From contig CAKVHA010000001.1 in assembly GCA_934747775.1 (NCBI GenBank), positions 131,673 through 195,672 on the forward strand: a stretch of DNA of 64,000 nucleotides. Reading direction: 5' to 3'. Origin of the DNA: an uncultured Clostridia bacterium (GTDB lineage Bacteria > Bacillota > Clostridia > Christensenellales > UBA1242). The translations under genes were made by a program, and so were the position numbers. Below the pieces are notes generated by a model. The model ran no database searches, had not been told where the DNA came from, and saw only the letters and a list, made by a program, of their open reading frames with translations. Positions 1 to 64,000 of the stretch are shown here, piece by piece. Numbering within the stretch: position 1 is the first letter of the stretch; each line of letters opens with the position of its first letter.

Positions 1-1
1 C

Positions 2-754
2 GGCAATATTGACCCAATTAGAGATATTGAAGAAATTAATATGGAATTAATTTTGTCGGACTTGGAGAGCGTTGTTAAAAGATTGGAGCGCGTTTCAAAA
101 GGTGTAAAAGCGGGCGATAAAAGTGCGGTTAAGGAAATGGCACTGCTAGAAAAATTGCGTACACTTTTGGAACAAGAAAAACCAGTAAGAAGCTACAATG
201 CAACCGAAGAAGAACGCGAAATGATAAAGGGCTTTTTCCTAATAACCAGCAAGCCAGTAATATATTGCGCCAATGTTAGTGAGCAGCAAATTAAAAACAA
301 AGACGCCGACGAAAACATTGCAAAAGTGCGAAACTACGCTGTTTTGGATAATGCTGAAAGCATTGTGATATGCGCAAAAATAGAAGAAGAGTTATCAAAA
401 CTTAACGATGAAGAACTAGAAATGTTTAAAGAAGAACTTGGTCTAGAAGAGTTTGGGCTTGGTCAACTTATTGTTGCTAGTTATAGGCTTTTGGGGCTAA
501 TTAGCTACCTTACAGCAGGCGAGCCAGAAGTTAGGGCGTGGACAATTAAACGCGGCACAAAAGCTCCACAAGCAGCAGGTAAAATTCACACCGATTTTGA
601 AAAAGGTTTTATTAAAGCCGAAGTTGTGTCGTACTCCGACCTTATGGAAGCAGGCAGTATGACCGCCGCTAAAGAAAAAGGAAAAGTCCGCATTGAAGGC
701 AAAGATTATGTTGTGCAAGACGGCGACGTAATGCTATTTAGATTTAATGTGTAG
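2..754 (+). CDS. ychF: Ribosome-binding ATPase YchF (Obg-like ATPase), C-terminal ~250 aa; 5' end lies outside the window
   Basis: The frame is open from nt 2 (GNIDPIRDIEEINMELILSDLE...). The C-terminal tail ...AGKIHTDFEKGFIKAEVV...GKDYVVQDGDVMLFRFNV is the conserved YchF ending. Confidence 0.9.
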   Translation, partial: GNIDPIRDIEEINMELILSDLESVVKRLERVSKGVKAGDKSAVKEMALLEKLRTLLEQEKPVRSYNATEEEREMIKGFFLITSKPVIYCANVSEQQIKNKDADENIAKVRNYAVLDNAESIVICAKIEEELSKLNDEELEMFKEELGLEEFGLGQLIVASYRLLGLISYLTAGEPEVRAWTIKRGTKAPQAAGKIHTDFEKGFIKAEVVSYSDLMEAGSMTAAKEKGKVRIEGKDYVVQDGDVMLFRFNV

Positions 755-763
755 GTGAAAAAT

Positions 764-1225
764 ATGAAAAAAGATAAACTTAAAAAATCCGAATTAGAAG
801 AAAACACTAAAAACGAAAACGAAACTAAAAAAGAACTTGAAAAACATAACCACAAAAACGATTGCGACCACTGCAACGAAGAGTGTGGTTCGCATTGCGA
901 CGAAAATTGCGAGTGCGAAAGCGAACACGGCGAGCAAATTTACAACACCGAAAACGAGCTTAACTTAAAAGTTACTGGAATAAACGACCAAGAGCTTATA
1001 AACGAAGATTGCTGCACTTGTGTAAATATAATTATGCAAAACGACGGCAGAATTCAAACCAGCTTTTTGGGCGCACATAACCCAGAAATTTTAAACCACC
1101 TAGAAAAAGCTTTAAAAACCTACTTTAAAAGTTTAAAGAAAACGCTTAAAGCCCGCTACTTTGAATGTTCCGACGATTGCAATTGCGAAGATTGCGATAA
1201 AAAAGAAAACAAAAAGGAAGAATAA
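764..1225 (+). CDS. Cys/His/acidic-rich hypothetical protein (three Cys clusters)
   Basis: An AGGTGA RBS overlaps the ychF stop 5 nt before ATG 764; the ORF track starts at GTG 755. There are 13 Cys, clustered as CDHCNEECGSHCDENCECESEH, DCCTC and ECSDDCNCEDCD. No family recognised. Confidence 0.6.
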   Translation: MKKDKLKKSELEENTKNENETKKELEKHNHKNDCDHCNEECGSHCDENCECESEHGEQIYNTENELNLKVTGINDQELINEDCCTCVNIIMQNDGRIQTSFLGAHNPEILNHLEKALKTYFKSLKKTLKARYFECSDDCNCEDCDKKENKKEE

Positions 1226-1338
1226 AAAATAATAACACACATTAAAAGCCTACAAAATAGGTTGTAATTTATGTGTGCTATTTTTTTGAATATAATGTTA
1301 TATGTGTTATAATAAAATCATTATAAGAAGGAAGAAAA

Positions 1339-2403
1339 ATGAAGATAAATTTAAGTGAATTAATAACATACAAAACTTGTTATTGCTTTTTAAAGGATAC
1401 AAGCGGATTGGATACATATCACTTTAGAAAAAAAGATTATTTTGATAAGTCCTTGTCGCAAATGGAAGGCGATAAAATTATAGATGCATTGCGCAGCTGC
1501 GGTACGGAAGACGACGACGGCATAACCGAAATTGTAACACCTTATGGCAGTGTAATGTTTCATATAATTAGCGATTACAATAAAATCGAAAAGTTTTTGT
1601 GTGATAATAGCCGCAATGCACCAGCAGCATTTTTTATGAACCACCGCGCATCGTCGTGCTATGGGTTTATTGAAGCCGAAAATGGAAACATAAGGCGTTT
1701 TGCCACCACCGAAGACGGCGACGAGATACTAACTGGCGAACAAACGGAGTACGAAAAACGCGCTAAAGTTAGGTTTAAGGAAGATAAAATGTACTTAGTC
1801 GAAGAAGACGACATTGTGAAAATAGCGAAACAGTTTTGCGGCTTTGATGTGGAAAACGATAGCGTTGAAGTGTTGGCGATAAATCGCTACGAGTATGAAA
1901 AATATCCAACCGAAATCACCGCCGATGTCGTTCCGCTAATTAAAGAAAACTTACAGCAAAACAACTTGCATTTTGCAGCAATTTACTACACACTTCACCC
2001 ATCAAAAAAATTTGGCTACATTTTTTCAATGGGTGAAACCACAAGCGGAAAACCAGTTGGACTTTATGCAAAAAAACTGGAAGGCTGTGTTACACCTAGC
2101 GTGCTAAACCAAGAAATAAGCCGCGTTTTAAACGTTTTTGCTTACGAAAAATTGGAATATAATAATTGTGATGCGGATGCTTTTGAAGGTGCTGCTAATT
2201 TGTTTAACCACACCAAAGGCAGCACAAAAACCGCAATTGCTTTTTACACAAATTCGCCTGAGTTTAGGGCTGTGTTGTCGTGGGAAGAAAAACGAAACTT
2301 TTTGCTGTTTAAAACCACAAAAACCCACACTAAAGACTATTACTCATTAACCCAATCCGAAGTAAAAAATCTAACCGACTTTATGTGTTCTAATTGCAGT
2401 TAA
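1339..2403 (+). CDS. Hypothetical protein (354 aa)
   Basis: Long ORF with a purine-rich RBS (AGAAGGAAG) upstream. It is followed by a bidirectional terminator. No recognisable motifs. Confidence 0.65.
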   Translation: MKINLSELITYKTCYCFLKDTSGLDTYHFRKKDYFDKSLSQMEGDKIIDALRSCGTEDDDGITEIVTPYGSVMFHIISDYNKIEKFLCDNSRNAPAAFFMNHRASSCYGFIEAENGNIRRFATTEDGDEILTGEQTEYEKRAKVRFKEDKMYLVEEDDIVKIAKQFCGFDVENDSVEVLAINRYEYEKYPTEITADVVPLIKENLQQNNLHFAAIYYTLHPSKKFGYIFSMGETTSGKPVGLYAKKLEGCVTPSVLNQEISRVLNVFAYEKLEYNNCDADAFEGAANLFNHTKGSTKTAIAFYTNSPEFRAVLSWEEKRNFLLFKTTKTHTKDYYSLTQSEVKNLTDFMCSNCS

Positions 2404-2475
2404 TTTTAAATTTATTAGCAATATCATTTGCATAGCAAAATATTATTTCCGTTAAAAATACCATTACAAACAAAA

Positions 2476-2510
2476 AAAAGAAAAGCCGTGGTGACTTTTC
2501 TTTTTTTTAC
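2476..2510. terminator. Bidirectional intrinsic terminator (A-run / hairpin / T-run)
   Basis: aaaaaaaagaaaag-ccgtggtga-cttttctttttttt. It sits between the convergent 1339..2403 CDS and tRNA-Gln. Confidence 0.7.
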
Positions 2511-2511
2511 T

Positions 2512-2586
2512 TGGCTGGGGTGGTAGGATTCGAACCCACGAATGTTTGAGTCAGAGTCAAATGCCTTACCGCTTGGCGACACCCCA
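2512..2586 (-). tRNA. tRNA-Gln (anticodon CUG)
   Basis: The reverse complement folds as a cloverleaf: TGGGGTG / TC / GCC-AAGCGGTAA-GGC / A / TTTGA-CT[CTG]AC-TCAAA / CATTC / GTGGG-TTCGAAT-CCTAC / CACCCCA-G-CCA. Confidence 0.9.
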
Positions 2587-2747
2587 ATAAAAAAATAAAA
2601 AACATTAAAACTAGCTTGTAATTTAAGTTTTAATAGTGATATTGTACTATTAATTTTAAAAAAAATCAATAAGATAACGCATTTTATTTTGAGAAATAAC
2701 TAATGCGTGTTATACTTTGTGTATCGTTGCAAAGGGGACGGATATAT

Positions 2748-3953
2748 ATGGATTTATTTAAAAAATGTTATGACTTTACAAGGGTAGACGAGTTAAAACA
2801 ACACGATCTTTACCCATATTTTCACGCTGCACAAAGCGGACAAGACACCGAAATGATTATGGAAGGGCACAAAACCATAATGATTGGCAGCAACAACTAT
2901 TTAGGATTTACCAGCGACCCACGCGTTATTGAGGCGGGTGTGGAGGCACTTAAAAAATACGGCAGTGGCAATAGCGGCTCACGTTTTTTAAATGGCACAC
3001 TAGACAGCCATATCGCGCTAGAAAAGGAACTTGCAGAGTTTTTGCATAAAGAAGCGTGCATCACAATGAGCACAGGATTTCAAACAAACCTTGGCATAAT
3101 TAGTGCAATCGCTGGCAGAAACGACGTTATTTTGTGTGACAAAGAAAATCACGCCAGTATTTACGACGCGTGTCGACTAAGTTATGCAAAAATGATGCGT
3201 TATGAACACAATGATATGGCAGATTTGGAAGAGAAATTGAAACAAATCCCAGACGATAAAGGTATTTTGGTTGTTACCGATAGCGTGTTTAGTATGACTG
3301 GCGAAATTTGCAATTTACCAAAACTTGTAGAACTAAAACACAAATATGGTTTTAGATTAATGTTGGACGAAGCTCACGGCGTTGGCGTGCTAGGAAAGTG
3401 CGGTAGAGGCGCTGGCGAGCACTTTGGACTAGAAGACGAAGTAGATATTATTATGGGCACATTCTCAAAATCGTTTGCCAGCCTAGGCGGATTTATGGCG
3501 GGTGACAAAAAGGTTGTGGAGTTTGTTCAACACGCAAGTCGTCCGTTTATATTTAGCGCATCTATTACACCAGCAAGCGTTGCGTGTGCCAGAAAAGCGC
3601 TAGAGCTATTAAAAGCCGAACCAGAAAGAGTGGAGCATCTTAAAGAAATTAGTGCTTATATGCGAAAACTTCTTAAAGGCTATGGTATTGCAATTATTGA
3701 CGCCGAAACACCAATTATTCCTATTTATACCTACAACGACGAGCGTACATTTAAAGCGTGTATGATGCTTATGGAACGCGGCGTTTATGTAAACCCAGTT
3801 GTTAGCCCTGCTACTCCTGTTGGGCAAAGTTTGCTTCGCACGAGCTACACCGCAACCCACACTAAAGAACAAATGGAGTATTGCGCAAAACAAATTAAAG
3901 AAGTGCTAGACGCTCTTCCTATGGAAATGTTTGAAACTAAAGACGCAGAATAA
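2748..3953 (+). CDS. PLP-dependent alpha-oxoamine synthase, serine palmitoyltransferase-like
   Basis: A GGGGA RBS precedes ATG 2748; the ORF-track start at 2703 lacks an RBS. Motifs: GSNNYLGF, KYGSGNSGSRFLNGT, STGFQTNLGIIS, HASIYD, DEAH, the PLP-lysine motif GTFSKSFASLGGF, and RPFIFSAS. As I remember the sequences, these match bacterial SPT more closely than Kbl or BioF. Confidence 0.75.
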   Translation: MDLFKKCYDFTRVDELKQHDLYPYFHAAQSGQDTEMIMEGHKTIMIGSNNYLGFTSDPRVIEAGVEALKKYGSGNSGSRFLNGTLDSHIALEKELAEFLHKEACITMSTGFQTNLGIISAIAGRNDVILCDKENHASIYDACRLSYAKMMRYEHNDMADLEEKLKQIPDDKGILVVTDSVFSMTGEICNLPKLVELKHKYGFRLMLDEAHGVGVLGKCGRGAGEHFGLEDEVDIIMGTFSKSFASLGGFMAGDKKVVEFVQHASRPFIFSASITPASVACARKALELLKAEPERVEHLKEISAYMRKLLKGYGIAIIDAETPIIPIYTYNDERTFKACMMLMERGVYVNPVVSPATPVGQSLLRTSYTATHTKEQMEYCAKQIKEVLDALPMEMFETKDAE

Positions 3954-4115
3954 ATTTTGCACATTGCTTAAATTAGATTGCGGAATAATTTTAAATTATT
4001 AACAACATTAAAAAGTTAAATTAATTGACCGCAATAAATAAAAATGGCGCATTAATTGTGTCATTTTTCTTTACCATTTTGATAAATTACGATATACTAA
4101 TTTTAGAGGTGACTT

Positions 4116-4505
4116 ATGTATTACAAAGTAAATGCAATTGTGTTAATTTTAAGCGGAAAATGCTGCGGATTTGGCTTTTTTAGTATGGATATTCCAAAAA
4201 ATATAAAGCTAAATGAGTCCGCAAAAAAACTTATAAATCACGACACAGTTACGTTAGAAGTAAAACGCGTTGAAACTGTGCAAAAAGAAAAAGTTGTGCG
4301 TATTTTTTGCTCAATAAGAGAAATTAAAAATTGCGAAATGGAAATAGATTACGCTGTATCCGACGACGATTATTTTGCGATTGAAAACGCTTTCCCTACT
4401 AGCGACTCTCTTGCCGATGCACCAGATGCAAACGCAGCCGTTTTGGCAGTTAAAAAGATTGTTGATTCATACGATCCATTCCTTCAACTAGGTGATATGG
4501 AGTGA
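4116..4505 (+). CDS. Hypothetical protein (129 aa)
   Basis: An AGAGGTGA RBS lies 4 nt before the ATG. A terminator hairpin follows at about 4538-4573. Confidence 0.55.
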   Translation: MYYKVNAIVLILSGKCCGFGFFSMDIPKNIKLNESAKKLINHDTVTLEVKRVETVQKEKVVRIFCSIREIKNCEMEIDYAVSDDDYFAIENAFPTSDSLADAPDANAAVLAVKKIVDSYDPFLQLGDME

Positions 4506-4618
4506 AAAAATAAGGTTTAAAACAAAAATAAAAAAGTGAAAACATTTAGTTTTCACTTTTTTTGTTGTTATTAATTAAAACATATTTAGAGTTTTAAAAA
4601 TTGGCTAAATGTAGCGGT

Positions 4619-5848
4619 CTAACACGGATTTGTGTTAGGTTTAAACAATGCAAAAAGGTCGGCAACATTGCGTTTTTTGTATTCGTCTAATAGTCCCATT
4701 GGGCAGGTTGCAAACTTTTTAGCAATTAGTAATTCTGTTACTATTGCGCCCATAACATAGCTTTCAAATTTCCCTGGATATTGGGTTATTAAAATTAAGT
4801 AGTTTAGAGCTTCTTCTTGTGTAAAATGCGCAAGTAAGTACACATAAAGTCGTGATAAATTGTCTTGCCAATTTCCGTCTAGCAAGTAGCCTGCCATTTT
4901 GGAATACAAAACCTTAGAATATTTTGAGTAGGCGGTGTTGTAAATATGCCAAGCAGCAAATGTGCTCCAGCCGTGAATAATGTACTCTGCTCCGCAATCA
5001 AAGTTGTAACTGCGTTTGTACAAAACTTGGTTTAAAAAGTGACCGCGTCCTGGGTAGATATTTCCGTAAATTGAAAGCTTTAAATCTTCTAAATTTAGGC
5101 TTTTTCCGTTGGTTTGAATAAGATACGCTTCGGTGCTGCCTGGGTACAAATATTTAGATATAAATTTACCTTTTCCAGCGTCGGAATTTTGCTCTAGTCT
5201 AATTGTATCTAAGTCGTACTCGCCCCAAATACCTTGCGATAGAATATCGTTTGAAAGTTGTTTTATTACAGTTTTTGTTTCGGCTTTATAGTCAATGGGA
5301 CTAAGGTCTATTTTTGGTTTAACACAGTGGCGTGCCATATAGTTAAATATCTTTTTTCGCATTGGTGAGTAATAACAACCAAATATTTTTCTGTACACCT
5401 TAATCATTGGATTTTTGCTGCATTTTTTGTTGCACGCAAAAATAAGTAGTTCTTTTAAAAACTCCGCGTGTTTTGCGTAGTTTGAATTGATAAGTTCTAA
5501 ATAATGTTGTTTTAATTGACCAGGAATATACAAAATATTTATTTTGCGTTTTAATACAGCGCTTTTAAATTCTGCAATCTCTTCGTCGGTTTTTAATAGG
5601 CTAAACGACTTTAAAACCTGCTCAAATGAAAAGTTTTTGCGATACCACTCAATTTGAAAATCAAAAATTTCACGCTCTTTTGGAGTGTATAAAAAAGAGT
5701 GGTGTTTTACTTCTTTGTACGCAATGTTATCAAAACAAATATTGTATTTCCAATTTTTCCCTAAAAATATTTCCATAACTACATTATATACAATTTTAAC
5801 GACTTTGTGAAATAAAAAATTGAAATTTTTACATTTGCACACACTCAT
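4619..5848 (-). CDS. Hypothetical protein, distant DUF885-like; start uncertain (5848 or 5776)
   Basis: Long ORF. The C-terminal motifs HGWSTFAAWHIY and YPGKFESYVMG resemble the EGWA.Y / PGQA.sY.G motifs of DUF885. The HE..PGHH site is replaced by YPGRGHF. Confidence 0.5.
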   Translation of the reverse strand: MSVCKCKNFNFLFHKVVKIVYNVVMEIFLGKNWKYNICFDNIAYKEVKHHSFLYTPKEREIFDFQIEWYRKNFSFEQVLKSFSLLKTDEEIAEFKSAVLKRKINILYIPGQLKQHYLELINSNYAKHAEFLKELLIFACNKKCSKNPMIKVYRKIFGCYYSPMRKKIFNYMARHCVKPKIDLSPIDYKAETKTVIKQLSNDILSQGIWGEYDLDTIRLEQNSDAGKGKFISKYLYPGSTEAYLIQTNGKSLNLEDLKLSIYGNIYPGRGHFLNQVLYKRSYNFDCGAEYIIHGWSTFAAWHIYNTAYSKYSKVLYSKMAGYLLDGNWQDNLSRLYVYLLAHFTQEEALNYLILITQYPGKFESYVMGAIVTELLIAKKFATCPMGLLDEYKKRNVADLFALFKPNTNPC

Positions 5849-6025
5849 TACAAGTTTTGACCAATTTTTACATTTTTATACATAATATTGCACACAACGA
5901 CACATTTTTGTTGCAAATTTGTTGCAAAAGGGACAGTTCTATTTATTTTTACTTGACAATATATTATTTATATACTAACATTATAATGCAAAAATAGCAG
6001 CAAACATAAAAAAGAAGAAGTAAAA

Positions 6026-6784
6026 ATGGCAAGAAAGAAAAGGAAAACAAGTGAAATAGGCGTTTACACAGTTGTGTTGCGCACCAAAAATTTGTGTTTT
6101 AAAAATGACGATGCAAAACACTTGTTTTTTGCTGCTCTAAAAAACAGCTTGAAAAAAGACGGCGCAGTGTTGTACGCCTATGCGGTTGGAAATAAAGACG
6201 CGTACTTAATTGTTAAAGAAGGTGAAAACGGGCTGGCGTCGTTTGTAAAACGCTTGTGTTTAAGTTTTGTTTATAAATACAAAAAGTTTGTAAAAACCGT
6301 TAACAGCGTGTTTTATGATAGATATTTAAGCGAACCAATTGATAACAACGAGCAATTGGTTGATGCGGTTGTTAGGGTAAACAACCTAAATAAAAAGACC
6401 GACGCAAACGGAAACAAATTAAATTTTGAAACTAGCGGTGTAAATTATTTTGAAAATAGGCTTGTTAATGTAAACGAAATGTTAAAAATTGTGGATAAAT
6501 CAAAACTTGAAACAATGTTAAATTCAGAATTACAAGAAAAGCAAAAGTTTGTAGTGGTTGAAAAACTTAGTGACCGTGAAGTTGCCGATTATATTTTTTA
6601 CACCTATGGCATTAAGGCTAGCGAGATTAGCAAAATTAGCAAACCGCTTTTAAACGACATTCTTGTTAATGTTGGCAAAATAACAAAAGCCAGTGCGCGT
6701 CAAATAGGGCGCATAACCAAAATATCGCTAAGATATTTGTGGAATTTATTTAAAAAGAAAGAGGAAGTAAAAGAAGTTAAATGA
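6026..6784 (+). CDS. Y1-transposase (IS200/RayT)-like fold protein lacking the HUH motif, with a C-terminal HTH; probable regulator
   Basis: The N-terminus (GVYTVVLRTKN...LYAYAVGNKDAYLIV) has the layout of the IS200-like domain, but H-U-H is replaced by AYAV. The C-terminus (ASARQIGRITKISLRYLWN) looks like a DnaA-C / sigma-region-4-type HTH. The stop overlaps the next start (ATGA). Confidence 0.4.
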   Translation: MARKKRKTSEIGVYTVVLRTKNLCFKNDDAKHLFFAALKNSLKKDGAVLYAYAVGNKDAYLIVKEGENGLASFVKRLCLSFVYKYKKFVKTVNSVFYDRYLSEPIDNNEQLVDAVVRVNNLNKKTDANGNKLNFETSGVNYFENRLVNVNEMLKIVDKSKLETMLNSELQEKQKFVVVEKLSDREVADYIFYTYGIKASEISKISKPLLNDILVNVGKITKASARQIGRITKISLRYLWNLFKKKEEVKEVK

Positions 6785-7650
6785 AAAACTTGGGTAAAAG
6801 GTTTTGGATTAACTTAATAGTAATAGTGGTTGTTGGCGTGTTTTCGGGCTACTTTGTTGGAAACTTTTATGTAGCCAAATATATGGGCGGAGTAAAGGCC
6901 GACTTACTTCCAACCGAAGAAAACTTGCGTGACAACGTTACAGACACTATAAGAAAAACAAAAAACAAACAAGTTTCGCAAATTGGCGGAACAGATTGTA
7001 TGGTTATTGCCGAATATAAGTTGTCACAAAAAGATTATGTTAAACGTAGCACTAATGGTAGCGTTAAAGCCGCTGGCGTAACGCAAAAACTTGTTTCTAC
7101 TAAGGCGCTTGTTAATGGTGAGTATTATAGCGAAGAGCTTAGTGACGGTGTTGTTAAGCTTGCTACAAAATACTATTATACTAAAGACGCCGCAAGTGTT
7201 AGCGTGTACAAGGGCAAAATTGGTGCAGGTCTAAAAGGCGATTACACTAGTGCCGAACACTACGACCAAAGCATAGACGACTTTAATGCTGCAAACGGAG
7301 TTAAGCCAACATATTTTATAAACTACATTATTAGCAGCAATACGGTTGTTGAAGAAAAATATAACGGAATTAATAAAGAAACTGGACACCACTCGTTTAC
7401 ACTTATTCTAAACCCTAGCTACGCGGCAAAAAATTATATGTACAAAGTTAAACAAACATCGGGCAGTAGCGAGTATCCCGAGTTTACAGATATAACAGTT
7501 ACTTTTGAAATAGACGACGATTTTACGCTTTACAAAATGACTTGTAAAGAAACATATAGGGTTGCTATTGCAGTTCTTGGAAAAGTAGTAACCACAGGTG
7601 ACATTGTAGACGAGTTTAGTTACGACAACACCTTTGTAATTCCAAGATAA
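6781..7650 (+). CDS. N-terminally membrane-anchored hypothetical protein (289 aa)
   Basis: The start overlaps the upstream stop (ATGA at 6781-6784). TM helix FWINLIVIVVVGVFSGYFVG. The gene is 10 nt upstream of the giant gene. Confidence 0.7.
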   Translation: MKNLGKRFWINLIVIVVVGVFSGYFVGNFYVAKYMGGVKADLLPTEENLRDNVTDTIRKTKNKQVSQIGGTDCMVIAEYKLSQKDYVKRSTNGSVKAAGVTQKLVSTKALVNGEYYSEELSDGVVKLATKYYYTKDAASVSVYKGKIGAGLKGDYTSAEHYDQSIDDFNAANGVKPTYFINYIISSNTVVEEKYNGINKETGHHSFTLILNPSYAAKNYMYKVKQTSGSSEYPEFTDITVTFEIDDDFTLYKMTCKETYRVAIAVLGKVVTTGDIVDEFSYDNTFVIPR

Positions 7651-7660
7651 TGAGGAAAAA

Positions 7661-10600
7661 ATGAAAGAAAAGAAACCAAAAATTAAGAAAAAGGGTCGCT
7701 GGAAAAGGCTGCTTACATATGTTGCTACATATTTAGTGGTAACTTTTTCTGTTGCGTTTGTGGTTGTGTCGTTTTCCAACAAAACCTATTCGTCAAATAT
7801 TGGAACGATAGAGCCTAAAGACCCTAGTGCCTTAGGAATGGTTGTTACAAAACTTATGGAAATGGAAGACGCTAGTGTTAGCTTAAACGCCAGTGCCGAA
7901 AACGAAACCACTAAGCTTAATGTGGACGCTAATGTAAAACTAAAACTTTATGAGGGCTTTACTGGTGCCGAAGTTGATGTGGCGGCTACGCTTACCCTAA
8001 ACGAAATGCCAATTAATTTACAACTTGTGTACGACGGCAAAACCGCTTACGCTAGCATTAACGAAAAAAATTATAGTATGAAATCAAATTGTTTAATGGC
8101 TGCCGTTGCTAGCGTGCTTAATTTGTGTGGGGTAGACATTGACCTTAGCGCAAACATTATGGATAGTTTTGATATGAGTGCTATGGATTCTATGGCTGAC
8201 AAACTTAGCGAAGAAAAACGCGAAGACGGAACATACTTGCTTACATTTGCTCCAAACGACAATATTGCACTAAATATTGATGTGGATAAAGATTACAACA
8301 TAACAAACGTTACACTTCAAAAAACTACACTTGCTGGCTTTGATATGAACGCGCTAATTAAGTTTAATAGCGTAAACTCTGGGCTTAATATTGCCGCTCC
8401 AAACAAAGAATTTGTGGACGTTAGCGAAATTATAGAAATTGCAAAAGTAGTGTACAACACAGTTATAAACAAAAAGTTTGATATAGCGCTAAATGTTGAA
8501 GACACGCTTATTAATATTAAGTTAGACCGCACAGCTAATTTAAATGCAAGTGTTAGCGTAAACGCATTAGACAACGACTTTTCACTTACATATTTAAATA
8601 ATGTTGTGTACCTAGATACAAACATTTTAAAAATAAAATCAGAAGTTCCAAAATTTGATTTGAACCTTGTAAAATCACTTGTTCCATTTGCTGGTGTAAA
8701 TTCTAGCGACTCTAATGTGGGTGAAATTGTAAACACTGTACTAAATGTTCTAAACAAAATTGACCTTACAAAAATGGCAAAAACCGAACTTGGTTACACC
8801 ATTAATGTAAATGATGTTGTTGTAGACCTAATTGTGACAGACAACAAAATTAGCCAAATTGACCTAACCATAAATGGCAAAACATATGGTGTGATTTTGG
8901 GATATGATGCCGATATTAAGGTGGCAGAAGATGAGTTTACATATGTAAACAATTTTGAATTCTTGATAGAACCATTAAAGAGAATTGTAAACGAAAAACA
9001 TTTTTCTACAACAGTGGAATTTAGTGTAAACGATGTAAATATATCTGGCACACTAAATGTTGATTTTGAAAACGCATTGTTGGTTGAATTTAAAACAAGC
9101 TTGTACGGCGTTGATGTTGTGCTAACAATCACCGAAAACGGCGTGTATGCGAAACTAGACGATGTTAAGATAAAACTAAGTTACGACAACTTAAAAGACA
9201 TTTACAACGCTTTAAATGAAAACACAAATAGCGACCTAACTGAAACAATAAAAACAATACTTAAAAATACAATTAAGTTTTATAAGCCAAACGATAGCGA
9301 AATTAACGCAACATATGACGAATTTAACTTAGATGTTAAAGTAAACGACGGGCAGTTTGAAAATTTAACAATTAAAAACAACAAGTTTACCGCAGCGCTA
9401 AAGTTTAGCACCCAAGCGGTTAGCATTAATACAAACTTTAATGACTACGAAGAACTTAACATTAACGGAAACACTGTAAAAGAAATTATAAACTTTGTTG
9501 AAGCTAAAAAGTTTGCAGTTGCTGGCGAAATTAAACTTAACGACAACATTATTAATTACGACATTAATGCCGACCTAAATGGCGGAATAGAAAATGCAGT
9601 AGTTAATGCAAGCGCTACAGTATTTAATAAATCAATATTAGTTAATGTTCAAAACGCAAAACTATATGTGAGTGTGGACGACATTAAAGTGGTGGCAGCC
9701 CTAAATAATTTGGACGAAATTAAAAACTTGCTATCTAGCGTTGTTGGCTTAAGCAGTTTTGAAAAAATTCCTACTATTAGCGACATTAATATATATAAAG
9801 TGGATAATTCGTTAAATATTGGCGCAGTTGTTAATGGCACTAGCGTTATGGCAAAAGTTGATTTTGCGGATAAGTCACTTAGTGTAAATTATGGTGAAAC
9901 AAACTTTAACCTAAACCTAGTAAAATCCTACAAAACAAACAAACTTTCTAGCGAGCAGGTGGGCGAGTACAAAGCCACTGCTAACGACTTAGCACAAGTT
10001 GTTTCGGCAGCAATCAATACTGCAAAACAAAACGCAATTAATGCCGATGTTGCAATTGACATTAACGGCAAAACATACAATGTTAATGTGCTATATGTAA
10101 AAGGCGAAGGTGTTAAGTTTAGCACCACATATAGCGATGTGGATATTTGGGGATATGTAGCAAACAATACACTTTACATTAACGCATTTGATATTTGTTT
10201 TAGCATAGACCTAAGTGATGTAAATGGCTACATTGATGAAATCCAAAAACTATTCAATCTAACATTACCAAGCGTGGACGCAACAAACATTGCGGAAATT
10301 ATACAATCACTAAATTTGGGTGAGATAAAAACCGAAGAAAACTTACTAAAACTAATTGGAACCGATTACAATGGAGAAATTTCGATTATTTCCAACAAAA
10401 TCGGAAAAATTAGGGCAAATTACAAAAATTACGGAATTAATGCAACATTAAGTTATCCAAACACTCATTTGGAAATAACAAACAATCGCGTTATAAAACT
10501 TGAAAATCTAGTTGAAGTTGGAAACGCATTATATAACACATTTAAAAACAAAACAATTTCTGGAAACATTAACCTAACATTTGATTTATTTAACGAAACC

Positions 10601-13600
10601 AACACTATTAATGTGAATTATGGTATTAAAATGGGCAACGAACCAACCGACATCACAGCCTACATAAAAACCACATTTAAAGGTCTAGATGTTAATGTAT
10701 ACTATGTAAACAACTGCTTCTATTTAGATGTGATTGGCTTAAAACTAAAATTGCAGTTTAATAGCATTCCAGAACTTGTGGATTGGGTAAACAACAAATT
10801 TAACACAAATATTAATGTTGATAAATTATTTAAAGAGTTTAAATTAAGTGACCTTAGCCTAAACTTTATTACAAGTGCAGCCTTTACAAATGGCTGTGTA
10901 AATGCGGTGTTTAATGACACTATTTATATAGAAGCAGAATACACCGATGTGTTTAAGAGAATTACATTCACAAATGGCACAACAAAAGCGGTTATTAATT
11001 GCACATCGTTTGATAGCGTTGTTACAAACGAGATTAATGATGCCGATTACTTGGATTACACTGCCATTACAAACATTGTTGATAGCGTGGCAAACACTAT
11101 TAATACACGCAAGTTTAATTTATCTGCCGCAACAAATGTGTATCGTGACGGCAAGCTATATTACAATGTTGATATTAGTTTGATTTTAAACATTATTGAA
11201 CAACTAAATGGCGAAAACAAAACCATAACACTTCAAGCAGCTGGTGTGGCAAATGTTAGCGGCGAAAAGAATGTAAAACTAAATGTAAACTACCTAGATA
11301 AAATGCTTTACTTAGATTATAGAGGGCTAAAAATAAAACTTAGCAAAGATAGTATAAAAGAAATTTTGGGCATTGTGCTAAGTGTTGCGGGTGTTGATGT
11401 TTCTAATATTCCTGCTCTAGACAAAATTAAACAAGAGCTAGACCTAAACTTTGATGCCGACAACTTACAACAAGTTTTGCCTAGTATGGATAATATTAAT
11501 CCACTAAACTACTTGGGTTACATTAAGAGCGCAAGTGTTAAAGATGATTATATTAGCATTGTTTTAAATGGCGAAAAACTTAATGGAAATGGCAGCTTTA
11601 ATCCAGTTGTTAGTATAAACACAGCTGGCGGCTCAATTTCAAAAATTTCGCTAGAAAAATTGTATACTGGCGTAACCGAAACTGAAAATATTAGCGTAGA
11701 AATAAACCTTAATAATTACGCATCTATGCCAGTAATTGCAAATAAGGATAAGTATATAGATATTTCTAATAGTGCCGACCTTATTAAGGCATTTGTAAAC
11801 ACATCTAGCCTAAATGATTATCACGTTAAGGGTGGCGTGATTATGAGCCTAAAACTTGGCAGTTTAAAAATAGATGCAGCCGAACTTGGTGTTGATGTTA
11901 ATGTTAAATTGGACGCAAATAAAAAGCCTATTATTTCTATTGAAATAGAAAAATATCCGCTAATTGGTGGAATAAATAGTAAAAATACGAATGGTGTTGG
12001 TTCTACGGGTAAACTTATTAAGCAACGTCATCGTAAAATTTCTATTTACTATCGCGATGGCGAAATACTACTAAAAACTTGCGACGAAAAATGGGGCGTA
12101 TACAAAGAGTTAAGCCGCGTAACGCGCGTTACTCCAAATTATTTGTTTAGCAATATTGGCACATATATGCAATGGTTGTTGGGCTTTACAGACACTATTC
12201 AAGACAAAATTAACGACGCCATTACAACCAGCCAAAACAACAAAAAAGAAGCCGACAAAGCTGGCACACTAGATTATTCGGATGTTATTTTAAATTATGC
12301 TAAAAATGGCAGCGTTCATTCGTTTGATGTAAATATTGGCAAACTTGCTTACAACGACCAAATTGGTTCGCTTCACATAGACCTAGGCATTGTAAACAAC
12401 TCTAGCACGGGTGGAAAAGATTACTTAGGCACACTTAACTTTAATATGGATTTATTGGATAGTCTAATTATACTTTCCACCAATGGCTCCAACAAACTAG
12501 AACTTGTAGATATTGGCGGTTCGGCTGATGTTAGAAACGCGGTTGTTAACCTTAATAACTCGCTATTCCAACTAGACGGTGAATACGAAAAAACAGGCGA
12601 TGGAGCTTGGAAAATGGCTAATCAAGGCGACCGCACGGTGGAATTTTACGACGGCGATAGACCAGTAAAATCTACAACGGGCGCAATTGGCACAGCGCTA
12701 TCGTTTCCAACAATGGAAACAAAAATTGTGGACGACGGCGTGACCGAAAAGATTTACAACTTTGGTGGTTGGTTTGACGCAAATGATACAAAATATTTGT
12801 CTACTGCTTATCCGCGCTACGACACCGTGTTGTATGCAAAATGGGAACTTGTGAGCGACAGAAAATACGCCACAATCACTTTTGAAACAAACGAAAATAT
12901 TAGCGAAGAAAGCATTACACGATTAGAGGGCGAACTAATTAGCTTACCAGTGTTAAGCAATATCGAAACACAATTAGACGAATTTACCAGCCGATTAAAA
13001 GTATTTAAAGGTTGGTATGTAGATAAGGATTTCACAACCGAATTCACTTCCACCGAAATGCCAAGCGAAAGCCTAACACTTTACGCAAAGTGGGAAGAAA
13101 TTGTTACAAAAACATATTCGCTTACAATTTACAGTGCAGGCAAAGTAGTATACAGCGGCAAAGTTCAAGCGGGCGAAGTGTTTACATTCCCTAGCAACAT
13201 CTACTTTAGCGAAACCACATTGTATTACACCGCTAGCGACTTTAACGAGCAATCTAAGGTGTGCGATTTCACAATTAATGCAAACACCGTTTGGTATGCT
13301 AAAAACAAATACAGCGTGACCTTGTATTCTGAGTTTACAACTCTTAATGGTGGCGAGTATAACGCTAGTTATGAACTTTACGAAAACAGCACAGTTTCAC
13401 TTCCTACATATGCAGGATATTCAATAGACAATGTTTCGTATACTACAAAATATCGTTTTGTAGGTTGGAAATTAGAAGGCAGCGAAAATGTTGTAAATGG
13501 CTCGGCTGTTATGCCAGCAGCAGATGCAAAATATGTTGCTGTTTGGGAAGTTAAAGATTACTGTGTAGTAAGCTTTAATGTTAGTTGGTCAAAACCAGAA

Positions 13601-13912
13601 AACTGGAAAGATAAAAACAATAAGTATCTAGGAAAAGTAGAAAGAATAGGTAACGCCCCAGCAGCAATTGCAAGCATAGAAGTAGAAAAAGGTACCGAAA
13701 TAGATATTTCCAAATATAATACATCAGTTACTTACAAATATACTTGTTTAGGAATTTCAGATATTTATAATTTCTATGTTGGCACTTGGAACACCACTGG
13801 TGCAACCTGTGCGTTCAAAATCACAACGAAAGATGTTTATTCATATAAAAAACTTACGACTGTTAAAATAGAATCTAACATTACATATTATCCTACTTGG
13901 GACGCTAAATAG
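7661..13912 (+). CDS. Giant membrane-anchored surface protein (2083 aa) with a novel repeated module and C-terminal Listeria-Bacteroides-type repeats
   Basis: Uninterrupted 6252-nt ORF with a GAGGA RBS. A basic N-terminus precedes the TM helix LLTYVATYLVVTFSVAFVVVSF. The last ~430 aa carry FGGWFD...LYAKWE, FKGWYVD...LYAKWEE and FVGWKLEG...YVAVWE motifs. Confidence 0.9.
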   Translation: MKEKKPKIKKKGRWKRLLTYVATYLVVTFSVAFVVVSFSNKTYSSNIGTIEPKDPSALGMVVTKLMEMEDASVSLNASAENETTKLNVDANVKLKLYEGFTGAEVDVAATLTLNEMPINLQLVYDGKTAYASINEKNYSMKSNCLMAAVASVLNLCGVDIDLSANIMDSFDMSAMDSMADKLSEEKREDGTYLLTFAPNDNIALNIDVDKDYNITNVTLQKTTLAGFDMNALIKFNSVNSGLNIAAPNKEFVDVSEIIEIAKVVYNTVINKKFDIALNVEDTLINIKLDRTANLNASVSVNALDNDFSLTYLNNVVYLDTNILKIKSEVPKFDLNLVKSLVPFAGVNSSDSNVGEIVNTVLNVLNKIDLTKMAKTELGYTINVNDVVVDLIVTDNKISQIDLTINGKTYGVILGYDADIKVAEDEFTYVNNFEFLIEPLKRIVNEKHFSTTVEFSVNDVNISGTLNVDFENALLVEFKTSLYGVDVVLTITENGVYAKLDDVKIKLSYDNLKDIYNALNENTNSDLTETIKTILKNTIKFYKPNDSEINATYDEFNLDVKVNDGQFENLTIKNNKFTAALKFSTQAVSINTNFNDYEELNINGNTVKEIINFVEAKKFAVAGEIKLNDNIINYDINADLNGGIENAVVNASATVFNKSILVNVQNAKLYVSVDDIKVVAALNNLDEIKNLLSSVVGLSSFEKIPTISDINIYKVDNSLNIGAVVNGTSVMAKVDFADKSLSVNYGETNFNLNLVKSYKTNKLSSEQVGEYKATANDLAQVVSAAINTAKQNAINADVAIDINGKTYNVNVLYVKGEGVKFSTTYSDVDIWGYVANNTLYINAFDICFSIDLSDVNGYIDEIQKLFNLTLPSVDATNIAEIIQSLNLGEIKTEENLLKLIGTDYNGEISIISNKIGKIRANYKNYGINATLSYPNTHLEITNNRVIKLENLVEVGNALYNTFKNKTISGNINLTFDLFNETNTINVNYGIKMGNEPTDITAYIKTTFKGLDVNVYYVNNCFYLDVIGLKLKLQFNSIPELVDWVNNKFNTNINVDKLFKEFKLSDLSLNFITSAAFTNGCVNAVFNDTIYIEAEYTDVFKRITFTNGTTKAVINCTSFDSVVTNEINDADYLDYTAITNIVDSVANTINTRKFNLSAATNVYRDGKLYYNVDISLILNIIEQLNGENKTITLQAAGVANVSGEKNVKLNVNYLDKMLYLDYRGLKIKLSKDSIKEILGIVLSVAGVDVSNIPALDKIKQELDLNFDADNLQQVLPSMDNINPLNYLGYIKSASVKDDYISIVLNGEKLNGNGSFNPVVSINTAGGSISKISLEKLYTGVTETENISVEINLNNYASMPVIANKDKYIDISNSADLIKAFVNTSSLNDYHVKGGVIMSLKLGSLKIDAAELGVDVNVKLDANKKPIISIEIEKYPLIGGINSKNTNGVGSTGKLIKQRHRKISIYYRDGEILLKTCDEKWGVYKELSRVTRVTPNYLFSNIGTYMQWLLGFTDTIQDKINDAITTSQNNKKEADKAGTLDYSDVILNYAKNGSVHSFDVNIGKLAYNDQIGSLHIDLGIVNNSSTGGKDYLGTLNFNMDLLDSLIILSTNGSNKLELVDIGGSADVRNAVVNLNNSLFQLDGEYEKTGDGAWKMANQGDRTVEFYDGDRPVKSTTGAIGTALSFPTMETKIVDDGVTEKIYNFGGWFDANDTKYLSTAYPRYDTVLYAKWELVSDRKYATITFETNENISEESITRLEGELISLPVLSNIETQLDEFTSRLKVFKGWYVDKDFTTEFTSTEMPSESLTLYAKWEEIVTKTYSLTIYSAGKVVYSGKVQAGEVFTFPSNIYFSETTLYYTASDFNEQSKVCDFTINANTVWYAKNKYSVTLYSEFTTLNGGEYNASYELYENSTVSLPTYAGYSIDNVSYTTKYRFVGWKLEGSENVVNGSAVMPAADAKYVAVWEVKDYCVVSFNVSWSKPENWKDKNNKYLGKVERIGNAPAAIASIEVEKGTEIDISKYNTSVTYKYTCLGISDIYNFYVGTWNTTGATCAFKITTKDVYSYKKLTTVKIESNITYYPTWDAK
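8040..11380 (+). repeat. In-frame degenerate tandem modules (~510-590 nt period, 6-7 copies) inside the 2083-aa gene
   Basis: A recurring anchor motif occurs at nt ~8045, 8605, 9141, 9655, 10165, 10711 and 11301. The copies read (TAYASINEKNYSMKS), VVYLDTNILKIKSE, GVYAKLDDVKIKLSYDNLKDI, KLYVSVDDIKVVAALNNLDEI, TLYINAFDICFSIDLSDVNGYIDEI, CFYLDVIGLKLKLQFNSIPEL and MLYLDYRGLKIKLSKDSIKEI. Confidence 0.6.
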
Positions 13913-13983
13913 GGGTTTATTAAAAATTATTTGTAAAAAAAATTAAATGCAAATAATATGTAATGAAAATATGTAACAAAAAA

Positions 13984-14013
13984 AACTTGAACAACTCCGT
14001 TCAAGTTTTTTTG
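13984..14013. terminator. Intrinsic terminator after the 2083-aa gene
   Basis: aaaaa-cttgaac-aactcc-gttcaag-ttttttt. Confidence 0.75.
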
Positions 14014-14139
14014 TTTTTAATATAATAAGAATATAATACAAATTTTCTTTTTTATTCAACTCTGCCGTATTTTAATTACATATATTTACAATATTACTAT
14101 ATTTATTTTTAATTCATCCATATATTAATTAAATCAATA

Positions 14140-14712
14140 TTAATTTTTGCAGTATTCGTTAATGATGTTGTTTAGTGCTGCGGTGTAAATTTTTGTAAAT
14201 TCTGGGTCGGTTTTAAAACGAGCTTTAACAATGCTGCCGTACAGGTCTTGCTCGGCGCCAGTTATGTTTGCAATGTTTAAAAATTCGCTAAGTTCTTGCT
14301 TTGCGTCAAGCGAGTCTTGATATTCTATTTCTACATAGTCGCCAAGTATTTCCATTTCGTCTATAAATATTTTTAATCCTTTAAATAGCCTTATTTCTCT
14401 AAAACGTTTGAAAAACATATTTGGCTTCATTCCTATAAGTTGCAAGTAGTTTATGCCGTCGCCTAGGTCGTTTAGTGCAATCTCTTGTTCTAGCCAACCA
14501 TCGGAAGTTTGTTTTTTAACTTCCATAGTCTTTTTGTCTGCCTTTTGTCTAATGCGGCATATGTATCCTTGCTTTTGTAAAGACTCTTGCCCGTAATATC
14601 CAAAAACAATGTCTAGCATACTTGTGCGTGGTTTGTATGGTTTTGTAAGTTCAATTATTCGGCTAATAGTTTGTTTGCTAATTTCATAGCGTACTTCTTT
14701 TTCTATATTCAT
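14140..14712 (-). CDS. CYTH-domain protein (class IV adenylate cyclase / triphosphatase-like)
   Basis: N-terminal EKEVRYEI resembles the ExExK-type start of CYTH. The central ...CRIRQK... and C-terminal LGDYVEIEY strands are typical of CyaB/CYTH. AAGGATGGG RBS. Confidence 0.55.
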   Translation of the reverse strand: MNIEKEVRYEISKQTISRIIELTKPYKPRTSMLDIVFGYYGQESLQKQGYICRIRQKADKKTMEVKKQTSDGWLEQEIALNDLGDGINYLQLIGMKPNMFFKRFREIRLFKGLKIFIDEMEILGDYVEIEYQDSLDAKQELSEFLNIANITGAEQDLYGSIVKARFKTDPEFTKIYTAALNNIINEYCKN

Positions 14713-14926
14713 ATTTTCCCATCCTTTTAATAGAGTATATCATATAAAAAATTTTTCTAAAATAAAATTAGTAATAATACACATTAAACAATAAAAGTGT
14801 ACAAATTAACTAAGGTACGCCCAAATTTGTTTGACTTAAAAAGTAAATAAAAGATATAATAAAACCATATTAAAATAGGCTAAGTGCCATTTTGATTGGA
14901 AATAATATTATTAAAGAGAATTTTAA

Positions 14927-16198
14927 ATGAAAAGAAAAAATTGGTATCCGCTAGATAACGCGGCAAAAATATATCCACCTGTTAGCAATCCGCGTAGAGC
15001 TAGCACGTTTTCACTTACAGCGGTTATGAACGAAAAAGTGGACGAAAAAGTTTTGTCTAAGGCTGTGGACGAAATTCTAAATAGGTTTGTAAGTTTTAAT
15101 GTAAAACTAAAACGAGGTATTTTTTGGTATTATTTGGAAGAAAACAACCGCCCATTTACTGTGGAAGAAGAACCACCATATTTTTTAAAATATATAGACC
15201 AAGTAGAAAATAATGGCTATTTGTTTAGGGTGTATTACAAAGAAAACCGCATAACCCTAGTTGTTTTTCACGTACTTGCCGATGGAACAGGTGCTTTGGA
15301 AGTGTTTAAGAGTTTGCTTTTTGAATACTTGTTATTACTAGGCAAAAAAGTGGAAAGTGAAGATAAAATTCTTACTTGCTTTACACCTTACACATCACAA
15401 GAATCAAATGATGAGTTTAATGAGCTTTGTGACAAAACAAAACTAAAGCCAGAAAAAGAGAAAAATGCTTTTAAAACCGACGGCACGCCTTTTGCTTACG
15501 ACGGCTGTGGAATAATTACTGGCAAAATAAATTTGGAACAGCTAAAAGCCGAATGTAAAAAATATGATGCAACAGTAACTGCATATTTAAGTGGACTTTA
15601 TTTGCATTGCATTTATGAAAACTTTATTAAAGGCAAACGTGTTAAAAACAAGCTTGTAAAGTTGTTGGTTCCTATTAATATGCGTAAAATTTACAAAACC
15701 AACACGCTTAAAAACTTTGCTATGTTTTGTAGATTGGGACACAACTTTGAAGAAGAAATTAGTTTAGACGAATGCATAGAAATTTGCAAAAACCAACTTA
15801 AAGACGGCTTAAACAAAGAAAAACTAGATGCTACTGCAAATAGCAATGTTAAGTCCGAAAAAAATTGGCTATTAAAAATTGTGCCGCTATTTATTAAAGT
15901 GTGGGTGTTGCGATTTGCCTACAATTTGGTGGGCGATAATTTGCACACCGCCAATCTTAGCAATCTAGGTCTTGTGGACTTGCCAGAAAGTATGAAACCA
16001 TATATTTCCGATTTTGTGTTCACTCTTGGACCTAGTTATAGTTGTAAAACACATCTTGCACTTATTGGTTATGGCGACCATATTAGCGCTAGTTTTAGCC
16101 GTTTGTTTGTGGAAAACGGACTAGAAAAAATGTTTTTTTCTACGCTTGCTAAAAAGGGTATAAATGTGGAAATTAGCAGTAATTATTGGGAGAAATAA
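14927..16198 (+). CDS. Condensation-domain-like (HxxxDG) acyltransferase family protein
   Basis: The motif VVFHVLADGTGALEVF (HxxxDG) occurs at about aa 115 in a ~420-aa protein, as in free-standing NRPS-C / WS-DGAT / PapA-type acyltransferases. Confidence 0.6.
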   Translation: MKRKNWYPLDNAAKIYPPVSNPRRASTFSLTAVMNEKVDEKVLSKAVDEILNRFVSFNVKLKRGIFWYYLEENNRPFTVEEEPPYFLKYIDQVENNGYLFRVYYKENRITLVVFHVLADGTGALEVFKSLLFEYLLLLGKKVESEDKILTCFTPYTSQESNDEFNELCDKTKLKPEKEKNAFKTDGTPFAYDGCGIITGKINLEQLKAECKKYDATVTAYLSGLYLHCIYENFIKGKRVKNKLVKLLVPINMRKIYKTNTLKNFAMFCRLGHNFEEEISLDECIEICKNQLKDGLNKEKLDATANSNVKSEKNWLLKIVPLFIKVWVLRFAYNLVGDNLHTANLSNLGLVDLPESMKPYISDFVFTLGPSYSCKTHLALIGYGDHISASFSRLFVENGLEKMFFSTLAKKGINVEISSNYWEK

Positions 16199-16199
16199 A

Positions 16200-16874
16200 A
16201 TGAAACACTGTAATAATTGTAATGTTGATGTTAACACAACCAACACGTATTGTCCGCTATGCTACAATAGCTTGGAAACTATATCAGACAAAAAAGAGCC
16301 GGCACTTTATGATGTTTGCGATAAAAAACCAAAAGAGAATGTGAAAACACATTTTGTGACAAAGCTTTTTACATTAATTTCGCTTGCTGTTATTTTGGCA
16401 TGTGTATTTATAAATATTGTTACGCGTTCTAAGCCTTGGTCGCTTATTGTGGTTAGTTCTATATTGTATCTTTGGGTGTTAATTCGCCACACAATAATGT
16501 CGCTACGCAATGTGTTTGAAAAAACATTTCTGCAGGTGGCGTGTATTGCGTTAATATTAATAACAACCAGCTTTATGTCGGTGGATAAAGGATGGTTTTT
16601 AAACTACGTGTTGCCATCGCTACTTATCGCTGCAAGTCTAACAATGTTGATGATGTTGTTTGCTAGTTGCAAGCGTAAATCGTACGAGTTTAGTTTTTTT
16701 GTAATTTATCTTATATTTATTATTGTTGGCGTAATTTTTTGGTGTACAAACTTTGCTAAATTTAAACTGCTTTACTCTGTGTTGGTTATGCTAGACGCAC
16801 TAATTGTGGTGGGAATGCTTTTAATGGATTTTAAAACAATAAAGTCCGAATTTTTAAGAAAATTCCACTTGTAA
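16200..16874 (+). CDS. Zinc-ribbon plus multipass membrane protein
   Basis: ATG 16200 lies 1 nt after the upstream stop; the ORF-track start at 16164 overlaps the upstream CDS. The N-terminus has CNNCN..x..CPLC, followed by about 5 hydrophobic helices. Confidence 0.7.
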   Translation: MKHCNNCNVDVNTTNTYCPLCYNSLETISDKKEPALYDVCDKKPKENVKTHFVTKLFTLISLAVILACVFINIVTRSKPWSLIVVSSILYLWVLIRHTIMSLRNVFEKTFLQVACIALILITTSFMSVDKGWFLNYVLPSLLIAASLTMLMMLFASCKRKSYEFSFFVIYLIFIIVGVIFWCTNFAKFKLLYSVLVMLDALIVVGMLLMDFKTIKSEFLRKFHL

Positions 16875-16904
16875 AAAACTATATTGAAATAAAAAGGATT
16901 TAAT

Positions 16905-18680
16905 ATGAAAAAAAGAAATCAAATTGCAAATGAATGCAAATGGGACACAACACACATTTACGCCACTCGTGCAGATTTTGATAAAGACCTTAGCGTGGTG
17001 CAAAACGCCGTGGATAAAGTGGGGCAGTTTAAGGGCAAACTTGGAAACAAAACCGACTTACTGAGCTACTTTAAGTTTATGGAAGACATTTCAAAACTTA
17101 GCGAAAAACTTGGTGCATATGTGTATTTAAATCATTCTGCCGATATGGAAAATCAAGAGTATGTAAAACTTATGAACACCCTAAGCAGCGTTGGCACAAA
17201 ACTTAGTGTTGCCGATAGTTTTGCCGAAAGCGAACTTAATGCACTTGGTGACGAAAAACTAGATGTATTTATTGCCGACCCAGATTTTAGCGTGTACAAA
17301 TTAGACCTAATAGAGCTAAAACGTGGCAAAGACCATATTTTAAGCGAAGAGTTGGAACGTGTTGTTTCCAAAGTAGGCGATTTTTCGGGTGAGTTTAGTG
17401 ACGTGTTTGATAATATCGATGCAATTGATGTTAAGTTTAAATCTTTTGAAGTGGACGGCAAAAAGTACGAAGTAAATAATAGCAATTATTCGCTAATGCT
17501 AGAAAACAAAAATGCACTAGTTAGGCTTAATGCGTTTAAAAACCTTATGGGCGGGTATATGGCGCTTCAAAACACAATTGCCACCAACTATATTGCTAGC
17601 GTAAAAAAAGACAACTTTTACACAAATATTTATAAGTTCGATAGCGGATTAGCGCAAACACTATTTAGTGGAAATATGCCAAACAGCTTGTACGACGAAC
17701 TTGTAAAAGAAGTTAGAGGCAATGTAAAAAAACTGCAAGCATATTTACATTTAAGAAAATCCGCATTGGGTTTAAAACAACTTACTTATGCCGATTTGCG
17801 TGTGGCGTTTACAAAATCTAGTAGCAAGCCAAAATATCAAGAAATGTGTGACACAATTTTAAAAGCGCTTGCCGTTATGGGCGAAAAATATGTGGAAGTA
17901 GTAAATACCGCACTTAAAAACCGATGGATTGATGTGTATCCAACCATAAATAAAGACACCGGCGGATACTGCTTGGGTGTTTATGGTGTTCATCCATATA
18001 TTTTACTAAACACCGTAGATAATTTAGAGAGTATGTTTACCCTTGTTCACGAAATGGGTCACGCAATGCACTCATATTTTAGTGACACAACATTGGAATA
18101 CAATTTGTCGCAATATCCTATATTTTTAGCGGAAATTGCAAGCACTACAAACGAAGTTTTGTTATTAAAATATTTGTACAACAATTCTAAAAACAAACAA
18201 GAAAAAATGTATTTGCTAGATAAATACTTGCAAATGTTTCGCACTACAATTTTCAGACAAACAATGTTTAGTGAATTTGAAGATTATGCTCACAAACTTG
18301 TTGAAACTGGCGCTCCTATTAGCAAGGATGTGCTAACTAAAAAGTATGGCGAACTAAACAAGTTTTATCACGGCAGTGCGGTTAAACACTGTAAAGAAAT
18401 TGAGTGCGAGTGGATGCGCATTCCGCATTTCTATCGCAGCTATTATGTGTTTAAGTATTCCACAGGTTTAATTAGTGCTATTACAATTGCCAACCGCATT
18501 TTAAGCGAAAAGGGTTATGCGGAAAAATATTTAAAAGGATTTTTAAGTGCTGGTGGCAGCGATTATCCGCTAAATATCTTAAAAAGTGTGGGGGTTGACC
18601 TTACAACCGACACTCCATATAAAACAGCTTTTGGAGAAATGGATTGGGCAATAGCCGAACTTAAAAAACTTAATAAATAA
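16905..18680 (+). CDS. pepF: Oligoendopeptidase F (M3B family)
   Basis: 591 aa with the HEMGHAMH zinc site. The length and flanking motifs (WMRIPHFY, FKYSTG) are typical of PepF. Confidence 0.85.
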   Translation: MKKRNQIANECKWDTTHIYATRADFDKDLSVVQNAVDKVGQFKGKLGNKTDLLSYFKFMEDISKLSEKLGAYVYLNHSADMENQEYVKLMNTLSSVGTKLSVADSFAESELNALGDEKLDVFIADPDFSVYKLDLIELKRGKDHILSEELERVVSKVGDFSGEFSDVFDNIDAIDVKFKSFEVDGKKYEVNNSNYSLMLENKNALVRLNAFKNLMGGYMALQNTIATNYIASVKKDNFYTNIYKFDSGLAQTLFSGNMPNSLYDELVKEVRGNVKKLQAYLHLRKSALGLKQLTYADLRVAFTKSSSKPKYQEMCDTILKALAVMGEKYVEVVNTALKNRWIDVYPTINKDTGGYCLGVYGVHPYILLNTVDNLESMFTLVHEMGHAMHSYFSDTTLEYNLSQYPIFLAEIASTTNEVLLLKYLYNNSKNKQEKMYLLDKYLQMFRTTIFRQTMFSEFEDYAHKLVETGAPISKDVLTKKYGELNKFYHGSAVKHCKEIECEWMRIPHFYRSYYVFKYSTGLISAITIANRILSEKGYAEKYLKGFLSAGGSDYPLNILKSVGVDLTTDTPYKTAFGEMDWAIAELKKLNK

Positions 18681-18742
18681 AATATTTGACAAAATTTTAC
18701 AAAAAATTTATTATATTATAACAACAAATATTAGGAGATTTT

Positions 18743-19771
18743 ATGGCAGAAGGGCTAAAAATAGGAATAGTTGGTATTGGTTCTATTGGTACAGTGTTTT
18801 CGCTGCTATTAGAAGCTAAGGGCTACGATGTGGAGATTACAAAAAAATCCGCACTTGGTCTTACAATAGACAATAGGGTTAATCTAGAAATTAACGGCGT
18901 GTTTGGTGATCGCAGTTGTTTGATTCCATATATGGAAAACAACCAGTTTAGTAGCGAAAAGGATATTATTTTTATATTTACTCAGTCGTGGGCTGTTCAA
19001 AGCGCCTATCAAGATGTTAGCAAATATCTTAGCCCAAATGGAGTGGTGGTTGTGGTTCAAAATGTTTTAAATTACAAAGAACTAGAACACATTTTGCCGC
19101 AAAACCGTTTTGTTCCAATTGTTATTGATTTTAATGCGTTAAGATTAGATGAAAATCACGTTGAGGTTATAAAATCGGGGGCTATTCACGTTGGCGCAAT
19201 AACCGAAAAATCCAATGTCTATGTGCCGCTATTAAAAACCGTTTTGGCAAGCGTTAGCGAAACTGTTATTGAAGATGATATGTTAGGTTTTATGATAAGC
19301 AGATTTATTTTAAGCAACACAATATCGTCACTTTGTGCGCTTACTGGATACAATTTAGGAACAACGCTAAAAAACAAACAAGCTAAAAAGCTGTTTACTG
19401 GCTTAATTTGCGAACAAACCGAAGTTTTTACCGCTATGGGAATAGATGTAAAACCTTACAATGATATTTTTGATTACAAGCTGTTTAGCGAAAAGTCGGG
19501 TGCTGCTTCTAAGTTTAGAAACACAATGATAAATAGGCTTATAAAACAAAATGGCGAAATGATTAGTAGTACGCTTAGAGCGCTAGAAAACAACAAACGC
19601 ACTGAGCTAGATAGTATGTGTGCGCGTGTTGTGGAATTTGCAAAAGATGTAAATGTTTCCGTTCCATTTTGCACAGCAGTTGCCGAATTCTTGCAAGATG
19701 TTGAGGATGGAAAGCACAGTATAATAATAGACAACTTGAATAACGAAGTATTTAAAAAATTGGAGATATAA
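18743..19771 (+). CDS. Ketopantoate reductase (ApbA/PanE)-like NAD(P)-binding oxidoreductase
   Basis: N-terminal Rossmann motif KIGIVGIGSIGTVFS. The ~340-aa size and two-domain layout fit. AGGAG RBS. Confidence 0.5.
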   Translation: MAEGLKIGIVGIGSIGTVFSLLLEAKGYDVEITKKSALGLTIDNRVNLEINGVFGDRSCLIPYMENNQFSSEKDIIFIFTQSWAVQSAYQDVSKYLSPNGVVVVVQNVLNYKELEHILPQNRFVPIVIDFNALRLDENHVEVIKSGAIHVGAITEKSNVYVPLLKTVLASVSETVIEDDMLGFMISRFILSNTISSLCALTGYNLGTTLKNKQAKKLFTGLICEQTEVFTAMGIDVKPYNDIFDYKLFSEKSGAASKFRNTMINRLIKQNGEMISSTLRALENNKRTELDSMCARVVEFAKDVNVSVPFCTAVAEFLQDVEDGKHSIIIDNLNNEVFKKLEI

Positions 19772-19773
19772 TT

Positions 19774-20202
19774 ATGATAGTAGATGAAATTAAAAAAGCC
19801 AACATCGAGGCTTTAAAAAATCACGATGCAAATTTGCGTAGTATTTATAGCGTTATTATGAACAAAATTATGTTGGCAAACATAAACGCTAGAGCAAATG
19901 AAACCGAACTAACTGATGCCGACGTTGTAAAACTTATTCAAAAAACAATTAAAGAACTAGACGAGGAAGCAGAAAACTACAAAAAAGTGGGTAATACCGA
20001 AGAAGCCGATAAAATTGATCTTCAACGCAAAGCCCTAGAAAAATATTTACCAGCAATGCTTAGCAAGGATAAAATTAAAGAAATCATTATGGGACTAGAA
20101 GACAAAACTGTCCCTTCAGTTATGCGCCACTTCAAAACCAATTACGCTGGCAAATGCGATATGAAAGAAGTTAGCGAAGTCCTAAAGTCAATTAATGGCT
20201 AA
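19774..20202 (+). CDS. yqeY: GatB/YqeY-domain protein
   Basis: 142 aa. The pattern ...LRSIYSVIMNK...LTDADVVKLIQKTIKELDE...YLP..LSKDKIKEII... matches the YqeY family. Confidence 0.75.
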   Translation: MIVDEIKKANIEALKNHDANLRSIYSVIMNKIMLANINARANETELTDADVVKLIQKTIKELDEEAENYKKVGNTEEADKIDLQRKALEKYLPAMLSKDKIKEIIMGLEDKTVPSVMRHFKTNYAGKCDMKEVSEVLKSING

Positions 20203-20440
20203 TTTTTAGTTAAAATAGTTGGTTAATTTTATTTAAAAAACAAAATTTTAAAAAATAATTTAGTTTAATTTTTAAAGTTGGTTATAAAAAGTTAGAGTTT
20301 TTAGTCTAACTTTTTTTGTTTTTTATCTGCTCAAAATTTTCACATTTTAAGATATTTTCAAAAAAAGTATAGTTTTTGACAATAAGTGGATAGTTGTTGT
20401 TAACATTAAAAAATAATTTTAAAAACTTTCATTTTTTTGT

Positions 20441-20469
20441 TTGACACTGTGTTTGCATTGTGCTACTAT
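20441..20469 (+). promoter_or_regulatory. Sigma-A type promoter of the nrdD operon
   Basis: TTGACA (20441-20446), a 17-bp spacer, then TACTAT (20464-20469). Confidence 0.6.
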
Positions 20470-20481
20470 CGTGGTAGTTAA

Positions 20482-20529
20482 ACACAAGTTGTAGTGGTTG
20501 GTTGCTATTCTACACACTATATATTGTAT
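20482..20529 (+). promoter_or_regulatory. Two candidate NrdR boxes
   Basis: acactatatattgtat (20514-20529) matches 15/16 positions of the acaCwAtATaTwGtgt consensus as I recall it. acacaagttgtagtgg (20482-20497) matches 12/16. The centre-to-centre spacing is 32 bp. Both lie between the -10 and the nrdD RBS. Confidence 0.55.
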
Positions 20530-20567
20530 TACTAAATGCTATATTCACACAAAAAAAGGAGAGTAAT

Positions 20568-22940
20568 ATGTTTACAAAAATCAGAAAAAGAGATGGTAGG
20601 CTTGCAGACTATGACATCACGAAAATTGAAAATGCTATCGCTAAGGCTATGATGAGCATTGGTGACGGCGAAATTAAAGACTGCAAAAAAATGGCAAAAA
20701 TTGCTGAGTTATATCTTAACGAAAAATTTATTGACCAAATTCCTAGCGTAGAAGACATTCAAGATGTTGTAGAAAACGTTTTGATGAAAAACGGCTATGA
20801 AGATGTGGCAAAGGCCTATATTATATATCGTAGAGATCACGAGAAAATACGTAATATTAATAATACATTTCTTGACTACAAAGCAACCGTAGACAAATAT
20901 TTAAAACTTGCCGACTGGCGTGTTAAGGAAAATAGTACCGTAACATATTCGGTTGGTGGACTTATTCTTTCTAATAGTGGTGCAATTACCGCTAACTATT
21001 GGCTTAGCGATGTGTACGATAAGGAAATTGAGCAGGCGCACAAAAATGCCGATATTCACATTCACGACCTTAGTATGCTAACAGGTTACTGCGCTGGCTG
21101 GTCACTAAAACAACTTATTAAAGAAGGTCTTGGCGGCGTTCCTGGAAAAATTACTAGTAGCCCAGCAAAACACCTAAGCACACTTTGCAACCAAATGGTT
21201 AACTTTTTGGGCATAATGCAAAACGAGTGGGCAGGTGCACAAGCGTTTTCTTCGTTTGACACATATCTTGCACCTTTTGTAAAAGTGGATAACCTTACAT
21301 ACAAACAAGTTAAGCAAGGTTTGCAGTCGTTTATTTACGGTGTAAACACTCCTAGCCGTTGGGGCACACAAGCACCTTTTACAAACATTACTCTAGACTG
21401 GGTTGTTCCAAACGATTTAGCCGAACTTAACGCTATTGTTGGTGGTGAAGAACAAGACTTTAAATACAAAGATTGCCAAAAAGAAATGGCTATGATTAAT
21501 AAGGCTTTTATTGAAATTATGATTGAAGGCGACGCTAACGGCCGTGGTTTCCAATACCCAATTCCTACATATTCTATCACTAAAGATTTTGATTGGTCCG
21601 ACACCGAAAACAACCGCTTGTTGTTTGAAATGACCACAAAATATGGCACACCATATTTTTCAAACTACATCAATTCAGATATGGAACCAAGCGATGTTAG
21701 AAGTATGTGTTGCAGATTGCGCTTAGACCTAAGAGAACTTCGCCGTAAATCTGGCGGATACTTTGGCAGTGGCGAGTCTACTGGCAGCGTGGGCGTTGTA
21801 ACAATTAATATGCCACGTATTGCGTACTTGTCTAAGTCCGAAGAAGAGTTTTTCGAAAGACTAGCGCATATGATGGATATTTCTGCGCGTAGCTTAAAAA
21901 TTAAACGTGAAACCATTACAAAATTACTAGAAAACGGATTGTATCCTTACACAAAACGCTATCTTGGCACATTTAACAACCACTTCTCAACAATTGGTTT
22001 AGTGGGTATGAACGAAGCGTGTTTAAATGCGGTGTGGATAGGTGAAGACCTTACTCACGAAGCTGCACAAGAATTTACTAAAAAGACCCTTAACTTTATG
22101 CGCGATAGACTTTCTACATATCAAGAAGAGTATGGCGACCTATACAACTTGGAAGCAACTCCAGCCGAAAGCACAAGCTATCGTCTTGCAAAACACGATA
22201 AAGAACGTTGGCCAGATATTATTACTGCCAACGATGATAGTAAAGTTCCTTATTACACAAATTCTAGCCACTTGCCAGTGGGCTACACCGACGACTTGTT
22301 TAAAGCACTAGATATTCAAGACGAACTTCAAACACTTTACACATCGGGCACAGTATTCCACACTTTTTTAGGTCAACGCCTAGAAAACTGGCAGGCAACA
22401 ATGAACCTAGTTAGAAAAATTGCGGAAAACTATCGTTTGCCATACTACACAATTAGCCCTACATATTCGGTTTGTGCAAGTCACGGATATCTAGACGGCG
22501 AACAAAAAACTTGCCCAATTTGCGGCGGCCCAACCGAAGTGTACAGCCGTATTACTGGTTACTATCGCCCAGTTGCAAACTGGAACGACGGAAAGAGTCA
22601 AGAATATAAAGACAGAAAAACATACAATGTGGAAACATCAAAAATGGAACACTGCCATAAAAAAGAATGTGAGTGTGATTGCCACGACGAAGAAACAATA
22701 TTTGTTCCTGAAAAACCAATGTTGTTTACAAGCCCAACTTGCCCAAACTGCAAAATGGCAAAAATGCTACTAAAAAATGCAAACTACGATTATGAGCTAA
22801 TAGATGCAACCGAAAACAAAGAGTTGTGCAAAAAACTTAATGTGGTTAAAGCGCCTACACTTATAATCCCTGGTGATGTGGTAACAATTTTAGATAATGT
22901 TAGCGACATTAAAAAATATTTAGAAGGACTTAAAAAATAA
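20568..22940 (+). CDS. nrdD: Anaerobic ribonucleoside-triphosphate reductase (class III) with an N-terminal ATP-cone and a C-terminal thioredoxin-fold extension
   Basis: A GGAGAG RBS precedes ATG 20568. ATP-cone: KIRKRDGRLADYD. The glycyl-radical motif SRITGYYRPV follows a CPICGG zinc ribbon. After that comes about 100 extra aa, with MEHCHKKECECDCH and then FTSPTCPNCKMAK...APTLIIPG. Confidence 0.9.
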   Translation: MFTKIRKRDGRLADYDITKIENAIAKAMMSIGDGEIKDCKKMAKIAELYLNEKFIDQIPSVEDIQDVVENVLMKNGYEDVAKAYIIYRRDHEKIRNINNTFLDYKATVDKYLKLADWRVKENSTVTYSVGGLILSNSGAITANYWLSDVYDKEIEQAHKNADIHIHDLSMLTGYCAGWSLKQLIKEGLGGVPGKITSSPAKHLSTLCNQMVNFLGIMQNEWAGAQAFSSFDTYLAPFVKVDNLTYKQVKQGLQSFIYGVNTPSRWGTQAPFTNITLDWVVPNDLAELNAIVGGEEQDFKYKDCQKEMAMINKAFIEIMIEGDANGRGFQYPIPTYSITKDFDWSDTENNRLLFEMTTKYGTPYFSNYINSDMEPSDVRSMCCRLRLDLRELRRKSGGYFGSGESTGSVGVVTINMPRIAYLSKSEEEFFERLAHMMDISARSLKIKRETITKLLENGLYPYTKRYLGTFNNHFSTIGLVGMNEACLNAVWIGEDLTHEAAQEFTKKTLNFMRDRLSTYQEEYGDLYNLEATPAESTSYRLAKHDKERWPDIITANDDSKVPYYTNSSHLPVGYTDDLFKALDIQDELQTLYTSGTVFHTFLGQRLENWQATMNLVRKIAENYRLPYYTISPTYSVCASHGYLDGEQKTCPICGGPTEVYSRITGYYRPVANWNDGKSQEYKDRKTYNVETSKMEHCHKKECECDCHDEETIFVPEKPMLFTSPTCPNCKMAKMLLKNANYDYELIDATENKELCKKLNVVKAPTLIIPGDVVTILDNVSDIKKYLEGLKK

Positions 22941-22942
22941 TT

Positions 22943-23851
22943 ATGTTTGATATAACAATAATTGGCAGCGGGGCGGCGGGTATGACTGCCGCCCTTTATG
23001 CTTTAAGAGGTGAAAAACAAGTACTTTTGCTAGAGCGCGAAAACTACGGCGGTCAAATAGCAAAATCGCCTAAGGTGGAAAATTACCCCACAATTAAAAG
23101 CATTTCGGGATACGAACTGTCCGATAGAATGTTTGACCAAATAACAAATATGGGCGTAACTTTTGAGTTAGAAGATGTAAACAAACTAGAAAAAGTGGAT
23201 AATGTTTTTAAAATAACAACCGATTACAACACCTACGAGAGCAAAAGTGTGATAATTGCAAATGGTGTAAAACCACGTATGCTAAACCTAGAAAACGAAG
23301 AAAAATTGCTAGGCAAAGGCGTGTATTACTGCGCAATTTGCGACGGACCATTCTTTAAAGGGCAAGATGTTGTTTTGGTGGGTGATGGCAATAGCGCTAT
23401 GCAATATGCGCAATTACTAGCGGGTTTTTGTCACAAAGTCACACTTGTTACTATGTTTGACAAGTTTTTTGGCGAAAAAGGACTAGAAGACGCGGTTAGA
23501 AAAAATAAAAAAATAGAAATAATTCCAAACGCGGTTGCTAGTAAATTAGTAGGTGACAAAACACTTACGGCTGTTGAGTTTAAACGAAACAACGGCGAAA
23601 CGTTTGTAATTAACACACCCGCACTTTTTGTTGCTATTGGTCAAATTCCAGACAACGCTATGTTTAAAGATTTGGTTGATTTAGATAAGGCTGGATATAT
23701 TGCAGCCGATGAATCTTGCACCACAAAAACGGCTGGCTTGTTTGTTGCTGGCGACTGCCGCACAAAAGCGGTTAGGCAAGTTGCAACCGCAGTTGGAGAT
23801 GGTGCAGTGGCTGCAACAGCGGCTGTAAACTATGTAAACTCGCTTAATTAA
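22943..23851 (+). CDS. trxB: Thioredoxin-reductase-family flavoprotein (low-Mr TrxR fold; NADPH-specificity motif absent)
   Basis: FAD motif IIGSGAAGMTAALY, redox CAICDG, second dinucleotide motif VGDGNSAMQYA, and GLFVAGDC. HRRxxxR is replaced by VTMFDKFFG. Confidence 0.8.
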   Translation: MFDITIIGSGAAGMTAALYALRGEKQVLLLERENYGGQIAKSPKVENYPTIKSISGYELSDRMFDQITNMGVTFELEDVNKLEKVDNVFKITTDYNTYESKSVIIANGVKPRMLNLENEEKLLGKGVYYCAICDGPFFKGQDVVLVGDGNSAMQYAQLLAGFCHKVTLVTMFDKFFGEKGLEDAVRKNKKIEIIPNAVASKLVGDKTLTAVEFKRNNGETFVINTPALFVAIGQIPDNAMFKDLVDLDKAGYIAADESCTTKTAGLFVAGDCRTKAVRQVATAVGDGAVAATAAVNYVNSLN

Positions 23852-23919
23852 AAGCGGATAAAAATAAAAATGCAAACATTACACAATTTGTTTGCACTAG
23901 TACTTTTAAGGAAATTAAA

Positions 23920-24606
23920 ATGAAAATTTACGGATTAGAAAAATTGTCTATGGTCGATTTTGGCAAACGCTGCGCGGCTGTTGTTTTTACTGGCGGCTGC
24001 AACTTTAGGTGTCCGTTTTGCCACAACTCTGGGTTGGTGGAAGGCACTGTAACGCCGCTAGACGAAACACAAGTTTTTGAATATTTAAAAAAGCGAAAAG
24101 GTCTTTTAGATGGTATTGTTGTAAGCGGCGGCGAACCTACAATCCAGCCAGACTTGCCTGATTTTATTGCTAAAATCCGCGAAATGGGTTATGCAGTAAA
24201 ACTGGATACAAACGGCACAAATTATGAAATGCTAAAAAGTTTAATAGATCGCAAACTTGTGGACTTTGTGGCTATGGATGTAAAAAATTCCATTTCGGAA
24301 TATCCAGCCACCGTTGGCGTAAAAAACTTTGACCCTACAAACATACTAAAAAGTATAGAGTTGTTAAAGTCGGGAGTAGTGGACTATGAGTTTCGCACAA
24401 CGCTAGTAAACGGGTTGCACACTCTTAAGTCAATAACCAAAATGGCGGATTTGTTGGATGGCGCAAAAGTGTTGTATCTTCAAAAATTTGTGGATAACGG
24501 CACGAACATTAAAGATAATCTTTCCGAAATTCCGCTTGATATTGCTAAAAGCTTTCAAAACATTTTGCAATCACACATATCAAATGTGTATTTGCGCGGA
24601 TATTAA
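23920..24606 (+). CDS. nrdG: Anaerobic RNR activating protein (radical SAM)
   Basis: GGCNFRCPFCHN cluster motif, GIVVSGGEPT, and a ~228-aa size. It lies in the operon with nrdD. Confidence 0.85.
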   Translation: MKIYGLEKLSMVDFGKRCAAVVFTGGCNFRCPFCHNSGLVEGTVTPLDETQVFEYLKKRKGLLDGIVVSGGEPTIQPDLPDFIAKIREMGYAVKLDTNGTNYEMLKSLIDRKLVDFVAMDVKNSISEYPATVGVKNFDPTNILKSIELLKSGVVDYEFRTTLVNGLHTLKSITKMADLLDGAKVLYLQKFVDNGTNIKDNLSEIPLDIAKSFQNILQSHISNVYLRGY

Positions 24607-24794
24607 AATTTTATTGCTTTAAAACGCACAGCTTAGTTGTTGTGTAAAAAGTATAGCTGTTTTGCAAATTGTGAAACAATTATTTTAAAAATAGATTGAT
24701 TTAAAAAAGAAACCTAAAACATAAAACTAACCTTGGTCTTGTTTTAATTTGGGTTTCTTTTTTTGTGGTTATTAAATTAATATAGAATTTATCG

Positions 24795-25307
24795 TTATTT
24801 TATTAGTTCTTGCGTGTGATTTGTTGGAAGTGTTTCCACTGTTTTAAAGTCGTGATGCAACATTTTCATATCCTTATCGAATTTTACATTGCCCAACACT
24901 TTTTTGCCTTCTAGTACTTTTGGAAGCCACAATAAGTCGTCTTCTAACATTCTATCGTAAGGTGGGTTATTGATATCAAACCAGTGCGGAATAATTTCTT
25001 CGGTTTCTTTAATTTGTCCTAAGTATTTGTGGCAAGTGTATATGTACATTTGCATATCTGCGTGTTCGCCTTTGTACCACAAGTCAAAGTTGATTTTTCC
25101 AACTTGTGTGTAGTCGGTGGGTTTTGCACCTATTTCTTCTTCGCATTCTCTTATCATTGCTTGCTCAATTGTTTCACCAGGGTCTTGTTTTCCACCTATG
25201 CCGTTTAGCGTGCCTTTTGCAAAACCGCGTTTTTTCTCTCCAAGTAAAATTTTGTTATCTTTAATAAATAGTGTTAGTGTTGTGTTTATCCTTTTTAAAT
25301 TATCCAT
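24795..25307 (-). CDS. NUDIX hydrolase (MutT-like)
   Basis: Nudix box GIGGKQDPGETIEQAMIRECEEEIG. Confidence 0.85.
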   Translation of the reverse strand: MDNLKRINTTLTLFIKDNKILLGEKKRGFAKGTLNGIGGKQDPGETIEQAMIRECEEEIGAKPTDYTQVGKINFDLWYKGEHADMQMYIYTCHKYLGQIKETEEIIPHWFDINNPPYDRMLEDDLLWLPKVLEGKKVLGNVKFDKDMKMLHHDFKTVETLPTNHTQELIK

Positions 25308-25720
25308 ATATTTCTCCTAAAAAAAATTTGTTTAAGCTGTTAAAAATTAACCTCCTTATTTAAATAGCAAAAATAACACAGCCAAATTATAATTTGCAGT
25401 ATTTTTTTTGCCATTCTTAAGAACTTAATCTTCTTTACTTAAACAAACGGAATGGGCGAATATTTGTACCCTTATATTACAACACCTTACCTAAATTGTC
25501 AATACTAAATTTTTATAAAGGCTTTTAAAAAAACAAATACTTAATTATATTAAGAAATAAAAAATCACTATCAAAACTAGTGATTTTTTGTTGTGGTGCA
25601 CCACCTACGATGTAAGTTGAACCGAAAGGTTTGATTTACGTTATTTCCTTTGCGAAAAAATAAGGGGCAGAACAATTATGCCTGCTTTATTATGTTTGAT
25701 GTTATTATTTTTAAAAGGTT

Positions 25721-25888
25721 TTAATTCCCCCAAATCACGATTTTTCTCGCTATATCATCACACTTATTATCAATCTTTTTTAATTCTAAAACTATTTCTA
25801 TTAAAAGTTCTTTTTCGGATAGGTTGATCAATCTCTCTCTTTTGTCCTGCTCTTTTAAAACATTTCTATTAATTAATTTTTTAAACAT
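25721..25888 (-). CDS. Small hydrophilic protein (55 aa), absent from the ORF track
   Basis: An AAGGTGG RBS lies 6 nt before ATG 25888, and the gene starts 19 nt downstream of the stop of the HTH gene. My translation is MFKKLINRNVLKEQDKRERLINLSEKELLIEIVLELKKIDNKCDDIARKIVIWGN. Confidence 0.45.
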   Translation of the reverse strand: MFKKLINRNVLKEQDKRERLINLSEKELLIEIVLELKKIDNKCDDIARKIVIWGN

Positions 25889-25907
25889 AATGTACCACCT
25901 TGTATTT

Positions 25908-26996
25908 TTAATAATGGTTGAATGAAGGTAATTCTTTAATTAACTTTTCAATATCACTATCTTTTACAGTGCTATCATTAACAATGATTACACATTCATA
26001 GAAATCATTATCTTTAGAACTCTTAACTCCACCTAATTCATTGCATACATAACAGGAACTCTTATCAATTTTAGTTGCTATTTTTTTATTATAGCTAATT
26101 CCAAAGTTTAAAATTTCTGACGCTTGTGCTTTATATTTGTCTAAGTGTTTTAAAGCATAGTCTAAACAGTTGTTTAATATCGGGTTTATTGAATAATAAG
26201 TTAATATGTCCGTTTTTAGTTTTCTTTTAGCAATGCTTCCTAAATTTAAATCGTATTTTTTAATCTTGAATAAAGAAGCAAATATGTTTTTATTATCCAA
26301 CAGTATTTCTAAATAGTCGGGCGAATAAAATATTGAATTCGTACCACCATAATGCCCGTTAGTAAAAAACATATTATAAGAATCATATATGTCATTAAAC
26401 AGTTCGGCATCGCCCATACTTGCAACAAGCCTTGCAAATCCGATAGCGTTTTCAAAATTGCACCAAGTTATTCCTTTTTCTTTCTTGAAATCGAAATGAT
26501 TATAATGCCATTTTAATGAAATTCCGTATTCGTCGTGCAAATATCTAACACCATTTACTGCTTGGTACTCAACAACATAATCCAGAAAAGTTTTCCCAAA
26601 TTCGTCGGTGTTATTCATTATAGATTTACCGTCTTTCGCTAATAATTTATCAAATTCTTCTATATACAAATCGGGATTATCTAAATACGTATAATACCTA
26701 AACCCTTTATTAAACGGCACATTTTCTTTTTCAACGGGAAGTTTATAGGCATTCTCGTCTAACATTCTGGCTAAAGAAACACCAAATATTTTTTCTAATG
26801 GAACTATAAATTCATATTTGAGCGGCCTTTGTTCTTTTAGCATTTTTGAGAAATTTGATTTTTCTTTTTCGGCAAATATATATGCTTCCTTTCTGTTAAT
26901 ACCTAACTGATGTGCTATATCAATTAGAAGGTGGCTATACATCTTGATACCTTTTAATTGCATATATCGGTCTATGTTTTTCTTTAAATTACTCAT
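25908..26996 (-). CDS. HTH (XRE-like) domain protein with a ~280-aa C-terminal domain of unknown type
   Basis: A GGAG RBS precedes ATG 26996; the ORF-track start at 27080 lacks one. The N-terminus (NIDRYMQLKGIKMYSHLLIDIAHQLGI...IVPLEKIFGVSLARML) is Cro/C1-like. The remainder is not recognisable and may be a helical-repeat or ankyrin-like domain. Confidence 0.65.
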   Translation of the reverse strand: MSNLKKNIDRYMQLKGIKMYSHLLIDIAHQLGINRKEAYIFAEKEKSNFSKMLKEQRPLKYEFIVPLEKIFGVSLARMLDENAYKLPVEKENVPFNKGFRYYTYLDNPDLYIEEFDKLLAKDGKSIMNNTDEFGKTFLDYVVEYQAVNGVRYLHDEYGISLKWHYNHFDFKKEKGITWCNFENAIGFARLVASMGDAELFNDIYDSYNMFFTNGHYGGTNSIFYSPDYLEILLDNKNIFASLFKIKKYDLNLGSIAKRKLKTDILTYYSINPILNNCLDYALKHLDKYKAQASEILNFGISYNKKIATKIDKSSCYVCNELGGVKSSKDNDFYECVIIVNDSTVKDSDIEKLIKELPSFNHY

Positions 26997-27072
26997 CGTA
27001 CAATCTCCAAATATGTTTAAATTTATTTTCACATAAAGTATAGCACATACTTGGAGCGATTTCAAACATTTT

Positions 27073-27090
27073 GTTGTCATTTAAGACAAC
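27073..27090. promoter_or_regulatory. Perfect palindrome GTTGTC-ATTTAA-GACAAC upstream of the HTH gene promoter
   Basis: 6-bp arms with a 6-bp spacer. It lies just upstream of a minus-strand TGcTATACT extended -10 (27037-45). ATATGAC(A/C) also recurs, at about 27119 and 27145. Confidence 0.35.
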
Positions 27091-27204
27091 TTTTGTGGTC
27101 TTTTTTGACTGTACTAAAAAATATGACCCTTGAGAAAACAGTCAAATATGACAACTTATTTAAAAATTATTCAAAGACAAGTGTAGATAAAAAGCAAGTG
27201 GGAA

Positions 27205-27235
27205 AAGAAAGAACACATTTGTTCTTTCTTTTTTC
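27205..27235. terminator. Hairpin terminator between the protease and HTH transcription units
   Basis: aagaaagaac-acattt-gttctttctt followed by tttttc. The T-run is stronger on the + strand, and the reverse complement is followed only by cttttcc. Confidence 0.45.
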
Positions 27236-27299
27236 TGATATTATGTTTCATTTTATCTTGTTGTCAAGCACCTTTCACGGCATAAACCGCCACTTTGCT

Positions 27300-27479
27300 T
27301 TACTGAATTTTTATTTCTTTTTGATCATCTTGCTGATCTATTGGTTCCTGAAGATTTACAATTAGTATATTGTTCTGCATTAATTGAAATAAAGTATTTG
27401 GAATTGCTGAACTACTCGCATTAAGAAAATTAATACTATTTGCAACATTTGAATTGAATATTGTTTTATTTTGTAGCAT
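27300..27479 (-). CDS. Possible small protein (59 aa) overlapping the protease stop
   Basis: ATG 27479 is preceded by AAGGATGGG and overlaps the last 14 nt of the protease gene. Peptide: MLQNKTIFNSNVANSINFLNASSSAIPNTLFQLMQNNILIVNLQEPIDQQDDQKEIKIQ. The composition is AT-driven, so it could be spurious. Confidence 0.3.
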   Translation of the reverse strand: MLQNKTIFNSNVANSINFLNASSSAIPNTLFQLMQNNILIVNLQEPIDQQDDQKEIKIQ

Positions 27480-28464
27480 CTTTTTCCCATCCTTCAAAAA
27501 TTCGATTATCATTAATTTGCTGATTTGGAACTCCTGTTTGATACACAATTTTTTGTAGAGTACCCTTAGAAACATAACGCTCTCTACCATATGTTATACT
27601 ATCCAAAATTACTCTAATATATTCATATGTTTTACTTTGTGTTTGTGCCAATTCAAGAACTGGATTGTATGGAGTTTTCAATAACATCTCATCGCTAATT
27701 AAATCGTACCATTTATTTATTAATGTGTTAAGATCATCATTGACTAATTCAACATTAAGCCCTAGTTGTTTTGCTTCTTTAAAACTTATTGTGTAATCAT
27801 GACTACCAGAATCACTACATAAAAAACTAACAATTTTATTTCTCTGTTTTTTTGAACAATTTTGATACATTAGAAGTTTTTGAGCAATCATTTTTATTTG
27901 TCCCTGTCTTCTATAAACATCTCCAATTAAAAGTGGATTAAGAGTTTCTGATAATTTGATAAATGCGTTAATTAAATCTCTTGAGTTTTTTATGTGCAAT
28001 TCCTTTTTTGCTAAATTAAAATATCCCTTAACTGATTCAACACTTGTTGGAAGAGTTATTGTTTGTCCATTAATATTTACCTTTGTTCCCAATGGACTGT
28101 TTAAAGATGGGTCTATTGGTCCTAAAGTAGACTGATGTGTTAGAATAATTTTATTTGCTCCTAAACACATTATTGTGCCAGAACTTCTTGCTTTTCTAGG
28201 AACTATAATTTCTAATTCATCACAATATTCTCTGATTAGATTAACTATATTCCATGTTGCCATTGTGTCACCACCAAGTGTATATAAAATCAACGTAATT
28301 TTGTTAACCTTTCCTATTGATTCCAAATGTTTGCCAAATATATCAACAACATCTGCACCAATTTGTGTTTCCATATTTAATCTATCACCAGTTACATAAG
28401 CTATTACTTTGGAACTTCTTAATTTTTCAATTTCTTTATAAATATCTACCAATTTCTTTTGCAT
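27466..28464 (-). CDS. SDH-family (ClpP/SppA-fold) serine protease
   Basis: AGGAG RBS. The motifs ITLILYTLGGD...IIVPRKARSSGTIMCLGANKIILTHQSTLGPIDP match the serine dehydrogenase proteinase / Clp-fold pattern (catalytic Ser in SSGT). Confidence 0.7.
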   Translation of the reverse strand: MQKKLVDIYKEIEKLRSSKVIAYVTGDRLNMETQIGADVVDIFGKHLESIGKVNKITLILYTLGGDTMATWNIVNLIREYCDELEIIVPRKARSSGTIMCLGANKIILTHQSTLGPIDPSLNSPLGTKVNINGQTITLPTSVESVKGYFNLAKKELHIKNSRDLINAFIKLSETLNPLLIGDVYRRQGQIKMIAQKLLMYQNCSKKQRNKIVSFLCSDSGSHDYTISFKEAKQLGLNVELVNDDLNTLINKWYDLISDEMLLKTPYNPVLELAQTQSKTYEYIRVILDSITYGRERYVSKGTLQKIVYQTGVPNQQINDNRIFEGWEKDATK

Positions 28465-28523
28465 AAAAACTCCTAATTAATTGTATATATTTTAACATAA
28501 AATTTTAAAACAATCAATTATAC

Positions 28524-28574
28524 ATCAAAAAAAGTCTAAACCAAATACTTAAATTAAGTACTTGATTTAGACTT
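28524..28574 (-). terminator. Long hairpin terminator downstream of tRNA-Leu
   Basis: aagtctaaaccaaatactt-aaatt-aagtacttgatttagactt. On the minus strand it is followed by a T-run. Confidence 0.65.
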
Positions 28575-28578
28575 TGAG

Positions 28579-28664
28579 TGGTGCCGAAGGTGGGGGTCGA
28601 ACCCACATGAAGTTGCCCTCGCAAGATTTTGAGTCTTGTGCGTCTGCCATTCCGCCACTTCGGC
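28579..28664 (-). tRNA. tRNA-Leu (anticodon CAA)
   Basis: Reverse complement: GCCGAAG/TG/GCGGAATGGCAGACGC/A/CAAGA-CT[CAA]AA-TCTTG/long variable arm/GTGGG-TTCGACC-CCCAC/CTTCGGC-A-CCA. Confidence 0.9.
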
Positions 28665-28932
28665 ATATTTTATTAAGTAAAACGCAAAATTGTTTTTAAT
28701 TTTTGCAGTGATAGTATAAATCATTTTTAAGGCTATGTCAAGAAAAAAAGTAAACTTTGAATTTAAAAAAATTAAAGCAAAAAGTTTGGTTGAAATTTAT
28801 GATTGTGCTATACTTAGTTGTACATAGTTAGTAACTGCGTTTTTGCTTTTTTAGTATGGTTTTAAAAACGGCAGTTTTCCATTTGCCGCAATGCGAAAAC
28901 GCGGTTGCGATTAGTACAAAAAGGAGATTATT

Positions 28933-30117
28933 TTGAGAGCAGTAGGAACAAGCGTGTACGGGGTTAGAACTCCAATAATTAGAAAAGGAAACAATCTGGT
29001 TGATATTGTTTGTAAAAGCGTAGATGCGGTTTTGAATGAACAAAACCTAACACTAAAACCCACCGACGTGGTGGCGGTGACCGAAGCAGTTGTTGCAATA
29101 AGCCAAGGAAACTACGCCAGCGTGGACGATATTAGTGCCGATGTTAGGAAAAAAACTGGCGGCGGAAAGGTGGGGCTAATATTTCCAATACTTTCCAGAA
29201 ACCGCTTTTCGACATTGCTAAGCGGAATTGTTGGCGGCGTGGACGAGCTTATTATTCAGCTATCGTACCCAAACGACGAAGTTGGAAATCCGCTTGTTTC
29301 TGTAGATAGATTGTATGAGCTTGGCATAACCAATTTTAACCGCACATTTACTAGCGACGAGTTTTACAAACTTGTGGGCACAGTGGAACATCCTTTTACA
29401 GGTATGGATTATATTAAATACTATTTAGATTTATGCGGCGGAAAAGCAAAAATAATTTTGTCAAACGACCCAACCACAATTTTAAATTACACCGATAAGG
29501 TTATTAATGCCGACATTCATTCCAGAGCGCGTACCAAAAAACTTTTGCTAAATAAAGGCGCAAAAGTTGTGTGTTTGCTATCGGACTTTTTAAACGCTCC
29601 AAGCAAAACCCACGGCTTTAACGAAAGTTTTGGCTTGCTTGGCAGTAATAAATCTAAAGACGGCATTGTAAAACTTTTCCCACGTGATTGCGACAAATTT
29701 GTGGCAGCGCTTCAAGCGGAGTTTAAAAAGCGCACAGGTGTAATACCGCAATGTATGGTGTATGGCGACGGCGCGTTTAAAGACCCAGTTGGCGGAATTT
29801 GGGAACTTGCCGACCCAGTTGTTAGCCCAGCTTTTTCTAGCGGACTAAACGGAACGCCAAACGAGATAAAACTAAAATATGTTGCCGATAACGACCTAAA
29901 CGGCTGCACAAAAGACGGCGAAATAGAACAAAAAATGCGCGAGATTATTTTAAATAAAAACAAGGATTTAAAAAATCAAAACATCTCGCTTGGCACAACG
30001 CCGCGACGAATAACCGACCTGCTTGGTTCGCTTAGCGACCTTACAAGCGGCAGCGGCGACAAGGGTACGCCAGTGGTTTTAATTAAAGGCTACTTTGATA
30101 ATTACGCGACTGAATAA
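28933..30117 (+). CDS. F420-0:gamma-glutamyl ligase (CofE)-like family protein
   Basis: TTG start 7 nt after AAGGAG. N-terminus: GVRTPIIRKGNNLVDIV...LKPTDVVAVTEAVVAISQGN, resembling the CofE-like fold. The function in a non-F420 organism is unknown. Confidence 0.5.
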   Translation: MRAVGTSVYGVRTPIIRKGNNLVDIVCKSVDAVLNEQNLTLKPTDVVAVTEAVVAISQGNYASVDDISADVRKKTGGGKVGLIFPILSRNRFSTLLSGIVGGVDELIIQLSYPNDEVGNPLVSVDRLYELGITNFNRTFTSDEFYKLVGTVEHPFTGMDYIKYYLDLCGGKAKIILSNDPTTILNYTDKVINADIHSRARTKKLLLNKGAKVVCLLSDFLNAPSKTHGFNESFGLLGSNKSKDGIVKLFPRDCDKFVAALQAEFKKRTGVIPQCMVYGDGAFKDPVGGIWELADPVVSPAFSSGLNGTPNEIKLKYVADNDLNGCTKDGEIEQKMREIILNKNKDLKNQNISLGTTPRRITDLLGSLSDLTSGSGDKGTPVVLIKGYFDNYATE

Positions 30118-30255
30118 CAAAAATTGCACCCATTAACGAATGGCTAAATCGTATTCGTTTTTTGGGTGTTTTTTTAAAAGTAAAAACAAAACCTAATACA
30201 ATATTATTGTAAAAAACTGGGTTTTGGGATATAATTTAACATACGGAGAAAATAT

Positions 30256-32799
30256 ATGGAAAAATTTGTGATTATAGACGGAAACAACATTACTTTTAGG
30301 TCGTATTATGCCTTGCCACGCCTAGCCAATTTTGAAGGTGTTGTTAGCAATGGAGTGTTTGGATTTTGCAACATTTTAATTAAAATTATTAAGGATATAA
30401 ATCCAAAATATATTGCCGTTGCGTTTGATAGCGCAAAAAAGAATTTTAGGCACGAAATGTTTAAAGACTACAAGGCAGGACGCCGCCCAACACCGCAAGA
30501 ACTTTTAGACCAGTTTCCAATTTTGGAAGAAGTACTAAACAAAATGGGCATAGCGGTTGTTAAACAAAACGGGCTAGAAGCTGACGACCTAATAGGCTGC
30601 TTGTCGCGCCAATTTGATAAAACCGAAAACATTATTCTTACTGCCGATAAAGATTGTTTGCAGCTTATCACAAAAAACACATTTATTATGCAGCCGCAAA
30701 AGGGCATAACCGAAACAGAACTTGTAGACGAAAAGGTGTTAAAAGAAAAAATGGGGCTAACACCTAGTCAGATTATAGACTTTAAGGGTTTGGCAGGCGA
30801 CTCTAGCGACAATATCCCAGGTGTTAAGGGAATAGGCGAAAAAACTGCGGTTGATTTGCTAAACAAATACAGCACCCTAGAAGGTGTGTATAAACACTTG
30901 GACGAGCTTAAAGGCAAAACAAAAGAAAAAATTGAAGCCGACAAAGAAAGTGCTTTTTTAAGTAAAAAACTTGCAACAATTGTTACCGATAAAAAATTAG
31001 ATTACACGCTTTCCGATTTTGAATATTGCTTTCCGTTTAACAATGATGTGTTGGAATTATTTAAAAAATATCAGTTTAATTCGCTAATTAAAAGACCAGA
31101 ATTGTTTAGTGAAATTAAACAACAAAAAAACATTGATGTGGTTGAAATAAAAACCGAAGAAGAACTTTTAAAACTTGTAGATGATTTGCAAAAGCAAAAA
31201 GAAATTGCATTTTATTTGGACGATAAAAAACTAAACTTTAGCTTTGGCGATGTGGAATACTGTGTAAACCTTATACAAAACTTGTTGGATAGTGGGCTAG
31301 AATATTTAGGCGCAATTTCAAAATTAAAACCAGTTTTTGAAAATAATGATGTTAAAAAGATTGTGTTTGATTACAAAAAAATTAAACACACATTGCATAA
31401 TGTGGGTGTAGAGTTAAGTGGTGTAAATTTTGATTGTATGATTGCAAGATATCTTATAAACGCAAATGGAAACAATACGGTAAACTATATGGATGTGGTT
31501 AATGAAAACTTACTTAACACAACTACGCTTGCAAAAAATTTGTTTGACCTTAAAAACTTGTATTTAAAGAAAATGGAACTTCTTGACACAAAAGGGGTGT
31601 TTTATGACATTGAAATGCCACTTGTTGATGTTCTGTACGATATGGAAAATCAAGGCGTAAAAATAGACACCGCCCAATTAAATGAACTTGAAACAAAATA
31701 TGAAACAAGAATAAACGAACTAACCGAAGAAATTTACGAGCTTTCGGGTAAAAAGTTTAACATTAATAGCCCTAAACAATTGGGCGAAGTTTTGTTTGAC
31801 GACCTAAAAATTGAGAGTTACAACAACAAGAAAAAAAGCACAAATGCACAAGTGCTAAGCGAAATTGTGGGCGCACACCCAGTTGTGCAAAAGATTATAG
31901 ATTATAGGCTTGTTAGCAAGCTATACACAACATATATTTTGGCGTATAAAGACATTATTAAAGATAACAAGATTTACACAATGTTTAATCAAACCCTAAC
32001 ATCAACTGGCAGACTAAGCAGCAGCGAGCCAAACTTGCAAAACATTCCTGTTAGAAGCGAAGAAGGCAAGGTGCTTAGAAAAATGTTTGTGTCGTCGTTT
32101 GATGGTGGCAAAATCGTTGACGCCGATTATAACCAAATAGAACTAAGACTGCTTGCAAGTTTTTCTGGCGACGAAAAAATGATTAACACCTACAACGAAG
32201 GTGGCGACATTCACTCAACCACCGCCAGCGAAGTTTTTGGAGTTCCTAAAGAGCTAATCACGCCAGAAATTAGGCGCAGTGCAAAAGCAATAAACTTTGG
32301 CATTGTTTACGGCATTAGTGACTACGGATTGTCGCAAGGCATTGGCTCAACTGTGGCGGAAGCGGGCAATTATATTAAGCGATATTTCGAAAGATATCCG
32401 CGCATTAAAGAGTATATGGACTCAAACGTTGAGTTTTGTAAAGCTCACGGATATGTAAAAACAATGTTTGGAAGATTACGTTATATTCCAGAAATTAATG
32501 ACTCAAATTATAACCTAAGAATGTTTGGCGAGCGTGCGGCAATGAATATGCCGTTGCAGGGTAGTGCAAGCGATATTATAAAACTTGCTATGATTAAGGT
32601 TTTTAATAAATTAAAAGAACTTAATTTAAAAAGCAAACTTATTTTGCAAGTTCACGACGAGCTTGTGGTTGACACCGCATCCGATGAAGTGGATGTTGTA
32701 AAACAAATATTAAAAACTGAAATGGAAAATGTGGTTAGTTTAAAAGTAAAACTAATTGCTAATGTTGAAGTGGGCGATAGTTGGTTTGACGCTCACTAA
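30256..32799 (+). CDS. polA: DNA polymerase I
   Basis: A 5' nuclease domain (LEADDLIG, GDSSDNIPGVKGIGEKTA). Pol motifs A, B and C (DYNQIELRLLA, RRSAKAINFGIVYG, QVHDELV). The 3'-5' exo motifs are degenerate (AFYLDD where Klenow has the DxE motif). Confidence 0.95.
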   Translation: MEKFVIIDGNNITFRSYYALPRLANFEGVVSNGVFGFCNILIKIIKDINPKYIAVAFDSAKKNFRHEMFKDYKAGRRPTPQELLDQFPILEEVLNKMGIAVVKQNGLEADDLIGCLSRQFDKTENIILTADKDCLQLITKNTFIMQPQKGITETELVDEKVLKEKMGLTPSQIIDFKGLAGDSSDNIPGVKGIGEKTAVDLLNKYSTLEGVYKHLDELKGKTKEKIEADKESAFLSKKLATIVTDKKLDYTLSDFEYCFPFNNDVLELFKKYQFNSLIKRPELFSEIKQQKNIDVVEIKTEEELLKLVDDLQKQKEIAFYLDDKKLNFSFGDVEYCVNLIQNLLDSGLEYLGAISKLKPVFENNDVKKIVFDYKKIKHTLHNVGVELSGVNFDCMIARYLINANGNNTVNYMDVVNENLLNTTTLAKNLFDLKNLYLKKMELLDTKGVFYDIEMPLVDVLYDMENQGVKIDTAQLNELETKYETRINELTEEIYELSGKKFNINSPKQLGEVLFDDLKIESYNNKKKSTNAQVLSEIVGAHPVVQKIIDYRLVSKLYTTYILAYKDIIKDNKIYTMFNQTLTSTGRLSSSEPNLQNIPVRSEEGKVLRKMFVSSFDGGKIVDADYNQIELRLLASFSGDEKMINTYNEGGDIHSTTASEVFGVPKELITPEIRRSAKAINFGIVYGISDYGLSQGIGSTVAEAGNYIKRYFERYPRIKEYMDSNVEFCKAHGYVKTMFGRLRYIPEINDSNYNLRMFGERAAMNMPLQGSASDIIKLAMIKVFNKLKELNLKSKLILQVHDELVVDTASDEVDVVKQILKTEMENVVSLKVKLIANVEVGDSWFDAH

Positions 32800-32813
32800 A
32801 AGGAAAATTTGTA

Positions 32814-33686
32814 ATGACAAAATGTAATATGTGCCCCAGAAACTGCAATATTGATAGAAACGAAAAAGTGGGTGTTTGCGGCGCATCAAATAAATTAAAA
32901 GTTGCAAAAATTATGCTCCACAATTGGGAAGAGCCTTGCATTAGTTTGGGCAAGGGCAGCGGCGCAATATTTTTTAGCCACTGCTCCCTAAAATGCATAT
33001 TTTGCCAAAACTACGAAATTAGCCAACTTGGCAATGGTAAAGAGATTACAACAGCAAAACTTGTGGATTTAATAAAGCAGTTGGAAAAAATGGGAGCGGA
33101 AAACATAAACCTTGTTTCGCCCACTCATTACACACAACAAATTGTGGAAGCTTTGAAACAGTACAAACCCAAAGTTCCAGTTGTTTGGAATACAAATAGT
33201 TATGAAAAAGTGGAAGTTATTGACAATTTATATGGACTTGTTGACATTTTCCTAGCAGATTTAAAATATTGCGACCCTAATATGTCGCTTGAATATTCGG
33301 GTGCTAAAGATTATTTCGACGTGGCAACAAAAGCGATTTTAGAGTATCGCAAACTAGTGCCAACCGATGAGTTTAATGGTGAAAAAATGACGCGTGGGCT
33401 TATTGTGCGTCACCTTGTTATGCCTAATGGAGTGGAAGATTCTAAGCGAGTGTTTGATTGGATTAAAACCAATTTGGGCACAAACACAATCGTTAGTGTT
33501 ATGAACCAGTACACGCCATATTACAAAGCAAAAAATCACAAACTGCTAAGTAGAAAAGTAACGGCTAGGGAGTATGATGCGGTTTGTGATTATGTTGTGA
33601 ATTTAGGATTTGAAAACGGATATTTTCAATCCGATGAAAGTGCAAGCGAGTGTTATATTCCAAACTTTACTCAGTTTTTAGACTAA
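32814..33686 (+). CDS. Radical SAM protein, PflX-like (PFL-activase homologue)
   Basis: CSLKCIFCQN (CxxxCxxC) preceded by NWEEPCIS. The ~290-aa size fits. Confidence 0.75.
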   Translation: MTKCNMCPRNCNIDRNEKVGVCGASNKLKVAKIMLHNWEEPCISLGKGSGAIFFSHCSLKCIFCQNYEISQLGNGKEITTAKLVDLIKQLEKMGAENINLVSPTHYTQQIVEALKQYKPKVPVVWNTNSYEKVEVIDNLYGLVDIFLADLKYCDPNMSLEYSGAKDYFDVATKAILEYRKLVPTDEFNGEKMTRGLIVRHLVMPNGVEDSKRVFDWIKTNLGTNTIVSVMNQYTPYYKAKNHKLLSRKVTAREYDAVCDYVVNLGFENGYFQSDESASECYIPNFTQFLD

Positions 33687-34458
33687 ACGTGATTTTATCA
33701 TTGTCCACTGTTGCGCCAGTGTTGGTGCGCTGAGTAAGTTTTGTTATGAAGTCGCTTATTAATGTTGCAAAATATGTTTGCACATTTGTGTTGCCGCTAG
33801 ATTGGTTTAGTGATGTGCTAAGCTGATTGGATAGTGTTTCGTCTAGTGCATTGTATGTTAGTTTAAGTGGGGAGCTAACCCCATTTTTTATTTCCGCTTC
33901 ACTGGTTACAAATATGCGTGTTGGTAGATCAGTTAGGTTGGTTACAAGGTTGTTTAAAAGTAGTTTAAAGTCCACTGTGCACACTATCTTTATTTTGTAT
34001 CCGCTTTCGGTTTTAAAAAACTCAAGTTGTCTAAGTATGGTAGAGTATTTATCGGGCGCGTCGGCGTAAATGTTGTTATACATAGCGCCAAATTCGGCAG
34101 CTGTTAGGGTTATGTTTTCGCTTATTGCAATGTTTACATTATTAAATTTTTCTAGCGAAAATGAGTTTCCGTCCACAATGTCTAGCCTTGCTGTTTGGCA
34201 TTTTAATATTGCCGAATTTAAGTCCGCTTCAAAAAATGGGTTTGTAACAATGTCGTCTTCGTTTACTTCTTTTGCAAGTTCTTTAAGAGCCGTAAGGTCG
34301 CTTTGTTTAAATCTGTTAAGAATGCTTAAAAACGAAAAAGCAACCGCAAGCAAAATCACGACTATCATTAATAATCGCGTGGAAATTTTTACAAATTTCT
34401 CTTCTTTTTCGGCTGATGTGAGAGCCTTGTTTTTTTTCTTTTTCTTATTAAATAGCAT
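33667..34458 (-). CDS. N-terminally anchored hypothetical protein (263 aa)
   Basis: A Lys-rich N-terminus precedes the TM helix LLMIVVILLAVAFSFLSIL. The start overlaps the last codons of the upstream Mrr-like gene by 11 nt. Confidence 0.65.
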   Translation of the reverse strand: MLFNKKKKKNKALTSAEKEEKFVKISTRLLMIVVILLAVAFSFLSILNRFKQSDLTALKELAKEVNEDDIVTNPFFEADLNSAILKCQTARLDIVDGNSFSLEKFNNVNIAISENITLTAAEFGAMYNNIYADAPDKYSTILRQLEFFKTESGYKIKIVCTVDFKLLLNNLVTNLTDLPTRIFVTSEAEIKNGVSSPLKLTYNALDETLSNQLSTSLNQSSGNTNVQTYFATLISDFITKLTQRTNTGATVDNDKITFSLKTE

Positions 34459-34927
34459 TTGCGTTTTCTATTATTTCCCTTATAATTTTTATGCTTTCAC
34501 GTTTGCTACATTTTAGCATAGCGCTAAGTTTTTCGCGGTCTATTAGCCCAACTTTTAGTTCGCGCGCTAAGTTGGTTGCGGGCTTAGAAAAGTGCCAGTT
34601 TGTGACCACTATTGCCACGCTGCACTTATAATATCGGCAGCCGCTGTACGCTTCTTGCACCGCGCTGTTTGAAATGTTGTGACCATAATATAGTTTTGCC
34701 TGAACCCCAAGTGTAGTATCGCCTTGCGCGGCAATAATGTCTATTCCGTTGTCGCCAGTGGTGCGAGTTTTTAGAGCGTCATATCCCAAATACTTAAAAT
34801 AGTTTGCCACAAATTCTTCAAACTCAACCCCGCTAAGACTATCTATATTTGTGATGCTAATTTTTTTTAACAACCGCCCAAATTTAACCTGAAAAATCTT
34901 GTTTTTAATAAACCTATTTATTAGCAT
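34448..34927 (-). CDS. Small Mrr_cat-type (PD-(D/E)xK) restriction endonuclease domain protein
   Basis: GVEFEEFVANYFKYLGYDA...GDNGIDIIA...LGVQAKLY is the Mrr catalytic core (D...QxK). There is no N-terminal DNA-binding domain. Confidence 0.7.
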   Translation of the reverse strand: MLINRFIKNKIFQVKFGRLLKKISITNIDSLSGVEFEEFVANYFKYLGYDALKTRTTGDNGIDIIAAQGDTTLGVQAKLYYGHNISNSAVQEAYSGCRYYKCSVAIVVTNWHFSKPATNLARELKVGLIDREKLSAMLKCSKRESIKIIREIIENANAI

Positions 34928-35033
34928 ATTTTCCCTCTATGTTGCTATTATATCAAAAAACTTTTTATTTTAAAAAGAATTTATTGCAATCTCACTAATT
35001 TTTATGTATAATGTTGGATGTGAAAATAAATAT

Positions 35034-35121
35034 GCAGAGATGTCGGAGTGGTCGAACGAGCACGATTGGAAATCGTGTGATGTGAAAGCATCCGAGGGTT
35101 CAAATCCCTCTCTCTGCGCCA
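35034..35121 (+). tRNA. tRNA-Ser (anticodon GGA)
   Basis: GCAGAGA/TG/TCG-GAGTGGTCGAA-CGA/G/CACGA-TT[GGA]AA-TCGTG/long variable arm/GAGGG-TTCAAAT-CCCTC/TCTCTGC-G-CCA. A promoter lies upstream: TTGCAA, 17 bp, TATAAT (34984-35012). Confidence 0.9.
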
Positions 35122-35160
35122 AAAATACAGCATATTGTATGGCTTGTGATATTGTATAAT

Positions 35161-35191
35161 AAAGTGCCAAAGAAGTGGCACTTTATTTTTT
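35161..35191 (+). terminator. Terminator after tRNA-Ser
   Basis: aaagtgcca-aagaa-tggcacttt-atttttt. Confidence 0.75.
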
Positions 35192-35253
35192 GTGAGTAGT
35201 ATTCTTAGATTTGCTATTGTTGAAAATAAAGGAAGTATAATTAACTAATATTA

Positions 35254-35350
35254 TTAAAAATATAAATTCATAGCAAATCATTTTGAGATTTTAGCAAAAA
35301 ATAGTATTATACTAAAAAGGCGAAGTTGAAAAATGAAAAACAAAAAGTTT
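35254..35350 (+). repeat. 97-bp direct repeat, copy A (duplicate of the promoter, RBS and first 6 codons of the LRR gene)
   Basis: Aligned by eye against 37021-37117: 5 mismatches and no gaps. Confidence 0.9.
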
Positions 35351-35359
35351 GGAGTGTGA
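35333..35359 (+). pseudogene. Truncated duplicate of the LRR-protein gene start (MKNKKFGV*)
   Basis: The first six codons are identical to those of the 37100 gene. The frame then diverges and stops at TGA 35357-59, 3 nt before GTG 35363. Confidence 0.6.
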
Positions 35360-35362
35360 ACT

Positions 35363-35977
35363 GTGAAAAATTTATCGGAGTCCGACAAGGACTATTTTCT
35401 AACAAGCGGTGTCCTTACTTATCCATTTGTTTCAAATGAATATGTTTTGGAAAAGGTTTTGTGTGATTATAACGCAAAACTTGCAAAAGGGATTAAAACA
35501 ACTAAAATCGAGAGTTTATTCAATTGGATAAACAAGTCTGTTAAGTTTGGAGATAACGAATTTAATAATAAATTTAGATTTCAAAGAACTGCTGAAGAAA
35601 TTTGGAACAGCAAAATAATGACAGGTTGCACAGATTACGCTACAGTCTTCGCAACATTTGCTAGGCAAATTGGCATTCCAACAACAATTTTGCACACAGC
35701 GGAAAAAAGTTGGGTGGATCAAGTTCAGCAAAATAATGATTATTCTCATCACGCAGGACATTCTTTTTGTGAATGCTTTTATGATGGAAAATGGATTTTG
35801 GTTGATCCTACCTGTAGAGAAATAGAAAAAGAATATAATCCAAACTTATTAAAACTTAGTTATAAGGTGGGCGGAAGCTCTACATTTATACCTTATCAAA
35901 GGGGACTTGATTTAGGAAAAAAACAAACGACTCAAGAACATAATAAGTATATGGACGAGATTTGTAAAACCTTGTAA
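35363..35977 (+). CDS. Transglutaminase-like cysteine protease superfamily protein
   Basis: GTG start with GGAGTG upstream. The Cys-His-Asp core is TGCTDYATVFATFARQIGIPT ... HSFCECFYDGKWILVDPT. Confidence 0.7.
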   Translation: MKNLSESDKDYFLTSGVLTYPFVSNEYVLEKVLCDYNAKLAKGIKTTKIESLFNWINKSVKFGDNEFNNKFRFQRTAEEIWNSKIMTGCTDYATVFATFARQIGIPTTILHTAEKSWVDQVQQNNDYSHHAGHSFCECFYDGKWILVDPTCREIEKEYNPNLLKLSYKVGGSSTFIPYQRGLDLGKKQTTQEHNKYMDEICKTL

Positions 35978-36154
35978 ATTTTGATTTTTACAAAACAAGA
36001 AATTGTAATAAAGGTTAATATTTATAATTAAAAACCTTTTGGTTGTATGCACATACAAAAAGAAAAGCCTTGTTGACTTTTCTTTTTTTTATGATATCAT
36101 AGTATTGTAGTAAAAGTTTTTAATGCTAATAAAATTGGCGTTGGAGCGTGGTTA

Positions 36155-36937
36155 ATGATTGATGAAAAGTATAGAAAAATTATTGATAGGTTTTTGGCTG
36201 TACACATAACACCTAGGGTGCTAGATAAGGACAACTTGTTGGGTGTGGTTGTGTATGGAAGTTCAACAACGGGATATTATGATAAAAATTCCGATATAGA
36301 CCTTTTGGTTTTGTTAAACGAAGCAGAGAATAGTGTTAGGGGAGTAAAGTATGTTGATGAAGTGAAAATTGAGTATTTTATAAAACCCATTGAAAAATTT
36401 TTAAGTGAAAGCGTTAGTTTTACAAATATGAATTGCCCTTCGCACATCGCATTAAATCAAAACTGCGAAATCTTGTATGGAAAAGAAGATTTTATTAGAA
36501 ATATGCTTAATGCCGATAACGACTTTTACAATAAAAACCACAAAAAACCAAACATCAATTATTTTCAAAAACTTGTTCAAATTGATAACAGAATGTCTAG
36601 TTTGAAAAACATATATGACAGACAAGGAAAAGAATTTGAAATGGTGTATTACAATGTTTTGGAAATGATTAGAACTCTTCATTCTTCTCACAACGAAGAA
36701 GCGGATATCCCATTTGTAAAAGCCTACAGGGTTTACAATGATAAGGACTATTACAACAGATATGTTGGCAAGGGGGCTAAAAATGTTGTCCCAGATAAAG
36801 AGTTTGTAAAAAGATACAATATGTGTGTTGAACAAAAAGAAACGCGTGAAACTATGATGAACAACATAGATGGGTTGTATGAGTACGAAAAAAAGAGTTA
36901 TAAAATTGACCCTAAAAACTACGAACTAATTTTTTAG
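36155..36937 (+). CDS. Nucleotidyltransferase, KNTase/ANT-like (NTase domain plus C-terminal helical, HEPN-like domain)
   Basis: GVVVYGSSTTGYYDKNSDIDLLVLL (GS-x-DxD), then EYF. 260 aa, like ANT(4')/KNTase. The C-terminal half contains RTLHSSH. Confidence 0.65.
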   Translation: MIDEKYRKIIDRFLAVHITPRVLDKDNLLGVVVYGSSTTGYYDKNSDIDLLVLLNEAENSVRGVKYVDEVKIEYFIKPIEKFLSESVSFTNMNCPSHIALNQNCEILYGKEDFIRNMLNADNDFYNKNHKKPNINYFQKLVQIDNRMSSLKNIYDRQGKEFEMVYYNVLEMIRTLHSSHNEEADIPFVKAYRVYNDKDYYNRYVGKGAKNVVPDKEFVKRYNMCVEQKETRETMMNNIDGLYEYEKKSYKIDPKNYELIF

Positions 36938-37020
36938 GTTTTTACAACCGCTTTCCGTTTTTAAATACACATAACTTTAAAACGCATAACAAAAAAGGCA
37001 AATCAATAAGGTTTGCTTTT

Positions 37021-37117
37021 TTAAAAATATAAATTTATTGTAAATCATTTTGAGATTTTAACAAAAAATAGTATTATATTAAAAAGGCGAAGTTGAAAAA
37101 TGAAAAACAAAAAGTTT
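37021..37117 (+). repeat. 97-bp direct repeat, copy B (native 5' region of the LRR gene)
   Basis: See copy A. Confidence 0.9.
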
Positions 37118-38497
37118 AAAAGAGTGTTCATTTTAATAGTATGTGCTCTTATTTTGGGGCTAAGCTTTCCAGCGGCGGCAAATGTTGCGCATGCGGCAAG
37201 CAATATTTCGTATTCCGAAACGCAAGTTGGCGATAGCGCACTTTACAATACGCTTAGGAATATAAGCAAGAAAAATGGTGGCTCGGGTGTACTAAGAGAA
37301 ACCACTTTTAATAGTGAGAGATTTGAAACGCTAGACCTTAGCACATATAGGCAAGATGGGTCGCCGATAACACAAATTTCATCGCTAGACGGATTAAAAC
37401 TGTTTGCACTAGAATACACGAAAACTCTTAATATTTCAAACAATGCATTAACCGAAATCGACCCAACAGTGCTTACAAATATTCCGCAATTGGAAACATT
37501 AATCGTTAATGGAAACCAACTTACAAATCTAGATCTTACTGGCTGTACAAGACTAAAAGTTGTGGAAGCAACAGGAAACTATCTTACAAGCTTTAATGGC
37601 GCAAGTATGGTTTCTAATGGGTTTTCAATTGACCTATCGCGAAACAACTTTACAGACTTTAGTGAAATTAAGTTGCCAGAACAAATAACTGGTGCAAATG
37701 GTGATATTAGACTTTACAACAACAATATATCCAACTATACAAGTGCAGGTAACTATCGCGTTTATTTGGGGCTACAAGGTTTGTATTTTAACACTTCATC
37801 TTTGAGTAATGAAACTATACGCGAAAAATCCGAAAAAATTGTGTATTACAAAAGCGAAGTTCACAATGTTAGATTTGTTATTTCAAACGATAGCGGCGTT
37901 GTTCAAACCATAAATGACTACGATGTGAAGGGAAATACAGTAAATGTTCCGCTAGAAATTGGCGAGTACGAACTTAATGTTTACTACATAGATGTGGCGG
38001 ACGGACACAAAGCATATCCGCTTTCTACAAAACAGCACGCAAAAACAAACAAAGCAAACTCGGCAGATTATTACGATAAAGTTGAAGGCATTTACAAATA
38101 TTACGATGATGTTTATGTGAAATTTAGTGTTATTCCTAGCACTCCAACATACAAGTATTTAATTAAGGATAAATACTATGACGAAAGTGAAGTTGGTAAA
38201 TTAAAACAAAAAGCAAAAATCATTTTAAACGGCGACAGCGGTGCGGACTTGTATTACAGATATGGCGCAAATGGCGAATGGAAACAAGGAAACGAAATTA
38301 ATCTAACAAAAGGCGGAACATATTTTATAGAAGTTCAAGCCCGTGTGGGCGAAAGCGTTAGCCGCACATCAACCATTTTGATTAATGCCGAAGCGAGTCT
38401 TACAGTTCCTTCAATCTTGTTAATCTTTTTAATTTTAGGTGTTGGCGCTTTAATATTTGCGGTGGGTATTCCACTTCTTAAAAAATATGTTTTATAA
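37100..38497 (+). CDS. Leucine-rich-repeat surface protein with a signal peptide and a C-terminal TM anchor
   Basis: Signal peptide: VFILIVCALILGLSFPAAANVAHA. LRRs: LNISNNALTEIDPTVLTNIPQLETLIVNGNQLTNLDLTGCTRLKVVEATGNYLTSF. C-terminus: ILLIFLILGVGALIFAVGIPLLKKYVL. No LPXTG. Confidence 0.8.
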   Translation: MKNKKFKRVFILIVCALILGLSFPAAANVAHAASNISYSETQVGDSALYNTLRNISKKNGGSGVLRETTFNSERFETLDLSTYRQDGSPITQISSLDGLKLFALEYTKTLNISNNALTEIDPTVLTNIPQLETLIVNGNQLTNLDLTGCTRLKVVEATGNYLTSFNGASMVSNGFSIDLSRNNFTDFSEIKLPEQITGANGDIRLYNNNISNYTSAGNYRVYLGLQGLYFNTSSLSNETIREKSEKIVYYKSEVHNVRFVISNDSGVVQTINDYDVKGNTVNVPLEIGEYELNVYYIDVADGHKAYPLSTKQHAKTNKANSADYYDKVEGIYKYYDDVYVKFSVIPSTPTYKYLIKDKYYDESEVGKLKQKAKIILNGDSGADLYYRYGANGEWKQGNEINLTKGGTYFIEVQARVGESVSRTSTILINAEASLTVPSILLIFLILGVGALIFAVGIPLLKKYVL

Positions 38498-38509
38498 CTT
38501 AAATTAGTG

Positions 38510-38538
38510 TTGACAATTTAAATTTTCAAGCGTATTAT
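38510..38538 (+). promoter_or_regulatory. Promoter of the glyQS leader
   Basis: TTGACA, 17 bp, TATTAT. Confidence 0.6.
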
Positions 38539-38545
38539 ATTATTA

Positions 38546-38709
38546 AATCCAGTGAGGCAAGTGGCGATTGCTTAGGAGATGTTAATAGCGTCCGCATTTT
38601 AAAGTTTGGCGTAACAAAACTAATTAAGGTGGGTATTTACCAATTAGGGTGGAACCGCGGTTATAAAAATAATCGTCCCTATGCAAGTTTTTTTGCATAG
38701 GGCTTTTTG
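38546..38709 (+). promoter_or_regulatory. T-box riboswitch (glycine specifier)
   Basis: T-box sequence aattaGGGTGGaACCGCGg (38642-38660). A GGC codon at 38608-38610 sits in a specifier-loop-like context (gtttGGCgtaac). Terminator: ccctatgcaa-gttttt-ttgcataggg-cttttt (38677-38709). The compact length is typical of glyQS T-boxes. Confidence 0.85.
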
Positions 38710-38877
38710 TTTGCTTTTTAGCATATATACTAAGGAATTATTGTTGGCATTTTAAGTTTAAAACAAACTTAATATAAATATGCTTAAAGGCTTATACAGA
38801 CAACATACAATAGTATTTTGACAAAAACTTGCAAGTTTGTGACAAAAAACATATATAACAAGGAGAATAAAAAATAT

Positions 38878-40254
38878 ATGGAACAAAAAGTAACAATGGA
38901 CAAAATATTAAATTTGTGCAAAAATAGGGGTTTTGTTTTCCCTGGTAGCGACATCTATGGTGGCTTTGCAAACACTTGGGATTTTGGGCCGCTTGGTGTT
39001 GAGTTTAAAAACAACATTAAACGCGCGTGGTGGAAAAGGTTTGTACAAGAAGACAAAACAACATATGGAGTTGACGCTGCAATATTAATGAACCCTACTG
39101 TTTGGGAAGCGAGCGGACACATAGCTAGTTTTGGCGACCCTAAAATGGATTGCAAAAACTGCAAACAACGTTTTAGAGCTGATACTTTAATTGAACAACA
39201 CAGCAAGGGTAGTGTGGCTGCCGAAGCAATGACCAATGAAGAAATGGAAAAGTATATTGCCGACAATGATATTAAGTGTCCACACTGCGGCGTGCGCGAT
39301 TGGACACCTATTAGAAAATTTAACCCTATGTTTGTAACATCGCGTGGAACGCTAGAAGCTGATGCGGACAAAGTGTATCTTCGTCCTGAAACTTGCCAGG
39401 GCGAATATGTAAACTTTTTGAATGTTCAACGCACTATGCGTGCAAAAGTGCCTTTTGCTATTGCGCAAATTGGTAAATCGTTCCGAAACGAAATCACCCC
39501 TGGGAATTTCTTGTTCCGCACAATCGAGTTTGAACAGATGGAGTTGCAAAAATTCTGTCGTCACGATGATGGAATGAAGTTTTATGACGACTACAAACAA
39601 CGTGCGTTAAAGTTTGTTGAAGATATGGGTTTAAAAGCAGAGCATTTGCGTTTCCACGATCACGACAAACTTGCACATTATGCTAAAGCTGCTTGTGATA
39701 TTCAATATTTGTTCCCAATTGGTTGGCAAGAACTAAATGGTATTCACAATCGTGGTGACTGGGACTTATCGCGTCATCAAGAGTATAGCGGAAAGAGTAT
39801 GCTATATATGGATCCATTTACAAACGAGAAATTTTTACCTAATGTAATTGAGTATTCTATTGGTGCTGATAGGCTTACCCTTGCGCTAATGTGTGAAGCG
39901 TATGACGAAGAAGTTATGGAAGGTGGCGACACTCGTGTTGTTATGCATATTAATCCTGCACTTGCACCTTTTAAGGTTGCTATTTTGCCACTTCAGAAAA
40001 ACCTAAGCGAAAAAGCAAACGAAGTTTTTGCGTTGTTATCTAAGCGTTTTATGTGTGACTACGATGAAGCTGGCAGCATTGGAAAGCGTTATCGTCGTGA
40101 AGATGAAATTGGCACGCCATATTGTGTAACTATTGATTTTGACACATTAGAAAACAACACGGTTACTATTCGTGATCGTGATACTATGAAGCAAGAACGC
40201 ATTAGTATTGACGAACTTGCGGATTACATTGAATCTCGCGTTCAATTTAATTAG
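38878..40254 (+). CDS. glyQS: Glycine--tRNA ligase (homodimeric GlyQS type)
   Basis: AAGGAG RBS. The N-terminus is MDKILNLCKNRGFVFPGSDIYGG. FRNEITPGNFLFRTIEFEQMEL is motif 2, and GADRL is motif 3. Confidence 0.95.
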   Translation: MEQKVTMDKILNLCKNRGFVFPGSDIYGGFANTWDFGPLGVEFKNNIKRAWWKRFVQEDKTTYGVDAAILMNPTVWEASGHIASFGDPKMDCKNCKQRFRADTLIEQHSKGSVAAEAMTNEEMEKYIADNDIKCPHCGVRDWTPIRKFNPMFVTSRGTLEADADKVYLRPETCQGEYVNFLNVQRTMRAKVPFAIAQIGKSFRNEITPGNFLFRTIEFEQMELQKFCRHDDGMKFYDDYKQRALKFVEDMGLKAEHLRFHDHDKLAHYAKAACDIQYLFPIGWQELNGIHNRGDWDLSRHQEYSGKSMLYMDPFTNEKFLPNVIEYSIGADRLTLALMCEAYDEEVMEGGDTRVVMHINPALAPFKVAILPLQKNLSEKANEVFALLSKRFMCDYDEAGSIGKRYRREDEIGTPYCVTIDFDTLENNTVTIRDRDTMKQERISIDELADYIESRVQFN

Positions 40255-40413
40255 TCACTGGGCGTGACAGCCTATGTCTTATATGTTGCATCATTAACAT
40301 ACAAAAAGAGTGTTCAAGGGTGCTGGTCGCACGACTATATCTTACACACTGCAAGGATGGAAGAATATCCATTTGGTGCAAAAAATAAACGCAGTCAAAA
40401 ACAAATAAACAAT

Positions 40414-40448
40414 AATAAAAAAATCCCTAAATCTAGGGATTTTTTTGT
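40414..40448. terminator. Bidirectional terminator between glyQS and the convergent membrane-protein gene
   Basis: aaaaaaa-tcccta-aatc-taggga-ttttttt. Confidence 0.75.
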
Positions 40449-40548
40449 TTTGATTTGTGTTTTAGTTGTTTATATTCTATTTGCTTTTCTAACTATTTGT
40501 GTTTTAATAAACCGTCTTTTAAAGGGCTGTATTTTTATCACTTGCGAA

Positions 40549-41550
40549 TTATTTGATTGGTTTAATAAATTTAATGTTCCACATCCAAGGTGAGCGAGCT
40601 TCTTTTCCAAGCAAACTCATAACAATTAAAACTAGTTTTGTAAGAGTTGTAAGAATTAGTAGTACAACGCCGGCGATTAGTGAAATCATAAGTAGCAAAT
40701 TAATAATGCTGTTTTCGCCAGGCTTTACAATTTTGCCCACAACTATTAGTGCAGCACCCAAAATATCTATAAAAAATACTTCCATACCTTCGTTGGCGTG
40801 ATGTCTAACAAAGTTGTTTTTGCGGTTTATAAGTAGCGGAATAAAGAACAAGATGTATGCCAACCACGCAATGCTTTTGCCTTGTTTAATTTCTTCTGGA
40901 GTGCATTTGTTTTCGTGCTTTTTCTTTTTTTCTTTTTTGCCTTTTTTATCCGATTTTTCTTCTTCGCCCACAACAAACATAGGTTGTTCGCCGCTGTTTT
41001 CGTTGGCGTTTACATCGAGTGGAGTAGCGCTGTTTTGGTCAAATTGTTCGGCAGATTGCTCGTTGTAACCATTGTTAGCATCTGCTACATTTTGTGCAAC
41101 CATAGGGTCAACAGGATTGTCTACAAACATTGGCTCGCCAGCACCATCTTGTGCGGTAGGAGCGGTGTTTTCGCTTTGCATATCGGCAGGAATAAATGCC
41201 GACAAAACGTCATTTATTTCTTCGTTCTGTTGTGGTTCGGTTTCGGTGACAATCGCACTGTTTGTTTCTTCGCTGTTGCTTTCGTTTTGCACTGTGGTAG
41301 GCTCGTCGTTGCGGTTAATATCTTTGCTTAAAATGTAGTTGTCTAGGTTAACTTCTTCTTGTTTTGTAGCCTTAATTTCGTTTGCAATTGCGGCATTTGC
41401 TGTTGCTTGACGTTCGGCGTGAATCTTGTTAATGTTGCTAATGGCAGCCAAAATTTTGTTCTTGTTTTCTGCCGCTTTTTCAGGTTCAACAAAGTCGCTG
41501 CTGCTAAGTGGAAGTCCGCCTAGGATTAAATCTTCGTTTTTTTCATCCAT
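40549..41550 (-). CDS. Membrane protein with a low-complexity acidic N-terminal half and a DUF4870-like C-terminal TM domain
   Basis: The C-terminus (SIAWLAYILFFIPLLINRKNNFVRHHANEGMEVFFIDILG) resembles the DUF4870 signature. Confidence 0.6.
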   Translation of the reverse strand: MDEKNEDLILGGLPLSSSDFVEPEKAAENKNKILAAISNINKIHAERQATANAAIANEIKATKQEEVNLDNYILSKDINRNDEPTTVQNESNSEETNSAIVTETEPQQNEEINDVLSAFIPADMQSENTAPTAQDGAGEPMFVDNPVDPMVAQNVADANNGYNEQSAEQFDQNSATPLDVNANENSGEQPMFVVGEEEKSDKKGKKEKKKKHENKCTPEEIKQGKSIAWLAYILFFIPLLINRKNNFVRHHANEGMEVFFIDILGAALIVVGKIVKPGENSIINLLLMISLIAGVVLLILTTLTKLVLIVMSLLGKEARSPWMWNIKFIKPIK

Positions 41551-41767
41551 TTTTCTTTTTCCTTAAAAAATATTCTTCGTTTTTGCTATTATATAGTATT
41601 TGCCTTTTTTTGTAAAACATTTTTGCAACAAAAAAACAACATACTTGTTTTTAAGTTGTTGTTTTGCGGTTTTTATTTAATTGGTGTGGCTTTTATATGT
41701 CAGCGTACTTTTACTAGTATCAGTATTGTATATGTCCTAAGGTAGTATTCGCCCTATGTGGTTAAAA

Positions 41768-42019
41768 CTATCTGGTCATATAGTCTTGATTTAAAATAAA
41801 GTCACGTATTTTGTTTGCAATGCGAGCTGCTGCTGGCTTTGATACGGTCATTTGCCCGTATTTTTCCACAATGGCGTCGCGTGGCATAACCTTTTTTATA
41901 ATCGCCTTAGGTGTTTTCACTTCGGGCTTTTTGTATGCATTAACTTTATGTATGCCCTTTACATACATTTCTATCATTGTTGCGTTATTAAGTTTGCTTG
42001 TGATTGCTAATTTGTCCAT
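41768..42019 (-). CDS. Small basic hypothetical protein (83 aa), divergent from the giant gene
   Basis: An AGAGGGAAAAAG RBS region precedes the ATG. No recognisable family. Confidence 0.5.
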   Translation of the reverse strand: MDKLAITSKLNNATMIEMYVKGIHKVNAYKKPEVKTPKAIIKKVMPRDAIVEKYGQMTVSKPAAARIANKIRDFILNQDYMTR

Positions 42020-42301
42020 CTTTTTCCCTCTAAAAAAATCGTACAGTCTTATTATATATGTTTTTAAAACTTTGTCAATACCAATTTTGATATCTTTTTT
42101 GCGGTCTTATAAAAAAATTTTTCTTTTTTTATTATTTTATGACAATTCTTTTGACTTAATTTACATATTTTGCTAAATTATTTATATAATAAATAAAATA
42201 AGTTGGTAAACTTCCCACACCTTTTGTTGCCTTAACCCCAGCGATTAAGGCACATTTTAGGTTTTTTACTATCAACCCAACTTAAAAAAGGATGCAAACA
42301 T

Positions 42302-45300
42302 ATGAAAAAAGGAAAAAAATTATTCTCATACATTCTAATCGCATTAAGCGCCGTTTTTTGCATAGGCTCGCTTAACCTATCCCCAAAATCCCGCGTTAGT
42401 GCTGATGGCGATGTTATTTATAAAACATATGAGACAAGCGCTTTGAGAGAAGGCGATTTTATCGAGTTTGGCGAATATCCGCAAAGAAAAGTTGCAGAAT
42501 TGAGTAATGAGGATATTAATACGCTTAACCAATCGGCTAATTTCGACACAGAAGATCGTTCGGGCTATTATGTTGCAAAAACAACCCAAAAACTAGGCTC
42601 CAACATAGCTGGAACGGATAGTAATGGAAACAATATTATCGCTGGTCATAAATACCATTTGTTTACTGTTAATGGTAGTTATGGGGAAAAATATCCAGCA
42701 GAAGCCATTATTGATAAACCTTCAAGTGGTGGATATACTTATAGAAAGATGGAAGATGCTGCTGGTGTTAACGGCACCTTAGACCCAAGAAAGTATGTAA
42801 TAGATCATTTTAATTCTGATGATCATTATGCTCAAGCGTATCAATCATCAAATAATGGCTACATTACTTCAAAGACTTATTTGTTTGAAGTACAACCTTT
42901 AACTTGGAAAGTTGTAAAAGCTAATTCCGACGTTTATACTTTGGTTTGTACATCGGTTATTGATGCTATGGACTTCAACTTGTATGATAGTAACGGCTCT
43001 ATGTGGGCGTATAGTTATGTTAGAAACTATTTAAATAATGATAGCCGTGGTAAATATCCTATCTTAGTTAGAATAAATAATGACTCGGATGGTAATCTAC
43101 AAAAGTATCGCGGTAATTCTAAATTGGATGAAAGAACTTATTTAAACTGGCTTGACTACGGAGATAGTTCTGTTCAAATAGGAAGTGGAGCAAAACCGGT
43201 ATGGATAGGAGAAGACGGGTGGTGGATTTTTACTACTAATTATTATACAGCTAATTCGACCGAAAATTCCAGAAACTCCAAACTTATAGATGCTTCTACC
43301 TTACAAGGTGATCGTAAGGGCTTTATTGACAAGGCTTTTAGCAAACAAGAAAAAGATCTTTTGCAAACAAGCAGTACTGAAAGTCGAGGCACGAGTCCAA
43401 GTAAAAATTATGAGATAGATAAGATTACGGTAAATGATAAAGTAAAACTTGTTGGTGTAAACAATTTAAAATCATCAAACTTTATATTGAATAACGGAAA
43501 ATATTACTCGGACTATGCTGCAGCTAATGGTTTTGTTTATAATTTTAATAATAGTACTTCTTTGACTACGTATAACAACGGGAGAAAAACTGGAAATTCT
43601 AGCGATCATAAATATGGTTATATTTGGACTTTGGGTAGTGATGGTTCGTCGGATGCTGGCAAGCAGTTTTCAACAGATTGGTATGAAGATTATTTTTGTA
43701 CTGTACACAATGTAAGAGATGTTGCACAAATTAATTTATCCAATGCTTCTATTACAAATATTAATGCTTATAATAATTTAGATAAAGAAGGTACGAAAGA
43801 GTCATATTTAAAGAAGAATGCATATAGTGTAAATAGTATGGATCAGTCTTATGGTATTGTTCCACAAATTGAAATAAAGTTAACAAAAGACAATCAATAT
43901 TTGATTGACAAAGTAAATACGGCAACACCAAACGAAGAATACTCAAATGACGGTTCTATGGCTGCAAATAGAAATTTTGCTGTTGGTGTTTATGATAAAG
44001 ACACAAATTTGAATGTTTCAGTTTCATATAATAAAGTTACACAAGCAGTAAATACAACTGCAAATGGAAGTACTTACACATACACAATAACAGGTTATGT
44101 TAGCGGCTCTAACATTGATATGAAAGAGTACTTTTATAGATTTTCTTTAGCTACTGAAACACCAACTGCAGCAAATGTTGTTTATTCCTATGCAACTATT
44201 GGTGAAGAGACTAGTAATGGGTATCCTTTTACGGTAAAACTAACATGGGATAAAGAGCCAAATAGAAATACAGAACTTTCATGTTTTATGGTTTCTAAAG
44301 ATATGAAAACTATGTATAAAGTAGAGAATGTAAAGAGTGGTTCTTTAAGTAATTTGTATAGGGAAGTAATTTTTAAAGAAATAGAATTAAGTGATACATT
44401 GGATGAAAATAACAAACCGATTGTATTAGAAAAAGTGATCAGAACCATTCCGCTATATTATGGTATGTCATTTGATTTGCCTGAATTAGGTGGGGTGTCT
44501 GGTAGTGTAGCAAATTACTGGTTTGCAGATAAAGATAAAGCAGTAGCTTATATAGAAAACGCAGCACCAAATCCAGAGGGTGCAAAATCTGGAACGATTG
44601 ATAGTGGTAATGGTTTATATCCTAACGATGCTACTGTTACATTTTATTGTGCAGCTGGTGAATTAAAATATAGTGTTAAAGTTGATAGTGCAAGCAGTAG
44701 TTCCGGCAAGACATTTAATGGTCATTATTATTTAATGAACCTTAATAATAAACAAGCCATTTATCCGCAACAAAATAGTATGGAGATTTTGAATAAAGAC
44801 CTTAGCACATCTTATTCTACATATAGTTTTAAAGTAGTTATAAAATATCCTTATGTTAAAGGTTATGCAAGCACTTTCTTAACAGAAACTAATGGTGTGC
44901 TTGGCTTTAAATTAGATGAAAACGAAAAACCTTTACTATACAACAATTTAAAAATATATGTTGGCGAAACTGTTAGTGATGAAGGTTTACTAGGAACAAC
45001 CAAAACCACTGATGGAAGCAAAGCTTATTACGAAATTTCTGGTTTTGGTTACACTAAATTTAATGATACCAGTACAAATAAGGAATTATATTTTAATGTA
45101 TTAATTAATGATATAAGTGGAGCTTATGGTGCTAAAAACTTCCTAGTTTCGTTTACAGAAACAAAAGATTCTGAAGACTCATATAGTATTGAATTTGATA
45201 CTGCTGCTTATAACGACACTAACAATGACCATATTTATTTCAAAAATGGTGAAAGTGAAAAGGATTATAGCAAAAAAATAGATGGCATTGGATATGGAAC

Positions 45301-48300
45301 ATCTAAATCGGTGGATTTAGCATTTGATGCTGGTTATTATCTAAAATCAGGTTACAAAAATGCCGCTGGTGAATTACAAAAAGAACGAACATCTTCTTCA
45401 GATGTATTTGGATATTATGTTCCACGAATGGATTTCACATATTCTGGACTAGTACTTGATGCTAATGGATATAGATATGCAGACGATCCAAATGCTAAAT
45501 ATGGCTCAGGCACTGGTGTTTTTGCTGGTCAAAGAGTAAGAATAGATAAAACTGGTGCTGGGATTTCATTTGATGAATATGGCAACCGTAGTTATACATA
45601 TGGTAATGCTACTGCTACAAAAACAGATTATGGTTATAAATTAGAAGACGATAATAAATTTGTAGGCGTATATACTTTAAAATTTAGCTATAGTGGTTCA
45701 GCAAACAATGAACTAGTATTTGACTTGACAAAAATTGGTTCTGGAATTGAGCAGATTACAATTGGAGAGGGTGATAATACTGTATCCGTATATAGAGGAT
45801 TCTTTACAACTGATGGCGCAGGTGCTGATGGGGTTACGAAATGGACTTTAGTAGATACAAATACAACCAATGCAAAAGTTTTTGGTATTGCCCTAGAAAA
45901 TTATGACAAAGTTAGACTATATATAAGCAATGATGAAAACAATTTAGCAGCTAGCAATAGTGTTGCCGCACCTATATCTACATTTACAGATATTTATTCA
46001 ACTGAAGGTGAAGGCAATAGCGCAAGATCGTTAAAAGTAAATGTTAAGTATGCAATAAAAACACCATCTGGCGAATATCAGAAGGTAATAGATAATAATG
46101 GTAATCCAGGTGGGTTGACATACTTAGAACATGATATCTCAACATTATATGGTTATAAGGGTAAATTATACAGTATAATTCCTGGTACAACTTCTGAAGG
46201 AAGTGTGAAAGCTGATGATGTTTATTTGACTGTTGTTAGTACTGGAAAAACATATAGACCTTGGCTTGAACATGTTAATAATATTAATGCAAACGTGGCA
46301 GGAGCAGATAGTAACAGATTTAAATCCTTAGCGTTAAATGCAACAAATGTTACTACTGCAACTACAGGTGTTACTTCTAATAACCCTAAATATTGGGAAG
46401 GCAGTAAAGTATGGTTTGTAACAAATGGTAGCGAAACCCAACAGGTTGTTCAATATACTAATGGTAAACCAGTTAATCCAAAAACTGGTACAGTTATTGA
46501 TATTGATAATGACAAGTTTAGAAGTTCATACATTATGGAATTAGATAATAATTGGACTTTGTTCTCTATTGACGCAATAGATGTTACAATTGTTTACGAT
46601 ACAACAAACAACGACATTCAAATTAACTACACATTCGATTATGTTGCCAGTGATATTAAATTTGGTTTTGTTGGTGTATCAACATATGACTACGCTATTC
46701 AATTTGTATCTAAAATAAATGAAACTGATGTTGTTGGTGTAGTTGGATATGTTAACCAAGGTACTGGATTCCAAGATTCGTCAAAAATTGGCTCATTAAG
46801 TAATTTGGGTTCAAAAACAGCTTTGATTAGCGAAATTGGTAAAAACAACATAAAAACATATCTTACTGGCGATGTTATAAGTTCAACTAGTGAGATTGAT
46901 GCTAACGTAACAATATTTGTTCCTATTATTGCTAATAACGGCGGAACATCAACTCCTTATTACCATGTTCCAAAATGGACTAATATTGATAAGACTTACA
47001 CAACAAAAATTGAAAATACAATTTATAAAGTTTATAAGTTAACACAAAGCAGTACAGAAAAAGATAATTACATTTACATTTTGGTACTAGAAGGTACTGA
47101 TCCTGGCGTAAGCAATTTCTTAGGTGGTGCTAATGAGATTGTGGGATACAAGTTTAATAATAGTGATTACTATAATATATATACAGATAACACTAAAACA
47201 ACAAAAATAAAAATGGGAACTGGTGAAAATGCTGGTAAAATCGTTTATACAGATTCAGAAGGCATGTCAACAGTTAGTGATAAAACATATTTAACTGCTG
47301 ATGAAATTAAAAATTTATACTTTGAATTTAAAGCAAGCAATGCAACAATTAAATTTTATGCTGTATATGAAACTTGTACTGTAAACGTTTCAGTTTCTGG
47401 CTGGCAAAAAGAAGATGATACTACAGATCCTGCAGTTCCAGAATTCTACGACTTGATTGCTGCTACAAGCAATGACGAAAAGAGTAAGTTTGATTTCTCT
47501 CCTGCTGGATATAGCATAAAAAATGTTAAATTTGCTACTGAATCAAACATTGATTTTGGAACATTAGGTCTTAACACTATTGCTCTTAATAATGGCAACA
47601 CAAAACCTTATGTTACAGGTTTAATTGGTTATTTTAGAAAAACGGCTTACGATGCTAATGACAACATTATTCAAGTGGAAGGCAGTGGATACAAAGTTAG
47701 TTCGGGGCTTGAAATGCAATACATTAATGGTCAAGCAATGTATTACAAGCAAACACCTGAAGGTATTAAAAAATATTATGCTGTTAAGGTTAATAGTGAA
47801 GGCTATGTAGAAAACATTTATACTTACAAATTGGTTGAGGCCGACACGAAGTTTATGCGCACAAATGTTGAGCTATACACTTTGTTTGGAATTAACCATT
47901 ATGAAGTGGTGGCAACGGTTGTTGGCGATACACAATCGGCCGCTATTGAGCAAGCATCGGTTCCACAAGACCTAATGATTGGTACGCTTACTGGAACAAA
48001 TGTGGAAATTATCTATAAAATGAATAGGTCTTATACACAATCTGTTCCGCTAATTTCAGTAAAAGACGGCGCAAATAGTTATCTACAAATTGGCAACCTA
48101 AACGAAACTAAAAACGGCTACACAGCAGTTAGCGTTGACGAAAACGGCAAGGTTGATTTTGGTGTTGACGGCGATTACGTTGTTGAGTACATCGAAAGTG
48201 CTAATGTATATAAGGTTATTATTGATGCTCAAAAATTTACTAGCAACCTAACCGCATCTCTTGGTTCGGTTAACAACGGAAAAATTGAAGGCAACGGTCA

Positions 48301-51300
48301 AGAATTTGTAATCAACAAATACAATGTAAGCTTTACAGTTCCTGCCGAAAGCGACACAAATATGGACAACGTAGGCGACTTTGAGTATGGTGAAGCAAGC
48401 GGTATGGACAGTGTAGTTCACAACGGACAAGCAATACTAACATTTAAGTTGGGCAAAGCTTATGATTACAAAAAGCTACAATTTGCTATTTGGGCAAGCA
48501 AAGACACAACCGTAAATGGCAGTCAATTAGAACCAGAAAATGTAGTAAATATAGTATCTCTAGATTCGTTACAAGGTGGCAGCGGAAGTACAAAAATATC
48601 TGTTAACGGTGAAGAAATTACTGTCACAATTAACTATGATGCAACCGTAGGCCAATACACATTTACGATTACATCGGTTACTCACGCTGTTAGTGTTCAT
48701 TTGGAAAAAATAGACAGCAGTAGCAATGCTCTTAAAACATTCACATACACTGTTGATTATGACCATAATATTAAAGGTTCTGATTCCAACAACTTGGCTT
48801 ATACTGTTTACAAGAGTGTAGTAGAAACAAATGGCACAGGAGAAGTAAACACTAAAAAATATACCTTAAACTACAATACTAGCCTAAGATATACAATTGA
48901 TGTTGCAGAAGGTTATAGTCAATCTACTCCTATGTTTGTACTATCTGGAAAGGGTGTTGTAAGATATTTTGTTCCAGTTTGGTTGTTTGGAGAGCAAAAC
49001 ACTACCATTACATTATTAGGCGATAATTGCGATATTAGTTACAATAACACTAGTGGCGAGTATACTTACAGACACAGCGGTATGACTTATACTGTTAGTT
49101 GTGTAAAAGGTGCCGCTGCTACAGGAACTAAACCAGCTGAACCTGATAAGTGGACTTACACTGTTACAAGCGGAACAAATGTTGAAACATACATTGTTAA
49201 AATTGGTCAAAACAGACAATATAGTCTTACAATGAACGCAGAAAAAGATTGGGAATATCTATATGCCGCTGTGTACAGACTTGTGGACACTGACAAAACG
49301 ACCATAACAACTGGTAAAGAGAAAAATCCCAACTTTTACCAACAATCATTTAAAGAAAACTCTTTTGATGATACAAAAATTACTGCAACCATAGAAAAAG
49401 GCAATGTTGCATATGGTTCGGCAAACACAATTACGTACACTGTAAAAGGTGGCTATTCACACAACTTGCCAGTTATCACAATAAATGGCGTACCATACTA
49501 TATCCCTAATATGGGCGATAGAAATGTGTTTGGCGAAACAAATGAAAGTTATGGGTTGGTTAAAGAAAGTTCTAATAAGTGGACTTATGAATACAAAGTA
49601 GGCGAAGAAGTAAAAGCCACATACTATGTTACGGCAAGTACTTCTGATGGACAATATGTATTTAATTACTACACAACAATAAATGAAATTAATGTTAAGA
49701 TATTAACATTAACTATTGATGTAAAAAATAAAGAAAACACTGTTGTTAGCACAGATACAAAATATGTAACTGCAGCCGACGGCACAACGGTAGTTGTTAC
49801 ATCAAAAGATAGATTCCAAGGCGATATTACATATACTTATAGCGTTCTACAATTCTATACAGATAATATTGAGTTGTCTGAAGCGGAAAACAAAAACACA
49901 TTTGCTGAAAACAAATATTTAGTTGTTTTGTCAAAACGTGTTTTGGAAGGCATTACTGGCAATAGCTTTAAATACAAAGGTCAAGGCGATATGAAAGACG
50001 CCAGCGATAACACATTTGTAATTATTGTTGGGAAAGATGCAACTAACGGATACAAATTTATGGATCCATTAGCAACAAACACCGAAATCACAAAACAAGA
50101 AGGTTACTACTATAATAGCTATGTTTGGACAGATGCTAATAGCACTCAAGGTACTGTGATTAAGGATCTTACCCTTATTAGAAAATTAGGCGAAGCATTA
50201 ACTCATTTGCCAGATGAAAATAGCACTTGGGAAAGCGAAGGTGTAACATATAAATATTATGAAAACAAAGGTGTAATTGATAAAACTATACTTGCTGTTG
50301 AACAAAATGGTGTTACTACGAATAAGTACAAATTTACTAAACAATGGGGTTCTTCTGTTAGTGATAATAATGGTGTATCGTTTAACAGTAGCGGATTAAC
50401 TAGCAGTGAAATAACAGGACACATTCAGTTGTTTGCAACATTCTGTGAAAATGCTTACAGAGTAAAAGTGGGCAACTTGCCTACAGCTACAGGCACTTAT
50501 GCAAAATTTGGTGCGTTGTTCACTACTATAAAGGGTGGTACTTCTGAAGAGGCTAGTTCGGCAACTTCAGAACTAATGAGCTTCACAAAAACCAAAAACT
50601 TGACCTTATCTTACAGAGTTTATGCTGCTTACGATCAAACCGAACCTGTATTTAACCTTGTAGGTTTGTATGGAGACATAGTATTGTTAATGCCAAAAAC
50701 AATTGGCTATGAAGATGCTGCGGTTACATATCAATATCAAAAGCAAGATGGTGTTGCATATACCGTTACCGTAATTAGAGATGCTAGCAACAGTAACAAA
50801 TACACATATTCTGTTACTGCAAACGGCAAGGAAGTTTCATTTACACTTACAATTACTAAGAGCAATATAAACAGAGTAGGCGCAAGTCAAATATCTATAA
50901 ATTACCAGATTGTATTTAATAATGAGTTTATGGGATTAAACAACGCCGACGAAGTTGTTGTTAACATCTACCCAGCTACACATTACGAAGAAAACGATGC
51001 AGTGGTGAAAAACATTAATGAAGTTTCTAATACTAATAGCGCATACAATGTTTCAAATATTGAAAACAATTTAACACTAAATAGATACGCCATTAATTAC
51101 TACGATATGTTGTTGGAAAACAAAGCAGTAATTAGTAAAACAGCATTTGGCAATGACGCTTTATTTGACGGCATTCTTGCGTTGTATAACAATATTAACA
51201 ATACAGAAGAAGCTACAGTTGGTTCTATAGAACTAACTAAAGTTACTGTTTCTAATAAAAAATATATTATCTGCCAAAATGGTGGCACAACAACATATTA

Positions 51301-54300
51301 CACCAATGTTACAGCTGTAGGATTAAACGAATTAATCCCTGGCAAAAATATTGATTCTACTTATGAAAACACAAACTTTGACACAACAACATTCTACATT
51401 ACTGGCAAAACTGGTACTAAGAAAATAGTTCACGGTGAAAACTATGTAGACCAAGTTAAAGCTACTTCAATTAATGCTGTTCGTGGTTACGACAGTATGA
51501 ATGGCACAAACTATTGTTGGTCAGACGGTAAAAACGAAATCACTACAGGTAGTGCAAACTTATATGACAATATGGTTGTTTACCCAGTTTATAAAGAAAA
51601 AGGTGTAACAATAAACTTTGGCAGTACAGTATATCTAGTAGGCGACAATACATTAGACTTTAATCAAAGTCCTAATCAATTTGCAAAAGTAAGTGGTCCT
51701 AGCACTAGCACATCTGTTAAATTTACACAAGAAAGAACATTTACTGTTACTGTTAATGAAATATATAGTAAAACAGAAATTGATTTCAGTATTGCTGGTG
51801 ACTCTAATGCAATTGTTAAAGTATCTTATGTAGATAATTCTACAGCTAATGGTATGCAAAAGGTTTATACTGTTAAAGTATCCTATGTTTACTCTACAGA
51901 AAGCCTACTTCTTAAGATTTCTGCTAAAAACGCAAAGATTACAACTAACAACTACCAAGTTATTTTGATTACCCCTACTAAGTTTGAGTATGCAACTCAA
52001 GCTGGTGTAAAAGAAGCTGGCGCATCAATTGCGGCGGAGATTTTAGGAGAAACTAATTCAGTTACAATTGTACACGGCAGTAAAGTAAGCACAACCGATG
52101 CTGCTAATTCTGCATTGTTAAGTAAGTCTAATGGAATTAGCCTTGAAGGTTGGACATTCGCAGGCTGGTATGTTCCTAGAAACTGGTCGCAATATGCTGA
52201 CATTGTAAATAAATATCTAAATGAAAACAAAGACAGTATTTTAGATTCTACTTTATTTAACAATATTAAAGATGGCTTTGGTACAATTACGACCAACACA
52301 TCTACTACTGGTTACAGTAGATTTGCTACATTAGGTACAAACGCATTAGTTTATACTGGTGAAACAGCAATTACACACGATACTATTTTAATTGCGGGCT
52401 TTACTCGTAATCAAATACAAGTTAAAATTTACAATACTGTACAAGAAAACGACTACTTTGGCTTTATTGATAAAGCAAGCAATATTGTGAATAAAGACGC
52501 ATTAACTCAAGGTAGCGATTACCTTGTAAAAACCATTCCTTACGGAACATTTATAGCAAGTCCTTATGATGAAATGACTAACGCTCGTATTGTTCCTGCA
52601 ACTGAAGCATTTACTAGAAACACAACAGAAAATGAGTGTTTCTATTTAGATAATAAAGGTGAATCAACTACATTTACTCCTACATCTAAAATAATTAAAG
52701 AAGATATCGAAATTTATGTTGGTTATACAAGAAAAGCATTTACTATAAATTTTGAGTATAAAGATAGCAGCGGTAGCACACAAAGAATTACTATAGAAAA
52801 TGTTAAGTACGGCACAAAAATATCCAATATTGACAATGAAGAATTAAAGACAATTATTGATCCAAAAACAAAGAAACTAATTAATAAGTCGGCACCAGAA
52901 ACTGGTAAACACTTTGTTAGATGGATTTATCAAACAACAATAGTTGATGAAAATTATGTTGTAACAAGAACTGCAACTTTTAGCGAAGTGTTTGATTACA
53001 ATCAATTTAAGATCAGCTTTGACACAACTAATATTGACAGCATTGTTTACAATGTTGGTGATACCGTAGGTTCTGCTAATATTAACGAAGTTCAATGGGT
53101 TGACAACAAACTTGTATTGGGTTACAACAAAGCATTAGTGCTTGCATTAAATCCTTCTACAGGTTATGGCAAAGGTGGCAATTATACTGCCAAACTTACC
53201 TTTAACGGCAACAAGGTTGATTTGGATGATACTAAGCTTATAATTGGAAACGACGGAACAATAACTATTATGCAAGGTGTGCTTGGCAATTCTGAGTATG
53301 TAGACGGCGCTGAATTTACACTAGTAATTGAAGCTAATATTAACAACTATTCTGTTACGATTGCTGGCGACAACTCAATAGTATGTGAAGGCAAAACCTA
53401 TAATAAGGACGGTAATGCTTGGTTCTATCAAGATGATAATACTAATCCTGTAATTAAAATCACAGCAGCAAATGCGGACTACAATACTGATTTCATTATG
53501 ACAGTTAGTGTTTTCAGATCTTATAATCAAAAGAGCGTGTTTGTGTTTAAGGTTTACAATGGTAATAACAGCGAAGATTATAGAATAGTTACTGTTGATA
53601 ATAGTAACCTTATGACACTATCGGAAGACCATAATCGTTTTATAGGAACAATTAACCTAGGTGTAGCAACTGATGATCTTACTGTTGAATTGGTTTCTAA
53701 AATAGACGACAAAGAAACTAAGATTATTAATAACGACTACTATATTAAATTTGTTGTTAAAATTGGTAATGACAAAAATGGCTGGAAAGAAGAGTTGTTA
53801 ACTGGCACCGGTTATGTGGGTATTATGGCTAGCGAAGGCAATAATCATAAAATTGAAAAAGCTATAATTCCTAGCGCTGCAGACCTTAGCGTAGAACGCA
53901 CAACTGATCCAAGCTGGTGCGAAATGATTAGCAATGGCTGGCTGATGAAGAAAGGCGGCGGCGTATTTACAGCCGAAGAGTGGAATGCTATTGACTGGAC
54001 TAATATGAACACAATCTTAGAAAGTGCTTATATTGGCGATGCTACTACATCTATAGAGTTTACAAAAGATACTACATTGTACATTGTATATATGATTAAA
54101 ACCATCGATGTAGAAGTTACTCCTGTTTCTGATGATGTTAAAACAAAAGGCAGCTTTAGTGCTCCTGAAACAGCTAACAAGCGTGACCCAGAAGCAAAAA
54201 CAACCGTTGGTTTTGGCGAATATACATTTACATACACTGTAGGTGTTAAATACAGCAAAAATATTCCTGTAATTGATATTGGTGGCAAAAAATTAGTAAT

Positions 54301-55027
54301 TCTTCCTTATATTATTTATAGCGGAATGAACATTGGTGCTCAATATCAAAAAGAAGCATTGTACAACGATGCAACAGCTAAGTTTATTGTTGAAAAAACT
54401 GAAAGTGGTTATAAATACTGGCAAGTAGGTGCCGAATCTAACCAAACTACAGTTAACTACAACGGTGGAAAATATGTATTTAGCGGTATGGATATTAGCG
54501 TTGTTCCAAACGATAATCAATACACAATTACATTAAGTAATCCACAAGGTGCAGAAGACAACAAAATGACACTTAGCTCAAATGCTGCTACTTATGAAGT
54601 AAACGAATACAAAGTTACTTATAAGTTGCCAGACGGAACACAAAAAGTTGAAACAGTTAAGTACGAAGGTAGCCTAGTATCAGTTCCTGAAATTAAGGCA
54701 GACTTCTTCCACAAAATTACTTACACTATCACTTATGCCGACGGCAAAACCGAAAAAGTTAGCCTAAAAACATTAAGAGAAATTCAATTTACTTCCGACG
54801 CTACTGTTACTATTAAAAACGAAGCTAATGTGGTTGTGATTATTCTTGTTGCGGCTGCTGGCGTGGCTGTGCTTGCAATAGTTATTATATCTATTGTTAA
54901 AGCTGCAGGAAACGCAAAATACCGCAGCAAAGCAAGTAAAGAAAACAGCGAAATGTTTAAGAAACTTGCCGAACAACAACAAAAGCAAAACAAAGATAAC
55001 AACGGCGAAAACGGACCAAAAATTTAA
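42302..55027 (+). CDS. Giant surface protein (4241 aa): signal peptide, DUF6273-like N-terminal domain, many divergent beta-rich modules, degenerate Listeria-Bacteroides-type repeats, C-terminal TM anchor
   Basis: Uninterrupted 12.7-kb ORF with an AAGGA RBS. Signal peptide: LFSYILIALSAVFCIGSLNL. FIEFGEYPQRKV and LTWKVV match the FG.YPQ / W.VL hallmarks of DUF6273. The C-terminus has VVIILVAAAGVAVLAIVIISIV followed by a charged tail. Confidence 0.9.
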   Translation: MKKGKKLFSYILIALSAVFCIGSLNLSPKSRVSADGDVIYKTYETSALREGDFIEFGEYPQRKVAELSNEDINTLNQSANFDTEDRSGYYVAKTTQKLGSNIAGTDSNGNNIIAGHKYHLFTVNGSYGEKYPAEAIIDKPSSGGYTYRKMEDAAGVNGTLDPRKYVIDHFNSDDHYAQAYQSSNNGYITSKTYLFEVQPLTWKVVKANSDVYTLVCTSVIDAMDFNLYDSNGSMWAYSYVRNYLNNDSRGKYPILVRINNDSDGNLQKYRGNSKLDERTYLNWLDYGDSSVQIGSGAKPVWIGEDGWWIFTTNYYTANSTENSRNSKLIDASTLQGDRKGFIDKAFSKQEKDLLQTSSTESRGTSPSKNYEIDKITVNDKVKLVGVNNLKSSNFILNNGKYYSDYAAANGFVYNFNNSTSLTTYNNGRKTGNSSDHKYGYIWTLGSDGSSDAGKQFSTDWYEDYFCTVHNVRDVAQINLSNASITNINAYNNLDKEGTKESYLKKNAYSVNSMDQSYGIVPQIEIKLTKDNQYLIDKVNTATPNEEYSNDGSMAANRNFAVGVYDKDTNLNVSVSYNKVTQAVNTTANGSTYTYTITGYVSGSNIDMKEYFYRFSLATETPTAANVVYSYATIGEETSNGYPFTVKLTWDKEPNRNTELSCFMVSKDMKTMYKVENVKSGSLSNLYREVIFKEIELSDTLDENNKPIVLEKVIRTIPLYYGMSFDLPELGGVSGSVANYWFADKDKAVAYIENAAPNPEGAKSGTIDSGNGLYPNDATVTFYCAAGELKYSVKVDSASSSSGKTFNGHYYLMNLNNKQAIYPQQNSMEILNKDLSTSYSTYSFKVVIKYPYVKGYASTFLTETNGVLGFKLDENEKPLLYNNLKIYVGETVSDEGLLGTTKTTDGSKAYYEISGFGYTKFNDTSTNKELYFNVLINDISGAYGAKNFLVSFTETKDSEDSYSIEFDTAAYNDTNNDHIYFKNGESEKDYSKKIDGIGYGTSKSVDLAFDAGYYLKSGYKNAAGELQKERTSSSDVFGYYVPRMDFTYSGLVLDANGYRYADDPNAKYGSGTGVFAGQRVRIDKTGAGISFDEYGNRSYTYGNATATKTDYGYKLEDDNKFVGVYTLKFSYSGSANNELVFDLTKIGSGIEQITIGEGDNTVSVYRGFFTTDGAGADGVTKWTLVDTNTTNAKVFGIALENYDKVRLYISNDENNLAASNSVAAPISTFTDIYSTEGEGNSARSLKVNVKYAIKTPSGEYQKVIDNNGNPGGLTYLEHDISTLYGYKGKLYSIIPGTTSEGSVKADDVYLTVVSTGKTYRPWLEHVNNINANVAGADSNRFKSLALNATNVTTATTGVTSNNPKYWEGSKVWFVTNGSETQQVVQYTNGKPVNPKTGTVIDIDNDKFRSSYIMELDNNWTLFSIDAIDVTIVYDTTNNDIQINYTFDYVASDIKFGFVGVSTYDYAIQFVSKINETDVVGVVGYVNQGTGFQDSSKIGSLSNLGSKTALISEIGKNNIKTYLTGDVISSTSEIDANVTIFVPIIANNGGTSTPYYHVPKWTNIDKTYTTKIENTIYKVYKLTQSSTEKDNYIYILVLEGTDPGVSNFLGGANEIVGYKFNNSDYYNIYTDNTKTTKIKMGTGENAGKIVYTDSEGMSTVSDKTYLTADEIKNLYFEFKASNATIKFYAVYETCTVNVSVSGWQKEDDTTDPAVPEFYDLIAATSNDEKSKFDFSPAGYSIKNVKFATESNIDFGTLGLNTIALNNGNTKPYVTGLIGYFRKTAYDANDNIIQVEGSGYKVSSGLEMQYINGQAMYYKQTPEGIKKYYAVKVNSEGYVENIYTYKLVEADTKFMRTNVELYTLFGINHYEVVATVVGDTQSAAIEQASVPQDLMIGTLTGTNVEIIYKMNRSYTQSVPLISVKDGANSYLQIGNLNETKNGYTAVSVDENGKVDFGVDGDYVVEYIESANVYKVIIDAQKFTSNLTASLGSVNNGKIEGNGQEFVINKYNVSFTVPAESDTNMDNVGDFEYGEASGMDSVVHNGQAILTFKLGKAYDYKKLQFAIWASKDTTVNGSQLEPENVVNIVSLDSLQGGSGSTKISVNGEEITVTINYDATVGQYTFTITSVTHAVSVHLEKIDSSSNALKTFTYTVDYDHNIKGSDSNNLAYTVYKSVVETNGTGEVNTKKYTLNYNTSLRYTIDVAEGYSQSTPMFVLSGKGVVRYFVPVWLFGEQNTTITLLGDNCDISYNNTSGEYTYRHSGMTYTVSCVKGAAATGTKPAEPDKWTYTVTSGTNVETYIVKIGQNRQYSLTMNAEKDWEYLYAAVYRLVDTDKTTITTGKEKNPNFYQQSFKENSFDDTKITATIEKGNVAYGSANTITYTVKGGYSHNLPVITINGVPYYIPNMGDRNVFGETNESYGLVKESSNKWTYEYKVGEEVKATYYVTASTSDGQYVFNYYTTINEINVKILTLTIDVKNKENTVVSTDTKYVTAADGTTVVVTSKDRFQGDITYTYSVLQFYTDNIELSEAENKNTFAENKYLVVLSKRVLEGITGNSFKYKGQGDMKDASDNTFVIIVGKDATNGYKFMDPLATNTEITKQEGYYYNSYVWTDANSTQGTVIKDLTLIRKLGEALTHLPDENSTWESEGVTYKYYENKGVIDKTILAVEQNGVTTNKYKFTKQWGSSVSDNNGVSFNSSGLTSSEITGHIQLFATFCENAYRVKVGNLPTATGTYAKFGALFTTIKGGTSEEASSATSELMSFTKTKNLTLSYRVYAAYDQTEPVFNLVGLYGDIVLLMPKTIGYEDAAVTYQYQKQDGVAYTVTVIRDASNSNKYTYSVTANGKEVSFTLTITKSNINRVGASQISINYQIVFNNEFMGLNNADEVVVNIYPATHYEENDAVVKNINEVSNTNSAYNVSNIENNLTLNRYAINYYDMLLENKAVISKTAFGNDALFDGILALYNNINNTEEATVGSIELTKVTVSNKKYIICQNGGTTTYYTNVTAVGLNELIPGKNIDSTYENTNFDTTTFYITGKTGTKKIVHGENYVDQVKATSINAVRGYDSMNGTNYCWSDGKNEITTGSANLYDNMVVYPVYKEKGVTINFGSTVYLVGDNTLDFNQSPNQFAKVSGPSTSTSVKFTQERTFTVTVNEIYSKTEIDFSIAGDSNAIVKVSYVDNSTANGMQKVYTVKVSYVYSTESLLLKISAKNAKITTNNYQVILITPTKFEYATQAGVKEAGASIAAEILGETNSVTIVHGSKVSTTDAANSALLSKSNGISLEGWTFAGWYVPRNWSQYADIVNKYLNENKDSILDSTLFNNIKDGFGTITTNTSTTGYSRFATLGTNALVYTGETAITHDTILIAGFTRNQIQVKIYNTVQENDYFGFIDKASNIVNKDALTQGSDYLVKTIPYGTFIASPYDEMTNARIVPATEAFTRNTTENECFYLDNKGESTTFTPTSKIIKEDIEIYVGYTRKAFTINFEYKDSSGSTQRITIENVKYGTKISNIDNEELKTIIDPKTKKLINKSAPETGKHFVRWIYQTTIVDENYVVTRTATFSEVFDYNQFKISFDTTNIDSIVYNVGDTVGSANINEVQWVDNKLVLGYNKALVLALNPSTGYGKGGNYTAKLTFNGNKVDLDDTKLIIGNDGTITIMQGVLGNSEYVDGAEFTLVIEANINNYSVTIAGDNSIVCEGKTYNKDGNAWFYQDDNTNPVIKITAANADYNTDFIMTVSVFRSYNQKSVFVFKVYNGNNSEDYRIVTVDNSNLMTLSEDHNRFIGTINLGVATDDLTVELVSKIDDKETKIINNDYYIKFVVKIGNDKNGWKEELLTGTGYVGIMASEGNNHKIEKAIIPSAADLSVERTTDPSWCEMISNGWLMKKGGGVFTAEEWNAIDWTNMNTILESAYIGDATTSIEFTKDTTLYIVYMIKTIDVEVTPVSDDVKTKGSFSAPETANKRDPEAKTTVGFGEYTFTYTVGVKYSKNIPVIDIGGKKLVILPYIIYSGMNIGAQYQKEALYNDATAKFIVEKTESGYKYWQVGAESNQTTVNYNGGKYVFSGMDISVVPNDNQYTITLSNPQGAEDNKMTLSSNAATYEVNEYKVTYKLPDGTQKVETVKYEGSLVSVPEIKADFFHKITYTITYADGKTEKVSLKTLREIQFTSDATVTIKNEANVVVIILVAAAGVAVLAIVIISIVKAAGNAKYRSKASKENSEMFKKLAEQQQKQNKDNNGENGPKI

Positions 55028-55072
55028 TAATTACTTTAATTAATGGCTAAGGTTTAAGCGGTTAGTTAATAA

Positions 55073-55107
55073 AAAACACCAACTTTAAATAGTTGGTGTT
55101 TTTTTGT
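55073..55107 (+). terminator. Terminator after the 4241-aa gene
   Basis: aaaaaacaccaact-ttaaat-agttggtgttttttt. Confidence 0.8.
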
Positions 55108-55283
55108 GATGTTTTAAATTAAAATTTATGTTATTAAGTTGTTTTTTAAAATTGCATTATTGTGATTATGCTTTTTATGTTGGTCGCATTAATTTGATTT
55201 TATGCAGCGCTTTTTATCTGCTTTTTAACCGAGTTTATTGCAGCATTTTTTAATTACGTAACACCTTAAATTTATGTAATTAG

Positions 55284-55523
55284 TTAGCCTGCAATCAATA
55301 ATGGATTGTTAACAATATCGTCAAAAAACTCTGAAACGGAAATGCCAAGCACGCGACAAAGCTTTATAATTGTAGGCAAAGTTACCTTTTTAGAGGTGAT
55401 ATTAATAATGTCTTTAATGGTTTTTGTACTTACTTTGCTAAGTTTGCTAAGAGCGCTAACATCTAAGCCTTGCTCTGTCATTAGTTGTTGTACTTTAATT
55501 GAAATAGCTGTTCTTATGTTCAT
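55284..55523 (-). CDS. XRE-family HTH transcriptional regulator (79 aa)
   Basis: AAGGAGGG RBS. The sequence (LMTEQGLDVSALSKLSKVSTKTIKDII...LPTIIKLCRVLGISVSEFF) is a Cro/C1 HTH. Confidence 0.8.
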   Translation of the reverse strand: MNIRTAISIKVQQLMTEQGLDVSALSKLSKVSTKTIKDIINITSKKVTLPTIIKLCRVLGISVSEFFDDIVNNPLLIAG

Positions 55524-55669
55524 TTGTAATCCCTCCTTTTTAATACTTATATAATATCACAGGATTTTAAATTTTCAAGCGACCTAATGCCAACTAAAAT
55601 TGCCGTTTTTGCACTAGTTTTGTCGAATTTTATACTAAAAAATAATATTTTGTAACCAAGTTTTAAAAA

Positions 55670-55701
55670 ATAAAAAAATTCGTGGGTTTTCCCCGCGAAT
55701 T
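55670..55701 (-). terminator. Terminator of the metG-like gene
   Basis: aattcgtggg-ttttc-cccgcgaatt, with a T-run on the minus strand. Confidence 0.7.
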
Positions 55702-55820
55702 TTGTGTTTTTATCTAATTAAAATTAGATAATTGTAGTATTAAATTTATTTTTAGATTACATATTTCAAAATTATTATATTCCTTCCGACAATTTACTAC
55801 ATTAACGGAAAATTTAAAAA

Positions 55821-57836
55821 TTACTCTTCGCTATCCAATTGGCTAGGGTGCTTTTTAAAGAAGTCTTGTTTTGGCTCTAAAAACATTGGCTTGTGATGTT
55901 CTTTGTTTTCAAAGAAATAGTAAATAGGGGCGTCTATATTGTCCCAACTAAATATGTTGTTGCTCACTTTTAAAGATTTAGCAAGATTTTCTGTGCTTGC
56001 TGGCACAACAGGGTGAAGTAATACCATTGCCACCTTACACATATGAAGCGTGTCGGCAATAACTTGCGCTATTGTAGCTTTGTTGTCACTATCTTCGGCT
56101 TCTTTAATGTTTTTAACCCAATATTTGTTTGCGTTTCTAATAAGACTGTCTAGCTCGTACATGACCATATGGAATTTATTGTCTGCCACAAGTTTTTCGT
56201 ATTTTAATATACTAAGTGTGCAGTCTTTAAGTACTTGCTCGCTAACTTCGGCATAAGGAATTTCGCCGTCAAAATATTTTTGCCAAGTGTAAAATAGGCT
56301 GCGTAAAACACGGTTGTAAACATTTGTTAAAAGGTTGCCGTCTTTAAGTACTGGGTCTGGCTCATTTGGGTTTGCATCAGGATTAAACACCTTAGGGCAG
56401 AAAGTTGCGCTTGTGTTTCCCACGCTAAGCCCCAAAAAGTGCATTCTAAGCTGGTCTGATGTGTAGTGTTCTAGTAGTTCTTGTGGGCTAGGTGCATGAA
56501 TTTTTCCGCTACTGCTTGCTTTTGCACCCAAAAACAAACTAAACTTGTTTATAATAAGGTTGCTAAATTGCAATTCGCCTTCTGGTGCAGGCACAGTAGG
56601 GTTTTTTTGAGTGCATAGCCACATTGCGTGTTGTGGAATGCCGTAAAACTGTAAATTGTCTTCGCCCAAAACCTGCCAAATAGCACAATCTTTGCTGCAC
56701 CACCATTTTTTCCACTCATCGGCAGGTTTGCCTTGTTCTTTTAAATATGTTTTTGTAAATGATATTGGCGCCCATAGACTTTCTGGCCAGCAGTAAAAGG
56801 TTAGGTTTTTCATATTATCCACTTCTGGAACTGGCACGCCCCATTCAATGTTGCCGCTAATTCTAAAAGGTGTTAGGGTTTTGCCTGTGCGATATCTCAC
56901 ACCAGCCTTGCTAAGTTCTTGACACGCGGTTTCGCGGTCGGCTAGAGTAGTAAATACTAGCACAAAACTTGCTTTGCTTTTATCTTCCTTAATTTCGTGT
57001 GCTGGCAAATTAGCTTTAACACTATCATAAAGTTCCATTTGGTCTTTTTTAATATACACTTCGGGTTGTTTTAAAAACTCGCGCATTTCCTTAACAGCAA
57101 ATGGTCTAATAGGTGTGTTTTTCTCGGTGTAGTCCAGCCAGTTTGTAACAAGCGGAAGTTGTTTGTGAAGGTCAAAGTACCAGTTTTCAATTTTCTTTAG
57201 TGTAGGTTTTTTGCCGCTTAGCGTGCTAATTGGGTCTATAAGGTCTTGTGGCAAATATTGATGACCAAAATCGCATTCGTCCGCATATCCCTTTTCGCTG
57301 GTGCAACCTTCGTAAGGACATTTTCCAATAACTTGTCTGCCGTTTAAAAAGGTTTGATGTTCTTCGTCAAAAAACTGATATGTGCTCATTTTTTCAAGGT
57401 GCCCGTTTTCGTACAACTTGTTAAAAACTTCGGCGCTAGTAACTGCGTGTAAATCTTTTGCGGGTTTTAGCGCGCTTCCGTAGTAACCGTTAAACTTAAT
57501 TTCGTAGGCGTTCCAGTCGGCAACGTGGCTGCGATATTTTTCCATAACCATATCTTCAATAGTGCCTTTGAAACCCTTTTCTTGCATTTTGCGATAGCCT
57601 TCTAGGCTTGGGCTGCCGTAACAATCGGAGCCGCTAACATAAATTACGTTGTCGCTGCCGATGCGGTCGCGTAAAAACCTTGCCATAAAGTCGGCATAAA
57701 GCGCCATTCCCAAAACGTGCCCGTAGTGCATATCTTTGTTTCCGTAGGGCATTCCCGACGTTACAACAGCACGCGATTTGAATGCTGGGCGGTGTTCAAT
57801 CATATTTTTTAATCTAATATCACCAAAATCTTTCAT
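55821..57836 (-). CDS. metG: Methionine--tRNA ligase-like class I aaRS (divergent signature motifs)
   Basis: MPYGNKDMHYGHV aligns with PYaNG.iHlGH (HIGH). The zinc knuckle GKCPYEGCTSEKGYADECDFGH and the following DLIDPIS match the MetRS connective peptide. GAKASSSGKIH occupies the GAKMSKS position. Confidence 0.6.
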   Translation of the reverse strand: MKDFGDIRLKNMIEHRPAFKSRAVVTSGMPYGNKDMHYGHVLGMALYADFMARFLRDRIGSDNVIYVSGSDCYGSPSLEGYRKMQEKGFKGTIEDMVMEKYRSHVADWNAYEIKFNGYYGSALKPAKDLHAVTSAEVFNKLYENGHLEKMSTYQFFDEEHQTFLNGRQVIGKCPYEGCTSEKGYADECDFGHQYLPQDLIDPISTLSGKKPTLKKIENWYFDLHKQLPLVTNWLDYTEKNTPIRPFAVKEMREFLKQPEVYIKKDQMELYDSVKANLPAHEIKEDKSKASFVLVFTTLADRETACQELSKAGVRYRTGKTLTPFRISGNIEWGVPVPEVDNMKNLTFYCWPESLWAPISFTKTYLKEQGKPADEWKKWWCSKDCAIWQVLGEDNLQFYGIPQHAMWLCTQKNPTVPAPEGELQFSNLIINKFSLFLGAKASSSGKIHAPSPQELLEHYTSDQLRMHFLGLSVGNTSATFCPKVFNPDANPNEPDPVLKDGNLLTNVYNRVLRSLFYTWQKYFDGEIPYAEVSEQVLKDCTLSILKYEKLVADNKFHMVMYELDSLIRNANKYWVKNIKEAEDSDNKATIAQVIADTLHMCKVAMVLLHPVVPASTENLAKSLKVSNNIFSWDNIDAPIYYFFENKEHHKPMFLEPKQDFFKKHPSQLDSEE

Positions 57837-57973
57837 AATATCTCCATAGCAAAAATTGCTTTTTTAATACTAAATTATATAGTTTTTTCAATTTTTTTGC
57901 AAGTATCTATTTGTGTTTTTTACGGCTTTAATATATAATAATTGTATATTTGATAATTAATTAAGGAGTTTTT

Positions 57974-58675
57974 ATGAAAACTGCACTATCTATAATTTTT
58001 TTAGCCCTAAGCGTAAGTAGTTTAATTTGGCTAATTGTTACTAAATGTACAAAAGTTGGAATGCCATTTTTTTGGACAAAACTAATCGCTTCGGTGGCGT
58101 TTGTTGTATCGGGTTTTGTGGCTGTAATGCTAAAAAGCACAATAGAACTTTATGTGTTCTTTGTGTTAATTGGTCTTGTTATGGGTATGCTTGGCGACAT
58201 TTTGCTTGCACTTAAAGAAATCTATAAACCACACGAAGGTCAATATCTAAACGGCGGCTTTTTGTGCTTTGCAATTGGTCACATTATGTATATAATTGGT
58301 TTTTCGTTATACGCAACTAAAAAGGCAGAAATCTTAGTTCCTATGTTTGTTGGTCTTGCTATTGGCGCTGTACTTGCAACACTAATTTGCGTAAACGCTG
58401 GCAAACTTGGCATTGACTTTGGTCGTTTTAAACCACAATGCTATGCGTATAGTTTTGTGCTTTGCATAACAACAACTTTGATGTTTGCTCTTGCCATTAT
58501 GGTTAGCAAGCTTTGGATTGTTGCTGCGGCATTACTATTGTTCTTAATTAGCGACCTTGTGTTGTCACTAATTTACTTTGCACCACGAAAAGACACTAAT
58601 GTTAACTGGGGCTTAAACCTTGGCACTTACTATGTTGCACAAATCTTAATTGTTGCATTCTTAATGTTTGTATAA
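57974..58675 (+). CDS. YhhN-family (lysoplasmalogenase-like) membrane protein
   Basis: About 8 TM helices, with GMLGDILLAL and FAIGHIMYIIGF motifs typical of YhhN. Confidence 0.55.
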   Translation: MKTALSIIFLALSVSSLIWLIVTKCTKVGMPFFWTKLIASVAFVVSGFVAVMLKSTIELYVFFVLIGLVMGMLGDILLALKEIYKPHEGQYLNGGFLCFAIGHIMYIIGFSLYATKKAEILVPMFVGLAIGAVLATLICVNAGKLGIDFGRFKPQCYAYSFVLCITTTLMFALAIMVSKLWIVAAALLLFLISDLVLSLIYFAPRKDTNVNWGLNLGTYYVAQILIVAFLMFV

Positions 58676-58768
58676 CAAAAAAGCAAGTCTTAATAATCCG
58701 CTTAAAAACTGCGGCGGTTGGGACTTGCTTTTTTCTTTTTAATGTTGTTTAATATGTGTTTACTAAAG

Positions 58769-59701
58769 TTATCTTCGTCGCGACAATCTGTTTACAAGTT
58801 TTTGTGCTAGTGTTAGTTTTCGCTCTTGCGTTTTTGGTGAAGTAGTGGGCTTGTTTAACTCGTTAATTTGGTTTAAAAGAGTCATAGGCACATCTTTGTT
58901 TTGTTCAAATATTAGCGGCAACTGGTTTTCGCCAATTGGGTGCGGCAGGCTGGCGTTTCCCACTTCAATTGTGTAGGCAGGTACGCCCAAATATTCCGAT
59001 ACCCAGTCCGAGTATCCGCCAGTGCTGTTTTCGGTTTTTACAATTTGATATCCCGTAACTCCGCTTAATGTTTGCGCAATTTTTAGGTCGCGCGCAAGCT
59101 GTTCGGCGTTTAACATTTCAAAACCATAATAAATCACTTCACCCTTGGTGTGATATGATATCGTTGCGTTTGGCTGGTTTTTGTTTGTAAAGTTAATAAG
59201 TGTATTAACTTCGCGCTCGCTGTTGGGATAGTACCCCACAAAATTGCCCGGTGCAGGGCAAAACACATTTTGACTTCCGCCTCCCCATAATGCGTCAAAA
59301 TTAACATTTAAGTCTACCGCATTGGCGTCAGCCTTCCATTGACTAAAATCGTTTTTACCATCGTTTACGCTTGTTAAAAACTCGCGTAGTTTTTCACATT
59401 TAATGCCTTCTAAGCCATCAAGTACCAAGCGTACTCCGTCTGGATTAACCATAGGAATAAAATACATTCCTCCGTCAATGGGCATTTTGTAATAGTATTT
59501 CACTAGTTCCACAATAAGCGAGCTGGTTATGTACTCGCGTGCGTGTATTGCACCTTCCACCAAAATCTGATTACCATCATAGTTGCCTATATGTACCCCA
59601 TATATGGGCTGGCTAAGCAAACTGTATCCCACTGTGAAAAAGTCCACTCCGTCCAAACCTGCTAAGCTGTATATTTGGTTGTAAATGTCGTTTATAGTCA
59701 T
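58769..59701 (-). CDS. M14-family zinc carboxypeptidase (gamma-D-Glu-DAP peptidase-like)
   Basis: Zinc ligands GAIHAREYITS (HxxE) and ISYHTKG. The size fits. Confidence 0.7.
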   Translation of the reverse strand: MTINDIYNQIYSLAGLDGVDFFTVGYSLLSQPIYGVHIGNYDGNQILVEGAIHAREYITSSLIVELVKYYYKMPIDGGMYFIPMVNPDGVRLVLDGLEGIKCEKLREFLTSVNDGKNDFSQWKADANAVDLNVNFDALWGGGSQNVFCPAPGNFVGYYPNSEREVNTLINFTNKNQPNATISYHTKGEVIYYGFEMLNAEQLARDLKIAQTLSGVTGYQIVKTENSTGGYSDWVSEYLGVPAYTIEVGNASLPHPIGENQLPLIFEQNKDVPMTLLNQINELNKPTTSPKTQERKLTLAQKLVNRLSRRR

Positions 59702-59852
59702 TTTTAAAAACTCCCCTTTTTCCTATGATAGTGTATATGTCAAAACTATTTTTTTTGACACTTTACATAAAAATTAATCACAAAAAAAGATTGCAATAGC
59801 AATTTATTACAATCTTTTTATACCTATAGTGTTTTTTATTTAATATAAATCA

Positions 59853-60245
59853 TTATTCGTCGTGATATTTGTATTTTTCGGAAATTAAAAAGTTTAAATA
59901 AACTTCTAGTAGCAAATACACTAGCACAGTAGGGTACAACACAACTTCGTACATATCCCAAAACTTGTGTCCCCAAATGGCGTAGTAAATAAGGCTAGCC
60001 ATAAAGTAAACAATTATAAATGAAAACAGCAAAATTGCGGCAAAGTTTAAAAAGTTAACCCAGCGCTTGTTTTTGTGTTTAAATCGCCTAAAAAGTTTTG
60101 GCAAAACAAGCATCAACACAATTACAAGCATAGCCACAATTAGCCAACACGAAAGAATGTGAAAGCCAATTAGCTCGGCAGCAATGCCCAGTGCAAAGCT
60201 AATAGCTGCACCAAATATTAATAATCCTTCAACGCTTGAAATCAT
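59853..60245 (-). CDS. Small integral membrane protein (130 aa, ~4 TM)
   Basis: Hydrophobic ORF directly downstream of tex. Confidence 0.55.
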   Translation of the reverse strand: MISSVEGLLIFGAAISFALGIAAELIGFHILSCWLIVAMLVIVLMLVLPKLFRRFKHKNKRWVNFLNFAAILLFSFIIVYFMASLIYYAIWGHKFWDMYEVVLYPTVLVYLLLEVYLNFLISEKYKYHDE

Positions 60246-60268
60246 ATTAACGCCCGTTTTCCTTTATA

Positions 60269-62434
60269 TTATTTTTCTTCGCCCTCTGCTGGGCAATCTT
60301 TAATAGTAAGCGAAATACGCTTTTTATCTACATCTACATCTAGCACTTTTACACGCACCACATCGCCAACTTTTAGCACTTCGCTAGGGTGCTTAATGTA
60401 ATCTTTGCTAATTTGCGAAATGTGAACAAGCCCGTCTTGATGAACAGAAATATCCACAAACACACCAAAGTCGCACACGTTTCTAACAACACCAGTTAGC
60501 ACCATTCCAGGTTTTAGGTTTTCTATTCCCAGTAGTTCGCTTTTTAGTTGTGGTTTTGGCAATTCGTCACGAACATCGCGACCAGGTTTTGTAAGTTCTT
60601 TTACAATATCTTCTAGAGTAGGAACACCCACATTAATTGTGTTGGCAACCTTCTCAATGCCTTCTTTTTCCACCATTTTTGGCAACAATACAAGCTTTTC
60701 TTGTTTTATGTCGTCTTTAGTAAGGTTAAAGTATTTTAGTAATCTATTAACCGCCTCATAACTTTCTGGGTGAACACCAGTGTTATCCAAAATGTTGTCG
60801 CCATCGCTAATTCGCAAGAAACCTGCACATTGTTCGTATGCTTTTGCGCCAAGTTTTGGCACTTTTTTAAGTTGTTCGCGATTTGTAATTTTGCCATTTT
60901 CTTGGCGATATTTTTCTATGCTTTTTGCAACGCCGCTGTTTAGTCCAGCCACATATGTTAGTAAACTTGGGCTTGCGGTGTTTACATCTACACCAACCGA
61001 GTTAACACAATCTTCAACCACACCTTCTAGCACTTCTGTAAGACGCGCTTGCGGCATATCGTGTTGATATTGACCAACACCAATTGATTTAACGTCTATT
61101 TTAATAAGCTCGGCAAGTGGGTCTTGCAAACGGCGCGCAATGCTAACCGCACTACGCAAAGCAACGTCAAAATTAGGAAATTCTTGTGCACCTAATTTAC
61201 TTGCGCTGTACACACTTGCGCCAGCTTCGTTAACAACCGCATATTCTACTTTGCGGTCTAACTTTGGAATTAGGTTTGCCACAAATATTTCACTTTCTTT
61301 GGTGGCAGTTCCGTTTCCAATGCTTATTACGTCTACTTTGTCTTTATCTATAAAATATTTTAGTTTAACTTCCGCTTCTTCCACTTTGTTTTGTGGTGGA
61401 GTAGGGTAAATTACTGTGGTGTCTAGCACTGTTCCGTTTTGGTCAATAACCGCAATTTTGCAGCCAGTACGGTACGCAGGGTCTAAGCCCAAAATAACCT
61501 TGTTTTTTAAAGGTGGTTGCATTAAAAGCGGTTTTAAGTTAATTTCAAACATCTTAATTGCTTGCTCGTTTGCCTTGTCGGTTAGTTCGGTTCTAACTTC
61601 GCGCTCTATGCTAGGTTCAATAAGCCTATCGTAGCTGTCGGCGCAAACTTCGGTTAGTAAATCTAAATATGGGCTGTTTTTCTTAATAAACATAGAGTGG
61701 ATTTCTTTGTCTACAAGTTCGCGGTTAACATCTAGCGTAACCTTTAAACATTCTTCGTTTTCGCCACGATTTATGGCTAGCACGCGGTGACTAGGTAAGT
61801 TGTGAATAGGCGATTTGTAGTCTTTGTACATTTCGTAGGTAAAGTTTCCTTCTTTATCTAAAAGCTTTGTAAGAATTTCGCCCTTTTTAAATAGCAACTC
61901 TCTTAGCGACTTTCTTAATTCGGCGTTGTCGGAAATAATTTCGGCAATAATGTCTTTAGCACCTTGTATTGCTTCAGCTGCATTTGCAACTTCTTTTTCT
62001 GGGTTGATATATTTTTTGGCTTCTTCTTCAATGCTTCCGCCCTTTTGCGCAAGTATGAACTCGGCAAGTGGTTTTAGCCCCTTAGCAATAGCCACGCTTG
62101 CACGCGTTTTACGTTTTGGTTTAAACGGACGATATATATCTTCAACTTCGGTTAGTGTAACCGCTTTGTTTAGCGCATCCACAATTTCGTCGGTTAAATT
62201 TCCTTGTTCGTCTATAAGTTTTGTTACGTCTTCTTTACGTTTTGTAAGGTTTCTTAGGTATTTTAATCTATCATCAAAAAGCCTAAGTGTTTGGTCATCA
62301 CAACTGCCAGTTAGCTCTTTTCTATAACGAGCAATAAATGGAATTGTACAACCTTCGTCTAATAATGCAATAATGTTTTCCGTATGGTTTCTGCTAATGC
62401 CAAGCTCCATACTAAGCTGTTCTTTAATATCCAT
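60269..62434 (-). CDS. tex: Transcription accessory protein Tex (S1 domain)
   Basis: N-terminus: ALLDEGCTIPFIARYRKE. A YqgF-like centre. The C-terminal S1 domain is GMVLTGVVRNVCDFGVFVDI...GLVHISQIS. Confidence 0.95.
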   Translation of the reverse strand: MDIKEQLSMELGISRNHTENIIALLDEGCTIPFIARYRKELTGSCDDQTLRLFDDRLKYLRNLTKRKEDVTKLIDEQGNLTDEIVDALNKAVTLTEVEDIYRPFKPKRKTRASVAIAKGLKPLAEFILAQKGGSIEEEAKKYINPEKEVANAAEAIQGAKDIIAEIISDNAELRKSLRELLFKKGEILTKLLDKEGNFTYEMYKDYKSPIHNLPSHRVLAINRGENEECLKVTLDVNRELVDKEIHSMFIKKNSPYLDLLTEVCADSYDRLIEPSIEREVRTELTDKANEQAIKMFEINLKPLLMQPPLKNKVILGLDPAYRTGCKIAVIDQNGTVLDTTVIYPTPPQNKVEEAEVKLKYFIDKDKVDVISIGNGTATKESEIFVANLIPKLDRKVEYAVVNEAGASVYSASKLGAQEFPNFDVALRSAVSIARRLQDPLAELIKIDVKSIGVGQYQHDMPQARLTEVLEGVVEDCVNSVGVDVNTASPSLLTYVAGLNSGVAKSIEKYRQENGKITNREQLKKVPKLGAKAYEQCAGFLRISDGDNILDNTGVHPESYEAVNRLLKYFNLTKDDIKQEKLVLLPKMVEKEGIEKVANTINVGVPTLEDIVKELTKPGRDVRDELPKPQLKSELLGIENLKPGMVLTGVVRNVCDFGVFVDISVHQDGLVHISQISKDYIKHPSEVLKVGDVVRVKVLDVDVDKKRISLTIKDCPAEGEEK

Positions 62435-62591
62435 AAGTACCTCATTTATTTTTTTAAAGCATTCTAATTATATCACACCTTACTTTCTAATCAAAATTAT
62501 ATCATTAAAATTATAAAATTGTTTAGGTTGCTGTAGTATAAAAATTTCCATAATTTGCCAAACTTATATATAGATAGGGATGTGGTTTGTT

Positions 62592-63389
62592 ATGAAAAAA
62601 ATTAAACAATTTGGAATTATCGTGATGGTTGTGGTGGTGTTTGTAAGTGCGGGAATTGTTGCAATAGTGCTGGGTTCGCGTGGCAGCCATATGCATTATG
62701 TGTGTTTGGAAGTGAATCCGCGCGTGGAGTTTATAACCGATAAATCACACAAGGTTACATCACTAAAACCGCTTAATGCCGAAGCAAAAGAATTGTTAAT
62801 TCAAGAAGAGTTTTTAGGGACAAACATAAACGACGCTGTAGAAAAATTTTTAACATTATGTGCAAAAAGCGGATACATTAGAGTTAATGGCAACGACAAC
62901 GCCGTAAAACTTACAGTTATAAACGGACTAAACCAGGGGTTGGAAGTGGAGCTTACAAAAAAGATAAACAGCTTTTTTGTTAAAAACGAAATTTTGGGCG
63001 TGTGTGTAGATGCTAGCACCGATTTGCAGAATTTTAAGGACGCAAAAAAATATGGTGTTTCTAGTGAAAAATATGACCTTATGCTTGCTGCAAAAGAAAA
63101 CGACAACTCGCTAAATTTGAAGGAACTAAAAAAGTATTCCAACCTAAAACTTGTAAAAACCATAGCCGCGCAACACAAGAATTATGAGTTTAGTTACACC
63201 GAAACCGAACTAAACAACAAAGTTAAACTTATAGATTTCCACCGAATAGAATATGAAGAACACCTTAAAAATATAACAGCATTTTCAACAAGAGAGTTTA
63301 AAGAAAAACTACAAAAACACATTAGAGAAAACGGAAAAAAGTACAAATTAAACTGGGACGCAACATACAATGCTTGGCTAGTTGGATAA
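62592..63389 (+). CDS. N-terminally anchored hypothetical protein; start could be 62580
   Basis: TM helix FGIIVMVVVVFVSAGIVAIVL. The rest is K/E-rich with no clear family. Confidence 0.6.
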   Translation: MKKIKQFGIIVMVVVVFVSAGIVAIVLGSRGSHMHYVCLEVNPRVEFITDKSHKVTSLKPLNAEAKELLIQEEFLGTNINDAVEKFLTLCAKSGYIRVNGNDNAVKLTVINGLNQGLEVELTKKINSFFVKNEILGVCVDASTDLQNFKDAKKYGVSSEKYDLMLAAKENDNSLNLKELKKYSNLKLVKTIAAQHKNYEFSYTETELNNKVKLIDFHRIEYEEHLKNITAFSTREFKEKLQKHIRENGKKYKLNWDATYNAWLVG

Positions 63390-63574
63390 CTTGTGTTTTA
63401 TTAGAATTAGTGCGCATTTGACACGGTAATTTAATTTTATGGCAAAAAGTGCTGTGTTATTGTCATAATATTAACATAAACAACATTATCTAATTAAAAT
63501 GGTTTTTAGAATATAATTATTATACACATTAAAAACGACACAAAAAAATAAAACAAAATTTTTTAAAAAAACTG

Positions 63575-63603
63575 TTGACAATTATTTTTTTTGGTTGTAA
63601 CAT
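63575..63603 (+). promoter_or_regulatory. Candidate promoter of the hisS leader
   Basis: TTGACA (63575-80), 17 bp, TAACAT. Confidence 0.45.
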
Positions 63604-63627
63604 AGTGGCAATAGGAGATAGAAATTT

Positions 63628-63669
63628 ATGACAAACTTTATTTTAACTCTACATCATCATAGCAAATAA
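63628..63669 (+). CDS. Candidate leader peptide MTNFILTLHHHSK (three consecutive His codons)
   Basis: AGGAGA (63613-18) lies 9 nt before the ATG. CAT CAT CAT occupies 63652-63660, and the stop TAA is at 63667-69. It lies upstream of hisS. Confidence 0.5.
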   Translation: MTNFILTLHHHSK

Positions 63670-63757
63670 TACTTGCCAATGAATTTTAGTGGCAAGTAAC
63701 TTTTACTATGCCGCTTGATTAAAGTTAAAATAAGTTTTTTTGAATATAAAAAATTAA

Positions 63758-63790
63758 AACATCAGCGAGCATAGTTGCTGATGTTTTTTT
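63758..63790 (+). terminator. Intrinsic terminator in the hisS leader
   Basis: aacatcagc-gagcatagtt-gctgatgtt-ttttt: a perfect 9-bp stem, about 80 nt before the hisS start. Confidence 0.7.
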
Positions 63791-63872
63791 GTTGTTAACA
63801 TTAAAACACGGCAATTACAATTTGAAAATACAAAAAAATATGGTATAACAATGTTAATTAGGAGAAAAATTT

Positions 63873-64000
63873 ATGAAAACAATAGAACCAAGAACTCTTT
63901 CGGGTACAATGGAATTATTGCCAAAAGAGCAAATATTATTTAATCAGATTAAGGACACTATTAAAAGTGTGTATGAAAGTTATGGGTTTTTGCCGCTAGA
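63873..64000 (+). CDS. hisS: Histidine--tRNA ligase, N-terminal fragment (continues beyond the window)
   Basis: AGGAGAAAAA RBS. The sequence MKTIEPRTLSGTMELLPKEQILFNQIKDTIKSVYESYGFLPL fits the HisRS N-terminal pattern GT.D.LP.EQ...N.I......E.YG..PL. Confidence 0.65.
   Translation, partial: MKTIEPRTLSGTMELLPKEQILFNQIKDTIKSVYESYGFLPL

Follow-up and report, generated by a model that had tools for sequence, protein, structure and literature searches.

The AT-rich islet that lies between a NUDIX gene and the 3' end of tRNA-Leu(CAA), in the 64,000-nucleotide stretch of DNA analysed here (the window), is reasonably likely to be an acquired two-slot cassette array whose gene pairs have defence-type roles, as suggested by their neighbourhood. 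Read on the minus strand from the tRNA gene, the array would run from an end hairpin through slot 1, a conserved junction of ~90 nt, and slot 2 to an end palindrome, TGGTGCACCA. The islet comprises two unrelated, independently mobile two-gene cassettes in series, both of which are uncharacterised: an SDH-type protease with a 59-aa partner in slot 1, and a helix-turn-helix (HTH) protein of 362 aa, HTH-362, with a 55-aa partner in slot 2.

Composition and limits of the islet

An earlier note, made from the sequence alone, described a segment at 25330-28578 that was more AT-rich than its flanks, and windowed GC agreed with this description. Positions 25594-28574 (2,981 bp) contain 28.4% GC versus ~36.8% in each flank (window mean, 34.8%; sd, 2.2), the minimum among 611 sliding 3-kb windows of the 64 kb, and codon composition pointed in the same direction, with GC3 of 0.15 in the protease gene and 0.27 in the HTH gene versus 0.34-0.41 in flanking genes. 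The islet next to the tRNA gene is real and compositionally foreign, and it was probably acquired horizontally. Its limits were set by homology at 28574 on the tRNA side and at 25594 on the far side, which makes it smaller than first described; positions 25330-25593 are probably native, because they hold a hairpin with a T-run as well as the NUDIX promoter and leader. That hairpin (25555-25589, minus strand, identified by sequence reading and fold), which lies just outside the islet, is probably the original tRNA-Leu terminator, which would have been displaced by 3 kb.

The tRNA-Leu(CAA) gene occupies 28579-28664 on the minus strand (ARAGORN; Rfam tRNA, 57.4 bits), and the islet starts 4 nt past its CCA end. 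The tRNA-proximal end of the islet (28531-28575, minus strand) is formed by a 20-bp hairpin (AAGTCTAAATC...GGTTTAGACTT) followed by a T-run, with a fold of -23.6 kcal/mol (z = -8.5); this hairpin probably terminates the tRNA transcript, and the terminators of the other tRNAs of the window are unlike it. At the distal end (25594-25642, minus strand), a hairpin (25609-25642) is followed by TAGG and TGGTGCACCA, and homology with loci L007 and L032 ends here. The sequence TGGTGCACCA is a 10-bp palindrome that occurs once in the 64 kb, and its final 6 nt copy a tRNA 3' end (GCACCA); the two islet ends share a repeat of 7 nt only (GCACCAC, within the palindrome), which is weak taken alone. As the note also stated, the islet holds four ORFs, all on the minus strand (332, 59, 362, and 55 aa), and abuts the tRNA 3' end with no integrase or phage structural gene; the ORFs and Pfam domains of 25594-28574 likewise include no recombinase. 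No empty tRNA-Leu/NUDIX site was found: the nearest NUDIX relatives are at most 79% identical, and the two NUDIX contexts examined (78% identical) were not syntenic with the window site.

Independence and exchange of the cassettes

Among 301 loci fetched, a protease relative was found in 89 and an HTH relative in 91, and both occurred together only in L030, the window's own locus. Six contigs (L008-L013) match the DNA of the protease pair (28574-27204) with 98% identity and have other cargo in place of the HTH gene, and L007, which lacks the protease, matches the DNA of the HTH pair (27294-25594) with 95.6% identity. Each pair carries its own promoter-like site. The proposal in the note that the four genes form one functional module was therefore not supported: in these loci the combination is confined to L030, an outcome that the note had named as counting against it, whereas the members within each pair do co-occur elsewhere.

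The junction between the slots (27204-27294, minus strand) is conserved in 7 loci, at a mean column identity of 82%; these loci have five different cassettes upstream and several different ones downstream. Within the junction lie a promoter-like TTGACA-16-CATAAT (27267-27240) and a hairpin of 13 bp (27231-27203), and a 106-nt junction segment folds with -27.8 kcal/mol (z = -4.0). The note had called this hairpin a terminator; the hairpin itself is real, but its terminator function is putative because it has no clean U-tract.

The end hairpin is also found just past the CCA end of three tRNA genes, namely tRNA-Arg(tcg) in L007, tRNA-Arg(tct) in L274, and tRNA-Leu(caa) in L195, as well as after GGTGCACCA-like pseudo-sites in L008, L013, L185, and L196; the 4-nt spacers before it vary among tRNA genes and pseudo-sites. 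Alternative cassettes, at least five for slot 1 and six for slot 2, are found between the same short conserved sequences; they have their own promoters and lie in either orientation. Slot 1 alternatives encode products of 78 + 33 aa, about 73-99 aa, 266 aa, or 247 aa, and the downstream slot of L008-L013 holds Mrr, a methyltransferase (MTase) with ThaI, a C-protein with EcoRV and an MTase, a metallophosphatase, or HTH_3 with DEDDh. Cargo thus varies at the equivalent tRNA-Leu(tag) site of L008-L013, and this variable site in related bacteria holds restriction and other anti-phage genes; L009 contains an unrelated 580-aa HTH protein that matches PADLOC RmrA. The alternating cassettes, together with an end hairpin at several tRNA genes and pseudo-sites, point to repeated exchange. 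Cassettes may move when the conserved ends and junctions undergo homologous exchange, or alternatively through a recombinase supplied in trans that would act at GCACCA-type sites.

Two other readings of this arrangement were weighed. All four genes might belong to one system, for example one in which the protease would cleave the HTH repressor in the manner of CapP/CapH or ImmA/ImmR. The genes lie side by side on one strand and have a foreign composition in common, and protease-plus-HTH regulatory pairs are established in defence and mobile elements (ImmA/ImmR, PMC10440598). However, co-occurrence is confined to the window's locus, the promoter-like sites are separate, the intervening junction is also found between unrelated cassettes, and GC3 is unequal in the protease and HTH genes; the single-system proposal is largely refuted by the distribution, and we give it hardly any credence. 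The array might instead consist of eroded ordinary integrase-borne tRNA islands, with the hairpin, junction, and GCACCA motifs being leftovers rather than exchange sites. The island of L008 and L010 indeed lies between two direct copies of a 21-nt piece of the tRNA-Leu(tag) 3' end, a classic integrase signature, and the islet encodes no recombinase, a resolvase adjoining the module in L013 only. Such erosion is nevertheless unlikely to account for one end hairpin placed, with variable spacers, after the CCA of three tRNA genes and several pseudo-sites, or for so many cassettes alternating between the same short sequences, both of which indicate repeated exchange.

The protease pair and the HTH pair

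The first gene of slot 1 (27466-28464, minus strand) encodes an SDH-type ClpP-fold serine protease of 332 aa, as assigned by Pfam, AF2, and Foldseek, and a consensus scan alone placed a promoter-like site (TTGATT-17-TAAAAT, with TG) at 28489-28517 on the minus strand, 5' of the gene. With 59.9 bits the protein exceeds the PF01972 (SDH_protease) gathering score of 31.3, and its AF2 model (pLDDT 84.7) has ClpP as the best PDB matches in Foldseek (target-normalised TM ~0.6, E = 1e-4). A nucleophile-like Ser94 is invariant in 18 homologues, and proteolytic activity is predicted. Against NCBIfam NF047768 (Clp_like_SDH) the protein scored 73.8 bits and did not reach the equivalog cutoff of 250, which places it, by sequence score, in a distant subfamily rather than in the named equivalog. 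Many contigs carry identical copies of this intact gene, which has 2,635 homologues and is highly conserved. The second gene (27300-27479, minus strand; listed as a 96-aa ORF when read from an upstream ATG) encodes the 59-aa Ser/Asn-rich partner and overlaps the protease gene by 14 nt; with the partner ATG thus placed 14 nt within the upstream gene, the two are translationally coupled.

This pairing is a general feature of the protease family, in which partners range from 55 to 85 aa. In gut loci with proteases 51-99% identical to that of the window, a called gene of 56-70 aa overlaps or follows the protease 3' end, the small partner being present in all gut clades examined, and such a small gene is likewise found in 48 of 51 viral loci, with a common motif. 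The pair is distributed from gut Clostridia through Escherichia coli lambdoid prophages, where it lies antisense between the antiterminator Q and lysis genes; matching DNA was found in 214 of 5,426 genomes, 47 of which cover most of the query. The usual setting of the pair is next to restriction-modification genes or IetAS, or antisense between phage genes: it adjoins HinfI and NotI-like restriction-modification operons with gaps of 28-30 nt and lies ~1 kb from IetAS in some loci. It has no recognisable defence gene near it in L299; a literature search returned no paper linking this protease family to defence. Restriction-modification genes commonly neighbour many things, and a defence role assigned in this way is one of guilt by association. 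The small Ser/Thr/Asn-rich protein may be the substrate or regulator of the protease, and the pair may function in phage exclusion or abortive infection, or may modulate neighbouring restriction systems; in prophages it occurs as an antisense insert ('moron').

The first gene of slot 2 (25908-26996, minus strand) encodes HTH-362, which joins an XRE/Cro-type HTH at the N-terminus to a ~280-aa domain without a recognised fold; an alternative version of 390 aa would start at an upstream ATG that falls within the promoter. In the AF2 model (pLDDT 82), residues 1 to ~75 can be superposed on repressors of the Cro/CI type (for instance that of Lactococcus phage AM9, with a target TM of 0.72 and an rmsd of 3.1 Å), and known structures match the HTH only. 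None of the 686 homologues is named. The note had not recognised the gene combination as any named system, and searches with the four products agreed: PADLOC-DB v2 gave no match at E <= 0.1, Pfam and NCBIfam recognised the protease fold alone, and HTH-362 matched nothing in any of the three. The promoter-like site of the operon (TTGAAA-17-TATACT, extended -10; 27037-27065, minus strand) came from a consensus scan, and its position is kept in relatives. Just 5' of it are three GTC-N6-GAC operator-like palindromes (27141-27155, 27098-27109, and 27073-27090, minus strand). The motif GTTGTC-N6-GACnAC was found in 62 of 78 HTH loci, against a background of 0.0007 per 200 nt, at 66-95 nt 5' of the start codon in nearly all positive loci, and its exact palindrome occurs once in the window. 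HTH-362 probably binds DNA and may autoregulate through the operators at its own promoter.

The second gene of slot 2 (25721-25888, minus strand), 19 nt past the HTH stop codon, encodes a 55-aa basic helical protein that ends in ...CDDIARKIVIWGN and lacks any signal or hydrophobic stretch (maximum Kyte-Doolittle over 15 aa, 1.2); the two genes may be co-transcribed, and a short GC hairpin with a T-run 3' of the ORF (25655-25686, minus strand) looks terminator-like on sequence reading, with a weak fold (-6.5 kcal/mol, z = -1.4). In the loci of 13 relatives, the gene immediately after the HTH gene encodes an intact homologue of the 55-aa protein (51-95% identity). The sole recurrent neighbour of the HTH gene is its downstream gene, which varies among relatives: it encodes one of two kinds of small proteins, zinc-ribbon membrane proteins, or a nucleotidyltransferase-like protein, the membrane or nucleotidyltransferase-like products having 200-250 aa in many relatives. 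Identity of HTH-362 is 65-70% regardless of partner, and close relatives show a mixture of two partner types, a pattern that a variable cargo slot would explain as well as a physical interaction would. Considered as a putative type II toxin-antitoxin pair, the two genes show a bicistronic layout and operator-like sites, and HTH-362 may be a repressor or sensor for a variable effector, which it would control or neutralise in the manner of toxin-antitoxin-like defence pairs.

Each pair also admits a reading in terms of a known function. The protease could be a decayed phage head-maturation (prohead) protease, in an islet that would be a functionless prophage remnant. It has weak matches to two models of ClpP-related head-maturation proteases, NF045542 (4.9e-6) and phrog_1684 (2.6e-4), and in four viral loci (L132, L140, L141, and L146) the pair directly follows the large terminase gene, with the portal gene next in two of them, a position that could point to a morphogenetic role. 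The NF045542 score, however, is 26.6 bits versus a cutoff of 120, and the best PHROG match is phrog_11747 (2e-57), a family of unknown function; the intact, conserved gene with its conserved coupled partner, the E. coli prophage copies away from head genes, the chromosomal copies among restriction genes with no capsid gene near, and the window without structural genes make decay from a prohead protease highly improbable. Slot 2, for its part, could be an RRNPP-type quorum-sensing pair, with HTH-362 as receptor and the 55-aa ORF as a pro-peptide whose C-terminal signal feeds back on the operators. Like the receptors PrgX, Rgg, PlcR, and AimR, HTH-362 has an N-terminal XRE-type HTH, palindromic boxes at the promoter of its own gene, and a small ORF directly 3' of that gene. 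Its top whole-protein structure matches are PrgX, NrpR, Rgg, and PlcR, and a hydrophobic-x-x-Trp near the C-terminus is common to three unrelated small-partner families (IVIWSD, ISGWSN, and YVYNWD). Those matches, however, are non-significant (PrgX, Rgg, and PlcR, E >= 0.012, TM 0.14-0.19, rmsd ~18 Å; PrgX, the best, E = 0.012, TM 0.14-0.18). The model of HTH-362 has several beta strands, unlike the all-helical receptors, and no recognisable TPR-like superhelix, with no TPR match in Pfam and no AimR-like match in BFVD; its partners carry no signal or hydrophobic export segment, and in many relatives they are the larger membrane or nucleotidyltransferase-like proteins. A quorum-sensing function is therefore improbable, and an autoregulated pair with variable cargo is the interpretation that we retain for slot 2.

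Relation to known systems

The islet resembles the defence-island hotspots at tRNA genes and the variable hotspots of phages and satellites, of which those of P2/P4 were reportedly described by Rousset et al. in 2022 and those of E. coli by Hochhauser et al. in 2023. A fixed tRNA 3' site, alternative small anti-phage systems swapped between strains, atypical composition, and restriction-modification and IetAS neighbours are common to both. Unlike those hotspots, the islet has two slots in series and no integrase or phage or satellite backbone, and its units have as boundaries a ~45-nt hairpin, a ~90-nt junction, and a 10-bp palindrome, all short, conserved, and non-coding, instead of core genes. 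With integron arrays it shares serial, small, exchangeable cassettes, mostly of 1-2 genes, with structured non-coding separators. It differs from them in having neither an IntI integrase nor attI, in a junction conserved in sequence, whereas integron attC is conserved in structure only, and in cassettes that have promoters of their own and lie in either orientation.

HTH-362 is similar to the 'hyperpromiscuous' antitoxins of RosmerTA and Panacea (PanA) (PMC10440598), in which a conserved, often HTH-bearing gene of ~360-400 aa has many unrelated partners, including small and membrane proteins, in a mobile, defence-linked setting. HTH-362 is unlike them in that it has no ImmA/M78 peptidase domain, Panacea (DUF4065) domain, HExxH (by alignment), or PADLOC RmrA match. 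The window protease shares the ClpP/crotonase-like fold and a conserved nucleophile-like serine with ClpP, SppA, NfeD (stomatin-operon), and prohead proteases, and one of its clades adjoins a Band_7/SPFH gene, as NfeD proteases do. It is distinguished from all of these by an added ~90-residue C-terminal beta domain, an invariant SDSGSHDY motif, the coupled small partner, and its accessory, phage, and defence-island contexts.

Composition and gene content of the islet

The islet between the NUDIX gene and the 3' end of tRNA-Leu(CAA) (positions 25594-28574, 2,981 bp) is real and foreign. Its GC content is 28.4%, compared with approximately 36.8% in each flank, and is the lowest among 611 sliding 3-kb windows of the 64 kb (mean 34.8%, sd 2.2), so that the windowed analysis bore out the AT-richness that the earlier note had judged by eye. 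GC3 was 0.15 for the protease gene and 0.27 for the HTH gene, with values of 0.34-0.41 in neighbouring housekeeping genes. The four minus-strand genes were found in the ORF list as they had been described, beside tRNA-Leu(caa), which ARAGORN placed at 28579-28664 on the same strand: a 332-aa protease (27466-28464), a 59-aa ORF (27300-27479) whose ATG lies 14 nt within the protease gene, the 362-aa protein HTH-362 (25908-26996), and a 55-aa ORF (25721-25888) located 19 nt beyond the HTH-362 gene. The window encodes no integrase, in agreement with the first reading, and the reader's instinct that the content was unrecognised proved sound because the islet products are not catalogued in the libraries searched.

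In a search for an empty site, the exact NUDIX protein was carried by the same strain only, its next relatives were at most 79% identical, and the two contexts of such relatives that were examined (78% identical) were not syntenic with the window site. A near-consensus promoter, TTGACA-17-TAATAT (25502-25474, minus strand), precedes the NUDIX start codon by approximately 165 nt, so that the leader of this gene, within 25330-25502, is long; it contains a hairpin and has no Rfam family match. Elsewhere in the window, a single 4,241-aa ORF occupies 42302-55027 on the plus strand.

Two independent cassettes at one variable site

The earlier note had proposed that all four genes form one functional module, and suggested that co-occurrence of the protease and the HTH protein be examined across genomes. 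Module boundaries were determined by blastn against contigs encoding near-identical proteins, and they were sharp. The stretch 28574-27204, with the protease and 59-aa genes, is 98% identical in six contigs (L008-L013), and the stretch 27294-25594, with the HTH and 55-aa genes, is 95.6% identical in L007, a locus without the protease. The cargo replacing the HTH pair in the six contigs includes an Mrr-type nuclease with a 194-aa gene, a methylase with ThaI, a C-protein with EcoRV and a methylase, a 751-aa metallophosphatase, and an HTH_3 protein with a DEDDh exonuclease. The HTH alignment was also scanned across 185,579 species-representative genomes, which gave 93 matching stretches; the best 80 of these were retained, spread over many families of gut Clostridia and Erysipelotrichaceae, with the protease absent within 6 kb in every case. 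Among the 301 loci fetched, a protease relative was found in 89 and an HTH relative in 91, and both occurred together in the window's own locus only; therefore, the four genes are not one conserved system. The single-cassette hypothesis was rejected on the DNA boundaries and co-occurrence together. The unit first proposed was wrong and, as judged from sequence comparison, the islet is two independent cassettes within a variable site of two slots, for which the other occupants seen are mostly genes of restriction and defence. This architecture is well supported.

The protease pair and the HTH-362 pair

The slot 1 protease matches Pfam SDH_protease (PF01972) at 59.9 bits (cutoff 31.3) and phrog_11747 at 2e-57. 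In its AF2 model (pLDDT 84.7, pTM 0.81), approximately the first 240 residues match ClpP, and a C-terminal beta domain is added to these; Ser94 and the SDSGSHDY motif are invariant in 18 homologues (50-82% identity), and the family has 2,635 detectable members. A gene for 56-70 aa overlaps or abuts the protease 3' end in every gut clade examined, and a small gene occupies the same position in 48 of 51 viral contigs. These small partners are rich in Ser, Thr and Asn, with a loose motif in common (...V/Y..., SSSAP-like, L..LM.N..I.V). The protease pair was found 28-30 nt downstream, on the same strand, of a methylase-HinfI operon (L014-L021) and of a C-protein-methylase-NotI-like operon (L294-L298), and the presence of two unrelated type II restriction-modification operons so close upstream hints at a functional link with restriction. 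Other neighbours of the pair are IetA/IetS, approximately 1 kb away, and a Band_7 gene, which precedes it. In lambdoid prophages of E. coli, the pair is antisense between the antiterminator Q gene and the holin, endolysin and spanin genes; matching DNA was detected in 214 of 5,426 complete E. coli genomes (approximately 4%), 47 of them with most of the query, and the copies are annotated merely as 'SDH family Clp fold serine proteinase'. In four viral loci the pair directly follows the large terminase gene, with a portal gene next in two. A literature search for PF01972 or SDH-family Clp-fold proteases in a defence or moron context found nothing relevant. Slot 1 is most likely an autonomous accessory pair that would act in phage exclusion or be linked to restriction, in which the 59-aa protein would be the substrate or regulator of the protease. 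Should the pair serve in defence or exclusion, it would be a widespread module, present also in many copies in gut Firmicutes, and missing from the PADLOC catalogue searched; its prophage version makes it directly testable in E. coli.

With regard to slot 2, HTH-362 and the 55-aa ORF, like the 59-aa ORF of slot 1, had no match in Pfam, NCBIfam or PADLOC, PHROGs gave weak repressor matches at most for HTH-362 and the small ORFs, and a PDB sequence-profile search gave no match. A word-indexed search found 686 close members of the HTH-362 family, forming 237 clusters at 50% identity, none of them named; plasmid matches numbered zero and viral matches a single contig. In the AF2 model (pLDDT 82), the XRE/Cro-type HTH superposes on phage repressors, and for the remaining ~280 residues no convincing structure match was obtained in PDB or BFVD, where the HTH alone matched. 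The best whole-protein match was PrgX (E = 0.012, TM 0.14-0.18), and membership of the RRNPP group was rejected because the structure matches to it were not significant. Three GTC-N6-GAC palindromes lie upstream of the conserved HTH-362 promoter. The form GTTGTC-N6-GACnAC occurs in 62 of 78 loci (background, 0.0007 per 200 nt), and its distance to the start codon is nearly always 66-95 nt; a second operator-like site lies ~62 nt farther upstream. The window contains the exact palindrome only once. These conserved palindromes upstream of its own promoter support HTH-362 as a putative autoregulating DNA-binding protein. Some longer relatives have a kinase-like C-terminus: a subfamily in the representative library (P0400-P0421), 575-608 aa in length, carries an extra C-terminal region, which is APH/RIO kinase-like in P0411. 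A 580-aa HTH_3 protein of L009, considered as another long relative, showed no homology by BLASTP.

The sole recurrent neighbour of HTH-362 is the gene immediately downstream, which varies in kind: the 55-aa family (12-14 loci, by method), an acidic 59-aa family (18-26 loci, by method), an acidic 52-aa family (2 loci), two families of zinc-ribbon membrane proteins, a DUF6548 protein, or, in six loci (L076, L077, L079, L080, L082 and L092), a nucleotidyltransferase-like protein of 213 aa that weakly matches a CBASS cyclase (7e-4). In at least four of these six, a 249-aa zinc-ribbon membrane protein follows, a layout reminiscent of a minimal pair of cyclase and effector. The kind of partner depends in part on the clade, but two kinds are intermixed among close relatives, and the small partners have no export signal. 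The promiscuous HTH-bearing antitoxin/regulator genes RmrA/PanA are closest in layout (PMC10440598); however, these have defining peptidase or Panacea domains, and HTH-362 was not filed with them because it has neither. As a conserved regulator whose partners are swappable and whose operator is defined, HTH-362 makes a compact model. In an Oscillospiraceae genome (L001-L006), a three-gene islet without a recombinase lies between HPr and UvrC and is made up of the genes for HTH-362, a zinc-ribbon membrane protein and TnpV.

Islet ends, junction and possible routes of cassette movement

The islet begins 4 nt past the tRNA CCA with a strong hairpin, AAGTCTAAATC...GGTTTAGACTT (fold z = -8.5). The same hairpin follows the CCA of tRNA-Arg(tcg) in L007, tRNA-Arg(tct) in L274 and tRNA-Leu(caa) in L195, as well as GGTGCACCA-like pseudo-sites in L008, L013, L185 and L196; the terminators of the window's other two tRNAs are unrelated to it. 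A pattern scan of metagenomes for the end hairpin gave 119 matches, of which 4 were genuine and most arose by chance, and the lone CTAAATC...GATTTAG match in the window (45303), inside the giant ORF, was likewise dismissed as chance. Within the junction between the slots (27294-27204, ~90 nt) are a 13-bp hairpin and a conserved promoter-like sequence, TTGACA-16-CATAAT; the junction is 82% conserved in seven loci, with five different cassettes before it and several different ones after. At the distal end (25594-25603) lies the 10-bp palindrome TGGTGCACCA, whose final six bases copy the 3' end of a tRNA and which has no second occurrence in the window. It marks the exact point where homology with L007 and L032 ceases, and the hairpin with a T-run just outside it is probably the original tRNA terminator. 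Rfam searches of 24000-30000, including the junction, detected tRNA only. In L008-L011, the CCA of tRNA-Leu(tag) is directly followed by four different cargos, of which three begin with a hairpin of the related form CTAAATC...GATTTAG, and in L008 and L010 the entire 3.85-kb island lies between 21-nt direct repeats of the tRNA-Leu(tag) 3' end.

We infer both the functions of the two pairs and the mechanism of their mobility. Cassettes may move by homologous exchange at the conserved non-coding sequences, or by a recombinase supplied in trans. A broader and, in our estimate, unlikely reading is that each pair constitutes an anti-phage system not yet described (a ClpP-fold protease with a coupled micro-protein, from E. 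coli prophages to gut Clostridia, and a new-fold HTH sensor/repressor with exchangeable effectors), and that they are carried by an unrecognised integrase-free array that targets the tRNA GCACCA end and shuffles cassettes via the end hairpin, the 90-nt junction and the TGGTGCACCA palindrome. The array architecture suggests how tiny defence cassettes move without their own recombinase, a question shared by many integrase-less defence islets.

Just upstream of the protease module, L008 (5704-5850) and L013 (4552-4690) carry 21 nt that repeat the 3' end of tRNA-Leu(tag) and, after these, a GC-rich element of ~120 nt. The stretch in L008 has one copy of the same terminator on either side, and Rfam gave no significant match for L013 3800-6400, which includes the GC-rich element. 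Downstream of the junction, a palindromic segment of ~45 nt is inverted in L008 (7325-7372) relative to the other five contigs (L009-L013).
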